DNA of 64,000 nt from an uncultured Spirochaetaceae bacterium (GCA_964565565.1 CAZMFM010000003.1:37774-101773); one strand, 5' to 3'; shown: positions 1 through 64,000, counted from the first letter of the stretch. Made by a program: numbers and translations. Notes: a model not told the origin generated them from the letters alone.

Positions 1-758
1 CCGAAACGCCCGCGGAATCGCCAACGAAGAGCGCTCGGCCCGGGCAGCCCCGCGAAGACTTCGAGTCACGCCTACGCGCCCTGGAGCGCTACTACCATAT
101 CCATCATCCCTTTCATCTCTCGATGAACGAAGGCGGACTCGACCGCGACGCCGTCCGCGGCTGGGTCGCCAACCGCTTCTACTATCAAATCCAGATTCCG
201 CGCAAAGACGCGGCGATCCTGGCGAATTGCCCCGACCGGGAAGTCCGACGAAAATGGGTCCAGCGCATCCTCGACCACGATGGAGCGCGGGGTGATGAGG
301 GCGGCATCGAGGCCTGGCTGCGGCTGGCCGAGTCCGTGGGCCTTGCACGCGAAGAAGTCCTCGACCTTCGACACGTCCTGCCCGGGGTTCGCTTCGCCGT
401 CGACGCCTACCTGCGTTTTGCGCAGACGGCGCCCTGGCAAGAAGCGGCCGCCTCTTCCTTGACCGAACTCTTCGCCCCCACGATTCATCAGAAGCGACTC
501 GAAAACTGGCCGACCCTCTATCCCTGGATCGACGAAGGCGGGTATGACTATTTTCGACGCCGCCTGACCGAAGTCCGACGCGATGTCGATCACGGCCTCA
601 CGCTGACCCTCGACCTCTTCACGACCGCCGAAGCACAAGATCGCGTCGTGGAGATCCTTCATTTCAAGCTCGATGTGCTCTGGTCTATGCTCGACGCAAT
701 GTGGATGGCCTATGTCGAGGGGCGGCCGCCCTATGCTCACCTAACGGACGCGCGATAG
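1..758 (+). CDS. pqqC: Pyrroloquinoline-quinone synthase PqqC (5' end runs off the window)
   Basis: The frame is open from the window edge. The translation ...[65 protein letters not shown] matches the conserved PqqC N-terminal and core region. Stop is TAG at 756-758. Confidence 0.85.
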
Positions 759-812
759 ATTCCCTTCCCGCCGAGGCGCTTCGACCGGGCCGGGTCTCCG
801 CTTCACGAATCC

Positions 813-1679
813 CTAGCCCTTCGCGATGACGCTATTCGCGAACTCCTCGATCGCAGCCACCTTCTCATCGAGAGTCGTCGTGTCGTTCGCATAGAGGTCC
901 CGGAAGGCGACGATACAATCGGTCACGCCCTGGTCTTCGAGTTTCTTTACCCCATCGACCGAAAAACCGTCGAGTGAAATAGCGTGGATCTCGAAGGGCA
1001 GATGATCGCGCCCGTATTCCTTTCGGAGCACGTTGATCCGAGCGACCAGTCGATCGAGCTCTGCCCCCTCGCCTCCGGCATGCATCCAACCGTCCCCGAG
1101 TCGCGCCGCCCGACGCAACGCGACGTCGGCGTGTCCGCCGATCAGGATCGGGATCCGGCGACTCGACGCCGGCGACATCTTGATTCGCTCGAGCTGGAAA
1201 TGCTTTCCCGAGAAGCCGAAGAATTCGCCGGTCTCTAGACCACGCAAGATCTCGATCATCTCGTTCATGCGCTCGCCCCGGCCCTGCCAGGATTGCTCGC
1301 ACATCGCGAAATCCTCGGGCCACGGCGAAAGTCCGATCCCGAAGCCGAAGCGATCCTGGGTCATCACAGCCAGCGACATCGCCTGCTTGGCGACGAGAAC
1401 GGGCTGACGAATCGGAAGCTTGACGACAAAGGTCGTGAAGCGAAGCGTTTCGGTGGCGGCGGCGAGGGTGGCGATCAGTACGAAGGGATCAATGAATGGA
1501 CGTCCGTCGAGAAATTCACGAGCCCCGTCGGCCGTATAGGGATACCGACTATCCGAGACCTCCGGATAACCGATGCTGTCCGGAATCGTGAACGACGTAA
1601 AGCCACTTTGCTCGACGGCCTGCGCTAGAGGCACGTAGTGGCCGGGATCGCACATGGCTTCGGCAAAGGTGAATCGCAT
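813..1679 (-). CDS. Luciferase-like (LLM class, F420/flavin-dependent) oxidoreductase
   Basis: The 308-aa ORF has an LLM-type TIM-barrel sequence (..FTSFTIPDS..IATLAAATETLRFTTFVVKLPIRQP..IPILIGGHADVALRRAARLGDGW). I placed the start at ATG 1679 (MRFTFAE) rather than the track start at 1739. Confidence 0.75.
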   Translation of the reverse strand: MRFTFAEAMCDPGHYVPLAQAVEQSGFTSFTIPDSIGYPEVSDSRYPYTADGAREFLDGRPFIDPFVLIATLAAATETLRFTTFVVKLPIRQPVLVAKQAMSLAVMTQDRFGFGIGLSPWPEDFAMCEQSWQGRGERMNEMIEILRGLETGEFFGFSGKHFQLERIKMSPASSRRIPILIGGHADVALRRAARLGDGWMHAGGEGAELDRLVARINVLRKEYGRDHLPFEIHAISLDGFSVDGVKKLEDQGVTDCIVAFRDLYANDTTTLDEKVAAIEEFANSVIAKG

Positions 1680-2913
1680 CAAGGGTCTCCTGGTTTCGAC
1701 GAATTCGGACTCTAGCCCGATCGGCCTTTCCAGTTCCAACCCATGGCCGAAGCCGGCCAGTCCACGCCGACTCGACTATGTTGCGCCCGTGAGCAACAAA
1801 CGAGACCGAAAGCCCGAAGCCCTTCCCCTCGATCCCGGAGTCTTGCGCGAAGGGGCCGTCTGCGAATTTCATTCCGACCTGGCCGTCACAGCCCAGGGCG
1901 GAACCGTCGTCCAGCCCTGGCGAGATCGTTACCTGACCGCGGAAGCAAGCGATCTGCACGTCATTTCGGATGCCCGCGAACTCGCGGACGAAAGTTTCGA
2001 ACAAGTCCTCGTCCATTTGCAGAAGAGCCGTTCGGCCACCTTCACCGACCTCCAGCAAGCCTGGCGAATCCTCCGTCCCGGCGGCCAACTCCTGCTCACG
2101 GGTACCAATTCCCTGGGCATCGTCTCGGCGGTCAAACGCCTCGCGACGCAACTCGAACAAACGCCCATCGTCGTCAGCAATCGTGCGCGGGCACGCGTCG
2201 TTCGATTCAAGAAAGGCGACGGACCCGGGCCCGAGGTCGAAGTGACACCGACCTTCCGAGTACGCGTCGAGTCGATCCACAAAGAGTCCTTCGAATTCGA
2301 CATCGAAACGCAACCCGGCGTCTTCAGCGCAAAGAAACTCGACGCCGGCAGCCAGGCCCTGGTCCAGGCCCTCGCGCGGTTTTCCGGGTACAAGCCACCC
2401 AAGCGGATCGTCGATCTCGGATGCGGAACCGGAGTGCTGGGCATCGCGGCCGCCACACTCTGGCCCGAGGCCGAGGTCTTGCTCGTCGACGGAGATCGCC
2501 GGGCGATCGAATGCGCGGAGGCCAACGTCGAACGACTCGGGCTGGGAGACCGGTGCCGAGTCGCCTGGTGGGATGCTCGAGAGCAACCGATCGACTCGCG
2601 CTTTGACCTCGCCCTGGTCAACCCACCCTTTCACCAGCGCGGGATGGAGGTCGACTTCGGTCCGGCCCTGGCGCTTTTCGACTCCCTGCGAGAATGGATT
2701 CGACCCGGCCGTCGCGCGCTGATCGTGGCCAATCGAAAGCTGCCCTACGAGAAGCCACTCGAGGACATCGGGGAAGTCGAGATCCTTCAGACGGCCGGCG
2801 GCTATAAGCTCTTGTCACTCAAGAGAAGTGCCCGCTCCTCACGCTCAAGGGGACGCAACGCTCCCGGCTCGAGATCTTCCGGCAGGTCCAGGGCGCCGAC
2901 GCGATCACGGTGA
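1654..2913 (+). CDS. SAM-dependent rRNA (guanine-N2) methyltransferase, RsmC/RlmG-like
   Basis: SAM motif I (VDLGCGTGVLG) and the N-methyltransferase motif LVNPPFH are present, preceded by an RsmC-like N-terminal domain. The true start is uncertain. The track start at 1654 overlaps the divergent LLM gene, and in-frame GTG 1792 is an alternative. The last ~37 codons are Arg/Ser-rich and antisense to the next gene. Confidence 0.7.
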   Translation: MASAKVNRIKGLLVSTNSDSSPIGLSSSNPWPKPASPRRLDYVAPVSNKRDRKPEALPLDPGVLREGAVCEFHSDLAVTAQGGTVVQPWRDRYLTAEASDLHVISDARELADESFEQVLVHLQKSRSATFTDLQQAWRILRPGGQLLLTGTNSLGIVSAVKRLATQLEQTPIVVSNRARARVVRFKKGDGPGPEVEVTPTFRVRVESIHKESFEFDIETQPGVFSAKKLDAGSQALVQALARFSGYKPPKRIVDLGCGTGVLGIAAATLWPEAEVLLVDGDRRAIECAEANVERLGLGDRCRVAWWDAREQPIDSRFDLALVNPPFHQRGMEVDFGPALALFDSLREWIRPGRRALIVANRKLPYEKPLEDIGEVEILQTAGGYKLLSLKRSARSSRSRGRNAPGSRSSGRSRAPTRSR

Positions 2914-3545
2914 AGCGAGACGACCTCTCCGCCCAGTAGGCGGATCATGCGCCGCACTTGGTGGGTTCGCCCTTCTCGCAACACCAGACTTGCCCGGCCA
3001 GGCCCCTCGAGCTCCAATCGAGCCGGCCGCGTCGGACGATCTTCACCCACAAGCAGCAGCCCGTCACGACAGCACTCGACGCTATTGGACACCAACTCAC
3101 CCTCGAATTCGATGCGATAGCGCTTCGGCAATTTTCGCCCAGGGTGGGTCAAGCGATGAACGAGGTCCCCATCGGTCGTCAGAATCAAGAGCCCTGAGGT
3201 GGCACGGTCCAGCCGCCCGGCAATCAGGAGTGATCGGCGGCGCATGGGCGCCGACAGCAGGTCAAAGACCAGAGGGGCCTCCCGTTCATCGTTGCTGCAG
3301 GAAACACCGATTGGCTTGTTGAGAATGAAGTCGCAGACGACGGCCGGCGATTCGATCGGCTCCTCCCCCACCGCGACACTTTCACCCGTGATTCGCCGCG
3401 CCGAGTCCGAACAGACCTCGCCGTCGACGGAGACCTCCCCGCGGCGAATCAGGCTGCGCGCCTCCTTGCGTGAGGCAATCCCCGCTCGCGCCAGGTAGGC
3501 GTCGAGACGCATCCCGCGTGAGGCCATCGAATTCAAAGAAGCCAT
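2802..3545 (-). CDS. Pseudouridine synthase, RsuA/RluB family
   Basis: S4 domain (MRLDAYLARAGIASRKEARSLIRRGEVSVDG) followed by the catalytic motif GRLDRATSGLLILTTDG and RYRIEFEG. I chose the start at ATG 3545 (MASLNSMASRGMRLD). Confidence 0.85.
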   Translation of the reverse strand: MASLNSMASRGMRLDAYLARAGIASRKEARSLIRRGEVSVDGEVCSDSARRITGESVAVGEEPIESPAVVCDFILNKPIGVSCSNDEREAPLVFDLLSAPMRRRSLLIAGRLDRATSGLLILTTDGDLVHRLTHPGRKLPKRYRIEFEGELVSNSVECCRDGLLLVGEDRPTRPARLELEGPGRASLVLREGRTHQVRRMIRLLGGEVVSLHRDRVGALDLPEDLEPGALRPLEREERALLLSDKSL

Positions 3546-3736
3546 TTCATCTTCCAGTCTACCCGAGCCCATCTCCCGCTTGCCTTCCCCGGGTCCGGCC
3601 GCGTCTGCGAACGTCGACCCATGCCGAATCTCGGCCGCATATTCAGCCACGGCCAACATTCGATTCACGGCCGACGGTTTCGGGCGACGAGCGGGGCGAC
3701 TACACTGCGCCGCCGATTTTCGAGTCGAGAGTGATC

Positions 3737-5065
3737 ATGGGTATTCGGGTTTGCAAATTTGGTGGGAGCAGCGTCGCCGACGCCAGTCAGCTGCGAAAGG
3801 TTCGCGCGATCGTGGGCGAGCGCGATGATCGCCGTTTCGTCGTTCCCTCGGCCCCTGGCCGGCGGACACCCGACGATATCAAAGTCACCGACCTCCTCTA
3901 CCGCTGCCATGAGGCGGCCCAGCGCGGCGAGGCAATCGCACCCGTCTTCGATCTGATCACGGAGCGATTCCGCAAGACCGTGACGGACCTCGGCCTCGAC
4001 TTCGATCTCGACTCCGCACTCGCCGAGGTGCACGATCGAATCCAGAATCTGGCCGGAGCCGACTATGCCGCCAGTCGTGGTGAATTCCTATGCGGGCTGG
4101 TCCTGGCCAATCTCCTCGACCGCCCCCTGATCGATCCGACGGAGCTGATCTGCTTCGACGCCGACGGGCGACTCTTGCCGGAGGCGACCCAACAAAAAAT
4201 TTCGACTCGCCTCGAGAATGAGCCCTGTGGCGTAATTCCCGGATTCTACGGCGCACGCCCCAACGGTGAAGTCGTCACCTTCTCGCGAGGCGGAAGTGAC
4301 ATCACCGGCGCGATCATCGCGCGTGGTGTCGGCGCAGAGGTCTATGAAAATTGGACGGATGTCTCGGGTCTCTTGATGGCCGATCCGCGAATCGTGGATT
4401 CACCCCGCACGATCGAAGAGCTGACCTATCGCGAACTTCGCGAACTCGCCTATATGGGTGCCACCGTCCTACACGACGAAGCGATCTTCCCCGTCCGAGA
4501 TGCTGGCATACCCGTCCACGTCCGAAACACCAACGACCCGAGTGCCAGGGGAACCCAGATCCGTCGCGGCAAGACCAGACCCATGCCCACCGGTCGCATC
4601 ACGGGAATCGCGGGGCGAAAAGATTTCACGATCATCGCGCTCGAAAAAACGTTGATGAACACCGAAATCGGCTTCGGCCGCCGTGTGCTTGGCGTCCTCG
4701 AGCGACACGGCATCAGCTGGGAGCATATCCCGAGCGGAATCGACACCCTTTCGATCATCCTCAAGAGTGATGTCGTCGAGCATCGCATCGATGAACTCGT
4801 GCGCGAGATCGAAGTCGAATGCAGTCCCGATGCAATCGAGATCGATTCGGGAATCGCCTTGATCGCAACGGTCGGTCGCGGCATGAGTCACGCGCCGGGT
4901 ACCGCGGCACTCCTCTTCGGTGCGCTAGCCAAGGCCAACATCAACATTCGAATGATCGATCAGGGATCGAGCGAATTGAACATCATCGTCGGCGTCAAGA
5001 ATGATGATTTCGAGCGAACGGTTCAAGCGATCTACGACGCGTTCGCCCTGCTGCCAAAGAGCTGA
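3737..5065 (+). CDS. lysC: Aspartate kinase
   Basis: MGIRVCKFGGSSVADASQL.., ..FSRGGSDITGAIIA.., ..TDVSGLLMADPRIV.. and C-terminal ACT repeats. ATG at 3737; the upstream part of the track ORF is low-complexity. Confidence 0.9.
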   Translation: MGIRVCKFGGSSVADASQLRKVRAIVGERDDRRFVVPSAPGRRTPDDIKVTDLLYRCHEAAQRGEAIAPVFDLITERFRKTVTDLGLDFDLDSALAEVHDRIQNLAGADYAASRGEFLCGLVLANLLDRPLIDPTELICFDADGRLLPEATQQKISTRLENEPCGVIPGFYGARPNGEVVTFSRGGSDITGAIIARGVGAEVYENWTDVSGLLMADPRIVDSPRTIEELTYRELRELAYMGATVLHDEAIFPVRDAGIPVHVRNTNDPSARGTQIRRGKTRPMPTGRITGIAGRKDFTIIALEKTLMNTEIGFGRRVLGVLERHGISWEHIPSGIDTLSIILKSDVVEHRIDELVREIEVECSPDAIEIDSGIALIATVGRGMSHAPGTAALLFGALAKANINIRMIDQGSSELNIIVGVKNDDFERTVQAIYDAFALLPKS

Positions 5066-5137
5066 AAGCTGCTGCCGCGAGCGAAGCGCAGGCCAGGCCA
5101 AGACACCGACGATTTGCGCAGATCCAGCCTGCACGTT

Positions 5138-5953
5138 TCAGGCAGGCTTCAAGCGCTCGGCAAAGAACGACATCACCCGGTCGAGGGCCGCGCGCGTCGG
5201 GTGTCCCTCCTCGTCGACGAGATCTTTCGTGACGACACTGTGGGCCATCTTGTCGATCCCGAAGGCATTGCCCTTTGAAGAATCGATCTCGATCCCTTCG
5301 AAGCCCGAGCCCAGCTCCTCCCGCAAACGTTCGAACCGCTCTGGTGGACAAGCGGGGTCACCGGTGAAGCGAAGTCCAAGAACCGGACAGCTGCCCGATC
5401 GCGCTCGTTCCTTGATCACCTCGAGATCTTCGTCCGAGACGTGGAGCGCCCGCTTGCGGGCCGCGCCAAAGGGAAAGGGAAGAGACGGCTGTGACAGGAC
5501 TGGGGCCATGATGAATTCATCAACCATCAGCGCCAATCCAAAATTCCCGGTCAGACACATACCGATACAACCCACGCCCGGGCCTCCGCATTCTTCGTGC
5601 GCCTTGCGCGCCAGGGCGCGCAGCCAGGTCGTGATCGGACTGGATCGGCGGGAAGCCAGCACGTGGAATTCACGGGCGATACAGGCGCGCGCCATCGATT
5701 GAACCAGGTAGCCGGTCGAGAGTTCACGCCCCGCCTGCCCCACGAGTTCAGGCATGTAGACACGGTAGCCGGCGGAAACCAGTCGCTCGGCGAACTCGAT
5801 CACCGGAGGATAGATGCCCGGGATCTCGTGCATCAAGACGATGCCGGGACCTCTGCCCCGCAGATAAAGAGGGCGACGGAGGCCCTCGTGTTCGAAATGG
5901 GTCGACTCGAATTCACGCAGAAGATCATTTGACATCACATGAACATAGGCCAT
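5138..5953 (-). CDS. Dienelactone hydrolase family protein
   Basis: GIVLMHEIPGIYP.., nucleophile-elbow-like GCIGMCLTGNF and an alpha/beta-hydrolase layout over 271 aa. Confidence 0.7.
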   Translation of the reverse strand: MAYVHVMSNDLLREFESTHFEHEGLRRPLYLRGRGPGIVLMHEIPGIYPPVIEFAERLVSAGYRVYMPELVGQAGRELSTGYLVQSMARACIAREFHVLASRRSSPITTWLRALARKAHEECGGPGVGCIGMCLTGNFGLALMVDEFIMAPVLSQPSLPFPFGAARKRALHVSDEDLEVIKERARSGSCPVLGLRFTGDPACPPERFERLREELGSGFEGIEIDSSKGNAFGIDKMAHSVVTKDLVDEEGHPTRAALDRVMSFFAERLKPA

Positions 5954-6092
5954 CGACGTCCCCCGACCTGCCGGTTGACCCGGACTCCCCCGTCGGCCCC
6001 CGGCTGGGAGTCATTTCGCCCGATGCGGAAGTAAATAGGTACTCGTCCTGGCCTTCGTGCTAATTCGCGATTCTGCCCCTATCCTCCTGTCC

Positions 6093-7961
6093 ATGCAGGG
6101 ATATCGCAGCCGCACATCGACCTTCGGACGAAATATGGCCGGCGCCCGTGCGCTTTGGCGCGCCACTGGCATGACCGACGCCGATTTTACGAAGCCGATC
6201 ATCGCGATCGCCAACAGCTTCACCCAATTCGTCCCGGGCCATGTCCATTTGCACGACATCGGCCAACGCGTCAAAAAAGTCATCGACGCAGCCGGCGGTT
6301 GGGGCGTCGAGTTCAACACGATCGCCGTCGACGACGGCATCGCAATGGGTCACGGCGGGATGCTCTACTCCCTGCCCTCGCGCGATCTGATCGCCGACAG
6401 TGTCGAGTATATGGTGCAGGCGCATGTGGCCGACGCGCTGGTCTGCATTTCGAATTGCGACAAGATCACGCCCGGCATGCAGATGGCCGCAATGCGTCTG
6501 AATATTCCGACGATCTTCGTTTCGGGTGGACCGATGGAAGCCGGCAAGACTGCGGGCACGCATGATCGCGAGGGGCGAAAACTCGATCTGATCGATCCCA
6601 TGATCGCGGCTGGGGACGACTCGGTCAGCGATGAGGAATTGCTCGAGATGGAACGCTCGGCCTGCCCCACCTGCGGTTCCTGCTCCGGAATGTTTACAGC
6701 GAATAGCATGAATTGCCTGAACGAAGTGCTCGGCATGGCACTGCCCGGCAACGGCACCCTGCTCGCCACCCATGCGAAGCGATGGGAACTCTTTGAGCGC
6801 GCGGGGCAGACGATCGTCGACCTGGCCAAACGACATTATCAGGACGGCGATGACACCGTCCTTCCGCGAGGCATCGCGACCTTCGAAGCCTTCGAGAACG
6901 CGATGACCATGGACATCGCCATGGGCGGATCGACCAATACCGTTCTGCATATCCTGGCCATCGCCCATGAGGCCGGCGTCGACTTCACCATGCAGGACAT
7001 GGATCGCCTATCACGAAAGGTGCCTAATATCTGCAAGGTCGCTCCCGCGACGGAAAAATATCATGTCGAAGACGTCCACGCGGCCGGTGGGATCTTTACC
7101 ATCCTCGGCGAGTTGGATCGCGGCGGACTAATCCACCGCGACGTCCATACCGTCCACTCGAAGACCCTGGGCGAGGCGATCGACACGAATGACATCCGTC
7201 GCGCAAGTGCCAGTGATGAAGCCAAGCTCTCGTCTCTGGCTGCGCCCGGCGGCGTGCGAACGACCATCGCGTTCTCCCAAGAAAAGTATTTCGACAAGAC
7301 GGACGACGACGCGGAGACGGGATGCATCCGATCGGTCGAACACGCCTATACCGCTGAAGGCGGCTTGGCCATCCTCTACGGCAACCTCGCCGAAGATGGA
7401 TGCGTTGTGAAGACGGCGGGTGTCGACGCCTCGATCTGGCTTTTCGAAGGGCCCGCGCGAGTCTTCAATTCCCAGGAGAGCGCCTGCGATGCGATCCTCA
7501 AGGGTGAGATCAGAGAAGGCGACATCGTCTTGATCAACTACGAAGGACCCAAGGGCGGTCCCGGGATGCAGGAAATGCTCTACCCGACCTCGTACATCAA
7601 GGCCAAGAAACTCGGCGCGGCCTGCGCACTGATCACGGACGGTCGCTTCAGCGGTGGAACCTCCGGTCTCTCGATCGGACACGTTTCTCCGGAAGCAGCC
7701 GAGGGTGGAACGATCGGCCTGGTCGAAGACGGCGACCGGATCAGGATCGACATTCCCAACCGCAGCATCGAACTCTGTGTCGACGCCGACCTCCTCGCTC
7801 GACGCCGGCACGAGATGGAAGAACGTGGCTCCGCGGCCTGGGTCCCGAGCCGCAAGCGCGAAGTGTCCCTGGCGTTGCGCGCCTACGGGATGATGACGAC
7901 CAGTGCGGCACGCGGCGCGGTGCGCGATCTCGATCAACTCGCCCTACGCCACAAGCGCTGA
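6093..7961 (+). CDS. ilvD: Dihydroxy-acid dehydratase
   Basis: Near-collinear with enterobacterial IlvD from the first residues ([88 protein letters not shown]). Confidence 0.97.
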
Positions 7962-7975
7962 AGGAGAGGGTCCCC

Positions 7976-10309
7976 CTGAGCGCCACTCGCACAGTCGTCC
8001 TCGTTGGAGGTGGGCATACTCACGTTCAGGTATTGCGTCGCTGGGCAATGGATCCACCGGCGGACGTGAGATTGTTGATCGTCCTGGATCGTCCCGTCGC
8101 CGCCTACTCTGGCATGGTTCCGGCCTTCGTCGCCGGGGACTACGAAATCGATGAGCTCGAAATCGATGTCGTTCCCCTCGCCCGGCGCGCCAAGGCCGGC
8201 GTCATCCTCTCCGCGGCGCGCGCGATCGATCCGATTCGAAAAGAGATCGCGATCGAAGGCCGGCCACCCATCCGATACGACCTGGCCAGTATCGATGTCG
8301 GCTCCACGGTCCGCGGCCTCGATCTACCCGGGGTAGCCAAACACACGCTGGCGACCCGACCGATCGGCCATTTCGTCCGCGCGATCGATCGCAAGCTCGA
8401 CGCCTTCGCCGAGCTCGACCGCCCGATGCGCATCCTGGTCGTCGGCGGGGGCGCGGCGGGAACGGAACTCGCCTTCACGATCGACGCCCGACTCCGCCGC
8501 TCTGGGCTGGAACCTTCCCTGGCGATCATCAGCGGCGATCGCGAGTTGCTGACCGGAACCAGCGCGCGAACCCGACGCGCCATCCGGAGAGAAGCCGAGC
8601 GTCGTGGCATCGAATCGATCTTCGCGAAGCGCGTGCTTCGCGCCGATCCGTCCGGTGTCGTAGTCGGACCAGCCGGACCAGTCGGGTCAGCCGAGCCAGC
8701 CGAAGCAGACTCGCCCGATCAAGATGAGCGCCATCTTCCCGCCGATCTCGTCGTGTGGGCGACGGGCGCGGCACCGATCGCGTTCCCCGCTCCCGCCGAT
8801 ACTGAAGGACCGAACGCACTGTCGCGCGATGGCGCCGGATTCCTCGAAATTCGCGACACGCTCCAGACAGTCGGTTTTGACGACCTCTTTGCAGCGGGTG
8901 ATTGCGCGCGCTTGATCAATCACCGCTGGGTTCCGCGCGCCGGTGTCTATGCCGTTCGTCAGGGGCCCATCCTCGAGCGCAATCTTCGCGCCTGTCTCGA
9001 TGGCCGACCGCTGACGGCCTATCGACCTCAACGGGATTTTCTATCACTGCTCTACCTTGGGCAGGGACGCGCCCTGGCTTCGAAATGGGGCATGGCGATC
9101 GCTGGCCGCGCCCTCTTCCGCCTCAAGGACTGGATCGACCGACGCTTCATGGTGCTCTTCCAGGTCCTCGACGCATCCGGCACGCCTTGCCCGGCACTCG
9201 AGGGATTAGGCGCGATGTCTTCCGGACATCGCGGCGAGGAAGGCGAGGACGAAATGGCTTGCGGAGGCTGCGCGGCGAAGCTCGGGGCCGAGCCCTTGAC
9301 CGCAGCCCTCGCTCGACTGCCGGAGGCCCGCGCGGACGAGAGCGTGCTGCTCGGGTTGGACGCACGCGACGATGTCGCCGCCACCCGAGACGAGTCCGGT
9401 CGAACGACCTTGCACAATATCGATGTCATTCGCTCCTTTTGTGACGACCCATGGCTGCTCGGACGCGTCGCGGCGAACAATGCCTTGAGTGACCTCTTCG
9501 CCAAAGGAGGTCGTCCTCGCTATGCGCAGGCCGTAATCGGATTACCCGACAGCGAAGCCGACGAATCACAAGAGCTGCTCTTTCAGGTTCTCTCTGGCGT
9601 GCGAGCGACCCTCGATGAGCACGGGGTCTCGCTACTCGGGGGACATACGACGATCGGCGAGGAACTCACCGTCGGACTCTCCGTCAGCGGCGACGGACCC
9701 GAAGGCGGAACGCTCCTTCGACAATCGGGGGCGCAGGACGGAGACGACTTGCTCTTCACGGGTCGCCTCGGCACGGGTGTCGTCCTCGCCGCAGATCATA
9801 TGGGACTCGCCAAGGGGCTCTGGGTTGTGGCCTGCCACGCGGCGATGCAAGACAGCAACGAGATTGGCGGGCGAGTCGCGCTCGAACTCGGGGCGCACGC
9901 GTCGACGGATATCACGGGCTTCGGCTTTGCGGGGCATCTCATGACGCTGCTCGATCGCACGAATCTCATCGCAGAAATCGACCCGGCCTCCGTACCCCTG
10001 CTGCCCGGCGCGAAAGAGCTCTGGACCGCCGGCCACCGAAGCACGGCACACCCAGCAAATCACGCGGCCTTTCGCCGCTACCTGCGTGGCGCGAGCGTCG
10101 CGGATGAAGCCTGGCTCTTCGATCCCCAGACCTCCGGCGGCCTGCTGCTCGCGGTTGCCTCGGACAAGACCCAAGCCGTGATCGAAGCCTTCGCGGCGGC
10201 CGGAGCGGCCCGGCCAACCAAAGTCGGTCGCCTGCGCTCGCCCGGGCAGGATGACGGCGAAGGGCCAAGTCCCCGAATCGAGATCGCGGGAGCCCAGGCG
10301 AACGTCTGA
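7976..10309 (+). CDS. selD: Bifunctional FAD-dependent pyridine-nucleotide-disulfide oxidoreductase / selenide, water dikinase (SelD) fusion
   Basis: The N-terminal half is NADH-dehydrogenase-like (VVLVGGGHTHVQ.., ..ILVVGGGAAGTELAF.., ..FAAGDCA..). The C-terminal half is SelD (MACGGCAAKLG.., ..DDPWLLGRVAANNALSDLFAKGG.., ..LLGGHTT..). I set the start at in-frame CTG 7976 because the first Rossmann motif lies upstream of the first canonical start (TTG 8033). Confidence 0.85.
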   Translation: MSATRTVVLVGGGHTHVQVLRRWAMDPPADVRLLIVLDRPVAAYSGMVPAFVAGDYEIDELEIDVVPLARRAKAGVILSAARAIDPIRKEIAIEGRPPIRYDLASIDVGSTVRGLDLPGVAKHTLATRPIGHFVRAIDRKLDAFAELDRPMRILVVGGGAAGTELAFTIDARLRRSGLEPSLAIISGDRELLTGTSARTRRAIRREAERRGIESIFAKRVLRADPSGVVVGPAGPVGSAEPAEADSPDQDERHLPADLVVWATGAAPIAFPAPADTEGPNALSRDGAGFLEIRDTLQTVGFDDLFAAGDCARLINHRWVPRAGVYAVRQGPILERNLRACLDGRPLTAYRPQRDFLSLLYLGQGRALASKWGMAIAGRALFRLKDWIDRRFMVLFQVLDASGTPCPALEGLGAMSSGHRGEEGEDEMACGGCAAKLGAEPLTAALARLPEARADESVLLGLDARDDVAATRDESGRTTLHNIDVIRSFCDDPWLLGRVAANNALSDLFAKGGRPRYAQAVIGLPDSEADESQELLFQVLSGVRATLDEHGVSLLGGHTTIGEELTVGLSVSGDGPEGGTLLRQSGAQDGDDLLFTGRLGTGVVLAADHMGLAKGLWVVACHAAMQDSNEIGGRVALELGAHASTDITGFGFAGHLMTLLDRTNLIAEIDPASVPLLPGAKELWTAGHRSTAHPANHAAFRRYLRGASVADEAWLFDPQTSGGLLLAVASDKTQAVIEAFAAAGAARPTKVGRLRSPGQDDGEGPSPRIEIAGAQANV

Positions 10310-10364
10310 AAACAGCGGCCCAGGGCCATCCGCGGCAAGCCAATCTCGCTACACTTCGCCGCCT

Positions 10365-11402
10365 ATGAAGGGTATCCAACTCGACCGACTCGAAGCCTAT
10401 TTTGCGGAACACGTCGCCGGCGCCGTACCGCCCCTGCGATTCAGCCTGATCACGGGCGGCCGCTCGAACCTCACCTTCCTCGTCGAAGACGCCGTGGGCA
10501 AAAAACGCGTCCTGCGGCGACCTCCGTTAGGTGCCGTCCTGGCGACGGCGCACGACATGGGACGCGAGCATCGCATCCTGTCCGCGCTATCCGGGAGCAA
10601 TGTGCCGGTCCCGCAGACTCTCGCGCTCTGTACCGATGAGAGCGTCAACGACGCGCCCTTCTACGTCATGGACTACGTCGAAGGAGACGTGCTCGTCTCG
10701 CCCGAGATGACCGCCAAACTCGTTCCGGAAGAAAATCGTGCCTTGCTAGGCATGCACGCGATCGAAGTCCTCGCCAACCTCCATCGCATCGAGCCCGGCG
10801 ACGTCGGCCTCGGAGACCTCGGTCGCCGCGAAGCCTATCTCGCCCGGCAGCTCAAGCGCTGGAGCACCCAGTGGGAAAAGTCGAAGACCCGCGAACTGCC
10901 GGAGATGGAAGCCGCTCACGCCGAGCTCGAGGCCAAGATGCCCGAGCAGCAGGCATCGGTCATCGTGCACGGCGACTTCCGGCTCGGCAATTTTTTGTCA
11001 AACGGCGCGAATGGCAAGATCGAGGCGGTGCTGGACTGGGAGCTTTGCACCCTCGGCGACCCACTCGCAGACGTCGGCTATTTGATGAACGACTGGAATG
11101 GCCCCGACGACGATCGACCGACCGCCAGTGGAACAGGACTCTCCGCCACGTCGTGCGGCGGCTTTCCCAATCGCGAGGTCATCCTCGCCCGATACGAAGA
11201 ACTGACCGGCTTCAGCACGAAGGGCATCGACTACTACCGCGCTTTTCAGTATTGGCGGCTGGCGGCCATCGTGGAAGGCGTCCTCTCCCGATACAAAAAG
11301 GGCGTAATGGGAGACAAGGTCGACATCGGCGCCTATCAGACTCAAACAACAACGCTGGCCAAGGCTGCGCTGGAGCTCGCTCGCTCAAACGATTTGCAGT
11401 AG
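10365..11402 (+). CDS. Phosphotransferase (APH/choline-kinase-like) family protein
   Basis: Brenner-type catalytic motif VIVHGDFRLGNFL and DWELCTLGDPLADVGY, typical of the APH-like kinases often paired with acyl-CoA dehydrogenases. ATG at 10365. Confidence 0.8.
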   Translation: MKGIQLDRLEAYFAEHVAGAVPPLRFSLITGGRSNLTFLVEDAVGKKRVLRRPPLGAVLATAHDMGREHRILSALSGSNVPVPQTLALCTDESVNDAPFYVMDYVEGDVLVSPEMTAKLVPEENRALLGMHAIEVLANLHRIEPGDVGLGDLGRREAYLARQLKRWSTQWEKSKTRELPEMEAAHAELEAKMPEQQASVIVHGDFRLGNFLSNGANGKIEAVLDWELCTLGDPLADVGYLMNDWNGPDDDRPTASGTGLSATSCGGFPNREVILARYEELTGFSTKGIDYYRAFQYWRLAAIVEGVLSRYKKGVMGDKVDIGAYQTQTTTLAKAALELARSNDLQ

Positions 11403-11420
11403 CCGGGCGGGGCTCTTCCG

Positions 11421-12644
11421 ATGTCGAAACGAGAAGCTGCAATCGCCGTCCTGATTGCCTTCGCGGTCGGCGTGATCGCGGCGGGCTCCCTGCGTGACCG
11501 AACGAACGACCGCTTGATGAAACGCAGTCCTTCGCACTATCTGTCCGGTGAGTACGACGACGGCCTGGCCGTCGACACGATCCGCTGGCGCGTTACGAGC
11601 GCCTTCGGAACCCATCTCCCCACGCTGGGCGAGAACCCGGTCCAGGTTGCCGAACGGCTACGGATCGCGAGCGGGGGGCGAATCGATTGGACGATCGACG
11701 ACCCCGGCGAGGTGGTGCCCGCCTTTGCCATCGTCGATGCCGTTCGCTCTGGAAAGATCGAAGCCGGGTATACCTGGCTCGGCTACGACCAGGGCCGACT
11801 CTCCGCCTCGGTGTTATTCGGCGCAGTCCCCTTCGGCATGACGCCCTGGGAATACTCGGCCTGGTGGGTTCGCGGCGGCGGACTCGGGTTGGCTCGAGAG
11901 ATCTACCGCCCACTCGGCATCGAACCGATTCTCTGCGGCATCATCGGCCCGGAAACCGCGGGTTGGTTTCGCTCACCCATCAACGATCGCACCGACCTCG
12001 AAGGCTTGAAGATCCGTTTCGCCGGGCTCGGCGGGCGGGCACTCCAGAAACTCGGCGCAGCCGTCACGATGCTCCCGGGTGGCGAGATCTTTCAAGCACT
12101 CGAGAAGGGCGCGATCGATGCAACCGAGTTCTCCTTGCCCGAGGTCGATGCGCGCCTCGGGTTCAATCGCGTCGCGCGTTTCAATTACTTTCCTGGCTGG
12201 CATCAACCCCACACCGCTTTTCACCTCGTCGTCCACAAGCCGACCTGGGACGCCCTCTCGGCGTCCACCCAGGAAACGATCGAGATGGCCTGCGGTGATG
12301 GCGTACACCGCAACCTCTCGAACGCAGAGGCCGGCCAGGGACCAGTGATCGCGGATCTCCAGGCGAAGGGCGTCGAAACCCGAACGCTATCGGCCGAGTT
12401 GTTGGCCACCCTCGAAGTCGCAGTGGCCGAGGTCCTCGAAGAGGAATCGGCCAAAGACGAAGACTTCGCCCGGGTGCTTCGCCATCAACGGGCGTTCCGA
12501 GCGGAATATGCTCGCTGGCGAACGCTGGCCTATCCACGAAATACGGATACCCGGATTTCCGAACCGCCGGCGGACCAGTCCCGCACTCAGCCGAGGGACG
12601 AATCGGCGCATGAGAATCCGACCGGAGCGCGTCATGCGCGCTGA
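11421..12644 (+). CDS. TRAP transporter substrate-binding protein (DctP family)
   Basis: ..PFGMTPWEYSAWWVRGGGLGLAREIY..GWFRSPINDRTDLEGLKIRFAGLGG..LPGGEIFQALEKGAIDATEFSLPEVD..YFPGWHQP. Followed by Q and M subunits. Confidence 0.85.
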   Translation: MSKREAAIAVLIAFAVGVIAAGSLRDRTNDRLMKRSPSHYLSGEYDDGLAVDTIRWRVTSAFGTHLPTLGENPVQVAERLRIASGGRIDWTIDDPGEVVPAFAIVDAVRSGKIEAGYTWLGYDQGRLSASVLFGAVPFGMTPWEYSAWWVRGGGLGLAREIYRPLGIEPILCGIIGPETAGWFRSPINDRTDLEGLKIRFAGLGGRALQKLGAAVTMLPGGEIFQALEKGAIDATEFSLPEVDARLGFNRVARFNYFPGWHQPHTAFHLVVHKPTWDALSASTQETIEMACGDGVHRNLSNAEAGQGPVIADLQAKGVETRTLSAELLATLEVAVAEVLEEESAKDEDFARVLRHQRAFRAEYARWRTLAYPRNTDTRISEPPADQSRTQPRDESAHENPTGARHAR

Positions 12645-13167
12645 CTCGAACGGAGAGTCGCAATCCTTGATCGAGCACCTGCTCGACCGAATCGCCGCCG
12701 CCTTTTCCTGGATCTGGCTCGCCCTGATCGCCGTGATCGTTAGCGCCGTCGTGCTTCGCTTTGCCTTCGGCATTGGGCGCATCGAACTCGAAGAGCTGCA
12801 ATGGCACCTCTACGCAGCAGGCTTCCTGATGGGGATCGTCGCTTGCGCCACGAAGGATCGGCACGTTCGCGTCGATGTGCTCCGCGAAAGGATGTCGCCG
12901 CGACTGCGCGACTGGATCGAACTTTACGGAATCCTGCTCCTGCAATTTCCATTCTTGATTCTGGTCTTTGTGAGTGCCCTGCCCTTTGTCGCGGATAGTT
13001 TTCTCGTCGGCGAACGTTCGGCGTCCGCTGGAGGCCTGCCCTTCCGGTGGCTGCTCAAGTCGATGTTGCCCTTCACCTTCGCGCTGCTCTTCGTCACGAG
13101 CTCGCTGGGGCTCGCCCGAGTCTGGCGACGCCTCTTTGGCGGCGCGGCCGAGCGGAACATCGAATGA
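12634..13167 (+). CDS. TRAP transporter small permease (DctQ-like)
   Basis: Four predicted hydrophobic helices. ATG 12634 overlaps the dctP-like stop by 11 nt, and the stop overlaps the next start (ATGA). Confidence 0.75.
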   Translation: MRADSNGESQSLIEHLLDRIAAAFSWIWLALIAVIVSAVVLRFAFGIGRIELEELQWHLYAAGFLMGIVACATKDRHVRVDVLRERMSPRLRDWIELYGILLLQFPFLILVFVSALPFVADSFLVGERSASAGGLPFRWLLKSMLPFTFALLFVTSSLGLARVWRRLFGGAAERNIE

Positions 13168-14519
13168 GCGTTCGCGAATGGCTTGCCATCGCGATGTTCG
13201 CAGCCTTCATCCTGGGCATCCTGAGCGGGTTTCCCGTCGCTTGGGTCTTGGGTGGCGTCGCCGTGTTATTCACTGCCATCGCCATCATCGTCCAACAAGA
13301 TTTCGGCCATTTCACCGGAGTCGATTGGAGTTTCGCATCCCTGGTGACCGACCGGATCTGGGACTTGATGGACAATTGGGTTTTGGTCGCGCTGCCGATG
13401 TTCGTGTGCATGGGGCTCTTGCTCGATCGCGCCGGCATCGCCGCCGATCTGATGCGCGATGTTTCGAGGCTCTTCGGTCGTATGCGCGGCGGCCTCGCGG
13501 TGACGGTCGCCCTGATCGGTGTCGTGCTGGCAGCGAGCACCGGAATCATCGGCGCCTCGGTCGTCTTGCTCGCCCTGCTGGGATTACCGCCCATGCTCGA
13601 AGCACGCTATGCGCCGACGTTCGCCGCCGGAACAGTCTGTGCAGTCGGTACGTTGGGAATCTTGATTCCGCCTAGCATCATGCTCGTCTTGATGGCGGAT
13701 CGACTTGCCATCTCGGTCGGTGATCTCTTTCTGGGCGCCGTCCTCCCCGGCCTCTTGCTCGCCTCCCTCTACATCGCCTTCCTTGTCCTCTACCCGGCCT
13801 TTCGCCCCGAGGTTGCCCCCGCACCCGAGTACGCGGAGGACGTCGATCTGACACTTCTGCTCTCGGTGCTCCGCGACATCGTGCCGGCGGCAGGACTGAT
13901 CCTCGCCGTGCTCGGCAGTATCTTCTTTGGTGTGGCCACGCCGACTGAGGCCTCGGGGGTCGGCGCATTGGGAGCGCTACTGCTCGCGGCCTGGCGTGGC
14001 CGGCTCAAGCTTTCCGTCTTGCGCGACGTCTTGCGCGAAACGACGCTCACAACCGGCTACCTCTTCGGAATCTTTGTCGGCGCTTCGGCCTTCGCCCTCG
14101 TGCTGCGCGGTCTCGGTGGGGACGAATTGATCGCGCGCGGCTTGCTCGGCTTGCCCTTCGGACCGAACGGTGTCGTCCTCTCGATTCTTCTGGTGACCTT
14201 CCTGCTCGGGTTCTTCCTCGATTGGATCGAGATCACCTTCATCGTGCTGCCCCTGGTCGCACCCGTCGTCGTTGGCCTGGGCTTCGACATCGTCTGGTTC
14301 ACGATTCTTTTCGCCGTCTGTCTGCAGACGTCTTTCTTGACGCCACCCGTCGGCTTCGCTCTATTCTATGTGAAGGGCGTCGCGCCTCCGGAGATCGACG
14401 TCCTCACTCTTTACAAGGGAATTCTTCCCTTCGTGGGCTTGCAGATCCTCGGGTTGGTGCTCATCTTCATCTGGCCAGAGCTGGCGACCTGGTTGCCGGC
14501 GCGCGCCTATTCACAATGA
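13164..14519 (+). CDS. TRAP transporter large permease (DctM-like)
   Basis: About 450-aa polytopic membrane protein (MSVREWLAIAMFAAFILGILSGFPVAWVLGG..), translationally coupled to the small permease. Confidence 0.85.
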   Translation: MSVREWLAIAMFAAFILGILSGFPVAWVLGGVAVLFTAIAIIVQQDFGHFTGVDWSFASLVTDRIWDLMDNWVLVALPMFVCMGLLLDRAGIAADLMRDVSRLFGRMRGGLAVTVALIGVVLAASTGIIGASVVLLALLGLPPMLEARYAPTFAAGTVCAVGTLGILIPPSIMLVLMADRLAISVGDLFLGAVLPGLLLASLYIAFLVLYPAFRPEVAPAPEYAEDVDLTLLLSVLRDIVPAAGLILAVLGSIFFGVATPTEASGVGALGALLLAAWRGRLKLSVLRDVLRETTLTTGYLFGIFVGASAFALVLRGLGGDELIARGLLGLPFGPNGVVLSILLVTFLLGFFLDWIEITFIVLPLVAPVVVGLGFDIVWFTILFAVCLQTSFLTPPVGFALFYVKGVAPPEIDVLTLYKGILPFVGLQILGLVLIFIWPELATWLPARAYSQ

Positions 14520-14556
14520 TTCATTCCCAACGCATCACACAGGGAGGGACCTTCGA

Positions 14557-14814
14557 ATGACTTTACGCTCCAATTCCGGCCTCGTCTGGATCGCCGCCCT
14601 CGCCATCATCTTCATGTTCAGCTGCGAGCGCGTGCCCTCAAAATCGGATTATGTGAGCGCCCGCGTCACGGAACTCTGCAAGGATCTGTCGAGCGAAGAA
14701 TTGCAAGCCTGCCGGCTCGCCGTGATCCGCCAATTCGCCAACACACCACTCGAAGAGTTGCAGCTTCGCTATCCCCCGCCCGAGCCCCGCATCCGTCCAT
14801 CCTGTGGACTTTGA
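14557..14814 (+). CDS. Small hypothetical lipoprotein
   Basis: 85-aa ORF with a signal peptide and a lipobox-like IFMFS-C. No recognisable family. Confidence 0.4.
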   Translation: MTLRSNSGLVWIAALAIIFMFSCERVPSKSDYVSARVTELCKDLSSEELQACRLAVIRQFANTPLEELQLRYPPPEPRIRPSCGL

Positions 14815-14847
14815 TTCGAACGCCCGAGACGCCGTCACCGGGACACA

Positions 14848-15171
14848 TCAGTTCTGGATACGATCCTTCAGCACATAGGAACCGTCCTCGAAACGATCGA
14901 AGACCAATTCGAGCTGGGGATGACGGCATGGCGCGTGGGTTTCGTCGGGCACGAGATTTTGCTCCGAGACATAGGCGACGTAGGTCGAATCCTCGGTTTC
15001 CGCAAAGACGTGGTAGTAGGGCTGGTCCTTCAGTGGCCGAATTTCAGCGGGAATCGACAACCACCACTCTTCCGTGTGATTGAAGAGCGGGTCGACATCG
15101 AAGATCACACCACGAAAGGGGCGAAATCGGTGAACCACCACTTCGCCTATTCCGAATTTTGCATCTCTCAC
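14848..15171 (-). CDS. hspQ: Heat-shock protein HspQ (hemimethylated-DNA-binding YccV family)
   Basis: AKFGIGEVVVHRFRPFRGVIFDVDP..QPYYHVFAETEDSTYVAYVSEQNL parallels E. coli HspQ. Confidence 0.85.
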   Translation of the reverse strand: MRDAKFGIGEVVVHRFRPFRGVIFDVDPLFNHTEEWWLSIPAEIRPLKDQPYYHVFAETEDSTYVAYVSEQNLVPDETHAPCRHPQLELVFDRFEDGSYVLKDRIQN

Positions 15172-15319
15172 GTCCGCCCCATCCTCGTGCTGCCCCTCGC
15201 CTGGTCGTCTGCTTCGTCCGTGACCGATTTGGATTACGATGATCCAAAGACCATAGCCAAATGACGTCGGCCCGCGTCATGACTCGGCACCGTCGATCGA
15301 ATTCGCTAGAAACCGAACT

Positions 15320-15847
15320 GTGAAACAACGCCAGCTGATCTTGATGCGACACGCGACCGCGGACTCCGGAGGCCTACGCGACCACGATCGCCCGCTCACA
15401 GACCACGGCCAGAACGAAGCGCACCGCGTTGGGCACTGGCTTGCGAACAACGAGCGAGTACCCGACCGGGTTCTCTCTTCCTCGGCGCGACGATGTCGCG
15501 AGACCTGGTTTTCTGTCTGCGCCGGACTTGGTCGGGACGTCGCTGTCGAATTCGAGGACCGCCTTTACAATGCACCCTCTGAGGTGCTCTTCGATTCGCT
15601 GACCGACCTGACCGCGACGGCCGGAGAAGCGCAGGAGACAGAACGCGAAATCGTCTTATTGATCGCCCACAACCCAGGAATCAGCCATCTCGCGCTCGAA
15701 CTGGCGGCCGAATCTTCCGACCCGATCCGATTGCGATCGGGCTTTGCGCCGGCGACCACTGCCTGCTTCGAGATCGCCTCAGCCTGGTCCATGCTCTCTC
15801 GGGGCGCCGCGCACCTAACCCACTTCAGCGCCGTCATCGACCTTTGA
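15320..15847 (+). CDS. sixA: Histidine phosphatase family protein (SixA-like)
   Basis: LILMRHATA.. RHG-type motif, ..RVLSSSARRCRET.. and ..LIAHNPGISHLA. Confidence 0.75.
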   Translation: MKQRQLILMRHATADSGGLRDHDRPLTDHGQNEAHRVGHWLANNERVPDRVLSSSARRCRETWFSVCAGLGRDVAVEFEDRLYNAPSEVLFDSLTDLTATAGEAQETEREIVLLIAHNPGISHLALELAAESSDPIRLRSGFAPATTACFEIASAWSMLSRGAAHLTHFSAVIDL

Positions 15848-15900
15848 CTCACTCGCCAGACAGACCGCTACACTCGGCGCTTCACAGCTTCACTGCCAAG

Positions 15901-15930
15901 CCTACGAACCCAAGACCTACGAACCCAAAA
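15901..15930. repeat. 2 x 15-bp tandem direct repeat immediately upstream of the MAPEG gene ribosome-binding site
   Basis: cctacgaacccaaga followed by cctacgaacccaaaa, then aaggaaattga-ATG (15942). Confidence 0.85.
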
Positions 15931-15941
15931 AAGGAAATTGA

Positions 15942-16334
15942 ATGACCATTCCACTCTGGTGTCTCGTCATCGTCATGTTCATGCCCGTCCCACTCTCCGT
16001 GGTTGGCGCCTATTTCCGCGGCAAGGCCTTTGGATCCGCGGACAACAAGAATCCCCGCGGACAGGCGGCGAAGCTTGAAGGCCCGGGCGCACGCGCCTAT
16101 GCCGCGCAGCAAAATGCCTGGGAAGCCACCGCCGTCTTCACCGTCACGATCGTCGTCACTCATCTCGCCGGCGTTTCGGCCGAGGTCGCTGCACCCTGGG
16201 CGATCGCCTTCGTCGCTTTTCGTGCTCTCCATCCGATCTTCTATCTCGCCGACATCGACAAGGCGCGATCCCTCGCCTACATGGGCAGCATCGTCTGTGT
16301 CGTCGCCTTGTTGGTCAAAGCTGGATCGGTCTAG
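15942..16334 (+). CDS. MAPEG family membrane protein
   Basis: 130 aa with multiple hydrophobic helices and ..NPRGQAAKLEG..RAYAAQQNAWEA.. typical of bacterial MAPEG proteins. Confidence 0.7.
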   Translation: MTIPLWCLVIVMFMPVPLSVVGAYFRGKAFGSADNKNPRGQAAKLEGPGARAYAAQQNAWEATAVFTVTIVVTHLAGVSAEVAAPWAIAFVAFRALHPIFYLADIDKARSLAYMGSIVCVVALLVKAGSV

Positions 16335-16450
16335 GTTCGCGAGCGGGTTGATCCAGAAGCGAGAACCGGTCGGCCCCTTCAATTTCTAGAACACGCGACA
16401 GCACGGCCAGGCGGCAAGACGGCCTGATCAGCGCCCGACCGAGCGCCCGC

Positions 16451-17488
16451 CTACCAGCCGCGCAGATCGACCGCCCACTCGTCGACGACTTGATCGCCCT
16501 CGACGAGATGGATTCGTTCGTGGTACGCGAAGGTCGGATCGACGTGCGCGGGAACGAGTCGGACACGATCGCCGACACGAACCCGGGCCGGGCACTCCCA
16601 ATCAAGGAGAGAGCTCGAAGCGTCTTCGGCCCGGCCTGCAACAAAGGTTACGTGTTCGTCCGAGCAGAAAAGAACCCGCGAGCCCGGCAGATCCGGATTG
16701 CCATGATCCATGCCGAAGGCCTTCAAACCAGCGTCCGCAACGGCGAACTTTTCCGAGACGGAGAGAACGGTCGACAGCACGAAGACCGCCTGCTCGAAGG
16801 GCAAGCCAAGCTTCGCATAGGCCGTATCCATCAAGGCGTAGGATCCCGCCTGGATCTCGGTCGCCCAGATATTGCATTGGTAGGTTCCGGTCCCCCCGGC
16901 TGAAACCAACTCGCCCCCCACTTGTTGATGCGCTGCGAGTAGTCTCTCCATGCTTTCCGCACAACCGAGTTCGCGCGCAACACGATCGGCATTGCCCACG
17001 ACATGCCCCTCGTAGCCCATCACTCCGCGTACCCGAAGCCCGGCCGTTCTGGCCATTTCTGCGAACTCACCCGCCTGATCGGGGGGACAGCCACAACGCG
17101 GCAATCCCACATTGACATCGATCAGCACTTCCGCGACGCCACCGCGACGCGCGGCCTCGATCGTCTCCCTGGAATCCACGGCCAGGGTCACGCGTGCACC
17201 CGCCTCGACAACTCGCCCCAGACGCGAGGCATCGAGCACTTCGTTCGCCAGCAAGAGATCGTCTCCCAAGCCGGCCTGCGCCATGCCCTCGATTTCTCGA
17301 ATCGTGGCCGCACAGAAATGTGTATGCCCGTGAGCCCGCTGACGCTTGGCGAGCTCCGTCGACTTGTGCGCTTTCACATGAGGTCGCAGGCGCTCACCCG
17401 GGAGCGCTTTCGCCATCTTCTCCAGGTTCGACTCCAGACGGACCGCATCGACGACGAGCGCTGGCGTCGGAAGATCATCGAGTTTCAT
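16451..17488 (-). CDS. PLP-dependent D-serine dehydratase-like / D-threonine aldolase-like protein (alanine racemase N-terminal fold)
   Basis: LPTPALVVD.., PLP-lysine context RLRPHVKAHKSTELA, ..GVMGYEGH.. and a C-terminal beta domain. Confidence 0.8.
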   Translation of the reverse strand: MKLDDLPTPALVVDAVRLESNLEKMAKALPGERLRPHVKAHKSTELAKRQRAHGHTHFCAATIREIEGMAQAGLGDDLLLANEVLDASRLGRVVEAGARVTLAVDSRETIEAARRGGVAEVLIDVNVGLPRCGCPPDQAGEFAEMARTAGLRVRGVMGYEGHVVGNADRVARELGCAESMERLLAAHQQVGGELVSAGGTGTYQCNIWATEIQAGSYALMDTAYAKLGLPFEQAVFVLSTVLSVSEKFAVADAGLKAFGMDHGNPDLPGSRVLFCSDEHVTFVAGRAEDASSSLLDWECPARVRVGDRVRLVPAHVDPTFAYHERIHLVEGDQVVDEWAVDLRGW

Positions 17489-18506
17489 CTGTACCGTCCA
17501 GACATCTGCGCAGTGGCGCGCTGATCGCCCTGGCCTCTTCGATTCGCCGTGTGCCGTATTCGATCGCGGGATGGGATTGGTCCAGGATCGCCGCGCGGTA
17601 CGCGGGTCGAGCCTTCAATCGCGCCCAATATTGCTCGACCCCCGGCCGCTTTCCGTCTCCAAAGAACGCGGCCTCCGCATCGGCCTGGCGCAAACGCTCG
17701 AGAATGACCAACCAACTCACATCCGCCAGGGAATACATTTCGCCAAGAATCCATGGCCCCCCGCTTTTCGCGAGCTGTGATTCCAGCGCGTCGAGATGAA
17801 TCCCCATCTCGCGACGACTCGCCGCGATCACCTTCACGGCCGGGGCCATCTTCGCGAGATTCTCGATCCCCCGAAGCTTGAAGAAGATGAACATCATCGG
17901 GCGCTTCTTGTCGAAATGGAAGAACAACCCTTCGGCAATGCGCCAATACGGGATCTTCTCGACCATGGTAAAGAAAAGCGGAAGCGTGAGACCAGGCACC
18001 GCATTGCCCGCCGTCTTGTCCGCATTCGCAAGCGGATCGTCGGTCAGCGACGACCGATCGATCCAATCTTCCATCTCTTTTCGCAGACTCGGATCGTCCG
18101 GAATGAGCGCGGGCACACCGTCGGTTGCGAACTTCGCGGCATAGCGAATCTGTTCGTGGGACTCGTAGATCGGATGGCCGTGATGCAACAGGACCGGGAC
18201 CGTTCCAGCCGGATTGACCGCCAACAAACGCGGGCGAATATTCTCGTAACACCCGGTCTCGATCAAATCGATCTGATGACTCCGATAGGGCACACCCAAC
18301 TCAGCGAGGCAAAGGCGCGTCTTCATCGAACAAAGCGAAAGCGCGTTGTGGTAGAGCTCGAAGTCCTCTTCATGGAGGAATTCGATGTCGGGCTGATAGC
18401 CGGGCAAAACAGGGTGGGTCTTTCGCCGCTGTTTCTCGACCAGCCAGATGGTCAGCGCGGCTCCGGCCAGGAAGCCAACCAACACGAGCCCCTCGATCCA
18501 TGTCAT
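17475..18506 (-). CDS. Glutathione S-transferase family protein with N-terminal membrane anchor
   Basis: Thioredoxin-like GST N domain (ELYHNALSLCSMKTRLCLAELGVPY..NPAGTVPVLLHHGHPIYESHEQIRY) and a helical C domain. Start at ATG 18506 (MTWIEGLVLVGFLAGAALTIWL). The 3' end overlaps the next gene by 14 nt. Confidence 0.7.
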   Translation of the reverse strand: MTWIEGLVLVGFLAGAALTIWLVEKQRRKTHPVLPGYQPDIEFLHEEDFELYHNALSLCSMKTRLCLAELGVPYRSHQIDLIETGCYENIRPRLLAVNPAGTVPVLLHHGHPIYESHEQIRYAAKFATDGVPALIPDDPSLRKEMEDWIDRSSLTDDPLANADKTAGNAVPGLTLPLFFTMVEKIPYWRIAEGLFFHFDKKRPMMFIFFKLRGIENLAKMAPAVKVIAASRREMGIHLDALESQLAKSGGPWILGEMYSLADVSWLVILERLRQADAEAAFFGDGKRPGVEQYWARLKARPAYRAAILDQSHPAIEYGTRRIEEARAISAPLRRCLDGTDETR

Positions 18507-18566
18507 CCAGGCATCCTTGTCCGCGGCACCCGCAGCCACCCGCAATGCCGAATGGGGGCCTCTTTC

Positions 18567-19649
18567 CTATCCACCGATCTGGTACATCTCCACGCGCGCC
18601 CGCCTGCGCTCGGCGGTCCCTTCGATCTGGAGAAGCCCCTGCCGGTCTTCGCTGTAGCGATCAGTGCGCGCCTTCCAGGTCGAGGCGATCAATTCGCGCA
18701 GCGCGTCATCGTCGGCACCGTCGCGCATGGGACCGCGCAAGTCGACACCGCCATCGGCGAAGAGGCAGGTCACCAGGGCTCCCTCGGTCGTTAGGCGAGC
18801 CCGGGTGCAATCGCCGCAGAAGGGAGCGGATACGCTCGTGATGACGCCGATCTCGCCACCCCCATCGAGATAACGCCAACGCCGGGCCACCTCGCCCGGG
18901 TAGCTCGGGGAGACGGGTTCGAGGGGATACTCGGCAGAGACTCTCTCAATGATCTCGGCCCCCTCGACGACCTCGGCCATCTCCCACTGATTTCGCGTGC
19001 CGACGTCCATGAATTCGATGAAGCGCAGGACATGGCCCGTGCCACGAAAATGTTTCGCGAGTTCGACCAGGCCGTCGTCGTTCACGCCGCGTTGCACGAC
19101 ACAATTGATCTTGAGCGGACCGAGGCCGGCTTCTTCGGCGGAGGCGATGCCGTCGAGGACGCGGGCGACATCGAAGCGCTCGCCGTTCGTCTTGTGGAAG
19201 ATCTCCGGATCGAGACTGTCGAGAGAGACGGTTACGCGCGAGAGCCCGGCCTGTGCAAGGGACTTGGCGAAGCGCGGCAAGAGTGAGCCGTTGGTCGTCA
19301 TCGCCACATCGAGCACTTGCGGAGGTCGATTGACGCTTTCGGTCTCGTCGCCCGGACCGCCTCCAATTCCAACTAGTCGTTCGATCAGGTCGCATACGTC
19401 ATGCCGCAATAGGGGTTCGCCGCCGGTAATCCGCAGCTTCTGCACGCCGAAACCGACAAAGAGCCGAACCAATCGTTCGATCTCCTCGAAGGTCAGGATC
19501 TCCTCGCGCGGCAAGAATTGGTAGCGCTCGCCGAAGAGCTCAGCGGGCATGCAATAGGGGCAACGAAAATTGCAGCGGTCCGTCACCGAGATTCGAAGAT
19601 CGCGAAGCGGACGATCGAATTGATCGATGATTTGATTCGAGGTGCTCAA
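18567..19649 (-). CDS. moaA: GTP 3',8-cyclase MoaA (radical SAM)
   Basis: LRISVTDRCNFRCPYCMP.. radical-SAM CxxxCxxC, ..LRITGGEPLLR.. and the C-terminal CGDCTRARLTTEG second cluster motif. Confidence 0.95.
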   Translation of the reverse strand: MSTSNQIIDQFDRPLRDLRISVTDRCNFRCPYCMPAELFGERYQFLPREEILTFEEIERLVRLFVGFGVQKLRITGGEPLLRHDVCDLIERLVGIGGGPGDETESVNRPPQVLDVAMTTNGSLLPRFAKSLAQAGLSRVTVSLDSLDPEIFHKTNGERFDVARVLDGIASAEEAGLGPLKINCVVQRGVNDDGLVELAKHFRGTGHVLRFIEFMDVGTRNQWEMAEVVEGAEIIERVSAEYPLEPVSPSYPGEVARRWRYLDGGGEIGVITSVSAPFCGDCTRARLTTEGALVTCLFADGGVDLRGPMRDGADDDALRELIASTWKARTDRYSEDRQGLLQIEGTAERRRARVEMYQIGG

Positions 19650-19673
19650 GGCGGGGGGTCACTCCTAATCTTG

Positions 19674-19683
19674 ACCGATCGGT
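19674..19683. promoter_or_regulatory. Perfect 10-bp palindrome ACCGATCGGT in the moaA / Rrf2 divergent promoter region (candidate operator)
   Basis: Located in the 56-nt gap between moaA (start 19649, minus strand) and the Rrf2 regulator (start 19706, plus strand). Confidence 0.3.
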
Positions 19684-19705
19684 ATTCTATCGTAGGATCC
19701 CGTCG

Positions 19706-20230
19706 ATGCATCTCTTGGCGCGTGAAGAAACGGGGCTCCGATGCCTCCTCCGAGTCGCACTCGAAGGCAAGCGGGGTGCACCCGTGTCGATCGCCCAGAT
19801 CGCCGCCCAGGAGGACATTTCGGGTGTCTACGCGGCGAAACTCATGCGCCAGCTCCGCCTCGCCCGGCTCGTCGACAGCACGCGGGGCGCAGCCGGCGGC
19901 TACCTGCTCGCACGTTCGGCCGAGCAGATCACGGTCTGGGATGCGATCCGAGCCTTGGACGACCATTTCCTTCCGGCGACGCATTGCGATTGTGATCCCG
20001 GCGACCGCATCGATTGTCGGCGCACGACCGATTGCGCAATTTCCTCGCTTTGGCGCCGCCTCGGCAATGAGATCAAACGGGAACTCTCGGCCATCACGCT
20101 CGAAGAACTTTGTGGCGGCTCCCTCGATCAACCCGATCGCGTTTCGCTTCCCCTCGCCTCGCCTGCTTCGATGACACCGGCGGCGAAAACCACCCAAAGG
20201 AGCGCGACATCATGGCGATACTCGACCTGA
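19706..20230 (+). CDS. Rrf2 family transcriptional regulator (Cys-rich, probable Fe-S sensing)
   Basis: Winged HTH (VSIAQIAAQEDISGVYAAKLMRQLRLARLVDSTRGAAGGYLLAR) and a Cys cluster (HCDCDPGDRIDCRRTTDC). Confidence 0.85.
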   Translation: MHLLAREETGLRCLLRVALEGKRGAPVSIAQIAAQEDISGVYAAKLMRQLRLARLVDSTRGAAGGYLLARSAEQITVWDAIRALDDHFLPATHCDCDPGDRIDCRRTTDCAISSLWRRLGNEIKRELSAITLEELCGGSLDQPDRVSLPLASPASMTPAAKTTQRSATSWRYST

Positions 20231-20541
20231 CCGAAGCGGCCGCCGAGAAGGCCAAGAAATTGCTGGCCGCCAGTCCTCAACCGGACGGCGCACTCAGGGT
20301 GGCCGTCCGCAACGGCGGTTGCAGTGGGATGCGATACGAATTGCTCTTCGACGGCGATCTTCGCGAGGACGACACCGAGTTGGAATTCTTCGGGCTACGC
20401 GTATTCGTCGATGCCGAAAGCGCGGGCTTCCTCGACAACATCACGATCGATTTCTCAGAAGAGCTGAACGACGCCGGATTCAAGATCCAGAATCCCAACG
20501 CCAGCGAAACCTGCGGCTGCGGCGAGAGCTTCGCGCTTTGA
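20212..20541 (+). CDS. Iron-sulfur cluster insertion/assembly protein, IscA/ErpA (HesB) family
   Basis: LRVAVRNGGCSGMRYEL.. and the C-terminal ..ETCGCGESFAL motif. AAAGGAG Shine-Dalgarno upstream of ATG 20212. Overlaps the Rrf2 gene by 19 nt. Confidence 0.9.
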   Translation: MAILDLTEAAAEKAKKLLAASPQPDGALRVAVRNGGCSGMRYELLFDGDLREDDTELEFFGLRVFVDAESAGFLDNITIDFSEELNDAGFKIQNPNASETCGCGESFAL

Positions 20542-20603
20542 TCTGAGTTCGAACGGGACTTGGTTTGCCTCGGCCGAGCGGCTCGCCTTGGTTGAACCCG
20601 ACG

Positions 20604-21266
20604 TCAGACGATTTCCGTCGCCCGGGTCACGACCTGCCCGACGAGTCCGTAGGCCTGCGCCTCGCTCGCGTCCATCCAGAAATTTCGGTCGCTATCCTGG
20701 GTCACACGATCAACTGTCTGACCCGTCTCGTCTGCGATCAGCGTATTCAGCCGACTTCGCACCTTGAGAATTTCTTCCGCCTCGATCCGGATATCGCTCG
20801 CCTGACCTCCGGCGCCCCCGGTTGGCTGGTGCAGCAAGAACCGGGTATGGGGCAGCGAAAAACGCCGCTCTTTGGGCGCACCGAAAAGTACAGGGACCGC
20901 GATGCTGGCAACCCAGCCAGCGCCGATCGTCGTGATCGGTGACTCGATGAAACGAAGCATGTCGTGGATCGCAAATCCGGAATCCACATGGCCACCCTGC
21001 GAAGTAATCATGACGCGAATCGGCTCGTGGCTCTCGGCATCGAGAATCAAGAGTTGCATGATCGTCTTCTCGGCGAGTTTTTCGTCGACCGCCCCGGAGA
21101 CGAGAACCGTCCGGGTCTTCAACATCCGCAGGCCAATCCCTTCCTGGGCTGCCTCTGCCTTCTCCGTCTGATCCGCCATGATTCGTGTCACGCTCCTCGT
21201 CTCGCCCTTCAATTCACCGATGCCATCGAGGACACCGCCCCCGCTCATACCGCTCGTGCTTCCCAC
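20604..21266 (-). CDS. clpP: ClpP-family serine protease (paralogue; start uncertain)
   Basis: Ser/His/Asp contexts are present (GAGWVASIA, FLLHQPTGG, DSDRNFWM). The N-terminus is atypical. GTG 21266, ATG 21248 or ATG 21179 are all possible starts. Confidence 0.8.
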   Translation of the reverse strand: MGSTSGMSGGGVLDGIGELKGETRSVTRIMADQTEKAEAAQEGIGLRMLKTRTVLVSGAVDEKLAEKTIMQLLILDAESHEPIRVMITSQGGHVDSGFAIHDMLRFIESPITTIGAGWVASIAVPVLFGAPKERRFSLPHTRFLLHQPTGGAGGQASDIRIEAEEILKVRSRLNTLIADETGQTVDRVTQDSDRNFWMDASEAQAYGLVGQVVTRATEIV

Positions 21267-21285
21267 TCTCTTCCCCCGGACTTCC

Positions 21286-21369
21286 TTTGGCTGCCTTGGG
21301 CTGCCATGGGCTCCCTTTGGTTCCTCTTGTTCTTCCTTGGCTTCGCGTGTCTTTTCTTGGCTTCACGTG
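21286..21369. repeat. Phased (~10-bp and 20-bp period) TGGCT-containing repeats in the clpP / acyl-CoA synthetase intergenic region
   Basis: tttggctgcc / ttgggctgcc / atgggctccc / tttggttcct occur at 10-bp spacing. CTTGGCTTCGCGTG (21336-21349) and CTTGGCTTCACGTG (21356-21369) are 20 bp apart. Confidence 0.7.
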
Positions 21370-21553
21370 ATCCCCAGCCGCGCGGGGCCACGCGCGCCGA
21401 CTTCGCTTCCGCACACACTTCGCGCCAAACGCCTCAGGTCGCCAAGCGGGCCGAATGCTAGCAGCCCGATGCACGCGCGGTCGGATCGAATTCACGGACG
21501 TCGACTCTCCCATCCGCCGAGCGGGATGACTACACTGGGGATTCCGAGCGCTC

Positions 21554-21590
21554 GCGTCCTGTGCCCTGCGTCCTGTGTCCTTTGTCCTTA
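21554..21590. repeat. GTCCT-type short direct repeats upstream of the acyl-CoA synthetase start
   Basis: gcgtcctgtg ccct gcgtcctgtg tcctttg tcctta. The 10-mer GCGTCCTGTG occurs twice, 14 bp apart, followed by two degenerate TCCTT units. Confidence 0.7.
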
Positions 21591-21656
21591 TATCCCGTGT
21601 CGGCCACGGAAGCGCGCCGATCGATCCAACTCGCTCGACCCGAGGAACATCATCCC

Positions 21657-23243
21657 ATGGAAGTCCCCCTACTCGTCACCGATTTCTTGCGCCGCGCCGT
21701 CTCCCTCTATCCCGACAAGGTGGCTGTCATCGACGGCGCAAACCGGTTCAGTTACCGCGAACTCGATGAACGCGTCGACCGATTATCCAACGCGCTGCTC
21801 GATCTTGGCCTCGAACGCGGCGATCACGTCTGCATCCTGAGTCCCAATTCCCATTTCTTTCTCGAGAGTTTCTACGCCACGGCGCAGATCGGGCTCGTCC
21901 TGGTTCCCCTGAACTATCGACTCGTAGCCGCCGATCACGAATACATCTTGAATCATGCCGGCGTCAGCGCTGTGCTCGTCGACTGGGAATACGCCGCCGT
22001 CGTCGACGAGATCCGCGAGGCACTACCTAAAGTCCGTCATTGGATCGTTGCGCAGGATGAAGGCGACCCGCCAGAGGGCTGGCAATCGTGGAACGCGCTA
22101 CTCGAAAAGGCGAGTCCACAAAAGCCCGAACTCCCGGACATCGGCGAGAACGAACTCGTCTCGATCAACTACACGTCGGGTACGACGAGCCGCCCGAAAG
22201 GCGTCATGATGACGCATCGGAATTGCTATCTGAACGCCTACAACATGATTGCGCACATGAGTATTCGTCACGACGATATCGAACTCTGGACGCTACCCAT
22301 GTTCCACTGCAACGGTTGGGGCGGCGTCTACGCGCTGACCGGCATGGCCGGGACCCATGTCATTCTGAGAACGATCGACGGTGAGGAAATCTATCGCCTG
22401 CTTTCGAAAGAGCAGATCACCTTCGCGTGCATGGCCCCCGCGGTGCTGCGAACGGTTCTGGACTATCCGGACAAGGATCGCTTCGAGATCGACTCGTCTC
22501 CGCGGTTCGTCGTCGCCGGCGCACCGCCCCCGGCCGCGTTCATCGAACGTCTCGAAAGCGAATTGGGGTTCGAGTTCATTCAACTCTACGGACTGACCGA
22601 AACCGCTCCTCTCCTCACCGTCTCCCGCCCAGATGCCACGACGACGAAGGACGATTGGCCGCGACGTGCGCGGGCCGGTGTCGCTGGCATCGGTGTCGAC
22701 CTGAAAGTCCTCGCGGAAGACGGCCAACCCGTTCCCAAGGACGGCACATCGGTCGGCGAAATCTGCGCCCGTTCAAACGTCGTCTTCGCCGGCTACTACG
22801 AGCAACCTGAACAAACGGCTGAGGCTGTCTACGACGGTTATTTTCATACCGGTGATCTCGCCGTCTGGGACGAGTTCGAAAATATCCACATCGTCGACCG
22901 AAAGAAGGACGTGATCATCTCCGGCGGCGAAAATATCAGCAGCCCGGAAATCGAGGACTGCCTTTATCAGCATGCCGGCGTGCTCGAATGTGCGGTGATC
23001 GGCATTCCTCACGAAAAATGGGGAGAAACGCCGGTGGCCTTAGTCGTTCGACGGGAGGCCGGCAGCGAAGGCGATGGTATCAGCGAGGAAGAGTTGATCG
23101 CCTTTTGCCGCGACAGAATGGCCCACTTCAAATGCCCGACCGCGATTCGCTTCGTCGATGCGTTGCCGCGAACCGTCACCGGGAAGCTCCAGAAATACAA
23201 ACTTCGAGAGAGTTTCTGGGACGGTGATCGCCGGATCAACTGA
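21657..23243 (+). CDS. AMP-dependent acyl-CoA synthetase/ligase
   Basis: AMP-binding motif INYTSGTTSRPKGVMMTH, ..YGLTET.., ..TGDLAVWDEFENIHIVDRKKDVIISGGENISS... Start at ATG 21657 with GAGGA upstream. Confidence 0.9.
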   Translation: MEVPLLVTDFLRRAVSLYPDKVAVIDGANRFSYRELDERVDRLSNALLDLGLERGDHVCILSPNSHFFLESFYATAQIGLVLVPLNYRLVAADHEYILNHAGVSAVLVDWEYAAVVDEIREALPKVRHWIVAQDEGDPPEGWQSWNALLEKASPQKPELPDIGENELVSINYTSGTTSRPKGVMMTHRNCYLNAYNMIAHMSIRHDDIELWTLPMFHCNGWGGVYALTGMAGTHVILRTIDGEEIYRLLSKEQITFACMAPAVLRTVLDYPDKDRFEIDSSPRFVVAGAPPPAAFIERLESELGFEFIQLYGLTETAPLLTVSRPDATTTKDDWPRRARAGVAGIGVDLKVLAEDGQPVPKDGTSVGEICARSNVVFAGYYEQPEQTAEAVYDGYFHTGDLAVWDEFENIHIVDRKKDVIISGGENISSPEIEDCLYQHAGVLECAVIGIPHEKWGETPVALVVRREAGSEGDGISEEELIAFCRDRMAHFKCPTAIRFVDALPRTVTGKLQKYKLRESFWDGDRRIN

Positions 23244-23335
23244 ATGCGGCGCGGGCCAAGGAGCACACTCGCGTCCGCCTCGGCCGCCGGCATGAATTGA
23301 GCGCCGGGGAAACGGGGAAAGTCGGTCGGCGGGAA

Positions 23336-23665
23336 TCAGCTGGCGAGAAGCTGCTTAAAAATTTCGAAGGATTCTCGTTCTTCTTCGGCGATTTCCCCGT
23401 CGGCGCTGATTAAACCTTCGATCGCCTCGACGAAGAAGCGGCGGTGGGCGGCGGGAATCGACGTCGGATCGAGATCGTCGAGTGCGGGCGGGCGGTCCAA
23501 CCATTGCTGAACCTGCAGGTCTTCTTCGTCGTCGAGACCGAGGCGACGGATCAAACGCGAAATAAAGACGCGTTCCTCGGGCTGGATCTCAAAATCTGCC
23601 CAGGCAAACGAGCAGACGAATTGGACCAGACGTAGGCGATCACGTCGGTCGAGTTCCTCGAGCAT
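23336..23665 (-). CDS. TerB-like (tellurite-resistance TerB family / co-chaperone-like) protein
   Basis: ..LVQFVCSFAWADFEIQPEERVFISRLIRRLGLD..FVEAIEGLISADGEIAEEERESFEIF. Start chosen at ATG 23665, preceded by AAGAGGA. The longer track ORF would translate the microsatellite as poly-Q. Confidence 0.6.
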   Translation of the reverse strand: MLEELDRRDRLRLVQFVCSFAWADFEIQPEERVFISRLIRRLGLDDEEDLQVQQWLDRPPALDDLDPTSIPAAHRRFFVEAIEGLISADGEIAEEERESFEIFKQLLAS

Positions 23666-23674
23666 CTCATCCTC

Positions 23675-23713
23675 TTGTTGTTGTTGTTGTTGTTGGAGTT
23701 GGAGTTGGAGTTG
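23675..23713. repeat. Compound microsatellite (TTG)7(GAGTTG)3; (CAACTC)3(CAA)7 on the coding strand of the TerB-like gene
   Basis: Read directly from the sequence: cttgttgttgttgttgttgttggagttggagttggagttgg. It ends 9 nt upstream of the ATG at 23665, abutting the AAGAGGA Shine-Dalgarno. Confidence 0.9.
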
Positions 23714-23999
23714 GGTTGCGGCAGGCGGAATCGCGAAAACGGCTTCGTCGTAGCCTGCCCTGCCCGGTGCGAACGAGGAGCATAAACGGATCACATTACT
23801 CACGCCAATCACCTCCCAATTTCATTCTGACACACCGTCAGCTGATTGACGCAATTTTTTGTCGCCCGAGCGCATATTCATGTTCGTCATACGGCGAAGT
23901 ACCGATTGGAACCCACCCCATACGTGTCGGTTCATGCCCAATTCGACAAAGAGGTGAGGAATAATCCACGCAGTCGTTCACCGACCACACGGCCGACCA

Positions 24000-25280
24000 C
24001 TAACGCGACTCGGCACTTGATCGCCTGGCCGCCCGTCGAGGTTCGACTCGCCTCATGCGAACAGGCCGGGCCGAAGGCGTCGCTTCATTCGAATCCGAGG
24101 GGGCGTTGCGGACTTCGCTACCTAACCAGCTGGCGATCAAGCTGAGCGAATGTTCATCGTCTCGAACGTGTGCAACGAGTGCCGTCGCGAGCGCCCGGGG
24201 CAGCGCATCGATCCCACGCGCTTCCAGGAAAACGTTCATTCGATCGCAATCCGCAACCGACGAGTCCGAAAGAGCTCCCTCTACCCATTCGATCCAATCG
24301 ATCTTCGAATCGACCCACTCGCCGGGGCCGTCCGCGTCACCCTCTCCCGCAGACGCCTTCGTCCGGCCTAGCACGAAGACACGCGAGTCCCCGAGCATTT
24401 CCAGCAACGGCGAGAGCATTGACGCGATCCCTTCCGGGGGCGAATCCCAGGCGTCGAACAGGAATGCGATCGGTTGATCGCGGCAGAGGGCGCTCAGCAA
24501 TTCAGCCGCGCCACGCAGGATCCGGCCTTCATATTGTCGCGCGGCGAGTGCGTCCGCAGCCCGGATGCCAGGGCACGCGCGCGGCGTGGCGTAACGCTCG
24601 AAGAGTTCATGTGATCGGACCGGGATCATCGATCGAAGCGAGTCGATTCCATGAATTTCGACCAGCGCTTCCAGCAATCGATCGACGAAATCGATACGAG
24701 AATCGCTCGCCACCACCCGATTCAAGGACCGAACGATCTCGAACCCTGAATCGCCGAGTGCCCGCACCGCCCACGCGTCGAGCACGCTCCATTCCGAATC
24801 AACCGCCCCGGTCACGATCGCACTACGAGGCCCGGAACACACCACAGCCTCGAACGAGGCACGGATCGAGTCCATCTGCCGTCCGAACGCTCCACCGCCT
24901 CCCTCACCCTCCGTCTCCATGGCATCTGCGACCTCGGCGGTTTTCGTCGCCTCACTCGACCCGTCACCCTCCTTCGCTTCAACACTCGCGACGAATTGGT
25001 AGCCTCGCGCATGGACCGTGCGAACGGATGAACGCCCTCGCCCTGCTTCGCCCAGGACCTGGCGCAACTCGTTGACGAGACCCGAAAGTGAGCCGGCCCC
25101 GACCGCGGTCGTTCCCCAGATCGCCAGAACCAGTTCATCTCGCAAGACCACCCGCTCGCGAGACCGCACGAGGAGGACGAGCAAATCGAAGACTTTCGGC
25201 CGAATGGCCAGGCGTCGATCATGCAGTCGAAGCTGAAATCGTTGTTCATCGAGTTCGAAGTCACTGAATCGAATAGCCAT
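24000..25280 (-). CDS. OmpR/PhoB-type winged-helix DNA-binding regulator with degenerate ATPase-like C-terminal domain
   Basis: N-terminal trans_reg_C domain (FELDEQRFQLRLHDRRLAIRPKVFDLLVLLV..RDELVLAIWG..VRTVHARGYQF). The C-terminal region resembles AAA/STAND regulators but has no GKS/T P-loop. Confidence 0.65.
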   Translation of the reverse strand: MAIRFSDFELDEQRFQLRLHDRRLAIRPKVFDLLVLLVRSRERVVLRDELVLAIWGTTAVGAGSLSGLVNELRQVLGEAGRGRSSVRTVHARGYQFVASVEAKEGDGSSEATKTAEVADAMETEGEGGGGAFGRQMDSIRASFEAVVCSGPRSAIVTGAVDSEWSVLDAWAVRALGDSGFEIVRSLNRVVASDSRIDFVDRLLEALVEIHGIDSLRSMIPVRSHELFERYATPRACPGIRAADALAARQYEGRILRGAAELLSALCRDQPIAFLFDAWDSPPEGIASMLSPLLEMLGDSRVFVLGRTKASAGEGDADGPGEWVDSKIDWIEWVEGALSDSSVADCDRMNVFLEARGIDALPRALATALVAHVRDDEHSLSLIASWLGSEVRNAPSDSNEATPSARPVRMRRVEPRRAARRSSAESR

Positions 25281-25445
25281 GAACGACGGTTGTACCACGC
25301 CCGCCTAACAAAGTAGAGGCAGGAATCGTCGAATTCTTATCGAATCTTGGGAGAGAAACGAGGACCTTGATGAAGAACGTGGGGCGATGCTGGAAGGCGG
25401 GGGAAAGAGAGGGGGGAAGCAGGGAGAAGACGCGTTCTCGTTTAG

Positions 25446-25985
25446 CTACCGACTCGGACCCGGCCCAGACTCGAGTGAGACATCGACCATCAACTCATCG
25501 GCCAGACGCTCCAGCGCACTCCGAATCTTCTCGAGCGGAACACCCTCAGGAGGAGCAAGTTCGGCCTGAGCGCGAAAGAGACGCTCACCGGACATCGGCG
25601 CGCTCTCGACCACAGTCCGCAGATCCTGCACGCTGACGCCGAGCCCCGCGAGAGCGCTCGAGATCTCGCGAACGATCCCGGGGCGATCCTGACCCACGAG
25701 CTCTAACCGAAAAGTATCACGGTGGTCAATACTGGCGAGTGCCCAATCACTGTCGACAACGCTCGCCGAGAGTCCACGCTCCGCGAGCGACCCAAGCGCC
25801 GCGACGAAGCCGTCCGCGCGCTCTTCGGGCAGATGGATCTGCACGACACCCGCAAAATGGCCAGCCAGTCGAGCCATACGACTCTCGTCCCAGCTGCCCT
25901 CGTGCTCCGCGATCAGTGCCGCCAAGGCCTCGACCAGGCCGGGCCGATCCTCCCCGATCACCGTCAGAACCAATACACGTGCCAT
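25446..25985 (-). CDS. Tandem ACT-domain protein, GcvR-like
   Basis: Two ACT repeats (VLVLTVIGEDRPGLVEALAALI.. and ..LELVGQDRPGIVREISSALAGLGV). ATG at 25985. Confidence 0.7.
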   Translation of the reverse strand: MARVLVLTVIGEDRPGLVEALAALIAEHEGSWDESRMARLAGHFAGVVQIHLPEERADGFVAALGSLAERGLSASVVDSDWALASIDHRDTFRLELVGQDRPGIVREISSALAGLGVSVQDLRTVVESAPMSGERLFRAQAELAPPEGVPLEKIRSALERLADELMVDVSLESGPGPSR

Positions 25986-26238
25986 GACCGCCTCCTCTGC
26001 CGCCTTCGATCCAGCCAAACAGCGGACTAAATAATACTCAATGTTTTCAGATACTTGCGCGATAGATGACGAGAAACAGCCGACTGTCCGAAAAAAGCCC
26101 GCCACCTGACCGCGTGAACTGGCACTTCCCTGTAGAACAAGCCGAATATCCCCTTCCCAGGGAGACCCGACGCGCTCTACGCACGTCGGGTCGCTTGTTT
26201 CTAGGGCCCGATGCGAGCGATGGGGTCAGCGAACGGGG

Positions 26239-28449
26239 TCAACGGCGGGCACAAGTCTCCGCCCACCGGGTCAGGGCGTCGAGGGCGCGGACGGCGCGGT
26301 GGGCACTCGGATAACAGAGGCGCCCGAATTCCCGCAAAGCGGCGGGACCCGCATTCTCAGGGTTCGAGGCGATCAGTTCCGTGACGGAGAGAACCGGCTT
26401 GTCGTGTTTCTGGCTGGCCGCGATGGCCGCCTCGACATAACGACGATCCTGCTTCTCGTGGAACTCCGCCATCCGTTCGAGACCATAGTCCGGGAAGTAG
26501 CGACCGGAGCGAAAAAAGGATGCGGTTGCGGCTTGAATGCCGATTCCCAGATGAATCACGGCGTCGACATCCGGATGTCCACAGACGATGTCGAGCACTT
26601 CTGGAATCGTGTCGCGGGTTTCGCCGCCTGCGAGATCGATTGGATTGCTTCGGCTCCAACGCGGCGGCACACGCTCGTCGATCGCCTCTCGAATCGCCTG
26701 GGGCAATTCCATGACCTCGAGCCCGACATCGGCGCAGGCGTCCGCTGCCAACACGCCCCAGCCCCCCACCGAGGTGAAGATCACCACGCGCCGGCCACGG
26801 GGAAGAGGTTGTGTCGCCAAGGTCGCCGCCCATTCGAAGGCTTCTTCGACGGTCGGCGCGCGCAAGATTCCCAGCTGATGACAAAGACCATCGAAGACCC
26901 GGTCATCGCTCGCTAGAGCGCCCGTATGACTGGCCGCGGCCCGTTGCCCTTCGGCTCGCGCTCCGCCCTTCACCAGCACGAGGGGCTTGGTTCGCGTGAG
27001 TCGTTCAGCGGCACGCCGAAAACGCCTGCCGTCCGCAATCCCCTCGACATAGGTCAGTGCCACATCAGTATCCGGATCGACGGCGAAGTATTCGAGTAGC
27101 TCCGCTAGTCCAGTCTGCGCAGAGTTGCCGAGCGAGACCGCCTTGCTGATTCCGACCCCGGTGGCGACCGCATAATTCAGATAGGAGGAGACCAGGTTGC
27201 CACTCTGACTCGCCACGCCGATGCGCCCGGGTGGCGGATTCGGGGGGACGATCTGCGCGCACATCGATTCCGGCGTCGAGATGACGCCCTGCCCGTTTGG
27301 GCCTATCAGCAGGATGTCCAATTCCACTGCGAGTTCGACGAGTTCGCGCTGCAACACCTGACCTTCTTCGCCCGCCTCGCCATATCCGGCACTCGTCACG
27401 AAAGCGGCGCGAACGCCTCTCTTCGCGCAAGCGCGAAGCAACTCGACATTCACCTTGTTAGGCGTACAAACAAATACGAGATCAGCGACGGCATCCTCTG
27501 GCAAGGCGTCGACACTCGAATACGTCGATCTCCCCAGAACCTCCGCAGCGTCCGGCTTCACACCAAAAACGTCGCCCTTGAAATCGCAGCGAAGCAGATT
27601 GTGGAAGGTGACGAAGCCAAATTTTCCAGGATGGCTGGCCACTCCGGCCACGATGACGCCGCGTGGGTGGAAGAGCGGACGAAAGCGCTCGAGAATTTCA
27701 TCGTCGGACAAGGGCTCCGGCAGTGGCGATGACGGCGATGACGGCGATGCCGCATCCGACGCAGCCGAGATTCGCTCTTCGACGAGGGCGTCGACGGCGA
27801 TCGGTTGATCCCCGGCCACGATCAGGGGATTGAGATCAACACTTTCGATTTCCGGATGCTCGAGCGCCAGTCGCGATAGACCTTCGAGTACATCCGCCAA
27901 GGCCTCACGATCGATGGCCGGCTCGCCCCGATGGGGCTCCGTCAAGAGATGGCTCGTCGCCAGACCATCGAGCATCGCCATCGCTTCTCGCCGCGTGAGC
28001 GGTGCCACGGCAAAGACCGCGTCGCCAACGGCTTCAGCAAGAATTCCGCCGAGCCCAAGCAATACGCAAGGACCAAATTGAGGATCGCGAACGAAGCCGG
28101 CGATCAATTCACGTTGACCGCGCACCTGCTCCGCCACCAAGACCGAGACTTCGCCGTCTTCAGGCCGCGCCAACCCGAGCAACTCGCGCGCTTCACTTTC
28201 GACGGCCCGGGCATCCGCGACACCGAGCCGGACGAGACTTCGCTCCGTCTTGTGCGCGATGCCGTCCCCGGCCAGTTTGAGAACGACCGGATAGCCGATC
28301 TCCTCCGCCGCCTTCACAGTGGAGGCGGGGTCCTTGGCCAGGCGCTCGATGGGAATGCGAACGCCGTAGGCGGCGACGATTTCCTTCGAGGCATGCTCGG
28401 ACAGTGTGCGGGTCGTCGACTCTTCGGAAGCGGAATTTGAATTGGTCAT
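26239..28449 (-). CDS. ADP-forming acyl-CoA synthetase (acetate-CoA ligase family), ATP-grasp domain N-terminal to CoA-binding/ligase domains
   Basis: N-terminal ATP-grasp (..GYPVVLKLAGDGIAHKTERSLV..) then the CoA-binding domain (..PRGVIVAGVASHPGKFG.., ..VFVCTP.., ..LLIGPNGQGV.., ..GVASQSGNL..). Confidence 0.85.
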   Translation of the reverse strand: MTNSNSASEESTTRTLSEHASKEIVAAYGVRIPIERLAKDPASTVKAAEEIGYPVVLKLAGDGIAHKTERSLVRLGVADARAVESEARELLGLARPEDGEVSVLVAEQVRGQRELIAGFVRDPQFGPCVLLGLGGILAEAVGDAVFAVAPLTRREAMAMLDGLATSHLLTEPHRGEPAIDREALADVLEGLSRLALEHPEIESVDLNPLIVAGDQPIAVDALVEERISAASDAASPSSPSSPLPEPLSDDEILERFRPLFHPRGVIVAGVASHPGKFGFVTFHNLLRCDFKGDVFGVKPDAAEVLGRSTYSSVDALPEDAVADLVFVCTPNKVNVELLRACAKRGVRAAFVTSAGYGEAGEEGQVLQRELVELAVELDILLIGPNGQGVISTPESMCAQIVPPNPPPGRIGVASQSGNLVSSYLNYAVATGVGISKAVSLGNSAQTGLAELLEYFAVDPDTDVALTYVEGIADGRRFRRAAERLTRTKPLVLVKGGARAEGQRAAASHTGALASDDRVFDGLCHQLGILRAPTVEEAFEWAATLATQPLPRGRRVVIFTSVGGWGVLAADACADVGLEVMELPQAIREAIDERVPPRWSRSNPIDLAGGETRDTIPEVLDIVCGHPDVDAVIHLGIGIQAATASFFRSGRYFPDYGLERMAEFHEKQDRRYVEAAIAASQKHDKPVLSVTELIASNPENAGPAALREFGRLCYPSAHRAVRALDALTRWAETCARR

Positions 28450-28548
28450 GAGGCGCAGAGACTAGTCGACGCGCCCCGTCAGGACAAAAACACCCGGGAC
28501 TCGCAAATGCAATCGCATGCTACTGAAATCGCGTATGATTCCCGGATC

Positions 28549-30048
28549 ATGCCAAACGAGATCGCCAATCAATCGACCGGCCTCTTCGCCACACTCGAGA
28601 GCCTCTTCGAACAAATCGTCGTCTCGCCGATCCAGGAGTTGATCTTCTTTGATCTGGCCTTCTGGGACAACGCGAGCGGCGATGCCCTTCAATTGCCCAT
28701 CGTCGTCGTATGGCTCGTCGCCGGCGCGACCTTTTTTACCTTTCGATTTCAGTTCGTGAATTTTCGCGGCTTCCGTCACGGGATCGAGTGCGTGCGCGGC
28801 CGCTATTCGGCACCCGGGGGCCCAGGTGAGATTACCCATTTCCAGGCCCTCTCCGCCGCACTGTCCGCCACGGTCGGCCTCGGCAATATCGCGGGCGTGG
28901 CCTTCGCCGTGGGCATCGGTGGCCCCGGTGCGGTTTTCTGGATGATCGTCTGCGGACTGCTCGGCATGAGTTCAAAATTCGCCGAGTGCACCTTGGGCCA
29001 GCGTTATCGCACGATCGACGAAGACGGTCACGTAACGGGTGGGCCCATGCTCTACCTGAGTCGCGGACTCACCGAACTCGGACACCCCACGTTAGGCCGC
29101 GTTCTCGCCGCCCTCTTTGCGGTGATGTGTATCGGCGCCAGCTTCGGCGGGGGCAATATGTTCCAGGCCAACCAGAGCTTCGCCCTGATCAGGACCGAGA
29201 TCCCGATGCTCGCCGAAGGCAGTGGTCAGATCGGCTTTGGATTGGTGCTGGTCGTCCTGGTCGCCATGGTCATCATCGGCGGCATTCGCCGCATCGGCGA
29301 AGTCGCCTCAGTTCTCGTCCCGGCGATGTGTCTGCTCTATATGATTTGCGGCGTCTTGATTCTTCTGACCCATGCCTCTGCGGTGCCCGAAGCATTCGGT
29401 CTGATCGTCAGCAAGGCGTTCAGCTTCGAAGCCGGGCTGGGCGGTTTCGTGGGGACGTTGGTCCAGGGCTTTCGACGTGCCGCGTTCAGCAACGAAGCCG
29501 GCGTCGGCTCAGCCGCCATCGCCCATTCAGCAGCGCGAACCGACGAGCCGATTCGCGAAGGCCTGGTCGCGCTACTCGAGCCCTTCATCGACACGGTCGT
29601 TGTCTGTACAACGACCGCGCTCGTCATCGTCGTGACCGGCGCCTGGAACGATCCCAATGCGGGGAGCGGAATCACGATGACGGCGACGGCCTTTGCGACC
29701 GTCTTCCCGTGGTTTCCAAAAGTCCTGACCGTCATCGCTGTGCTTTTCGCCTTCAGCACGATGATCTCGTGGAGCTACTACGGCGAGCGGTCCTGGAAAT
29801 ATCTCTTCGGTGCCCAATCGATCCTGATCTACCAGATCCTATTCCTGACCTTTACGTTCGCCGGCGTGGTTTTCCAGAACGCGGACGTAGTCCTGAATTT
29901 TGGAGATCTCATGATCCTGGGAATGGCGTTCCCGAATATTGCCGGGGTCGTCTTGATGACCGGGGTGATCAAGGCCGATCTGGATTCCTATTTCCGGCGA
30001 CTCGCCGCGGGCGAGTTCCCAATCTACTCACACTCGAGCGCGACCTAG
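28549..30048 (+). CDS. Alanine/glycine:cation symporter (AGCS family)
   Basis: ..TATVGLGNIAGVAFAVGIGGPGAVFWMIVCGLLGMSSKFAECTLGQRYR..GGPMLYL.., a polytopic membrane protein. Confidence 0.9.
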   Translation: MPNEIANQSTGLFATLESLFEQIVVSPIQELIFFDLAFWDNASGDALQLPIVVVWLVAGATFFTFRFQFVNFRGFRHGIECVRGRYSAPGGPGEITHFQALSAALSATVGLGNIAGVAFAVGIGGPGAVFWMIVCGLLGMSSKFAECTLGQRYRTIDEDGHVTGGPMLYLSRGLTELGHPTLGRVLAALFAVMCIGASFGGGNMFQANQSFALIRTEIPMLAEGSGQIGFGLVLVVLVAMVIIGGIRRIGEVASVLVPAMCLLYMICGVLILLTHASAVPEAFGLIVSKAFSFEAGLGGFVGTLVQGFRRAAFSNEAGVGSAAIAHSAARTDEPIREGLVALLEPFIDTVVVCTTTALVIVVTGAWNDPNAGSGITMTATAFATVFPWFPKVLTVIAVLFAFSTMISWSYYGERSWKYLFGAQSILIYQILFLTFTFAGVVFQNADVVLNFGDLMILGMAFPNIAGVVLMTGVIKADLDSYFRRLAAGEFPIYSHSSAT

Positions 30049-30055
30049 CACACGA

Positions 30056-30919
30056 TCAGGGCGCGATCTCGGCGACTGGTTGTTGTACTTCTGGCTCTCG
30101 AATCGAAATCACCGCTCTCTCGGAAAATTTCACCCGCCCCGATTTACCCAAGGTTCCGCCCAGGGGCTGCGCGCCATAGTCGGGATGCATCCGGGTCGAC
30201 AGCCGGGTACTCGTTTCCGTTCCGTAGAAATAGACTCCGACAAGCGGAAGATCACCGATGGAATCGGGCGCCTTCAAAGTGAAAATGATCTTCGCGCGAG
30301 ACCAGCGATCTTCTTCTGCGCTCGAGGACACACCGTCGACATTCACGAAAGTGATGTTGCGGCCTTCGCGTTCGGGCCGGCGACTGATCCATTCCGACTG
30401 CGGCCCCTTTGCGCCGATGATCGTCGGCGCGCCAACGACTTCCCAACCCAACGCAGAGGCCGGCCGCGCAAAGAATCGATGGGACCGGTCGACCAGCCCG
30501 ACGCCGACCGAGGGCCCTGCTCCGCCCGTGACCTTGACCGTCACCTGGAAGGTTTCACCCGGTGCCACCTGAGGCGGATACTCAAGCGTGATCGTCGAAT
30601 TGCGATCGACAGCGGAGAGCAACCCGATGAGTCGCGCACGGTCCTCAACCGAGAGTTCACCATATTTTCCGGCGCCGGCGCGAATCTGGGCGAAATGTTT
30701 GTTCGTGGCGAGTTCCGACTTCGCCCGCTCACCGAGACCCGCAAGATCCTCCTCGGCCGTCGAAGAATGACAGGCGGCGCAATACGGCGCGACATCGGTC
30801 TGAAAGTCGGGTGTGCCGCCTGGATAGGCCATCGCGGTCGGCACGACGAGCAGCAGCACGAGTCCAGCCATTGTGAAAACAAGGGCCAGGAGACGTCCGT
30901 GTTGTCTGTGTACCGCCAT
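30056..30919 (-). CDS. Secreted hypothetical protein with a single CxxCH c-type haem motif
   Basis: Signal peptide (LLALVFTMAGLVLLLVVPTAMA) and a single CAACH motif near the N-terminus. The rest is beta-rich with no family I recognise. Confidence 0.5.
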   Translation of the reverse strand: MAVHRQHGRLLALVFTMAGLVLLLVVPTAMAYPGGTPDFQTDVAPYCAACHSSTAEEDLAGLGERAKSELATNKHFAQIRAGAGKYGELSVEDRARLIGLLSAVDRNSTITLEYPPQVAPGETFQVTVKVTGGAGPSVGVGLVDRSHRFFARPASALGWEVVGAPTIIGAKGPQSEWISRRPEREGRNITFVNVDGVSSSAEEDRWSRAKIIFTLKAPDSIGDLPLVGVYFYGTETSTRLSTRMHPDYGAQPLGGTLGKSGRVKFSERAVISIREPEVQQPVAEIAP

Positions 30920-31069
30920 TGTCCATCCTCCAACGAGAGTTGAATCCGGCCCGTCGAGGCGGATCGAATGGCTCTTCTTCGACCACTCAGAGACCAGAAA
31001 TGAGTGCAGAAATCACCCTTTCCGAGCCTGCTAGCGTAGATCGATCACAATTCTTGGAGAATCGAACGA

Positions 31070-31948
31070 ATGGACCTGGGCAAAATCGGCGTTTGGACCT
31101 GGCTCGACCACCTTTCCGCCCCGGACGCCGCTGCGTTCGCGCGCCGGGCCGAAGATTGGGGCTACAGCGCCCTGTGGATCCCCGAAGCCGTGGGCAGGGA
31201 CCCTTTCGCCCTGATCGGCTACCTGGCCGCCCGCACCGAACGGATCATCCTGGCGACCGGAATCGCCAATATCTACGCCCGGGATCCGATGGCGACCAAG
31301 GCGATCTGGAAAACGGTCTCGGAATTGGCACCCAATCGGTTCATTCTCGGACTCGGCGTTTCCCATTCGCATCTCGTCTCGAAGCAACGCGGCCACGACT
31401 ACGGCAAGCCGCTGTCCACGATGAGAAACTATCTCGAAGCGATGGAGAAGGCGCTCTATATGGGCCGCGAGCCGGAACACGATGCACCGATCGTTCTCGG
31501 TGCCCTGCGTGACAAGATGCTCAAGCTCTCGGCGACCGCGGTCCAGGGAGCACATCCCTACCTCGTCACCCCCGCCCATACCGAGCACGCTCGCGAGCTG
31601 ATGGGAGCGGATGCCCTGCTCTGTCCGGAACAGATGGTGCTGGCGGAAACCGACCCGGTCAACGCACGCAAGGTGGCCCGCGCGAACCTCAAGGTCTATA
31701 TCGGGCTCCCGAATTACCAGAACAATCTACGCCAATTCGGTTTCGGCGATGACGACTTCGCGGACGGCGGATCGGATCGCCTGGTCGACGCCCTCGTCTG
31801 TTGGGGAGAGCCGGAGAAAATCGCCGCACACATCGAAAAACATCTCGAGGCCGGCGCCAACCATGTCTGCATTCAGGCCTATCGCGCCGATGGCCGACCC
31901 GGGGCGGATGAAGCGCTTCTCGAAAAGCTGGCGAAGAGGATCGGCTAG
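31070..31948 (+). CDS. LLM-class F420-dependent oxidoreductase (luciferase-like)
   Basis: MDLGKIGVWTWLD..WGYSALWIPEAVGRDPF..LATGIANIY.RDP..LGLGVSH.. is typical of the small F420-linked LLM subfamily. Confidence 0.8.
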   Translation: MDLGKIGVWTWLDHLSAPDAAAFARRAEDWGYSALWIPEAVGRDPFALIGYLAARTERIILATGIANIYARDPMATKAIWKTVSELAPNRFILGLGVSHSHLVSKQRGHDYGKPLSTMRNYLEAMEKALYMGREPEHDAPIVLGALRDKMLKLSATAVQGAHPYLVTPAHTEHARELMGADALLCPEQMVLAETDPVNARKVARANLKVYIGLPNYQNNLRQFGFGDDDFADGGSDRLVDALVCWGEPEKIAAHIEKHLEAGANHVCIQAYRADGRPGADEALLEKLAKRIG

Positions 31949-31993
31949 GAGCCTGCGATCGTGCGACGGAGTCCAGGCGGATTTCGATGATCG

Positions 31994-33667
31994 TCAGGCA
32001 TCGATTCTTCGATACTTGATTCGATGCGGCGTGTCCGCATCCGCACCGAGGCGCTTCCTGCGATCGACCTCATAGTCCTGATAGTTGCCCTCGAACCACT
32101 CGACGTGGGAGTCGCCCTCGAAGGCCAGGATATGGGTCGCGATCCGGTCGAGGAACCAGCGGTCATGGGAGATCACGACCGCGCAACCCGGAAAATCGAT
32201 CAAAGCATCTTCGAGGGCACGCAAGGTGTCGACGTCGAGGTCATTGGTCGGCTCATCGAGTAGCAAGACGTTGCCCCCGGTGCGCAGCAAGAGCGCGAGA
32301 TTGACCCGATTGCGTTCGCCACCCGAAAGGTCGCCGACGAGTTTTTGCTGGTCAGAACCCTTGAAATTGAACGAGGACACCCACGCACGCGAGGGCACTT
32401 CTCGATTCCCGATCACGATCCGCTCGTCGCCACCGCTGATCACTTCCCAGACCGTCTTCGAGCCATCGAGATCGCGACGATCCTGATCGACATACGAAAG
32501 GGAAACGGTCTCGCCCAAATGCAGGTCGCCAGAATCGGCTTTCTCTTCGCCGCTGATGATCTTGAAAAGCGTCGTCTTGCCCGCGCCGTTCGGTCCGATG
32601 ATGCCAACGATACCGCCAGGGGGAAGCTTGAATGAAAGATCTTCGAAGAGCAGCTTGTCGGGATAGGCCTTCGCCAACTTCTCGGCGTCGACCACAACGT
32701 CGCCAAGCCGTTCCGGAATGGGAATCGCGATCTCGACCTTTTCTGGCGCGCGGTCCACGCCCTCACGCATCAAGTCTTCGTAGGCGTTGATACGCGCCTT
32801 GCCCTTGGCCTGCCGGGCACGCGGGCTCATCTTGATCCAATCCAACTCGCGCGCCAGGGTCCGCGCATGGGCGCCGGCCTGCTTCTCTTCGACTGCGAGT
32901 CGCTTGTTCTTCTGTTCGAGCCAGGAGGAATAATTTCCTTCCCAGGGAATGCCGTGACCGCGATCGAGTTCGAGGATCCAGCCCGCCACATTGTCGAGGA
33001 AATAGCGATCATGGGTGATCGCGACGACGGTTCCGGGGTATTCCTGAAGGAAGCGTTCGAGCCAGGCCACACTCTCCGCGTCGAGATGATTCGTCGGCTC
33101 GTCGAGTAGCAACATATCCGGCTTCGACAACAACAGTCGACAGAGCGCCACCCGGCGTTTCTCACCGCCCGACAACGTTGCAACATCAGCCTCCGGCCGG
33201 GGACAACGAAGCGCCTCCATCGCGACATCGATCGTTCGATCGATCTCCCATGCGTCCGCCGCATCGATCTTGTCCTGCAATTTGCCCTGCTTCTCGAGCA
33301 GCGCATTCATCTCGTCGTCTTCCATCGGCTCGGCGAATTTCTCGGACATGGCGTTGAACTCGTCGAGCAAAGCACGAAGCTCGCCCACCCCTTCCTCAAC
33401 GTTGCCGAGAACCGTCTTTTCCGGATCGAGTTCGGGCTCCTGCGGCAAATAGCCGATGCGCAGCCCCTTGGAAGGTCGCGCCTCGCCCATGATGTCCTCG
33501 TCCACCCCCGCCATGATCCGGAGCAGCGTGCTCTTGCCCGAACCGTTCGCGCCGAGGACACCGATTTTGGCGCCCGGATAGAAAGACAGCGAAATTCCAT
33601 CAAGGATCACCCGGTCGCCAATGACCTTGCGCAAATCATTCATCGTGAAGACGAACTCGTGAGCCAC
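31994..33667 (-). CDS. ettA: Energy-dependent translational throttle protein EttA (ABC-F ATPase)
   Basis: Collinear with E. coli EttA throughout ([82 protein letters not shown]..). Confidence 0.97.
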
Positions 33668-33870
33668 CCTTCGCTTCCCCCGTGACGCCGAGTCGAAAAC
33701 CCGCGCGTTGAATTCATGGACCCGAATCGCATGATCCGGCCTCGGCCAAGGAGTCTAGCTCTACAACGGCCAGACAGTAGTGGTAGACTCGAACTCGCTT
33801 GCGCGAATCCAGAGCACCCTCTGGATCCAGACTTCCCTTCGATTCGATTCGCCCTTTTCGGGCTAGCCCC

Positions 33871-35460
33871 ATGGAAACTCGTACGATGCGTCCGGCCCAT
33901 TTCGCGAATCGTCTACCCGCACTGCTCGGTGTCCTTTGTGGTGTCCTCTTCCTGCCAGGGTGTGACTGGGGAGAGCGCCATGACATCCTGATTCTCGTGC
34001 GTGCCGAGGATCCAACGTCGCGAGCGATCGGCGACTATTATGCCGCGGCCCACAACATTCCCGACCACCGGGTCTTGAGCCTTCGGCTCTCCGGTGGCGT
34101 CGGCGAGAACCAGACCTCCGAAGCCACGCCGGCTGCCGCTCGAAACGAAATCAAGCCTGCGACTTTCGATTCCGAAATCCGCGCGCCGATCGAGGCGTAT
34201 CTCGTCGAGCAGGATCCGGACAACGAAATCTCGATCCTGGTGACCACGCGCGGCATTCCGCTCCGCATCGGACATTGCAAGTCCGACCAGCGCCATGATC
34301 CGCGGGATTGTCGATCGACCGCGGTGGACGCCGCCCTCGCCGGGCTCGGCCGACTCAATACGCCCGGCGAGTTGATCGAATCCAACACGGGCCGAGTCCG
34401 TGCCGGTCGACTTGAAGCCAATGCCAATCCCTATTTCGGGGACCCACGACCCTTCGAGCGCTTTCGTCGCGATGAACCGAATGCGACCCTGCGCTTCCTG
34501 GTGGCACGACTATCGGGTCCGGCCACCCTCGACGATTCCGGATCGAAGGTCCCAATCGCGCTACGCCGACTGATCGACGGCACCCTGAATCCAGTGTCGG
34601 AATCGGCATCCGACTCGAAAGGTCCGAACGATCGCGTCTGGCAGATCATCGCCAGCGCACCCGCTCGCTCGCGCGACCCGGCCTCTCGTGCGCTGATCGA
34701 TCCGATCCATGCACTCGAGGCCCGAAGTGGAGTGCGCATCTGCGATCGCTGTGTGAACTCGTCCAAATCCCGTCCACCGATCGGCTTGATCTTGCAGCCT
34801 GCGTTTCCAGGCAATGCCGTCGACACAATGCCCGAACGACTCGCCTTCCCCGGCTTTGTCATCGCCCTCGGCGGCCCGGCCGACGAGAAGCTTCCCTTCG
34901 ATCGTTCACTTGGCCATTGGCTCGCCCGGGGCGCGCTCGCTCTCTCTCTCCATCTCGACGATCCGAGCCTGGGCGGCGTCACCCGACCCGCCTCCCTGCT
35001 CCGCGCCTGGTCCGAGGGGCGTATGGCGGTCGAGGCCCATTTCAACAGCGTGCCGCAACTCGGTTGGACCAACGTCTTCGTCGGGGATCCATTGCTGACA
35101 ACCGCGCACCCCGTCGCGCTGACACGCGCCGACCGAGACGACCGGGACAACGACGGCATCCAGAACGCAGACGATAATTGTCTGGACGTGGCGAACCCCG
35201 ACCAACGCGACTCGAATGGAGATGGCATCGGCAATCGATGCGATCCCGATGTCAACAACGATGGTCGCGTCGATACATCCTGGGGAAGAATCTATCCAGT
35301 GGACGAACGCGGGGACCTCGAAAGCATCGCGCTCACCGCGCGCAACGGCCCCTTCGATCCCGACCACGATCTCGACGGAGACGGCGTGGTCGACGGCCGT
35401 GATCTCGCCCTGGCCCAACTCTGGCTCTTTCGCCGGCCCGGCCCCTCCGGCACACACTGA
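33871..35460 (+). CDS. Lipoprotein with C-terminal thrombospondin type-3 / dockerin-like Ca-binding repeats
   Basis: Lipobox LFLPG-C. The N-terminal domain resembles the conserved hypothetical family I recall as TIGR03790 (..ILILVRAEDPTSRAIGDYYAAAHNIPDHRVLSL..). C-terminal Asp-rich repeats (DRDNDGIQNADDNCLDVANPDQRDSNGDGIGNRCDPDVNNDGRVD ... DLDGDGVVDGRD). Confidence 0.6.
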   Translation: METRTMRPAHFANRLPALLGVLCGVLFLPGCDWGERHDILILVRAEDPTSRAIGDYYAAAHNIPDHRVLSLRLSGGVGENQTSEATPAAARNEIKPATFDSEIRAPIEAYLVEQDPDNEISILVTTRGIPLRIGHCKSDQRHDPRDCRSTAVDAALAGLGRLNTPGELIESNTGRVRAGRLEANANPYFGDPRPFERFRRDEPNATLRFLVARLSGPATLDDSGSKVPIALRRLIDGTLNPVSESASDSKGPNDRVWQIIASAPARSRDPASRALIDPIHALEARSGVRICDRCVNSSKSRPPIGLILQPAFPGNAVDTMPERLAFPGFVIALGGPADEKLPFDRSLGHWLARGALALSLHLDDPSLGGVTRPASLLRAWSEGRMAVEAHFNSVPQLGWTNVFVGDPLLTTAHPVALTRADRDDRDNDGIQNADDNCLDVANPDQRDSNGDGIGNRCDPDVNNDGRVDTSWGRIYPVDERGDLESIALTARNGPFDPDHDLDGDGVVDGRDLALAQLWLFRRPGPSGTH

Positions 35461-35527
35461 CATCCGCTCGCTGGACGATCATCGCGCAGCGATGCCCGCG
35501 CGCGACATCCTCCCAAAACGACCCGCG

Positions 35528-36430
35528 TCAATCTGATTCATCCCGCTCGCGCGCCAACCCAAGGATCAGGCTCGACGTATCCAAGCGCCCTCCACCCCGC
35601 TCCTGGATCGCCTGGTATCGGGCATCGACCCGCTCCGTGATCGGAAGCCGCGCACCGGCGCGATGCGCCTCCTCGAGCGCCATGGCGAGATCCTTGCGCA
35701 TCCAATCGACCGCAAAGCCAAAATCGAATCGACCCTCGATCATCGTCTGCGCCCGATTCTCCATCTGCCAGGAGCCCGCCGCGCCCTGCGAAATGACCTC
35801 GACGACGCGTTCGGCATCGAGTCCTACCCGACTCGCGAAATTCAGCCCCTCGGAGAGCGCTTGCACCAGGCCGGCAATGCAGATTTGATTGACCATCTTG
35901 GTCAACTGCCCGTGGCCGACAGGACCGAGCAAGAGATGTTTCTTGGCGTAGTGATCGAGTATCGGGGCGACGCGTCGATAGTTCGCCTGATCGCCGCCTA
36001 GCATGATCGTCAAGGAACCGGCTTCGGCACCCGCCTGCCCCCCAGAGACCGGCGCGTCGAGAAAAGCAACACCCCGCGCCTCGGCCACGGCGGCCAGCTC
36101 GCGGGCGATCGTCGCGGACGCCGTCGTATGATCGACGAAGAGGGAACCCGAAGACATCGCGAACAACGCCCCCTCGTCGCCGAGCGTGATCTCGCGCAGA
36201 TCCGAATCCGCTCCGGTACAGGCGAATACGATGTCCGCGTTCCGCGCCGCCTGCGCGGGGGTTTCGGCGACCGCAACGTCAAACTCGGAATGCGCCTCGG
36301 CCCAGGCGCTGGCGCGCGCCGCAGTCCGGTTGTAGACGACCACCGACAAACCCGCCCGCGCGAGGTGACCAGCCATCGGCCCGCCCATCACACCGAGACA
36401 AAGAAACGCGACCCGTCGAAGCTCGCTCAT
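35528..36430 (-). CDS. NAD(P)-dependent 3-hydroxyisobutyrate dehydrogenase-like oxidoreductase
   Basis: VAFLCLGVMGGPMAGHLARAG.. Rossmann motif, ..FLDAPVSGG.. and the 6-PGDH-type C-terminal helical domain. The start overlaps the lhr stop (ATGA). Confidence 0.85.
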   Translation of the reverse strand: MSELRRVAFLCLGVMGGPMAGHLARAGLSVVVYNRTAARASAWAEAHSEFDVAVAETPAQAARNADIVFACTGADSDLREITLGDEGALFAMSSGSLFVDHTTASATIARELAAVAEARGVAFLDAPVSGGQAGAEAGSLTIMLGGDQANYRRVAPILDHYAKKHLLLGPVGHGQLTKMVNQICIAGLVQALSEGLNFASRVGLDAERVVEVISQGAAGSWQMENRAQTMIEGRFDFGFAVDWMRKDLAMALEEAHRAGARLPITERVDARYQAIQERGGGRLDTSSLILGLARERDESD

Positions 36431-39400
36431 CCTACCCCCAAGGGTTCGGCGCCGTCGACCGCGGAGGCGACGAACGTCTCCACGACGACTTCGGCCGTCG
36501 CACCCGTTCTAACGTTAGTCGCCGAGGCACCGGTCGTTGGGGCAGTCGTCGATGCGGGTCTAGTCACTGTGGCGCTAGTCCCGGGGCCAGCCGTCGCAGC
36601 AGCGGTGTCCGTCAGATCGACAGGAAGGCCATCGACGTAGACCACGTCTCGTGCACGCGTCGCGGGAATTCGATCTCCTGGCGTCAGGATGCCCACTAGA
36701 TTCAGTGGATCACTCCCACAAACACGAATCCGCTCGCCGTCACGCGGCCTGCGCCGAGTTCGCGCGAGCATTTCGAGGGCCTCGGGCATTGCGAATTGCT
36801 CACCGGTGAAGCCGGAAACGAATCGCCCACCCCGAATCGCACCCCGCGCCTCGAGTCGCCGAAAAGCCCAGACGATTTCGCGCCAGGGCAGCGCGAGATT
36901 CTCACGCGCGACGACATCACGAAAGACGATCCCCCAGCGCATCAACAACTGCTCGGCGATCGCCTCGGCCACCCTGTCTAGATCGTCGATCGCCTCGCGC
37001 TCGGGCAAAAGGGACCATCGGCCCTCTGCACTCGCGGTCGGACCAGCCGCCAGGCCGCGACGCAGCCCCCTTCGCGCGCGCTTGCCGGCAAGCGCCTTCG
37101 ATCCCTGCGTGCGCGACCCGAGCAGGGAGCGCAAGGCCTGGAACCCATCGGCGCCAACACGCCCGGCCGCCACCAGCGCCCAAAGCGCCCCTTCCACCTC
37201 GATCGGCCGTGCACCGAGAAGGGCCACCAATTCCGAATGAAAAAGCGCCCCTCGCGAGCCGAGCAGAGCCAGGATCTGCAGCCCCAACGTTTCACGCGAG
37301 GTCTCAGCCTTCTCACCCGCGGTCGCCTGCCCGGTCGTAAGCCCGGTCGTAGGCACGGTCGTAGGCACGGTCGTCTGCACCACTGTTTGCTGCTCGACCG
37401 TCGCGCGGTCGGATTCGCGACGATGGGCTTGCAAGAGCCAGGGCAAGTCTTCGCGCAGGACGAGCGAAAGCGGCGTCACACTCGAAAGCGAACCCAAACC
37501 CGTTCGGCCGGAACCAGACCCCACGCGAGTCTGGCGTTCGGCTTCCGCCGCACGCGGCGACATTTTGGTGAGGGCCGGTGTCCTCGTGTCGGGCGGCGGC
37601 TTTGCGAGCGGCCGCGCCTTAGTGACGGGCCGCGCCTTAGTGACGGGCCGCGCCTTGGTGACGGGCGGCGCGATGCGAAGCCATGAAACGGCGCCCGAGA
37701 AACAAAGCGGATCGAGCCATTCCCGCTGATAGTTTCGAACCCGCGCGGCCAACACCTCGGACTCCCAGGCCCCCGCAGCCAGATCGAAGCCCTGCAATTG
37801 TTCGATCGCTTGCGCCACGCCGGGGGCACCCTCGTATTGCGTGCCGGGCGCGACATGCTGCCAAGCGAAGAGAAAACGCATCATCTCTTGTGCCGTGACC
37901 GCTTCGACCGACGCCCTACGCCGCGTTTGCGACTCGCTATGAATCCGCGCGAGAAGTCTGCGTGCGCAGAACTCTTCTGGTCCTTCACTGGACGGTGTCG
38001 CGGACGAATTCCCCTCGAAGCGCCCCCGCAGCACGAACCCCTCCGACTCGAGCGCCGCCAGGCCGATCTCGACCAGACCCGTTCGTATCGCGATCCGCTC
38101 CGACAGAGCAAGCGCCGTCGTCGGGCCCGTCGTCTCGAGGTGTCCGCGCAAGACATGCGCGACCGCTTCATCCTCTGAAACGGCTTCCAACTCGGCGCCC
38201 CCGGCGCCGGGACTCGACACCCCGGAGCCCTCGATTCGGCCACCTAACACTGTGCATGCCGGATGAAGTGCGTCCGCCCAGGCCAAACGCTCTATCGCAG
38301 ACCAGAAACGATCCGGCGCTTCACCAGGCGCTTCACAAAAGGAGACTGCGCGTCCGGTCGCTTCGAGTTCCCGAAAGAAGCCCAGCCAACGCGCGTCTTC
38401 TCTCCAGATGCCAACGCCCAGCAAGAGATCGTGCAGTTCCTCTGCGTTGCGTGGATCAGGCCTCGCCTGCTCTCGAATCTTCGCGATCGCGCCCGAACCG
38501 AGCGCCGTCAGGTCACGTTCCTCGACCGGCAAGCCGCGGCGCATCTTGACTGCTCGAGTGCGCCTTTCTTCGAGCGGCGCATCATCGAGATAGGTAAAGG
38601 GACGCCCGTTCAGGATTTCGTGGGCCATTGGACTGGGCTCTGTCGTATCCACACAGAGGATTTCGATCGTCCCGGCCTCGATTCGCTCGAGCAGCTCGCG
38701 AAGACCCTCGACATCCATCGCATCGGTCAGACAATCGTGCATCGTCTGGCGCACCAACGGATGATCGGGAATCTCGATTGGACCGGACACGTTCTCCTGA
38801 CAAGCGGCGGCCTGTGGGAAGATGGCCGCCATGAAATCATCAGATTCCATACGCTGGATCGCCGGGGGATTCTTCTTCCCACCGCGAAAACGCAGCACAG
38901 CAAGCGAGCGATTGAGATTCCAGCGCCAACGCGCAGTAAAGAGCGGCGTCGGCAACACGGCTTGGATCAGCGTGTCCTCTAGCCCTTCCTTGCGCAAGAA
39001 TCGCGGTACGTCGGCCAATGGGAAACTGTGATGCGGCCCCAGTGACAACACCATCGCATCATCGCTGGCCGCCGCTTGCAATTCAAAGTTGAAGTTCTTG
39101 CAGAATTTCTTGCGCAGCCCGAGACAGAGCGCCCGGTTGAGTCTTGCCCCGCGTGGTGAATGAATCACCAACTGCATGCCCCCGGCGTCGTCGAAGAAGC
39201 GTTCGAGCACGAGCCTATCCCGGGTCGGCAATCCGCCGAGCGCCGCACGGGAAACGGCCAGGTAGCGCGCGATCTGAGCCGCCGCATCGGCACCGACCCC
39301 GGTCTCTTCTTCGAGCCAGCGCGCCGCCGCGGCTTCGTCTTCCTTCAAGAGAATCGTCTCGATCTCCTGGCGAAGCGCCGAGACTTCGTCCGACAATTCT

Positions 39401-41280
39401 TCCGTGCGTGCCGGCGCCTCACCCACCCAGAAGGGAATATTCGGGTTGGCACCTTCCGCATCGACGACGCGCACCTTACCCGCCTCGACGCGGCGAATGC
39501 GCCAGGTCGCGCTCCCCAGGAGAAAGACATCCCCGGGCAGACTGTCGATCGCAAAATCCTCTCCAACGGTTCCGATGAAGGTCTCGTCGGGGTCGGCCAC
39601 GACGCGGTAGTCGGCGACTTCTGGAATCGCGCCGCCCGAGGTCAAGGCGGCGAGCCGCGCGCCGCGGCGTGCACGTAACATTCCGCCGATCCGGTCGCGA
39701 TGGACGTAGGCCGCGCGACGCCCGCGGCCGGTTTCAATTCCCTCTGAGACGAGATGAACCACCTCGTCGAAGGTCTCTCGCGTCAGCCCCTCGAAGGGCG
39801 CGGCGCAACGGAACAGCTCGTAGAGCTCCTCCTCCTTCCATGGCTCGGCGGCGCAGGCGGCCACGATCTGCTGGGCCAGGATATCGAGGGGCGCTATGGG
39901 CGGAAGCAATCGATCAAGGCGCCCCTGCCTAACACCCCGCAAGAGGCCGGCGCATTCGACCAACTCATCACGCGTCATCGGGTAGAGCCGCCCCTTCGGC
40001 GTCCCGCCACGAAAATGACCCGATCGTCCGACCCGTTGCAGGAAAGTCGCCAGACTCCGCGGCGAACCGATCTGACAGACGAGCCCCACCGGCCCGACAT
40101 CAATTCCGAGTTCCAGCGAGGCGGTCGCCACCAGGGCGCGGAGTTGCCCCGCACGCAGAGCAGTCTCGACGCGAAGACGCCGGCTCCGCGAAAGGCTGCC
40201 GTGATGGGCCGCCACTTCCTCATCGCCCAATTTCTCTGCCAATTGATGGGCCAGGCGTTCGGCCATTCGCCGTGTATTGACGAAGACGAGGGTCGTCTGA
40301 TGGAGCAGGACCTGCTCCGCGATGCGATCGAGAATTTCGTCCATCTGTTCCGCGGACGACACGGCTTCGAGTTCGCTGCCCGGAAGCACGGTCTCGAGAT
40401 CGAGTTTTCGACGGTGGCCCTCATCGACGATCGTACAGCGGGGCAAGCCTTCCGCCGTCACACGCTCCGGCCCTACGCCGACCAGGAATTTCGCGACCAA
40501 CTCGATCGGGCGCTGTGTCGCGGAGAGGCCGATTCGGATCGGCACCTCATCGCATAACGCTTCGAGGCGCTCGAGACTCAGCGCGAGGTGCGATCCGCGC
40601 TTGTCCCTCGCCATCGCATGAATCTCGTCGACGATCACCGTCCGCACGGGCCGTAGGATCTCCCGCCCGCGCGCAGCCGTCAGCAATAGGTAGAGCGACT
40701 CGGGTGTGGTCACGAGAATCTGGGGCGGCTTCTTCAACATTGCGGCCCGAGCAGAGGGCTTGGTGTCTCCGCTTCGCAGGCCAATGCGAATTTCCGGAAC
40801 CGGGAGGCCCATCGATCGAGCGAGCACTTCAATCTCGGCGAGCGGTGTCGAGAGATTTTCCTGGATATCCGCGGCCAGTGCTTTCAGCGGCGAGATGTAT
40901 AGAACTTCTACGCCGGCCGGCCGCTCTGGCGGACTCGAATCGGAACGCGCGCCGGCAAGCACACCGGCGGCCACACCCGGGGCAGAACCCGGCATTCGCG
41001 GCGACCGCGATCGCGGCATTTCGGGATTCGCCTCGAGGCGAAAGGGCTCTTCGCCATCACATCCAAAACTCGCCCGGGCGCGCGAGCGGCGATAGAACTC
41101 GTCGATACAGACAAGGAAGGCGGCCAGCGTCTTGCCCGAACCGGTCGGTGCGGCGATCAGCGTGCTTTCTCGCCGGGCGATGGCCGGCCAGCCCGCGATC
41201 TGAGGCGGGGATGGGCCTTCCGGAAACCGACCTTCGAACCAACGTCGCACCGCGGGATGAAAGGAGGACAGCACGCCCAT
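36427..41280 (-). CDS. lhr: Lhr-family large ATP-dependent DEAD/DEAH helicase (1617 aa)
   Basis: FHPAVRRWFEGRF..PQIAGWPAI..LIAAPTGSGKTLAAFL.., DEIH box, ..ATSSLELGIDVG.., and DEAD-associated and Lhr C-terminal regions. Contains low-complexity insertions and tandem repeats. Confidence 0.9.
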   Translation of the reverse strand: MGVLSSFHPAVRRWFEGRFPEGPSPPQIAGWPAIARRESTLIAAPTGSGKTLAAFLVCIDEFYRRSRARASFGCDGEEPFRLEANPEMPRSRSPRMPGSAPGVAAGVLAGARSDSSPPERPAGVEVLYISPLKALAADIQENLSTPLAEIEVLARSMGLPVPEIRIGLRSGDTKPSARAAMLKKPPQILVTTPESLYLLLTAARGREILRPVRTVIVDEIHAMARDKRGSHLALSLERLEALCDEVPIRIGLSATQRPIELVAKFLVGVGPERVTAEGLPRCTIVDEGHRRKLDLETVLPGSELEAVSSAEQMDEILDRIAEQVLLHQTTLVFVNTRRMAERLAHQLAEKLGDEEVAAHHGSLSRSRRLRVETALRAGQLRALVATASLELGIDVGPVGLVCQIGSPRSLATFLQRVGRSGHFRGGTPKGRLYPMTRDELVECAGLLRGVRQGRLDRLLPPIAPLDILAQQIVAACAAEPWKEEELYELFRCAAPFEGLTRETFDEVVHLVSEGIETGRGRRAAYVHRDRIGGMLRARRGARLAALTSGGAIPEVADYRVVADPDETFIGTVGEDFAIDSLPGDVFLLGSATWRIRRVEAGKVRVVDAEGANPNIPFWVGEAPARTEELSDEVSALRQEIETILLKEDEAAAARWLEEETGVGADAAAQIARYLAVSRAALGGLPTRDRLVLERFFDDAGGMQLVIHSPRGARLNRALCLGLRKKFCKNFNFELQAAASDDAMVLSLGPHHSFPLADVPRFLRKEGLEDTLIQAVLPTPLFTARWRWNLNRSLAVLRFRGGKKNPPAIQRMESDDFMAAIFPQAAACQENVSGPIEIPDHPLVRQTMHDCLTDAMDVEGLRELLERIEAGTIEILCVDTTEPSPMAHEILNGRPFTYLDDAPLEERRTRAVKMRRGLPVEERDLTALGSGAIAKIREQARPDPRNAEELHDLLLGVGIWREDARWLGFFRELEATGRAVSFCEAPGEAPDRFWSAIERLAWADALHPACTVLGGRIEGSGVSSPGAGGAELEAVSEDEAVAHVLRGHLETTGPTTALALSERIAIRTGLVEIGLAALESEGFVLRGRFEGNSSATPSSEGPEEFCARRLLARIHSESQTRRRASVEAVTAQEMMRFLFAWQHVAPGTQYEGAPGVAQAIEQLQGFDLAAGAWESEVLAARVRNYQREWLDPLCFSGAVSWLRIAPPVTKARPVTKARPVTKARPLAKPPPDTRTPALTKMSPRAAEAERQTRVGSGSGRTGLGSLSSVTPLSLVLREDLPWLLQAHRRESDRATVEQQTVVQTTVPTTVPTTGLTTGQATAGEKAETSRETLGLQILALLGSRGALFHSELVALLGARPIEVEGALWALVAAGRVGADGFQALRSLLGSRTQGSKALAGKRARRGLRRGLAAGPTASAEGRWSLLPEREAIDDLDRVAEAIAEQLLMRWGIVFRDVVARENLALPWREIVWAFRRLEARGAIRGGRFVSGFTGEQFAMPEALEMLARTRRRPRDGERIRVCGSDPLNLVGILTPGDRIPATRARDVVYVDGLPVDLTDTAAATAGPGTSATVTRPASTTAPTTGASATNVRTGATAEVVVETFVASAVDGAEPLGVG
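37332..37379. repeat. 4 x 12-bp imperfect in-frame tandem repeat inside lhr (Thr/Val/Pro-rich)
   Basis: cggtcgtaagcc / cggtcgtaggca / cggtcgtaggca / cggtcgtctgca. The translation is ..VQTTVPTTVPTTGLTTGQ.. Confidence 0.85.
37610..37663. repeat. 3 x 18-bp in-frame tandem repeat inside lhr (encodes PVTKAR x3)
   Basis: ggccgcgccttagtgacg occurs twice, followed by ggccgcgccttggtgacg. The minus-strand translation is ..PVTKARPVTKARPVTKARPLAK.. Confidence 0.9.
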
Positions 41281-41423
41281 AGAGGCCGGCCAGACTAGCG
41301 AGACCCTCGCGAAAGCGAAAGAGAGGCGAAAAACATCCAGGCACTCGGGCGGACGTCGCGACGGGAATCAGCCGGGCGAAAGGACCCTTCCCGCTTCAGC
41401 CCAGACCTTGGCGGCGGCCCGTC

Positions 41424-42314
41424 CTATGGATGAATATTGACCGCTGCCGCGAGTGCAGCGCGCTCCTCGGCCAGCGCGATCAAGTCCGCCAGGATCTTCT
41501 CGTCCGTCCCGTCCGAAGTCCAGTATCGCTCGATCACGCGACCGTCGTGAACCAGAAAGCGGACCAGGGTGTGGTCGATCGTGCCGTCTGGCTTTCGCAC
41601 CGAACCAACGCCCCAACTCCTAATCACCTCGGCGACGTCCTTTGTCGGTCCCGTCAGAAAGGACCAATTCGAGAAATCCGCTCCCCGTGCGGACGCGTAG
41701 CGTCCGAGGACTTCCGGTCGATCGACCTCGGGGTCGAGGCTGATCGAAATGAACTGCACGTGCCGGCGAAGCGCTTCGGGAACTCGACGCTGCAAGGCGA
41801 CCTGGAGGGAAGTCTGAACGGGACAGGGCCCCGGACAACTCGTATAGATGAAATCCACCAGCAGGACCCGACCGCCGAGAGAAGCCAGACTCACGGGCCG
41901 ACCGGCTTGATCGATCAAGTCGAAGGGCGGCGCCGGACTCGTTCGCACGAGGCCATCCCCGAGCCGTTGCCAACCCGTCTCCGCTGTCGCCGTCCCCACG
42001 ACTTCGGCACTAACGACATCATAGCTTCGACCTGTGAAGTGGATCTCGAAGTCGACGATCTGCCCGGGTGCCAGCTTCTCCAACAAATCTCGATCGGGTA
42101 CGGCAAAATTCATCGTCATCGCGGGCATCAACCCCTCGACGTCTTCATGGTCGATCAAGACCTGCCCCCCCTCGGAGTTGACGTCTTCGACGACGCCGCG
42201 TGCCGCATAACGTCCAGGGCCGCCCTCCTCCTGGCTACAGGCGACAAGCCCGAGCACCATCGGCCCGATCATCGAAATGGCGACCATGAAGCGACTCAGA
42301 ATTCCCATTGCCAT
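41424..42314 (-). CDS. Lipoprotein fusion: CusF-like copper-binding domain + SCO1/SenC thiol-disulfide copper chaperone
   Basis: Lipobox LVA-C, CusF-type ..IDHEDVEGLMPAMTMNFAV.., then SCO ..LLVDFIYTSCPGPCP.. with the downstream ..DHTLV.. His. Confidence 0.8.
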   Translation of the reverse strand: MAMGILSRFMVAISMIGPMVLGLVACSQEEGGPGRYAARGVVEDVNSEGGQVLIDHEDVEGLMPAMTMNFAVPDRDLLEKLAPGQIVDFEIHFTGRSYDVVSAEVVGTATAETGWQRLGDGLVRTSPAPPFDLIDQAGRPVSLASLGGRVLLVDFIYTSCPGPCPVQTSLQVALQRRVPEALRRHVQFISISLDPEVDRPEVLGRYASARGADFSNWSFLTGPTKDVAEVIRSWGVGSVRKPDGTIDHTLVRFLVHDGRVIERYWTSDGTDEKILADLIALAEERAALAAAVNIHP

Positions 42315-43336
42315 CCCGTCGTGACCGACCAGTCCTGCTCGAGCTGCGGCCCGTCCAGGTCTTGGTAAATGGGCAGATCAAACTCAATTGAAATTCGTTG
42401 ATTGCCGAGTTGGGGGATCTCAAAGGCCAGGCCGGGACTGATCGAAAATCGAGTGCCACCGCGCGCCTTCGGATTATCGGAAGGATGTTGGATATCAGCA
42501 TTGGGAACCATGCGGCGAACCCGAATGTTGTTCTGCTTTGCCCAGCTCGTCCGCAATGACCCACTCACGCCATCCACGATCTCCACTGCGCCCCAGAATG
42601 AGGCTTCGAACCGACTCCCCACGCGATAATCGAGGCCATTTCGCCCGACGGGATGTCGTCCAAAGACCTGCCCTCCCCAGGACAATTGATCTTTGAACCC
42701 ACGGTATGTCCAGCCCCATTCGAGATCGACTGTGCCATTTCCGATCTGCGAATCAAATGCATAACGCATCGAGCCTCTGCCTCGTCGGATACTGCCCGTC
42801 GGCACATTCAACCCGAGGTGAATCTGTGAGCTCTCGTTCCCCTTGCGAATGAAGGGTACGACCATCGCGAAGCCGATATCGCCAACACCCTCTGTCTCGA
42901 CCTCGGATCGAATGCCTGTGTCGGAAACCGATTTGAGTTCCCTTTGTACGAAGGGCACCTCGGCGACCAACATGATCCTTGGATGGGGAGAGTAGGCGAG
43001 CTGAAAGGTATGGGTCTGAATCACCAGCGAACGGGGTGCCTGGTTGTAGACGACCGCGGGGAGCACCCTATTGAAGATGTCTGAGGGCGAAACGCTCTTG
43101 TCGGAAATCAATAGCCCCCTCATTCTCGTCCGCTCGTATCGATACGAAATCCGGAAGCGTTTCCCTTCGAGGAGTTCACCGAACCGAACGCCGACAGGGG
43201 GCGGTGCAGCAGCCCGCGCCGGCCGCTCGCTTGCGGGGGGCTCGTCGCTCGCGCTCTCGGTCGCAGAAGGGGTCGTCTCTTGCGACTCTCCGATCGCCGG
43301 GGACCCGGCCAGGACGAGAAAAAGCAGTGCAGACAT
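42296..43336 (-). CDS. Outer-membrane beta-barrel protein (MetA-pathway/'transporter'-like)
   Basis: Signal peptide (MSALLFLVLAGSPAIG), alternating beta-strand pattern and an aromatic C-terminus ..TTGWQWEF. Overlaps the CusF-SCO gene by 19 nt. Confidence 0.6.
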   Translation of the reverse strand: MSALLFLVLAGSPAIGESQETTPSATESASDEPPASERPARAAAPPPVGVRFGELLEGKRFRISYRYERTRMRGLLISDKSVSPSDIFNRVLPAVVYNQAPRSLVIQTHTFQLAYSPHPRIMLVAEVPFVQRELKSVSDTGIRSEVETEGVGDIGFAMVVPFIRKGNESSQIHLGLNVPTGSIRRGRGSMRYAFDSQIGNGTVDLEWGWTYRGFKDQLSWGGQVFGRHPVGRNGLDYRVGSRFEASFWGAVEIVDGVSGSLRTSWAKQNNIRVRRMVPNADIQHPSDNPKARGGTRFSISPGLAFEIPQLGNQRISIEFDLPIYQDLDGPQLEQDWSVTTGWQWEF

Positions 43337-43456
43337 GAAGGTTCGAAGGCGGCTGAATCTTGCCCGTTCGCAGGTGTCCGGGAAGACGGGTGGGCGATTT
43401 TGTTGCCGATTCACGGCGTCAAACTAGGGAAAGGGTCGATCTAGAGCAACGCATTG

Positions 43457-44281
43457 CTAGCGGGCGCCGAGCGATCGGCGAAACGCGCGTTCGAGGTCTC
43501 CAAGATCCTGGCGGTATGCCCTCCGCACCCCCCGTTCGAGACTTCTCGAGCGAATAACGGCGGAAATAAATTGGACCAGATCACGTTCGCCATGGGCCTG
43601 GACGAGGAAGTCGATGAATGCATGGGATTGCAGGTAGGCAACGCGCGCCGCCGCGGGCGTAAACGCCTGAAAACTCGGCGCTGACAATTCGACCAAGGGG
43701 TAGAGGGCTCCGGCTTGCACTGCCCTCGTGAGCGCCTTCCGCTCGCTGCTCGAAAGGCTTCGCTTACCCGCCGAACGCGCCTCGAACCACTCCGCGACCC
43801 CCTCGTTCATCCAGGCCGGCAACGAAAGTCGTGGCGCGGCCGCATCAAAGGCTGCATGAACCAGCTCGTGATGAAGAACACTGACCAGCCGGCCGGTGAC
43901 CTGCTCCTCACCTCGGATGTGAATCGCACCGCCGTAGAATCCCGCCGCCGGAAATCGAAACAATCCGGCGAACCGGGCGTCGAAAATCTGTGAATCCCAG
44001 ACGTAGACTTCGATCTTGCGTTTCGGCCGCAACGACAGCAGCGAATCGAGAAGATCGTACGCGCCCTCGAGCTGCCGGAGAACCTGCTGTTCGAAATGAC
44101 GAGAACCACGCAAGCCACCGCTCTCGTCGAGGTCGACATCCTGAAAGAGGGTGAAGTGAAACGAGTCGCGCCGCTCGAAATGGCCATCGGCGCCGGCGTC
44201 CCCGACCGCTCCCGCCAACCCGGGCGCCACCGCCAGGGCGAGAGTGAAATAGACAGCCCACTGGCCAACGAATCGACTCAT
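43457..44281 (-). CDS. Secreted MA-clan zinc metallopeptidase-like protein
   Basis: Signal peptide, HExxH (VLHHELVHAAF) and a downstream NEGVAEW third-ligand-like motif. Confidence 0.6.
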   Translation of the reverse strand: MSRFVGQWAVYFTLALAVAPGLAGAVGDAGADGHFERRDSFHFTLFQDVDLDESGGLRGSRHFEQQVLRQLEGAYDLLDSLLSLRPKRKIEVYVWDSQIFDARFAGLFRFPAAGFYGGAIHIRGEEQVTGRLVSVLHHELVHAAFDAAAPRLSLPAWMNEGVAEWFEARSAGKRSLSSSERKALTRAVQAGALYPLVELSAPSFQAFTPAAARVAYLQSHAFIDFLVQAHGERDLVQFISAVIRSRSLERGVRRAYRQDLGDLERAFRRSLGAR

Positions 44282-44416
44282 GCTCTCCTCTTCGCCTCAG
44301 CCGCGGCGCGGCAAGACACCCAGCGAGCATATCACGGGGAAGCGATTCTCAGAAGAAGGTCGCGGAGCAGGAATCAGCAGGGCCAGACGAGGGCAAGCGC
44401 CCGCCGGATCGACCGT

Positions 44417-44833
44417 TCAGGGCAGGAAAGCGCCGCTGAGCCCACCGGAGAAGAAGGTCGCGGCGCCGCGGGCTGCCACCGAGATCATCTTGTTGATGCG
44501 GCGAACTTCCTCGGCCGCGATCGCCAGCATGGTTCGCTCTCGGCCATAGGCGGGACAAAGGTCCGCCCGTCGATGCCAGAGTCGCGCAATCTGTTCGTTG
44601 GTCGCGCGTTCCCAGGTCCGATTTCCACGAGCGACGGCGAGCGGGAGGATGTTTCCTTCGAAATGGTCGATCTGCTTGGTCAGCCTTCGGCACTGCCCCC
44701 GGTAGTTGCCGGTATCACCCGCAAGCGGCGTAGTCGCCGAGGCGGGAATGGCCATGGCCAGCGCAAGGAAGACGACGACGCTCGCGCAGACGAGGCGTGT
44801 CAGGACCTTTGGCATTTCGAGGCGAAGCTTCAT
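44417..44833 (-). CDS. Small secreted hypothetical protein (two Cys)
   Basis: Signal/anchor VLTRLVCASVVVFLALAMAIPASA. No family recognised. Same strand as, and upstream of, the peptidase/OMP/SCO genes. Confidence 0.4.
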   Translation of the reverse strand: MKLRLEMPKVLTRLVCASVVVFLALAMAIPASATTPLAGDTGNYRGQCRRLTKQIDHFEGNILPLAVARGNRTWERATNEQIARLWHRRADLCPAYGRERTMLAIAAEEVRRINKMISVAARGAATFFSGGLSGAFLP

Positions 44834-44972
44834 ACAAGAAGCATCGGCCCGTCCCAATGAGACCTGAAGAAAAAGCTGCCTCCGTATTGCACGCGTCGCG
44901 TCGACACGGCGCTTGGTCCGGCTGACCCCAGGGGCAACGCAGGAAGCGCATTCAGGCAGAGCGACGCCCTCT

Positions 44973-46646
44973 CTAGAGTCGATCCGCGAGGGCCAGCGCC
45001 TGTCGTCGCGCCAGCGCCATCCCCGTCAACATCGGATTAACGGAGGGACATTGCGGAAAAATCCCGGTATCGGCGATATAGAGGTTCTCGAGATCGTGGC
45101 AGCGCCCGTCCTCGTCGACCACGCCGCGCTTTGGATCACCGTGCATCCGGGTCGTACAAAAAACGTGGTTGCCACCCATGACGAGATTCTCGGGCTTCAC
45201 CGCATCGGAAGCGAGCACCCAGGCCTGCTCGACGTTCGTCATCACGTCGGCGATGCCGTGCACACCGGGCAAGATTTTTCGGGCGCCCGCGGCGAATAAC
45301 AATTGCGCGATCACGTGCAACGAACGACGCATCGTCGCAACATCCTCGGGATGGATCTTCCAATGAAGTTTCGGCTCCAGGCTACGCCAGCGAGTCTTCA
45401 CGCTACCCGTCGAGCGATTCGCACTGACGATCGCATCCCACACGGCCATCTGGGGAATCTCTGAGAAACGTGTCTGCAACTCGGCCCCGTGCCCGGGAAA
45501 ACGCATCGAGAGAATCGGCGGCGGCGCCCAGAGCGTTTCGAGTTTGAACCCCTCATCGAGATAGGCCAGGCTCTGATAGCCCTGGGTGGCACCGAATTGT
45601 GGATCGACCGTGTCGGGGAAGACGCCGGCGATCGCCGCGCCCGGGTGGAATCGCAAATTCTCACCGACCTCACCCGAAGCGTTGGCGAGATCATCACTGT
45701 GTTTCAACAGGATCGGGGTCGCCGTACAACCCGCTGCAAGCACGACTGCCTTGGCCGTGATCTTGAAGTGATGGCTCCGGCCGCGCTCGCTGCCTCCGGA
45801 AAAAGGCGCAATCACCTGACCCGAAACGCCAGTCACGCGACGACCGCTATGACGAATCTGCTGCACCTGCACACTCGTCAAGACCCGCGCGCCCGCGCGC
45901 AGTGCGGCAGGGATATAGCTGACGTCCATGCTCTGTTTGGCGCGACTGCGACAACCGGTGAAACACTCTCCACTTCCGCGGCAACCCCTAACGTTTCGCG
46001 CGATCGGCTCGGATGAAATACCCATCGCATCACAGGCATCGCGAAAGAGCAGGTTCCGGCGGCCTTGAACATTTTCGGGTGTCGGCGCGATGCCCAGAAA
46101 TTCAGAGACAGCATCGAAGTGCGGATCGAGGTTCGCGCGATCCGTACGCTCGAGATCGTATTCCGTCGCCCAACGGTCGAAGACCGAATCCGGCGGCCGG
46201 ACACAGATGGCCGAGTTGACGAGCGAGCCGCCGCCTAGGGCGATCGCCTGCATCGTCGGCATGATCGTACCGCTCGTCATGCGCAGGCCACCCTCTCGCA
46301 TCGTCCGGGTCATCGAGAAACTTCCGTCGAGTTCGAGGTCACGCACCGTAAAGGGCGGCCCCTCTTCGAGCAGAATCACATCATGTCCGGCCGCCGCGAG
46401 TTCATAGGCCGCCACTGCGCCGCAGGGCCCTGAGCCGACGACCACGACATCCGCTTCTTCTTCGAAGGATGAATCGTATTGGGCGAAGACCCGAACACGC
46501 TCACGTGCCGCAACGAGCCAGTCCTGCGAGTTCGAAGAGTCCGCCGAATCGCCCGCCGAGGCCGACGGCGAAACATCCGCCGTCCGATCAGGGCTCGACG
46601 AAATCTGGTCCTTCGATCGCGCGTCTTGTCGCGTGTTCCCGGTCAT
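44973..46646 (-). CDS. GMC family FAD-dependent oxidoreductase
   Basis: VVVVGSGPCGAVAAYELAAAGHDVILLEEG.. FAD motif and a GMC C-terminal domain (..HVFCTTRMHGDP..DLENLYIADTGIFP..). Confidence 0.85.
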   Translation of the reverse strand: MTGNTRQDARSKDQISSSPDRTADVSPSASAGDSADSSNSQDWLVAARERVRVFAQYDSSFEEEADVVVVGSGPCGAVAAYELAAAGHDVILLEEGPPFTVRDLELDGSFSMTRTMREGGLRMTSGTIMPTMQAIALGGGSLVNSAICVRPPDSVFDRWATEYDLERTDRANLDPHFDAVSEFLGIAPTPENVQGRRNLLFRDACDAMGISSEPIARNVRGCRGSGECFTGCRSRAKQSMDVSYIPAALRAGARVLTSVQVQQIRHSGRRVTGVSGQVIAPFSGGSERGRSHHFKITAKAVVLAAGCTATPILLKHSDDLANASGEVGENLRFHPGAAIAGVFPDTVDPQFGATQGYQSLAYLDEGFKLETLWAPPPILSMRFPGHGAELQTRFSEIPQMAVWDAIVSANRSTGSVKTRWRSLEPKLHWKIHPEDVATMRRSLHVIAQLLFAAGARKILPGVHGIADVMTNVEQAWVLASDAVKPENLVMGGNHVFCTTRMHGDPKRGVVDEDGRCHDLENLYIADTGIFPQCPSVNPMLTGMALARRQALALADRL

Positions 46647-47296
46647 CGCGAATCCCGGCTCGAACGCGCATAGGCCCGGTGGCGGGGCCCCTGTGGATCG
46701 AGTGGGCCAAGCCCGGCCGGATCCGTGCGATCGGAGGGCTCGAAACCGATGGAACTGACCAGCCCGCCGATTCTTGGAAAAAGCAGTTCGGCATCGCTCA
46801 CGCCCGGCGTAATCTCAAAGGGCGCAACGCCCAGGTCCCGCAAGTTGGCCGGATGGCCCAGATAGCCGAGAACCAGGACTGCGCGCAGCGCCGTCAAGAG
46901 CAGGCGCACCAGTTGATTCGAGTGGCCTTCGAGACGCTCGAGGATCGACACCCGTGAGGCCGCTGAAAGACTCGAAAACCTTCGTCGACCACCGGGTTCG
47001 TTGCCGGGAAAGATCAGCGGAAGGTGCTCAAAGACCAGAAAGAGCGCGCGGATCTGAAGGCGCTTGGCCCGGGGCAAGGCCGAGAGATGACGATCGATAT
47101 AATTGGGCAGACGCGCATCGACGCCTGCGACCGACAATCCCACCCCGCCCGGAAAGAGCACCTCCGCCGCCGAGTCGATGAAGGCCGCTTCTCCACGATG
47201 CAGTACACCGAGCCCGATCGGCGCCGGCCCGTAGCCGGACACGAAGCGCCGATAGAAGAGAAACAGGACGGCAAATGAAATGAACGCGGTCAGCAC
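46643..47296 (-). CDS. Gluconate 2-dehydrogenase subunit-3-like small subunit (partner of the GMC oxidoreductase)
   Basis: 217 aa, ATGA-coupled to the GMC gene. ..AAFIDSAAEVLFPGG..LPNYIDRHL.. resembles the small-subunit family. The N-terminus is a hydrophobic anchor. Confidence 0.55.
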   Translation of the reverse strand: MLTAFISFAVLFLFYRRFVSGYGPAPIGLGVLHRGEAAFIDSAAEVLFPGGVGLSVAGVDARLPNYIDRHLSALPRAKRLQIRALFLVFEHLPLIFPGNEPGGRRRFSSLSAASRVSILERLEGHSNQLVRLLLTALRAVLVLGYLGHPANLRDLGVAPFEITPGVSDAELLFPRIGGLVSSIGFEPSDRTDPAGLGPLDPQGPRHRAYARSSRDSR

Positions 47297-47319
47297 GTTT
47301 CAAGAGTACCCGACCGCGA

Positions 47320-48573
47320 TCACCGCGCACTCGCCTCTGCGTCGGGCGCGATCAAACCATGGACCCATGCGTAGGCTTCGTGCTCGATTCGGGAGAGTTC
47401 TGTGAAATCGAGATGCCAGCGCTCCAGATCGTCCTCGAACTTCTCGACCTGACTGCGCTCGACCGCCTCGGCCAAGGTCAACAACTCGCCCAATTCACCC
47501 TCATGGTGGGTCAATGCCCTCGCAACCTCGTCGCTCAGGCAAAGCTCCTGAACGAGGTCTTCGATCGACCGGCCGAGCAAGGCGTCGGCCAGGGACAACA
47601 TTCCCACGAGAAAGGCACGCTCTCGTTGGGCGTCGCCCTCGCCTGCTGAAGCATTCTGACTGATCACCAGTTCCATCAAACGACCGCGATGGGCCGCCGT
47701 CGTGAGCAAGGGGCTACGAAGATCTGCACCATCGTCTTGCGCATAGAGCAGAATCGAAACCCATCGCGCCAGATGCTGAAGGCCCAGATGCCGAACCGCA
47801 TCGTCGATCGATTCCAGGCGAACGCGAGCCGACTTTCCGGCCGTGTTCACGATCCGCAATAGATTGAGGCTGAGCTTCGCATCCTGCTTGAAGCTGTCGA
47901 CGATCACGCGGGATTCCGCCTCGGCCGAAATCTGCTGAAGGAGCTGTATCAGGGTCGTCTTGGCGGCATCGAGGTCCTTGCCTTCGAGCACGATCGGGCG
48001 CGCAAAATAGTATCCCTGGAAGCGGTCGAAACCCAAGCGATGACAGGTTTCGAATTCCTTGGCGGTCTCGACTTTCTCGGCCAGAAGGAGCAGATCGTGC
48101 TCGCGAAGCGAACGAACCAACCTACGCAGTTCTTTACTTGGAATCGCCGGAAGATCGACCTTCACGATCTCCGAGAAGGGCAGCAGTGGCGCGCGGGGAT
48201 CGTCGACGATCCAATCGTCGAGGGCGATCCGGAAGCCAGCTTCGGTCAGCGCCCGACAGCGTGCGATGACCTCCTCATCCGGTTCGACATCTTCGAGCAC
48301 CTCGATCACCACCCGATCGCGAGGCAACGCCTCGATCGCATCGGACAGCAGGACCTCCCTGTTCACATTGAAGAAACCGTCTGACTGGCCCAGCACCGCT
48401 TCCATTCCCATCGATGCAAAAGTATTGACCATCACGCGAACCGCAGCGCGTCCGACTTCGTCGAAATCAGCCACCTGCGCGTTTCGCGAGCTGCGAAAGA
48501 GCAACTCATAGGCAACCACATGCTGATTCCGATCAACGATCGGCTGACGTCCAATGAAGGCTCCCTGACTCAA
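47320..48573 (-). CDS. EAL + HDOD domain signalling protein (c-di-GMP related, YuxH-like)
   Basis: GRQPIVDRNQHVVAYELLFR.., ..VVIEVLEDV.., ..KVDL.., ..LLAEKVET..FQGYYFARP.., then the HDOD region. Confidence 0.85.
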   Translation of the reverse strand: MSQGAFIGRQPIVDRNQHVVAYELLFRSSRNAQVADFDEVGRAAVRVMVNTFASMGMEAVLGQSDGFFNVNREVLLSDAIEALPRDRVVIEVLEDVEPDEEVIARCRALTEAGFRIALDDWIVDDPRAPLLPFSEIVKVDLPAIPSKELRRLVRSLREHDLLLLAEKVETAKEFETCHRLGFDRFQGYYFARPIVLEGKDLDAAKTTLIQLLQQISAEAESRVIVDSFKQDAKLSLNLLRIVNTAGKSARVRLESIDDAVRHLGLQHLARWVSILLYAQDDGADLRSPLLTTAAHRGRLMELVISQNASAGEGDAQRERAFLVGMLSLADALLGRSIEDLVQELCLSDEVARALTHHEGELGELLTLAEAVERSQVEKFEDDLERWHLDFTELSRIEHEAYAWVHGLIAPDAEASAR

Positions 48574-48706
48574 AGCGATCTCCCTTAGTCCCTCCTCCCG
48601 TTTCGGCGACCGACGACACCGGTTTAGGCACCATTCTCGATCGGGTGGCTTTGGAGGACATTCGGCCGCTTCCAGGAAGACGGGTCAGGGAAGACCCGAG
48701 CCCTGC

Positions 48707-49654
48707 TCAGGGTTCGCAGGGAGGTTCGTAGGGAGGCTCGTCGCGAAGGCCCACGTTCTTCGGAAAATCCTGCGAGACGCGCAGTGTGAACGCAGGTGGC
48801 CGCTTCTCGAGGAAGCTCATCACACCTTCGCGACTGTCCGCGCGTGCACCCATATAGTTGATCGCGGCCGAATCGAGTCGATGTGCGTCCATCGGATGCG
48901 AAGCGCCTAGCATCTGCCACATCATCTGCCTGGAGAGTGCGACGGAAACCGAACTCGTATTCTGCGCAATTTCGAGCGCCAATTCCCTCGCTCGAGGCAG
49001 CAGCCCATCCGCCGACAGGATCTCTGAAACCAGGCCACCTCGAAGCGCTTCGTCGGCATCGAAGACGCGACCGGTCGCCACCCATTCCATCGCCCGGTTG
49101 ATTCCCACGACCCGCGGTAGAAACCAACTGCTGCACGCCTCGGGAACAACGCCACGTCGCGCAAACACGAAACCAAATCGCGCTGCGCTACTCGCCAATC
49201 GAATATCCATCGGCAGAATCGAGGTCACGCCGACACCCACAGCGGGCCCATTCACAGCGGCGATCAACGGCTTCAGGCTGCGATAGATCCGAAGCGTCAC
49301 CATGCCGCCTACATCGCGGGGCTCCGCGGCATCCTGACCACCGGCTTCGTCACTGGCATGGCTCGGATCGAAGGTCGCGCCGCCGGAACTCAAATCGGCC
49401 CCTGCACAGAAGCCCCGCCCCGCACCCGTCACGATCACGGCACGGACGGAGTCATCGCCGTCCGCATCGTCGAGGACCGTGAACCAGTCCCTGGCCATTT
49501 GCATCGTGAACGCATTCAATTTCTCGGGACGATTCAGCGTGATCGTCATGACACCGTCCGATTTGTCGACCAACATCGTCTTCAAGGTGCCGTCCGACTC
49601 GTCCCCTGTCGTCTCGCCCCGCCGCTTGCCTGCCTGCTCCGTTTTTCCCGCCAT
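48707..49654 (-). CDS. Enoyl-CoA hydratase/isomerase (crotonase) family protein
   Basis: ..ITLNRPEKLNAF..VIVTGAGRGFCAGADL..IAAVNGPAVGVG.. I chose the start at ATG 49654 (GGGAGAG upstream); ATG 49660 is equally possible. The track ORF extension to 50077 overlaps the opposite-strand yfcE-like gene. Confidence 0.85.
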   Translation of the reverse strand: MAGKTEQAGKRRGETTGDESDGTLKTMLVDKSDGVMTITLNRPEKLNAFTMQMARDWFTVLDDADGDDSVRAVIVTGAGRGFCAGADLSSGGATFDPSHASDEAGGQDAAEPRDVGGMVTLRIYRSLKPLIAAVNGPAVGVGVTSILPMDIRLASSAARFGFVFARRGVVPEACSSWFLPRVVGINRAMEWVATGRVFDADEALRGGLVSEILSADGLLPRARELALEIAQNTSSVSVALSRQMMWQMLGASHPMDAHRLDSAAINYMGARADSREGVMSFLEKRPPAFTLRVSQDFPKNVGLRDEPPYEPPCEP

Positions 49655-49748
49655 GCTCATCTCTCCCGATTCCGTGAACGACTCAAATTTTCGAGACCGC
49701 ACTCTAGCGTGCCGCCAGAGCGAGCCGACGACGTGATAGCATTCCTCG

Positions 49749-50237
49749 ATGCGAATTGGCGTCGTCAGCGACACGCACGATCGATTGATGAACGTGGAAC
49801 GAATAGTCGATCTATTCAATGAGACGGGGGTCGAGCGGGTCATCCACACCGGAGATCTCACGAAGACCGCTGTGCTCGAGGAATTTGCGAGACTCGAAGC
49901 GCCGCTCTTCGGTGTATTCGGGAACAACGACATTCCCGACCACCCGCGCCTGGAGATGGATGCTAGGCGACTCGGTCTGAATTTCGTCTTGCCACCGCGC
50001 ACGCTCGAATGGGCCGGCCGGCGCATTCTCGTGCTCCACGACCCGGAAGACTCGGCGGCGAATTGGTCGGAAGACATCGACCTCGTCCTTCACGGCCATA
50101 CCCATCGCCATCGGCACGAACAACAAGGCGAGACCCTGATCTTCAATCCCGGCGAATGCGCCGGATTCATGTCCGGACACAACGCAATCGGCTTGATCGA
50201 CCTGGTGTCCCTCGAAGCCGAGCGGCTACTTTTTTGA
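49749..50237 (+). CDS. Metallophosphoesterase, YfcE/MJ0936 family
   Basis: MRIGVVSDTHD..VIHTGDL..GNND..LHGHTH. Confidence 0.85.
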   Translation: MRIGVVSDTHDRLMNVERIVDLFNETGVERVIHTGDLTKTAVLEEFARLEAPLFGVFGNNDIPDHPRLEMDARRLGLNFVLPPRTLEWAGRRILVLHDPEDSAANWSEDIDLVLHGHTHRHRHEQQGETLIFNPGECAGFMSGHNAIGLIDLVSLEAERLLF

Positions 50238-50325
50238 AACGACCCGACGCGCGCTCGCCGGGTTCGAACCGAGCACGATTCGGTCAAACCTGCACCACGA
50301 CGCCTCAATCCATCAAGATCGGAGC

Positions 50326-51894
50326 ATGCAGAACACCATGAGCTGGAAATCCGAAGTCGATGAAATCGAAGCGCGCAGGGAGGCCGCCCGGGCCATGGGC
50401 GGACCCGAATCCGTCGAACGCCAGCATGCTCGCGGACGACTCACGATCCGTGAACGACTCGACCGACTGGTCGACGACGGCAGCCTCGAAGAGCAGGGAC
50501 CCATCGCCGGCGAGGCCGAACGCGACGAAGAAGGTCGCGTCACGGCCTTCTACCCGGCCAACTACCTGCTCGGACTGGCGACGATCGATGGCCGGCCAAT
50601 CGTCGTGGGCGGTGAGGACTTCACGCAACGAGGCGGCTCGCCTTCCCCGGCCGGTTTGCGACGCAGTGTCTATGCCGAAACCCTGGCGATCGATCTACGC
50701 GTCCCGCTCGTGCGTTTTCTCGAAGGCGGCGGCGGAAGTGTCGCCGGCTCTGGTGGAAAGACGGGCCAACCGCGCATGGCCGGTGACCCGGTCTTCACGC
50801 CCTCTCGCTTCCTCTCGATCGCCCAGGTCATGAAGATCGTTCCCGTGGCTTCAGCCGCCGTCGGGGCGGTCGCTGGCTTCCCCGCCGCACGCTTGGCCGC
50901 TTCGCATTTCTCTGTCATGACACGCGACACCGCGCAGATCCTGATCGGTGGTCCCGCCCTCGTCGAGCGTGCACTGGGCGAGAAACTGACCAAGCAAGAA
51001 CTTGGCGGAGCAAAGATCCACACCCGTTCGGGCGTCGTCGACAACGTCGCCAAGGACGAAAACGACGCAATCGATCAGATGCGGCGTTTCCTTTCGTATC
51101 TGCCGACGAACGTGCTCACGCTTCCCCCCTGCGAAGAAAACCCGAGCGATGATCCCGAGCGTCGGGCCGAGGAGTTACTCGACATCATTCCCCGGGAGCG
51201 CCGGCAGGTCTACGCGATGCGCAAAATCATCAAGGCCATCTTCGACCGGGAGAGCTTCTTTGAAATGACCAAGGGATATGGGCGTAGCCAGATCACGGGG
51301 CTGGCCCGACTGGCCGGACACCCGGTCGGCCTATTGGCCAACGATCCCCATTTCTATGCCGGATCGATGGATGCCGAAGGCGCCCAGAAGGTCCGCCGCT
51401 TCGTCGAGTTCTGCGACACCTTTCATCTTCCGCTGATCAGTCTCGTCGACGAACCCGGCTTCATGATCGGTTCCGCGTCTGAACAGGCCGGGACGATTCG
51501 CTATGGCGTTGAAGCCATTGCGGCCGTCGTCACCAGCCGTGTTCCCTGGTGCACCGTCATGGTGCGCAAGGCCTATGGGGTCGCGGCCGCCGCACATTTC
51601 GGACCACGGGGCCATGTGCTCGCCTGGCCCTCCGCGGAATCTGGCGCGCTACCGATCGAAGGCGGCGTGGCCGTCGCATTTCGTCGCGAGATCGCAGCGG
51701 CGGATGACCCCGACGCCAAGCGCGCCGAATTGGAAGAAGCCTTCGCGGCCCGACGCAGTCCATTCCCGCGTGCGGAGTCGTTTTCGGTTCACGACCTCAT
51801 CGATCCCCGCGAGACGCGCTCGCGTCTCTGTCGTTGGCTAGGCCATGTCTGGCCCCTTCTGAGCGAGCAGATCCCGACGCGGCTGCCGAGTTGA
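50326..51894 (+). CDS. Acyl-CoA carboxylase carboxyltransferase subunit (PccB/MccB-like)
   Basis: ..RGRLTIRERLDRLVD.GS..E.., ..VVGGEDFTQRGGS.., ..LGGAKIHTRSGVVDNVAKDE..A...R.FLSYLP.. and the second CT repeat. Confidence 0.85.
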   Translation: MQNTMSWKSEVDEIEARREAARAMGGPESVERQHARGRLTIRERLDRLVDDGSLEEQGPIAGEAERDEEGRVTAFYPANYLLGLATIDGRPIVVGGEDFTQRGGSPSPAGLRRSVYAETLAIDLRVPLVRFLEGGGGSVAGSGGKTGQPRMAGDPVFTPSRFLSIAQVMKIVPVASAAVGAVAGFPAARLAASHFSVMTRDTAQILIGGPALVERALGEKLTKQELGGAKIHTRSGVVDNVAKDENDAIDQMRRFLSYLPTNVLTLPPCEENPSDDPERRAEELLDIIPRERRQVYAMRKIIKAIFDRESFFEMTKGYGRSQITGLARLAGHPVGLLANDPHFYAGSMDAEGAQKVRRFVEFCDTFHLPLISLVDEPGFMIGSASEQAGTIRYGVEAIAAVVTSRVPWCTVMVRKAYGVAAAAHFGPRGHVLAWPSAESGALPIEGGVAVAFRREIAAADDPDAKRAELEEAFAARRSPFPRAESFSVHDLIDPRETRSRLCRWLGHVWPLLSEQIPTRLPS

Positions 51895-51928
51895 AACGAT
51901 TCAAAAGGAGCGTTTCCGAGCGAACTGC

Positions 51929-52921
51929 TCAGTCGCAGCGCCGACCGATCACCTGACCGAGCCTCAATGTCTCACCGACGGGTCGGGGTTCGAGTTGGCA
52001 AAGCCCCGGCGGTGTCAGCATGACGATCGTCGAGCCGAACTCGAAATGGCCCCACTGCTCGCCCCGTTCGAAGCCGGGGACATGATCTCCTATTTCTCGG
52101 TGTTCCGGCCGTCGATGGCCAAGATTCGAAGTCAGGTCGTCAAAGGACAAATGGATACTGCCGACCATGGTCGCGCCGACGGCGACGAGTGCGATTTCGG
52201 CCGACTCCAGCTCCGGCTCCCGCCCACCGCCGGTCGCGCCCGCCCCAACATCGAAGTAGGCGCAGATTCGTTCATTGCGCGCAAAAAGCCGATCGACTCC
52301 TCGCAGCCCGATGGCATTGACCGGCCAGAGCGACCCGGGAAAATAGTCGACCCGACGGAAGCGCCCGGCCAAGGGTGTATGAAAACGATGATAGTCGCGC
52401 GGGGACAAATAGAAGGTGGCGAAGGAGCCGCCCTCGTACCGACGTGCTAGATCCTCGTCGGCCAGAAACTCGGCGACCGCATAACGCCGCCCTTTGACCT
52501 GAAGAAGCAGCCCGCGCTCGATTCGACCGGCCTCTCCCCAGGCGCCATCACACGGAGAAACCAGACAGCGCGAGTCGCCATCGATCGGCCGCGCGCCATC
52601 CCGCAACGCACGGGTGAAGAACTGCTGAAGCGAGTCGTGGAACTCGATCGGCTCCTTCGCCTCGGATAGATCCACCCCCGCCACGCGTGCAAAAAGCTTG
52701 ATCTCGAATCGCTGCAGGGGACCCGGCAAATGGCGTGAAGCGATCCAGCCCGCAATCCGAGAAATTCCATTCTTCGGCAACACGTAGAGCAATGCGAGCA
52801 GCAAGCGCGCTAGGCCCGAGAGCGGCAAACCCTGCTCATCCCCATGTCGTTGTGGATCCACCTCCAGAGAAGCTGGAGAAAGCGATGAAGATTGATCTTC
52901 GGGTGCGCCGGGGTCTGCCAT
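51929..52921 (-). CDS. psd: Phosphatidylserine decarboxylase proenzyme
   Basis: ..SPCDG.., ..FYLSPRDYHRFH.P.. and the self-cleavage motif ..GHFEFGSTIV... Start chosen at ATG 52921. Confidence 0.9.
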   Translation of the reverse strand: MADPGAPEDQSSSLSPASLEVDPQRHGDEQGLPLSGLARLLLALLYVLPKNGISRIAGWIASRHLPGPLQRFEIKLFARVAGVDLSEAKEPIEFHDSLQQFFTRALRDGARPIDGDSRCLVSPCDGAWGEAGRIERGLLLQVKGRRYAVAEFLADEDLARRYEGGSFATFYLSPRDYHRFHTPLAGRFRRVDYFPGSLWPVNAIGLRGVDRLFARNERICAYFDVGAGATGGGREPELESAEIALVAVGATMVGSIHLSFDDLTSNLGHRRPEHREIGDHVPGFERGEQWGHFEFGSTIVMLTPPGLCQLEPRPVGETLRLGQVIGRRCD

Positions 52922-52941
52922 TCGCGATAGGATAACGTGAA

Positions 52942-54804
52942 TTGGGAGGACAAGCGGGATTGGATGAGACAACGCCAATAGAGCCAAGCGCCCTGGCTTC
53001 GGACGACGAGGATCAACTCCTCGGCACGCTGCTCGATGACCGCTATGAGATCCAGCAATCCCTCGATCGCGGCGGAATGGGAACCGTCTATCTAGCCTGG
53101 GACGCCAAGCTCGAACGCAAGGTCGTGGTTAAGATTCCGCACGCGCGTCTGATGACAGATCGCACCTTCCGACTGCGATTTCTGCAGGAAATTCGCGATC
53201 TCGCCAATCATGAGCATCCCGCGATTCTTCGCATCGAAGGCTCGGGCTCTCATGGCGATGTCCCCTATGCCGTCGTGCAATATCTGCGTGGAGGGAATCT
53301 TCGCGAACGCATCACTGCACAGGGCGGGCAGGAAACGCCGAGCCAGATCCTTGAATGGCTTCCGACTGTGGCCGATGCCCTCGACACCGTTCATCGAAAC
53401 GGCTCGCTCCATCGCGACGTCAAGCCAGCCAATATCCTCTTCGATGAACGGGGCAATGCGGTGCTCTCTGATTTCGGAATCGCAACCGCGATCGGGGCCG
53501 CCGATCCGGACGCGCCTACCCAGGCCGTTCAACAAGAACTGACGGTCGTAGGCACTTTCATCGGATCCCCGGCCTACGCCCCACCCGAAGCCATCGATCG
53601 CCTGCTCACCCCCGCCTACGACCAATACAGCCTGGCGACGGTTGTCTATCTCGCCGTCACCGGCGAGCTGCCATTCAGCGGGCAGACCAACGAAGCCATC
53701 CTGATCGCCAAAGAACGGGACGCACCCCCACCGATCGACCACAAACGACTGAAGGCGCCACTATCGAGATCGTCCGAGAAGGCGATCATGAAAGCGCTGT
53801 CGCGTCGGCCGGAAGATCGTTTCGAAAGCTGCAGTGCGTTCGCCAAGGCCTTCGGCGAAAATGGTGCAGCAGCCGACTCGAATCTACCCTGGGCCAAGAT
53901 CGCGACGGCCGTCGCCACACTCGCCCTCGTCGGGCTAGCCGCGACTCAGATCGAATGGCCTCGAAGTACATCCTCGCCCGCCATGCCCGCCGCCTCGTCG
54001 GCCAGCTACGAAGCGACCTCTCCGAAGACAGGCCAAGAGACCGCTCTCGCCAAGACAATCTCGAGCGCACCCATCACGGTAGAACTCGGCAGCCGCCCCG
54101 ACGAGATCGATCGCGCGGTCACGATCTGCAAACGAGGTGGAGGCATCGGCCAGGACTGCGCGCGCGAAGTATTCGCCGATGAGCGACTGCGAACCGTCAC
54201 TCTACGCCCCTTCACCATCGATCAACATGAAGTCACCAACGCAGACTTCGCTCGATTCTCCGAACAAGCGAACTACGTCTCGACAGCGGAGGTACGCGGC
54301 TACAGCTGGGACATAACGAAATGTCGCGGTTGCAGCTGGAGAAACCCGCGACCCGGCCAGACCATTTTGGATCGCACCGACGACCCCGTCGTCCATGTTT
54401 CCTGGGCCGATAGCCAGGCGTATTGCGATTGGGCTGGATCGCGCCTGCCCTCGGAGGACGAATGGGAACTCGCCGCCCGTGGCGAGGCGCGGCGAACCTA
54501 TCCATGGGGCGATCAATGGGATCAGGCGCGCGTTCGCGACCTCGACGCGAAGGGCATCGGACTCGAACCTGTAGGCTCCCATCCTGAGGGCGCGACGCCA
54601 GAGGGTGTTCAGGATCTCGCCGGCAGCGTGTGGGAATGGACGTCGACGGCCAGCCCGTCCGGCGACCGACAAATCTTCAAGGGCGGATCATGGGTGGAAC
54701 GAAATCCCGCCTATCTACGATCCGCCGCATTCTCCGAAGAAGCCGCGGAGTATTCGAGCATCTCGCTCGGGTTTCGTTGCGCGCGAGACGTCTCGCCCCG
54801 CTGA
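52942..54804 (+). CDS. Receptor Ser/Thr protein kinase with extracytoplasmic FGE-sulfatase (SUMF1-like) domain
   Basis: Kinase motifs GGMGTVYLA..VVVKI, HRDVKPANILF, DFGIA and SPAYAPPE. One TM segment (WAKIATAVATLALVGLAATQI). FGE-type domain (VVHVSWADSQAYCDWAGSRLPSEDEWELAARG..YPWG..WEWT..KGGSW..GFRCARD). The only in-frame start candidates are TTG 52942 and TTG 52960. Confidence 0.85.
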   Translation: MGGQAGLDETTPIEPSALASDDEDQLLGTLLDDRYEIQQSLDRGGMGTVYLAWDAKLERKVVVKIPHARLMTDRTFRLRFLQEIRDLANHEHPAILRIEGSGSHGDVPYAVVQYLRGGNLRERITAQGGQETPSQILEWLPTVADALDTVHRNGSLHRDVKPANILFDERGNAVLSDFGIATAIGAADPDAPTQAVQQELTVVGTFIGSPAYAPPEAIDRLLTPAYDQYSLATVVYLAVTGELPFSGQTNEAILIAKERDAPPPIDHKRLKAPLSRSSEKAIMKALSRRPEDRFESCSAFAKAFGENGAAADSNLPWAKIATAVATLALVGLAATQIEWPRSTSSPAMPAASSASYEATSPKTGQETALAKTISSAPITVELGSRPDEIDRAVTICKRGGGIGQDCAREVFADERLRTVTLRPFTIDQHEVTNADFARFSEQANYVSTAEVRGYSWDITKCRGCSWRNPRPGQTILDRTDDPVVHVSWADSQAYCDWAGSRLPSEDEWELAARGEARRTYPWGDQWDQARVRDLDAKGIGLEPVGSHPEGATPEGVQDLAGSVWEWTSTASPSGDRQIFKGGSWVERNPAYLRSAAFSEEAAEYSSISLGFRCARDVSPR

Positions 54805-54859
54805 ATCTAGTCTCGATTGAGCGAAACCGAGTGCTCGCCCCGCCCGGCGTCGGAACCGC

Positions 54860-55894
54860 CTATCGAAGCGGTGTGAACTCCACTCGCCGATTCATCTGCC
54901 GCGCATAGTCGGATTCATCCTGCATCAGTGGATGCGTCTCACCCATTGCCTCGACCTCGAGCCGGTCCGCATCGATGCCACCGGTCTCGATCAAGTAGTC
55001 GCGAACCGATTCTGCCCGGCGTCCAGAGAGCCCCATATTGTGTTGTTCCGAGCCACGGGCGTCGGTATGGCCGGCGACCTTGAAGCGCATCCCTCGAAGT
55101 TTTGGATCCTCGAGTGCTCGGGCGAATTCGTCGACATTGCGTCGGGCGGCGGCGTCGAGGTCGAATGAGTTCGTCTGGAATTGAATTTGCAAGTCCAGCT
55201 TTGCGGGTCGAATCGAGCGCGTCCGCTCCCCGAAGAAGCCAACGATATCCGCCGACCGATACTGAACGGACCCGCGGCCATCGACCTGCTGCGCAACCTG
55301 GGCGACACGGAACTCACCCGACGCCCGCGACGCGAGAATCCGGGACAGCTGCTGCGCAAAGGCCGGAGCCTGGTGCGGTTCAAAGGAAACAACAATGTCG
55401 GTGCTCTCGATCCCAAGATCTGCTCGGGTGATCGGCTTGTTTGTCACGATCGCATAGACCAGGTCGCGACCAATCGGAGGCTGCACGGTCAGATGAAAAC
55501 CGTCGCTGGCCGACGGAAGGCGAATCGCCTGGCCCGAACGGACGAGCCCCGCTTCGACATCCGACCGCGGGTAGAGCAAGGTGGCCGATCCATGCGTATC
55601 GATGTGAATCGCCGCCAGGTACCCGGGGCGAGATGATTCGAATCGATAGACCAATTGGTCCCCGATTCTCAGCGGCTGACCGCCACCCTCGTTGACGAGA
55701 ACCCGAACCGAATCATCATCCTCTCGTGCCAGCAACGCATCGAGTAGCTCAAGCGTCTCGTCACGGGGCCCCGCGCTCGCCTGCGAAGTTGTCCCAATCA
55801 GTGTCATCAGAGTGAAGAGCACCGCGGACAACATGATCAAGCCGGGCGTCGATATCAGGCTGCTGACCGTTCCTGCCGAACCTTGATTCATCAT
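54860..55894 (-). CDS. DUF4384 domain + OmpA-family peptidoglycan-binding protein
   Basis: Signal peptide. DUF4384-like ..PLRIGDQLVYRFESSRPGYLAAIHIDTHGSATLLYP... OmpA C-like ..IQFQTNSFDLD..FKVAGHTDARGSEQHNMGLSGRRAESVRDYL... ATG 55894 overlaps the upstream stop (ATGA). Confidence 0.8.
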   Translation of the reverse strand: MMNQGSAGTVSSLISTPGLIMLSAVLFTLMTLIGTTSQASAGPRDETLELLDALLAREDDDSVRVLVNEGGGQPLRIGDQLVYRFESSRPGYLAAIHIDTHGSATLLYPRSDVEAGLVRSGQAIRLPSASDGFHLTVQPPIGRDLVYAIVTNKPITRADLGIESTDIVVSFEPHQAPAFAQQLSRILASRASGEFRVAQVAQQVDGRGSVQYRSADIVGFFGERTRSIRPAKLDLQIQFQTNSFDLDAAARRNVDEFARALEDPKLRGMRFKVAGHTDARGSEQHNMGLSGRRAESVRDYLIETGGIDADRLEVEAMGETHPLMQDESDYARQMNRRVEFTPLR

Positions 55895-57207
55895 ATTAGT
55901 TTCCGTAGTCGAACCGTCCCGCGCACGCGCGCCAGACAGGCCAGTCGGTATTTTTTCGGATCCGGAACAACTTGCTCCGTGATTTGAATCGTCCTCATTT
56001 CGCCAGTTGCCGGATCGGGCGGATCCAACCGATCTGCCCCCTCGACGACACCCATTACACAAACACCACAACCACCATCACCGCATTCCCAGTCTACGGG
56101 CTCTCCCCTCGCCAACCCGGCCTCTTGAACCGCCTCGAGAATCGTCTGACCCATTGTGGCCTCGAGGGAATGAGACGTCCCCTCAGCATCCAGCACGAGC
56201 AGACACTTCCCTGCCTCGAGATCCGCTTCGGCCGAGCCGAGGCCGAGGCCGTGCTCCGACACGATCGTCGCATCAGAGGGAATCTCGGATGGATCAGTGA
56301 CCCCACCCCCCGGATCGCCATTGTCTTCCTCGATGATTCCAGTTCCGTGGTCGCGACGTGTTGCGGGTTGGACAGGTTCGATGTCCCGCCGATCGAAACG
56401 ACGGCCGAGGCGTCGAAGCCGAGCACCGAGCCCGAGCGAGCGTCGCGGCTCGTCTAGTTGTGCCCCGACGGGTGCTCCGGGTTCCACAGTGATCAAAACG
56501 GTCGCATCCTCGTCGAGATCGTCGCCACTTCGCGCCACTGGAGCGGCCTCGATCCCTGTATCCGTTTCGAAGGCTTTCGCTTGTGCACCCCCGCGCACAA
56601 CTACCCGGAAGCGATTGGCGGACAGCCTGAACTCGCCACCTGGAGTGAGCGTCTCCATCTCCGACAACTTCAGATACGTCCCGTTATGCGCACCTCGGTC
56701 ATAGAGCCGCAAACCGTCGCCTTCGGGCATGAGCTGTGCGTGCCGTCGTGAGAGCCGAAGATCCTCAGCGTCGAGAATCAGGTCCGAGTCGCGGCCAACG
56801 AAGAGGCCCCGGGCTGGTACCCGATAGCTTTCCAGACGCTGACCATCCGGTCCGTGATGGTGAATCTCCCATCGCACGCCCGCTGCTTCCTCTTGCCGCT
56901 GGAAGATGAGGATCTGGGCCCCCAGCCAGACCTGGTCGCCGGAACGAAGCAAGCGCCCTGCACTGCCTTTGATTCGCAGCCAGACGCCCGACCCCTTGCC
57001 TGAGTCAGCGATCGTAATCTTGTTTCCGACAAAGCTGAGTCGCGCGTGACGATCCGCCATCGCCGTATCATCGGGGCAGGCAAACCCGTCACCAACTCGA
57101 CCGATCTCGAGCTCGCCTTGTTCGAGGATGACCTCCCGAGCCACCGATTCGTCGCGGGTCAGCAGTTGAAGCACATGCGGCAAAACAGACAAATCCTTCA
57201 CTCGCAA
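55891..57207 (-). CDS. Tandem FHA-domain protein fused to a plant-type [2Fe-2S] ferredoxin-like domain
   Basis: FHA1 (..LEIGRVGD..ADRHARLSF..ITIADSGKGSGVWL..). FHA2 (..LFVGRDSDLIL..LSRRHAQL..LYDRGAHNGTYL..). C-terminal C-x4-C-x2-C...C (WECGDGGCGVCVMGV ... RLACLARV). TTG start at 57207. Confidence 0.75.
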   Translation of the reverse strand: MRVKDLSVLPHVLQLLTRDESVAREVILEQGELEIGRVGDGFACPDDTAMADRHARLSFVGNKITIADSGKGSGVWLRIKGSAGRLLRSGDQVWLGAQILIFQRQEEAAGVRWEIHHHGPDGQRLESYRVPARGLFVGRDSDLILDAEDLRLSRRHAQLMPEGDGLRLYDRGAHNGTYLKLSEMETLTPGGEFRLSANRFRVVVRGGAQAKAFETDTGIEAAPVARSGDDLDEDATVLITVEPGAPVGAQLDEPRRSLGLGARLRRLGRRFDRRDIEPVQPATRRDHGTGIIEEDNGDPGGGVTDPSEIPSDATIVSEHGLGLGSAEADLEAGKCLLVLDAEGTSHSLEATMGQTILEAVQEAGLARGEPVDWECGDGGCGVCVMGVVEGADRLDPPDPATGEMRTIQITEQVVPDPKKYRLACLARVRGTVRLRKLI

Positions 57208-57321
57208 CTCCCATCAAGACAAGCAACGCGACCTAATACACGGTCAGCCTGACAGCAACGCCGACGCCTCCCTGGTTCGACCACCGCGACGCGCATCACT
57301 TCCCCCGCACTCCTGAATGCC

Positions 57322-58107
57322 TCAAGCGCCACTCAGTGTAGAGAATGCCCAGGCGACTATTCCAATCAAGATCACGGCGCCAACGAACAGGCCCGCCTTG
57401 CCGAAACGGCCGAGGTCGAACGTCGTCGAATCCGTGAAGCCCTCTGCGACCGTAACCGCGGCCACTGTCTTGCGATCAAGACCCTCTGTGACGCAACGCA
57501 AATGATCCTGACCGAGGATGAGATTCATGCCAACCTCGAGGACGACCGGCTCTGCCACCGGCTCCCCATCGATCAGAACCGACCTGCCCGTCGCCGGGGT
57601 CAGAACCCAATCGCCGCTTTCACTTCCCGCGATCAGCGCATGATCCCGCGAAGCCGAGACCGTATAGAGTCGAATATCACTGTCTTCTGCGCGACCAAGT
57701 GAGACCCTCCAATGAGTGGCGTCGAGCCGCAATCGCTCACCACGGCCTAACGACGGTTCGATGCGCTCGAGCAACATCGGGCGCAAGGAAGAGCTCGGGG
57801 CGATCGGAGCGCTGGGTGCGGGATCGCCGGGGGACGCCGCAATCAGATTATCGGTGGCCTCGGGGTCGGGTTCCGACTCTTGGGGAACCGACGAGACGAC
57901 CGTCTCGTCTTCGTCGAGTGAGACGCTTGGCGGCGGCGCACCACCCCAGGTTGTCGTATCGGAGCGCCCGGCAACGCCCGAGTGCATTTCTCCGGAAGAC
58001 CGCTGTCCTTGGCTAACGGGAATCGATTGTGTCGGAGCCTCGAGCGGATCGCCCGAGTCACCCTTGGGCTTCGTCGCCGCGTCTCGAGTCCCATCATCCG
58101 ATGTCAT
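57322..58107 (-). CDS. Tail-anchored FHA-domain protein
   Basis: Disordered Pro/Ser/Asp-rich N-terminus, FHA (..VSLGRAEDSDIRL..SRDHALI..VLIDGEP..) and a C-terminal TM segment (AGLFVGAVILIGIVAWAF). ATG 58107 is preceded by GGAGG. Confidence 0.75.
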   Translation of the reverse strand: MTSDDGTRDAATKPKGDSGDPLEAPTQSIPVSQGQRSSGEMHSGVAGRSDTTTWGGAPPPSVSLDEDETVVSSVPQESEPDPEATDNLIAASPGDPAPSAPIAPSSSLRPMLLERIEPSLGRGERLRLDATHWRVSLGRAEDSDIRLYTVSASRDHALIAGSESGDWVLTPATGRSVLIDGEPVAEPVVLEVGMNLILGQDHLRCVTEGLDRKTVAAVTVAEGFTDSTTFDLGRFGKAGLFVGAVILIGIVAWAFSTLSGA

Positions 58108-58360
58108 CCTGCCTCCCCGGGCTTCGTAGAATCCAGCGCAATCCCAGAAACGAGCGCTGGGCATCTCGTGAATGAACTCGAAAATGAAAAAGTCGAACAA
58201 ACTTGCACACGCAACTCTTCCGCAGAGTCCGTGGCAATCAAACGATTCCCGATCTCTTTCTGCAAGGGCAACGATAATTCATGGCGGCAGCGAATTCAGC
58301 CACCGCCTTCGAAGCGTCAAGCGCCCCTAACGAATGGCCGATCTCCGAGGCAGATAAGCC

Positions 58361-60310
58361 ATGAGAACCTCCAAGTCGAAATCTAGAAAGCCGCGCCCGC
58401 GAACCCGCGCGACGGCGAAATCTGGTGTGTCCGCCAAGCGACGACTGCGTCCGGCGACCGCAGGGGTGAATCGAAAGCACGCTTCGCGAACCCAAACGCA
58501 TTCGCGCCTGCGCTCGATCGACGGCCGGCATCCCCTGCAGAAAGCGGTCCCGAGTGCAGTCGTGCCCTATCCAGCGAAGCGACGACGCGACAGCGAGATC
58601 GCCTTCTTCAATTTCGATCTCGCGCGAACGATCGGCCTGCTGCCACGGAGCCACCCCGACAAACTAGACGCTTCTCTCAGACAAGCGCTGCTCGATACAT
58701 TCAGCCTCGTGATCGTCAACGAATGGGACGAAGCGCACGGCAATCAGCCCCGGGCGCGGGACCGACAAACACATGCCTACATGGCGACGCGATACCTGCA
58801 ACTACAACACCCGGATAAACGAGGCCTCAATTCAGGTGATGGACGAAGTATCTGGAACGGTATCCTGCGTGGCCGCGCGGGCAGCTTCGACATTTCGAGC
58901 TGCGGTACGGGTGTCACGAAGCTCTGCCCGGCGACCTCCGCCGAGGGGCGCTTCTTCAAGACAGGCAACGCCATCTCCGACTATGGCTGCGGGACTGCCC
59001 ACATCGACGAAGGCATCGGCGCCGCCCTGATGAGTGAGGCCTTTGCGCGAAACGGAATTGCGACCGAACGCGTCCTCGCCGTTCTTTCCTTACCTAACGG
59101 CCAGGCGATCAACGTCCGTGTCGCCCCGAACCTACTTCGACCCTCTCATTTCTTTGGATTGCTTCGTCGTCGAATGGACGAGGATCTGCGTCAATGTGTC
59201 CTCTACTACGCTGACCGCGAGATTCGCGATGGGCGATGGCCGGCCATGGCGAGTGATGACAAGAAAATTCGCTATTTGACTGAACGCGTTTCGCTCGATT
59301 TCGCGCGCGCGACGGCGATGTTCGAAAACGAGTACATCTTCTGCTGGCTCGACTGGGACGGCGACAACGTGCTCTGTGATGGCAGCATCATCGACTACGG
59401 ATCAATTCGACAGTTCGGGCTCTACCACCACGATTACCGATTTGCTGATACCGATCGTATGTCCACATCGATCCCAGAGCAGAAACGAAAGGCGCGACAG
59501 ATCGTTCAACGGTTCATTCAGATTCGCGAGCTTCTGCTCACCGGAAATCGCCCGGCCCTTTCGACGCTGAAAAACGACGCGGCACTCGACCGCTTCGACG
59601 AGGAATTCGAGATCCACAAGCGTCGCCTCTTCCTGCGCCAGATCGGCTTCGACGAGAAGACCGCGGAAAAGATTCGCATCGCCGAGCCGCTCGGTCTCGA
59701 AACGCTGCTTCAGCTACACAATCGGCTCGAACGGACCCGCTCAACCGTGGGTCGGCGCCCGGTCGCCGATGGTTTGTCATGGAACGCCGTTTATTGCATG
59801 CGTGACATTCTTCGAGAGCTACCGGGCAAACTTCTGGACTGCAATCGCGAAGGGCGATCGCGACTTACGCCCGTAGCCTTCTACGAAATCGCATTGTCTC
59901 ATTACGCTTCGCGGAAGGACAAACGTCTGACTCCCTACCGTCGGCAACTCGCCGCCCGCTACCAGCGCGCCTACCTCCAAGTGATGAACTGGGTCGCCGC
60001 GCACAAACGGCGCACCCTGCGAACCGTTCTCGAAGACATCGCCCCGCGAGCCGTTCGCCGAAATCCCTTCGTACGTATGACCGGGGACGGGCTCACTCAT
60101 GCGACCCGGCGCCTCACGACGAATCGCAGACGCCTCGAAGTTGAAGAGACCTATCGGCTGATCCAGGCCTTCGCGGACTCCCAGCAACGCGAGGAGACCC
60201 CGACTTCGCCGTTGAACTTCATCGACACCATCGCGACTGAGCGAAAACTCGTCCAACGCATCCACCACGACATGCAGGATCTCGCTCGCGACTACCGCGA
60301 AGGCCTCTGA
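58361..60310 (+). CDS. Divergent SelO/YdiU-like (UPF0061, protein-AMPylase pseudokinase fold) protein with polybasic N-terminal extension
   Basis: Blocks alignable by eye to E. coli YdiU / human SELENOO: AFFNFDLARTIGLLP, GDGRSIW, GTGVT, IDEG..LMSEAFARNGIATERVL, RPSHFF, and WDGDNVLCDGSIIDYGSI (compare TDNMSILGLTIDYGPF, same D-N..D spacing). The first ~60 residues are Arg/Lys/Ser/Thr-rich. Confidence 0.6.
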   Translation: MRTSKSKSRKPRPRTRATAKSGVSAKRRLRPATAGVNRKHASRTQTHSRLRSIDGRHPLQKAVPSAVVPYPAKRRRDSEIAFFNFDLARTIGLLPRSHPDKLDASLRQALLDTFSLVIVNEWDEAHGNQPRARDRQTHAYMATRYLQLQHPDKRGLNSGDGRSIWNGILRGRAGSFDISSCGTGVTKLCPATSAEGRFFKTGNAISDYGCGTAHIDEGIGAALMSEAFARNGIATERVLAVLSLPNGQAINVRVAPNLLRPSHFFGLLRRRMDEDLRQCVLYYADREIRDGRWPAMASDDKKIRYLTERVSLDFARATAMFENEYIFCWLDWDGDNVLCDGSIIDYGSIRQFGLYHHDYRFADTDRMSTSIPEQKRKARQIVQRFIQIRELLLTGNRPALSTLKNDAALDRFDEEFEIHKRRLFLRQIGFDEKTAEKIRIAEPLGLETLLQLHNRLERTRSTVGRRPVADGLSWNAVYCMRDILRELPGKLLDCNREGRSRLTPVAFYEIALSHYASRKDKRLTPYRRQLAARYQRAYLQVMNWVAAHKRRTLRTVLEDIAPRAVRRNPFVRMTGDGLTHATRRLTTNRRRLEVEETYRLIQAFADSQQREETPTSPLNFIDTIATERKLVQRIHHDMQDLARDYREGL

Positions 60311-60386
60311 CCGGCTCCTGAACTCCATCGGCCGAGTGCGTTGTTTTGGACTCGAACGACCCTCTTATTTCAAATTTTTTGCCAGT

Positions 60387-60402
60387 CGTGACCCAGGTCA
60401 CG
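60387..60402. promoter_or_regulatory. 16-nt inverted repeat CGTGACC-CA-GGTCACG following a T-rich tract (candidate protein-binding site or short hairpin)
   Basis: Read directly. Lies about 77 nt downstream of the SelO-like stop, preceded by tatttcaaattttttgcc. Confidence 0.25.
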
Positions 60403-60510
60403 GAATCTAGACCGCTTCCGACGGATACATAGGAGGCAACTCTGAAGCAGTCCAAGCGTCCCCCCAAAACCGACCGGGCGCCTGGCCACGAGTTCTAGAG
60501 GTCGAAAATC

Positions 60511-60612
60511 TTGGACGAGATCAGCATCACGATCGCCTTTGCCCTGCTGGCCCTCACCTGGCTCACGCTGCGGGGCATGGACGGGCGCGCGCGCCGACGC
60601 ACCCGGCGCTGA
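60511..60612 (+). CDS. Candidate 33-aa small membrane protein (speculative)
   Basis: TTG 60511 is preceded by GAGG. The translation LDEISITIAFALLALTWLTLRGMDGRARRRTRR is one hydrophobic helix plus an Arg-rich tail. It is below the ORF-track size cutoff and lies in a 551-nt gap upstream of the MMPL gene. Confidence 0.15.
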   Translation: MDEISITIAFALLALTWLTLRGMDGRARRRTRR

Positions 60613-60861
60613 ACGACGACGCACGACTACACACGACTTCGCACGCAACACACAGAACGCGTCGAGAGCGTAGGACGTACGAGTTCCAGATTCCCAGGCG
60701 AAGTTCTTGGGAAAGGCCTCGATCTCCTCCACCCGCCCGATGCTTTGTTCCCCGGCCAATGACCAGATCCCAGGCGCCAACTGCTTCGGCCTCCCCTATG
60801 TTCTGGCTCCCCAAAACGAAGACCGCCTGCGAGCGCGAGCGTCCATCCAGAAGCCAGGGAA

Positions 60862-63585
60862 ATGAACGAACCGCTCCAAAGGATCCTCACCCCAATTCTT
60901 CAGCGCTGGCTCGGGTTCATCAGCAAGAATCCGGCGCGGGCCTCCGTCGTCTGCCTCGTCGCAACGCTCGGCGCACTGGTCTACGCCTTCCTGAATCTCG
61001 GGATCAACTCGGACAATCTGAGTTTGATCTCGAAGGACTTGCCGTCGCGTAAGAATCAGGCGGCCTTCGCTGAAATTTTCCCGAATCTCGAAGAAGCCAT
61101 CCTGATCGTCGTCGATGGCGACACGCCGGCCCTGGCACGTGACGTCACAAATCAACTAGCGGAACGACTCAAGGAAATGGACGACGCGTTCAAGGACGTC
61201 TACGTCCCGGGCGGTGGATCCTTCTTCGAAGAACATGCGCTGCTTTACCTGACGGCCGACGAACTCGATCGCCTGGGCGACGACCTCGCCGCCTTGCAGC
61301 CCGTCATCGCGAGCCTCGAGGCCGATCCCAGCCTCGTGAAGCTCGCGGAACTCGTCCGCGTCGGACTCGAAGCGGAAGAAGACAACGACATCGATGCCGA
61401 TCGCTGGGCACCGCTACTCGACGAGGTCGCCAATGCCACCGTGGCGGCCTACGCCGAGTATCCCATCCCCGTCTCGTGGGAGGAGATGTTGGTCTCGGGG
61501 TCGGACCTGGAAATTCCGACCCGGCGCGTGATCGTCGTCGACCCGCGGCTGGACTACGACAAGATTCTGGTTGCCGGTTCCTCGATTGCGGCGATCGAAG
61601 GCGCCATGGCCGATCTCGGTATCGACCAATTGGCCGGCGTCAAGATTCGCCTGACCGGCAACCCAGCCCTCAACCACGAAGAGATGTTGGGACTGGCCTG
61701 GGACATCGGCGGCTCGGGTGTCTTCTGCTTTTTGTTGGTCGCGGGTTTTCTCTATTTCGCCTTTCGGTCCTGGCATCTCGTGGTCGCCTCGCTCGTCACG
61801 CTCCTGGTCGGATTGATCTGGACGGCCGCCTTCGCCGCAGCCACGATCGGTCAGCTCAACATCATTTCAATCGCCTTTGCGATTCTCTTCATCGGCCTGG
61901 GCGTCGACTTCGCGATTCATTTCGGGATGGCGTTTGCGGCCGAACGCCGAGACCATCACGTTCCAAATCTCGTCGCACTGCGAACCGCCGTAGACGGCAT
62001 CGGGGCGTCCCTCGTGCTCTGCGGGTTCACGACCGCGATCGGCTTTCTCGTCTTCGTGCCCACCGAATACCGCGGCATCGCGGAACTCGGTGCGATCGCC
62101 GGGGCCGGCATGTTCATCATTCTTTTCCTGACGCTGACGCTATTCCCTGCGTTGCTCCTGGGTTGGCTACAACCGCCGGAGGCCACCGCCATCCAGGCGC
62201 CTTTCCGAATCGACCAGGCTCTAGCGCTCCGCCTTGGCAAGGCCCCGCGACTCATCTGCGTCATCGCGCTCCTCGCCGCCATGCTGTCGGTTCCGCTTCT
62301 CTTCCAACTGCGATTCGACGCGCACGTGATCAAGATGAGGAATCCCGACACACCGTCGGTACAGGCCTTCCAAGATCTTCTGGCGGATCAAGACACGTCG
62401 CCCTGGTACGTCAACATCCTGACGCCGAACCTTGGTGAAGTCGATGCAATGGTCGAACAGCTCGACGCGCTGCCCGAGGTCGGAAGAATCGTCAGTCTGC
62501 GCAGCTACGTCCCCGACAATCAGGACGAAAAGCTGGAGATCCTCGATGACCTCGCTTTCCTGATGGAGGCCGCGCCTCGCGATCCCAAGGGCGCGCCAGA
62601 ATACGACGCACGAGAGCAAACCGAGGCGTTGCGCGAACTTCTCGCGGCGCTGCACGACGCCGAACGACCGTTCGATGACCAGACGACTTCCCGAAGCTTC
62701 GATGCACTGGAGCAGAAGCTGTCGAATTTTCTCGCGCGCCTGGAACAGGACGAGAACCCCGATCGGGCCCTGGACGGATTCCGTGACGTTCTACTCGACC
62801 GGCTTCCCGAGGCACTCGAGCGCTTCCGAAATTCCCTGGTGGTCTCGCCGATTGAACTCTCGAGCCTACCCCCGGTACTGGTTCGTCGACTCCTGGCGCC
62901 GGACGGCACCGCTCGCATCCAGGCCTTTCCTGCGGAAGAACTGCAAGATTTCGAAGCCCTCAAGCGCTTCTCGAAAAGTGTGCTCGGGGTGGCTCCTCTA
63001 GCGGCCGGGATGGCTCCCCATCTGGTCGACTTCGGCGAGGCGACCGCGCGTTCGTTTCAACAGGCTTTGTTGAGCGCCGCCATCGCAATCTCGGCCCTGC
63101 TCTTCCTACTCTGGCGGCGGCCCTCTGATGTCGCCCTGGTACTGGCGCCCCTTACGCTCGGCGCGATTCTCACATGCGCGTCCATGGCCGCCCTGGATCT
63201 GCGTTTCAACTTTGCCAATATCGTGGTGTTGCCTCTGCTCTTCGGAATTGGCGTCGATTCGGGTATCCATCTCGTTCATCGCGCACGGCAGGATGCGAAA
63301 GCGCAGCTCGGAGGGGCGGCGGAATCCTCGGAATCATTGGTGGAAACGGCGACCGCCGGAGCCGTTTTCTATAGCGCGATGACCACCACACTCTCGTTTG
63401 GCACGCTCGCCCTCTCGGGCCATCAAGGCATGCACTCCCTCGGCATCATCCTGACGATCGGAATGTTCTGGAACATCGTCGCCAACCTGGTCGTGCTACC
63501 GGCCTTGCTCTCGCTCACCGGTGTTTCTGCGCGCACCTCAGGGCACATCGCCAAATCAGATCCAGGCGTCGCCGGCTCCGCATAA
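60862..63585 (+). CDS. MMPL/RND-superfamily exporter, HpnN-like
   Basis: 907 aa with two blocks of about six TM helices, each preceded by a large soluble loop. The N-terminus (..ISKNPARASVVCLVATLGALVYAFLNLGINSDNLSLISKDLPSRKNQ..) is typical of HpnN-type transporters. Confidence 0.8.
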   Translation: MNEPLQRILTPILQRWLGFISKNPARASVVCLVATLGALVYAFLNLGINSDNLSLISKDLPSRKNQAAFAEIFPNLEEAILIVVDGDTPALARDVTNQLAERLKEMDDAFKDVYVPGGGSFFEEHALLYLTADELDRLGDDLAALQPVIASLEADPSLVKLAELVRVGLEAEEDNDIDADRWAPLLDEVANATVAAYAEYPIPVSWEEMLVSGSDLEIPTRRVIVVDPRLDYDKILVAGSSIAAIEGAMADLGIDQLAGVKIRLTGNPALNHEEMLGLAWDIGGSGVFCFLLVAGFLYFAFRSWHLVVASLVTLLVGLIWTAAFAAATIGQLNIISIAFAILFIGLGVDFAIHFGMAFAAERRDHHVPNLVALRTAVDGIGASLVLCGFTTAIGFLVFVPTEYRGIAELGAIAGAGMFIILFLTLTLFPALLLGWLQPPEATAIQAPFRIDQALALRLGKAPRLICVIALLAAMLSVPLLFQLRFDAHVIKMRNPDTPSVQAFQDLLADQDTSPWYVNILTPNLGEVDAMVEQLDALPEVGRIVSLRSYVPDNQDEKLEILDDLAFLMEAAPRDPKGAPEYDAREQTEALRELLAALHDAERPFDDQTTSRSFDALEQKLSNFLARLEQDENPDRALDGFRDVLLDRLPEALERFRNSLVVSPIELSSLPPVLVRRLLAPDGTARIQAFPAEELQDFEALKRFSKSVLGVAPLAAGMAPHLVDFGEATARSFQQALLSAAIAISALLFLLWRRPSDVALVLAPLTLGAILTCASMAALDLRFNFANIVVLPLLFGIGVDSGIHLVHRARQDAKAQLGGAAESSESLVETATAGAVFYSAMTTTLSFGTLALSGHQGMHSLGIILTIGMFWNIVANLVVLPALLSLTGVSARTSGHIAKSDPGVAGSA

Positions 63586-63614
63586 CATCGACGTTTTCCA
63601 GGGAGTCGCAGGTG

Positions 63615-64000
63615 CTAGAGGGCCTCGACCTTCAGCTTCACCTTGATCGGCTCGAGCCCCACGACACGAAGCTCCGGTGGGTGTTCGATCTGATCGAGTT
63701 GGATGGCGAAGGTTCGGCGCCCTTGATCTACGAGAACGCCGTTGACACGCACGTGGAGCTGATCCGGATCGGCCAGCACCAGGTCGCGACGAAGCCCCTC
63801 GAATTCGACATCGATGGACGGCGGATCGATTGAAGAGATGCGGTAGCCCTCGGGCATGTTCTCGACGACGATTGGAATCGCCTTGGAGCTTCGCTCGAGA
63901 ACAGCCCCGGGGACGGTATGGAGCCAAAGCCCAGAGGCGACGACAACCGCGACAACGCCTTCCCGCCAATGTTCGCGTGCGAGATCCAGCCGACTCTCGA
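63615..64000 (-). CDS. YbbR-like domain protein (5' end off-window)
   Basis: The frame is open to the window edge (..HWREGVVAVVVASGLWLHTVPGAVLERSSKAIPIVVENMPEGYRISSIDPPSIDVEFEG..VRVNGVL..). The TM anchor followed by beta-rich V-x-V repeats resembles YbbR/CdaR. Confidence 0.5.
   Translation of the reverse strand, partial: ESRLDLAREHWREGVVAVVVASGLWLHTVPGAVLERSSKAIPIVVENMPEGYRISSIDPPSIDVEFEGLRRDLVLADPDQLHVRVNGVLVDQGRRTFAIQLDQIEHPPELRVVGLEPIKVKLKVEAL

Follow-up and report, generated by a model that had tools for sequence, protein, structure and literature searches.

Gene organization of the locus

The locus lies within the window, i.e., the whole stretch of DNA analyzed (64 kb), and comprises five genes. 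On the plus strand, positions 52942–54804 encode a receptor Ser/Thr kinase (614 aa in the gene calls, with the gene-caller start at 52960). Three genes follow on the minus strand and encode, from first to last, a tail-anchored FHA protein (FHA-TM; 57322–58107, 261 aa), a putatively cytoplasmic FHA-FHA-[2Fe-2S] protein (FHA-FHA-Fer2; 55891–57207, 436 aa), and a putatively periplasmic DUF4384-OmpA protein (54860–55894, 344 aa). The fifth gene (58361–60310, plus strand) encodes a divergent SelO/YdiU-family nucleotidyltransferase-like protein (SelO-like) and is treated here as a neighbor rather than as a member of a module. The ORF check found all five genes where the sequence-only reading had placed them, and the gaps and the overlap were also as described. 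The identical public contig L090 (GCA_006243105.1) carries gene calls with the same starts for FHA-TM, FHA-FHA-Fer2, DUF4384-OmpA, and the kinase.

The kinase and DUF4384-OmpA genes are convergent and separated by 55 nt (54805–54859). Between FHA-TM and FHA-FHA-Fer2 there is a gap of 114 nt (57208–57321), and the stop codon of FHA-FHA-Fer2 overlaps the start codon of DUF4384-OmpA in an ATGA sequence (55891–55894), by which the two genes are translationally coupled. The overlap is kept in L001, L003, and L090, and L003 also presents a 4-nt overlap between the two FHA genes. Gap, overlap, and layout agree with the operon-like arrangement previously proposed for the three minus-strand genes.

FHA-TM and SelO-like are divergent genes separated by 253 nt (58108–58360), with Shine-Dalgarno-like GGAGG/GAGG sequences upstream of both starts. 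The alignment of this region among the window and the close relatives L001, L003, and L006 showed that the ~110 nt adjoining the SelO-like start (~58250–58360) are conserved. The Rfam search on the intergenic region gave no match, and the promoter and terminator scans performed no better than shuffles.

The receptor kinase and the DUF4384-OmpA protein

The kinase domain (~53044–53841) matches Pfam Pkinase at 8.8e-36 (124 bits, cut-off 31.7). Hydropathy indicates one transmembrane (TM) segment (~53884–53952), separating it from a periplasmic FGE-sulfatase-like domain (~54178–54786; 7.6e-45, 154 bits). The catalytic residues K58, H151-R-D153, N158, and D171-F-G are invariant among five orthologues, as is the L-T..G of the activation loop; together with the score above threshold, this complete catalytic set (Lys, the Asp of HRD, Asn, and the Asp of DFG) identifies a Hanks-type (eukaryote-like) Ser/Thr kinase. 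The FGE-sulfatase fold is present, and none of the five orthologues has a Cys in the segment KGGSW...P.Y.RSAAF, which we take to be the expected site of the FGE active-site Cys pair near the C-terminus. A catalytic formylglycine-generating enzyme is thus rejected, and the domain probably serves for binding or sensing.

The neighboring protein carries an OmpA-like domain (54887–55180; 4.5e-23, 81.9 bits, cut-off 27.2) and a DUF4384 domain (55433–55672; 2.1e-17), preceded by a signal-like N-terminus (55769–55894). Hydropathy places a hydrophobic segment there, with ASA followed by G, and the N-terminus has no lipobox Cys. The GHTD...LSxRRA motif is conserved in four orthologues, and the score, the Asp/Arg contact residues, and the export signal predict a peptidoglycan-binding protein.

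In the bacterial STK atlas (10.1101/2025.01.12.632604), the Proteo1 kinase family is described with a C-terminal TM segment and either FGE-sulfatase or DUF4384 as C-terminal domain; orthocaspases also bear both domains (PMC7475262). These two occurrences suggest a functional link between the two periplasmic domains. The likeness of our locus to Proteo1 kinases is one of domain content only, FGE being here on the kinase and DUF4384 on the neighboring protein; the atlas describes no such split with an OmpA anchor.

The two FHA proteins

FHA-FHA-Fer2 matches Pfam Yop-YscD_cpl/FHA twice (6e-12 and 2.4e-11), and the tandem is modeled by AF2 with pLDDT >90. FHA-1 (56893–57138) is degenerate, having Ala in place of Ser and no Asn. 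In FHA-2 (~56593–56829), the GR, SRRH, and NG residues are invariant among 20 family members, a full set that predicts phosphothreonine binding, and the domain matches the NCBIfam OdhI model at 1.5e-10. The Fer2 domain (55924–56184) scores 1.3e-6 and, at 28.7 bits, lies above the Pfam cut-off of 21. Its four Cys (C-x4-C-x2-C-x40-C) are invariant in the same 20 members, which share 45–70% identity, so the earlier Fer2 assignment held, and a plant-type [2Fe-2S] cluster is predicted. Foldseek retrieved the FHA domains of GarA, OdhI, and FhaA and, at 5.5e-4, the Rhodobacter capsulatus ferredoxin FdC.

FHA-TM consists of a disordered Ser/Thr/Pro-rich N-terminus (57733–58107), an FHA domain (57511–57705; Pfam FHA, 2.7e-7) in which GR and SxxH are present and the usual Asn is absent, and a C-terminal TM segment (57334–57396) at residues 238–258 of 261, with a hydropathy maximum of 2.38 over residues 232–261. 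Pfam and hydropathy hence agree with the domain calls and topology formerly given for the kinase, DUF4384-OmpA, and both FHA proteins.

The two FHA proteins have an acidic-T-V-V motif in common. It occurs as DEDATVL in the disordered linker of FHA-FHA-Fer2 (56494–56511) and as DEDETVV in the N-terminus of FHA-TM (57895–57915), and the activation loop of the kinase reads ELTVVGT. The pattern [DE]xxT[VL][VLI] is found in 11/20 FHA-FHA-Fer2 linkers, against 2.9% of shuffles, an enrichment confounded by the common ancestry of the sequences; it is also found in the N-termini of most FHA-TM orthologues. Activation loops of the T-V-V-G-T type are frequent among Hanks kinases.

The SelO-like protein

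Unlike the four other proteins, which pass Pfam, the SelO-like protein gave no Pfam match even at E = 10, and it reaches 30.1 bits against the NCBIfam YdiU model (cut-off 431); it is therefore below the curated SelO/YdiU thresholds (PF02696, NF000658), and the profile-HMM check suggested for the locus was passed only in part. Some members of its subfamily have weak precomputed PF02696 matches. Profile and fold comparisons nevertheless support its assignment as a divergent relative of SelO/YdiU: the family profile matched YdiU/SelO chains in the PDB at 3.5e-5, hhalign against Escherichia coli SelO gave a probability of 95% (E 2.6e-8), and the only significant structure matches of the AF2 model (pTM 0.78) were YdiU/SelO (Foldseek, E 2.5e-9 to 7e-8; next E >0.2).

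The kinase-like core (~58523–59680) has the same predicted fold as the SelO/YdiU protein AMPylase/UMPylase. The residues N336, D345, R253, and R260, i.e., the Mg-binding Asn, the DFG Asp, and the two gamma-phosphate Arg (Asn253, Asp262, Arg176, and Arg183 in Pseudomonas syringae numbering; PMC8097203), are invariant among 275 subfamily members; the catalytic D335/N336 are encoded at 59363–59368 and the DFG-type D345 at 59393–59395. With metal- and phosphate-binding residues invariant, the protein seems to be an active nucleotidyltransferase, and the label of pseudokinase used in the sequence-only reading is misleading.

Several features depart from SelO/YdiU. Identity is 14–19%. The protein has 649 aa where E. 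coli SelO has 478, an excess of ~170 residues, and it shows an insert of 17 residues as well as a basic tail at the N-terminus. In an alignment at 15–19% identity, on which the reading of this pair depends, the equivalent of the gamma-phosphate holder Lys113 is Cys (171 members), Arg (87), or other, never Lys, and that of Glu136 is Ala/Ser/Thr. The C-terminal Cys/Sec motif is not evident.

Conservation and gene neighborhood

The cluster was found only in one clade of uncultured Myxococcota metagenome-assembled genomes. Throughout this clade, including its most divergent member, L016 (72% GC), the kinase gene lies next to the DUF4384-OmpA gene and converges on it, and FHA-TM is usually present. 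FHA-FHA-Fer2, whose 68 protein clusters all belong to the clade, is accessory: it occurs in about half of the genomes, is absent from L012, L014, L006, and L016, and is dispensable within the clade. In L016, the kinase and OmpA genes occur without any FHA gene, so the FHA proteins can be dispensed with; the SelO-like gene is also absent there.

In the clade, the housekeeping flanks (carboxyltransferase, PSD, MMPL, c-di-AMP cyclase, and glyoxalase) are equally collinear, so that the conservation of the cluster shows nothing beyond vertical inheritance. The neighborhood test suggested in the sequence-only reading thus fails for the five genes, the set having been found only in one clade with collinear flanks, with no co-occurrence beyond collinearity in unrelated genomes.

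One reading takes the five genes as one integrated pThr/AMP envelope system, in which the SelO-like enzyme would nucleotidylate the kinase or the FHA proteins, and a redox input would come from the ferredoxin. Coherently with it, SelO-like is divergent from FHA-TM in every clade member that has FHA-TM and a contig reaching there, and the two stay adjacent where MMPL was lost (L012 and L014), which makes a connection of the two conceivable. The joint absence in L016 and the conserved block upstream of the SelO-like start point the same way, and known SelO members are redox-regulated (PMC8097203). However, the subfamily of the SelO-like gene is widespread and spans several phyla, in which FHA-Fer2 or DUF4384-OmpA orthologues were looked for and none was found. 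Its contexts are different in two relatives (~50% identity) and in four distant members, including Nitrospirales, Acidobacteriota, and Bacteriovoracaceae (the fourth genome is of 4.7 Mb), and no partner gene lies beside it in 6/6 contexts outside the collinear clade; in L005, there are only an unrelated kinase and a small FHA gene, 3–8 kb downstream. As conservation within the clade is also indistinguishable from backbone collinearity, we consider a five-gene system unlikely, and the SelO-like gene seems to be just a neighbor.

The adjacency of the other genes could likewise be due to chance or merely historical, with the kinase, the FHA/OmpA operon, and SelO-like as three units that have nothing to do with each other, set among conserved envelope-housekeeping genes (PSD, MBOAT, MMPL, and CdaA). 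Myxococcota encode many kinases and FHA proteins, the entire backbone is collinear across the clade, conservation outside it was not found, and the kinase gene and the operon converge and are not co-transcribed. All the synteny evidence comes from one clade, with no independent lineage confirming the kinase/OmpA/FHA link. On the other side, a single kinase gene and two FHA genes were detected in the 64 kb, all three within 5.2 kb, writer and readers form a functionally matched pair, both FHA proteins have the acidic-Thr motif, and FGE and DUF4384 are tied to one kinase family in the atlas cited above. We regard chance or historical adjacency as rather unlikely.

An anti-phage defense or secretion-associated module, built on a defense-type kinase or on a T6SS/T3SS-type FHA protein with an OmpA-like anchor, is highly improbable. 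The PADLOC PD-T4-6 and mad6 kinase models and the ZorB MotB-domain models match the kinase and OmpA domains, and the Yop-YscD_cpl match is accompanied by weak GltG/TssL-type matches. However, the PADLOC matches are generic to the domains, and the FHA and SelO-like proteins have none. No secretion, motility, mobile-element, or defense genes lie nearby; the backbone around the locus (PSD, carboxyltransferase, and MMPL, with CdaA in relatives) is a stable housekeeping one, and GC is similar to that of the flanks.

Comparison with known systems

As in STK-FHA-PP2C loci, a kinase and FHA readers are encoded together, whereas neither a cognate PP2C nor output machinery (division/wall synthesis or T6SS) was found in the locus. 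None of the 38 window ORFs scanned encodes a PP2C phosphatase, as the sequence-only reading had stated, which weighs against the module proposed below.

The mycobacterial PknB/FhaA/FhaB(FipA)/PstP locus resembles ours in that its Hanks-type receptor kinase crosses the membrane once and has its sensor domain on the extracytoplasmic side, one of its two FHA proteins is anchored in the membrane, and it is connected to the cell wall; FHA-TM weakly matches the NCBIfam model FhaB_Rv0019c, and the structural matches of FHA-FHA-Fer2 include FhaA and GarA. Unlike that locus, the ectodomain here is FGE-sulfatase-like and not PASTA, PP2C and rodA/pbpA genes are missing, the link to the wall is made by a distinct protein, DUF4384-OmpA, and one FHA protein bears a [2Fe-2S] domain. 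The PpkA/Fha1/PppA threonine-phosphorylation pathway of the Pseudomonas aeruginosa H1-T6SS likewise joins an FHA reader to a membrane kinase that has a periplasmic domain and to accessory proteins of the outer envelope, and OmpA-like peptidoglycan anchoring occurs in apparatuses of this kind (TssL); our locus differs in having no T6SS genes, no PppA, different ectodomains, and no sign of a secretion output. Finally, FHA-2 is most similar to OdhI, and since FHA-FHA-Fer2 carries the acidic-Thr motif in a disordered part of its own chain, a self-binding switch as in GarA/OdhI would be feasible. The tandem FHA and the ferredoxin domain set it apart from those proteins, and no link to 2-oxoglutarate dehydrogenase is shown.

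Proposed signaling module

We regard as moderately probable that the kinase and the three-gene minus-strand operon form a clade-restricted Hanks-kinase/FHA module of an ordinary kind, with SelO-like as an independent neighbor. The envelope signaling module proposed in the sequence-only reading is thus reasonable for four genes, on the basis of domains and topology, and fails for SelO-like and for synteny.

We infer the phosphorylation targets, the periplasmic partnership, and the output from the parts. The kinase, catalytically complete in its cytoplasmic domain, would use its periplasmic FGE-sulfatase-like domain for binding or sensing, and DUF4384-OmpA, exported and tethered to peptidoglycan, would likely be its periplasmic partner or co-sensor. 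Once activated, the kinase would phosphorylate threonines in acidic-x-T-V-V/L motifs, which are contained in its activation loop and in the disordered parts of the two FHA proteins; at the membrane, FHA-TM and the canonical FHA-2 of FHA-FHA-Fer2 would bind these phosphothreonines. In the genomes carrying FHA-FHA-Fer2, the ferredoxin domain may add a redox- or iron-sensitive element. The SelO-like enzyme, independently distributed and apparently active, would simply happen to adjoin the module in this clade.

On the best reading, the unusual parts of the module are the periplasmic, peptidoglycan-tethered DUF4384 partner and the cytoplasmic FHA-ferredoxin adaptor. Modest novelty remains in two places: in the fusion of two FHA domains with a ferredoxin, and in a SelO subfamily where the catalytic Asp, Asn, and Arg residues are retained and the canonical lysine is missing.

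Gene content of the locus

All five genes that the sequence-only reading had assigned to one envelope signalling system lie exactly where it had placed them: a Ser/Thr kinase gene (52942-54804, plus strand), a DUF4384-OmpA gene (54860-55894, minus), a gene encoding two FHA domains fused to a [2Fe-2S] ferredoxin domain (FHA-FHA-Fer2; 55891-57207, minus), a gene for a tail-anchored FHA protein (FHA-TM; 57322-58107, minus), and a SelO-like gene (58361-60310, plus). The gene starts agree with those called on a public contig of identical sequence (L090, GCA_006243105.1). The spacings were also read from the sequence as described: a convergent gap of 55 nt between the kinase and DUF4384-OmpA genes, an ATGA overlap at 55891-55894, 114 nt between the two FHA genes, and a divergent region of 253 nt upstream of the SelO-like gene. 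Pfam analysis returned the expected domains for the first four proteins, i.e., Pkinase and FGE-sulfatase, DUF4384 and OmpA, two FHA-type matches and Fer2 (28.7 bits, with a Pfam cut-off of 21), and FHA in the small protein. Hydropathy supported a transmembrane segment separating the kinase domain from the FGE domain, a signal-like N-terminus in the DUF4384-OmpA protein, and a C-terminal anchor in FHA-TM.

Among the 38 window ORFs scanned, we found no PP2C phosphatase, as previously noted, and no additional kinase or FHA gene; the other scanned ORFs are metabolic and housekeeping. At 0.62-0.68, GC3 in the cluster genes lies slightly under that of the flanks (0.70-0.76), a difference too small to argue for horizontal acquisition of the cluster.

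Three other genes of the window present unusual features. The first (8033-10309, plus) encodes a 758-aa fusion of a pyridine-nucleotide-disulfide oxidoreductase with AIRS/AIRS_C, a SelD-like (selenophosphate-synthetase-type) architecture. The second (47320-48573, minus) encodes an EAL-HDOD protein, which may be a degenerate c-di-GMP phosphodiesterase because it matches EAL only in part (profile positions 105-236). In the third, an enoyl-CoA hydratase gene (48707-50077, minus), the longest ORF has a Ser/Arg-rich N-terminal extension of ~150 aa with atypical codon-position GC; the start is probably internal, since tblastn against relatives covers only about 317 residues.

In the noncoding sequence, a promoter and terminator scan of 51500-61200 gave the same counts as shuffles and was thus uninformative, and the sole Rfam match over the region at E<=1 was a spurious lncRNA. 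The ~110 nt that immediately precede the SelO-like start (about 58250-58360), with no Rfam match, form a block conserved between the window and locus L001, and partly in L003. It could be a promoter, an operator, or a 5' leader; a sigma-54 reading, assessed by eye, was rejected as the -12 GC is absent.

Conservation of gene order

Homologues put the window within a clade of uncultured Myxococcota. From the gene tables of the homologue-bearing contigs, together with a tblastn matrix for every locus of the clade, we found a backbone that is collinear clade-wide: carboxyltransferase, (MBOAT), phosphatidylserine decarboxylase (PSD), kinase, DUF4384-OmpA, [FHA-FHA-Fer2], [FHA-TM], [SelO-like], [MMPL], CdaA-type cyclase, and glyoxalase. 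The five genes are complete in the window and in loci L001/L010, L003, and L011. L013 carries the first four, its contig stopping short of the SelO-like position, while L012, L014, and L006/L015 are without FHA-FHA-Fer2. In L016, the most divergent locus (72% GC), the kinase and OmpA genes adjoin the cyclase gene, and the FHA, SelO-like, and MMPL genes are absent.

The PSD gene (51929-52987, minus) is divergent from the kinase gene (52942, plus), with only about 38 nt separating the called starts, and this pair is kept in every clade member, L016 included. In L006 and L016 the pair is extended by an MBOAT gene, and the CdaA-type c-di-AMP cyclase gene bounds the other end of the block.

Because the housekeeping flanks are kept as well as the cluster genes across the clade, conservation within it cannot demonstrate functional coupling. 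Outside the collinear clade, two SelO-like genes (~50% identity) lie in other gene contexts, and around the SelO-like gene of four distant members no FHA, kinase, OmpA, or Fer2 gene occurs within 8 kb. In L004 and L005, the genes upstream of SelO-like, examined as possible cryptic FHA-TM homologues, proved not homologous. The FHA-FHA-Fer2 family comprises only 68 clusters, all within this clade. A scan of genome contigs found full-length DUF4384-OmpA orthologues in only seven species-level genomes; as the search patterns lay inside the OmpA domain, most of its 80 loci (73) encoded unrelated proteins with an OmpA domain. Two seemingly longer matches (L030 and L033) are PD40-OmpA proteins. The proposal of a five-gene system thus found no support, and the SelO-like gene is better regarded as a neighbour independent of the proposed four-gene module. 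Within the clade, the SelO-like and FHA-TM genes are persistently paired in divergent orientation, so that a local link between these two has a small probability.

The SelO-like protein

The SelO-like assignment was the weakest of the earlier domain calls: the protein has no Pfam match, even at E=10, and scores only 30 bits against NCBIfam YdiU (cut-off 431). Although below family cut-offs, the call is backed by three lines of evidence. A profile built from 16 homologues matches YdiU/SelO chains in the PDB (3.5e-5), hhalign against Escherichia coli SelO gives 95% probability, and the AF2 model (pLDDT 75.5, pTM 0.78) has significant matches to YdiU/SelO structures only (E 2.5e-9 to 7e-8, target-normalised TM 0.57-0.61), the next-best structures being ordinary kinases with E above 0.2.

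Then, we mapped the residue roles described for Pseudomonas syringae SelO (PMC8097203). The equivalents of Asn253, Asp262, Arg176, and Arg183 (N336, D345, R253, and R260) are invariant in 275 full-length subfamily members. None of these members has Lys at the Lys113 equivalent, which is Cys in 171, Arg in 87, or another residue, and the subfamily has Ala, Ser, or Thr at the Glu136 equivalent. These residues argue for a separate, apparently active SelO subfamily and against a dead pseudokinase.

Clustered at 50%, the subfamily counts 359 representatives, from Myxococcota, Nitrospirales, Acidobacteriota, Bacteriovoracaceae, and Gammaproteobacteria, and some members are already named "SelO family protein" by NCBI. 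The chemistry of SelO proteins has recently widened to AMPylation, UMPylation, and NAD hydrolysis. Five cysteines (C181, C189, C210, C328, and C479), one of which occupies the canonical-lysine position, are (near-)invariant within the Myxococcota clade; they are clade features and not family-wide, as they alternate with Arg, Ser, or Asn across the subfamily. In two of the four distant genomes, a Peptidase_S51 gene directly adjoins the SelO-subfamily gene (L093:7233-7898, Nitrospirales; L095:9809-10474, Bacteriovoracaceae, with a 4-nt overlap), and it may be a genuine partner of the subfamily.

Evidence for a proposed four-gene module

The ATGA-type overlap between the FHA-FHA-Fer2 stop and the OmpA start is present in every genome with both genes (L001, L003, and L090 among them), and in L003 the two FHA genes overlap too; the three-gene operon is therefore well supported. 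One phosphothreonine writer and two readers, the sole ones found in 64 kb, fit within 5.2 kb.

Judged by its residues, the kinase has a complete catalytic site in five orthologues, and the absence of the cysteine pair from their FGE-like ectodomain points to a binding domain. A preprint atlas of Ser/Thr kinases describes one bacterial family carrying an FGE-sulfatase or DUF4384 C-terminal domain (10.1101/2025.01.12.632604), and orthocaspases also use both as accessory domains (PMC7475262), which ties the kinase ectodomain to the adjoining DUF4384 protein.

Both FHA proteins contain an acidic-x-T-V-V/L motif in disordered segments. In FHA-TM it is DEDETVV and recurs in most orthologues; in the FHA-FHA-Fer2 linker it is DEDATVL/EEATVL, found in 11/20 linkers versus 2.9% of shuffles, an enrichment inflated by shared ancestry. 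The kinase activation loop reads ELTVVGT, a common kind of loop. Judging from these sequences, it is plausible that the threonines of the motifs and of the loop are phospho-acceptor and FHA-docking sites.

In FHA-FHA-Fer2, the tandem FHA region was modelled by AF2 at high confidence; the second FHA has all the canonical phosphate-binding residues, the first is degenerate, and the four ferredoxin cysteines are invariant. The structure match of the ferredoxin part is Rhodobacter capsulatus FdC. At residues about 257-268, the otherwise disordered linker holds an invariant basic motif, GLGARLRRLGR, modelled as a helix, which might dock the protein on a membrane or a partner. Another type of FHA-redox fusion was found in two distant matches of about 765 aa (P0182 and P0188; L007:10001-12304 and L009:10001-12286), where the same tandem FHA pair is joined to a flavin oxidoreductase (Pyr_redox_2/3) in place of ferredoxin and the genes adjoin multihaem cytochrome genes. 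These loci show no synteny with that of the window.

Proposed mechanism and significance

We propose that the periplasmic FGE-like domain would sense an envelope cue, possibly jointly with the peptidoglycan-tethered DUF4384 protein, and that the kinase would autophosphorylate and also phosphorylate the disordered segments of both FHA proteins. On these phosphothreonines, FHA-TM and the FHA-ferredoxin adaptor could then gather at the membrane, with the iron-sulfur domain supplying a redox or iron input in genomes carrying FHA-FHA-Fer2. The surrounding envelope genes (PSD, MBOAT, MMPL, and CdaA) are only suggestive of the output. A broader scheme, in which FHA-FHA-Fer2 is a redox- or iron-gated phosphothreonine reader linking the receptor kinase and the DUF4384 co-sensor to redox state, and in this clade the lysine-less SelO-subfamily enzyme adds a second, nucleotidyl mark on the same FHA scaffold to form a pThr and NMP membrane hub, seems to us very improbable.

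In its logic, the four-gene module is similar to two known systems, the mycobacterial PknB/FhaA/FhaB locus and the PpkA/Fha1 pathway of Pseudomonas, but it is without their phosphatase and output genes, and the sensor domains differ. An anti-phage defence reading was rejected, as PADLOC gave no more than generic kinase and MotB-domain matches, and a secretion reading was rejected with it. Searches of the open-access literature found neither an FHA-ferredoxin fusion nor this SelO-like subfamily described, and nothing relevant on SelO with FHA.

The organisms are uncultured and the five-gene claim is unsupported; current understanding is not altered by the module or by the SelO-like subfamily. 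The subfamily defined by the SelO-like protein is widespread; its members, of roughly 600 residues, have an invariant catalytic core and an altered nucleotide-phosphate pocket and merit biochemical study. Should the four-gene module work as proposed, bacterial Ser/Thr-kinase signalling would gain a variant in which the periplasmic sensor has two parts, an FGE-like domain on the kinase and a DUF4384 protein anchored to the wall, and one phosphothreonine reader bears an iron-sulfur cluster that could tie phospho-signalling to redox or iron status. The module would then also give a testable function to two common, uncharacterised kinase ectodomains, the FGE-sulfatase-like and DUF4384 domains.
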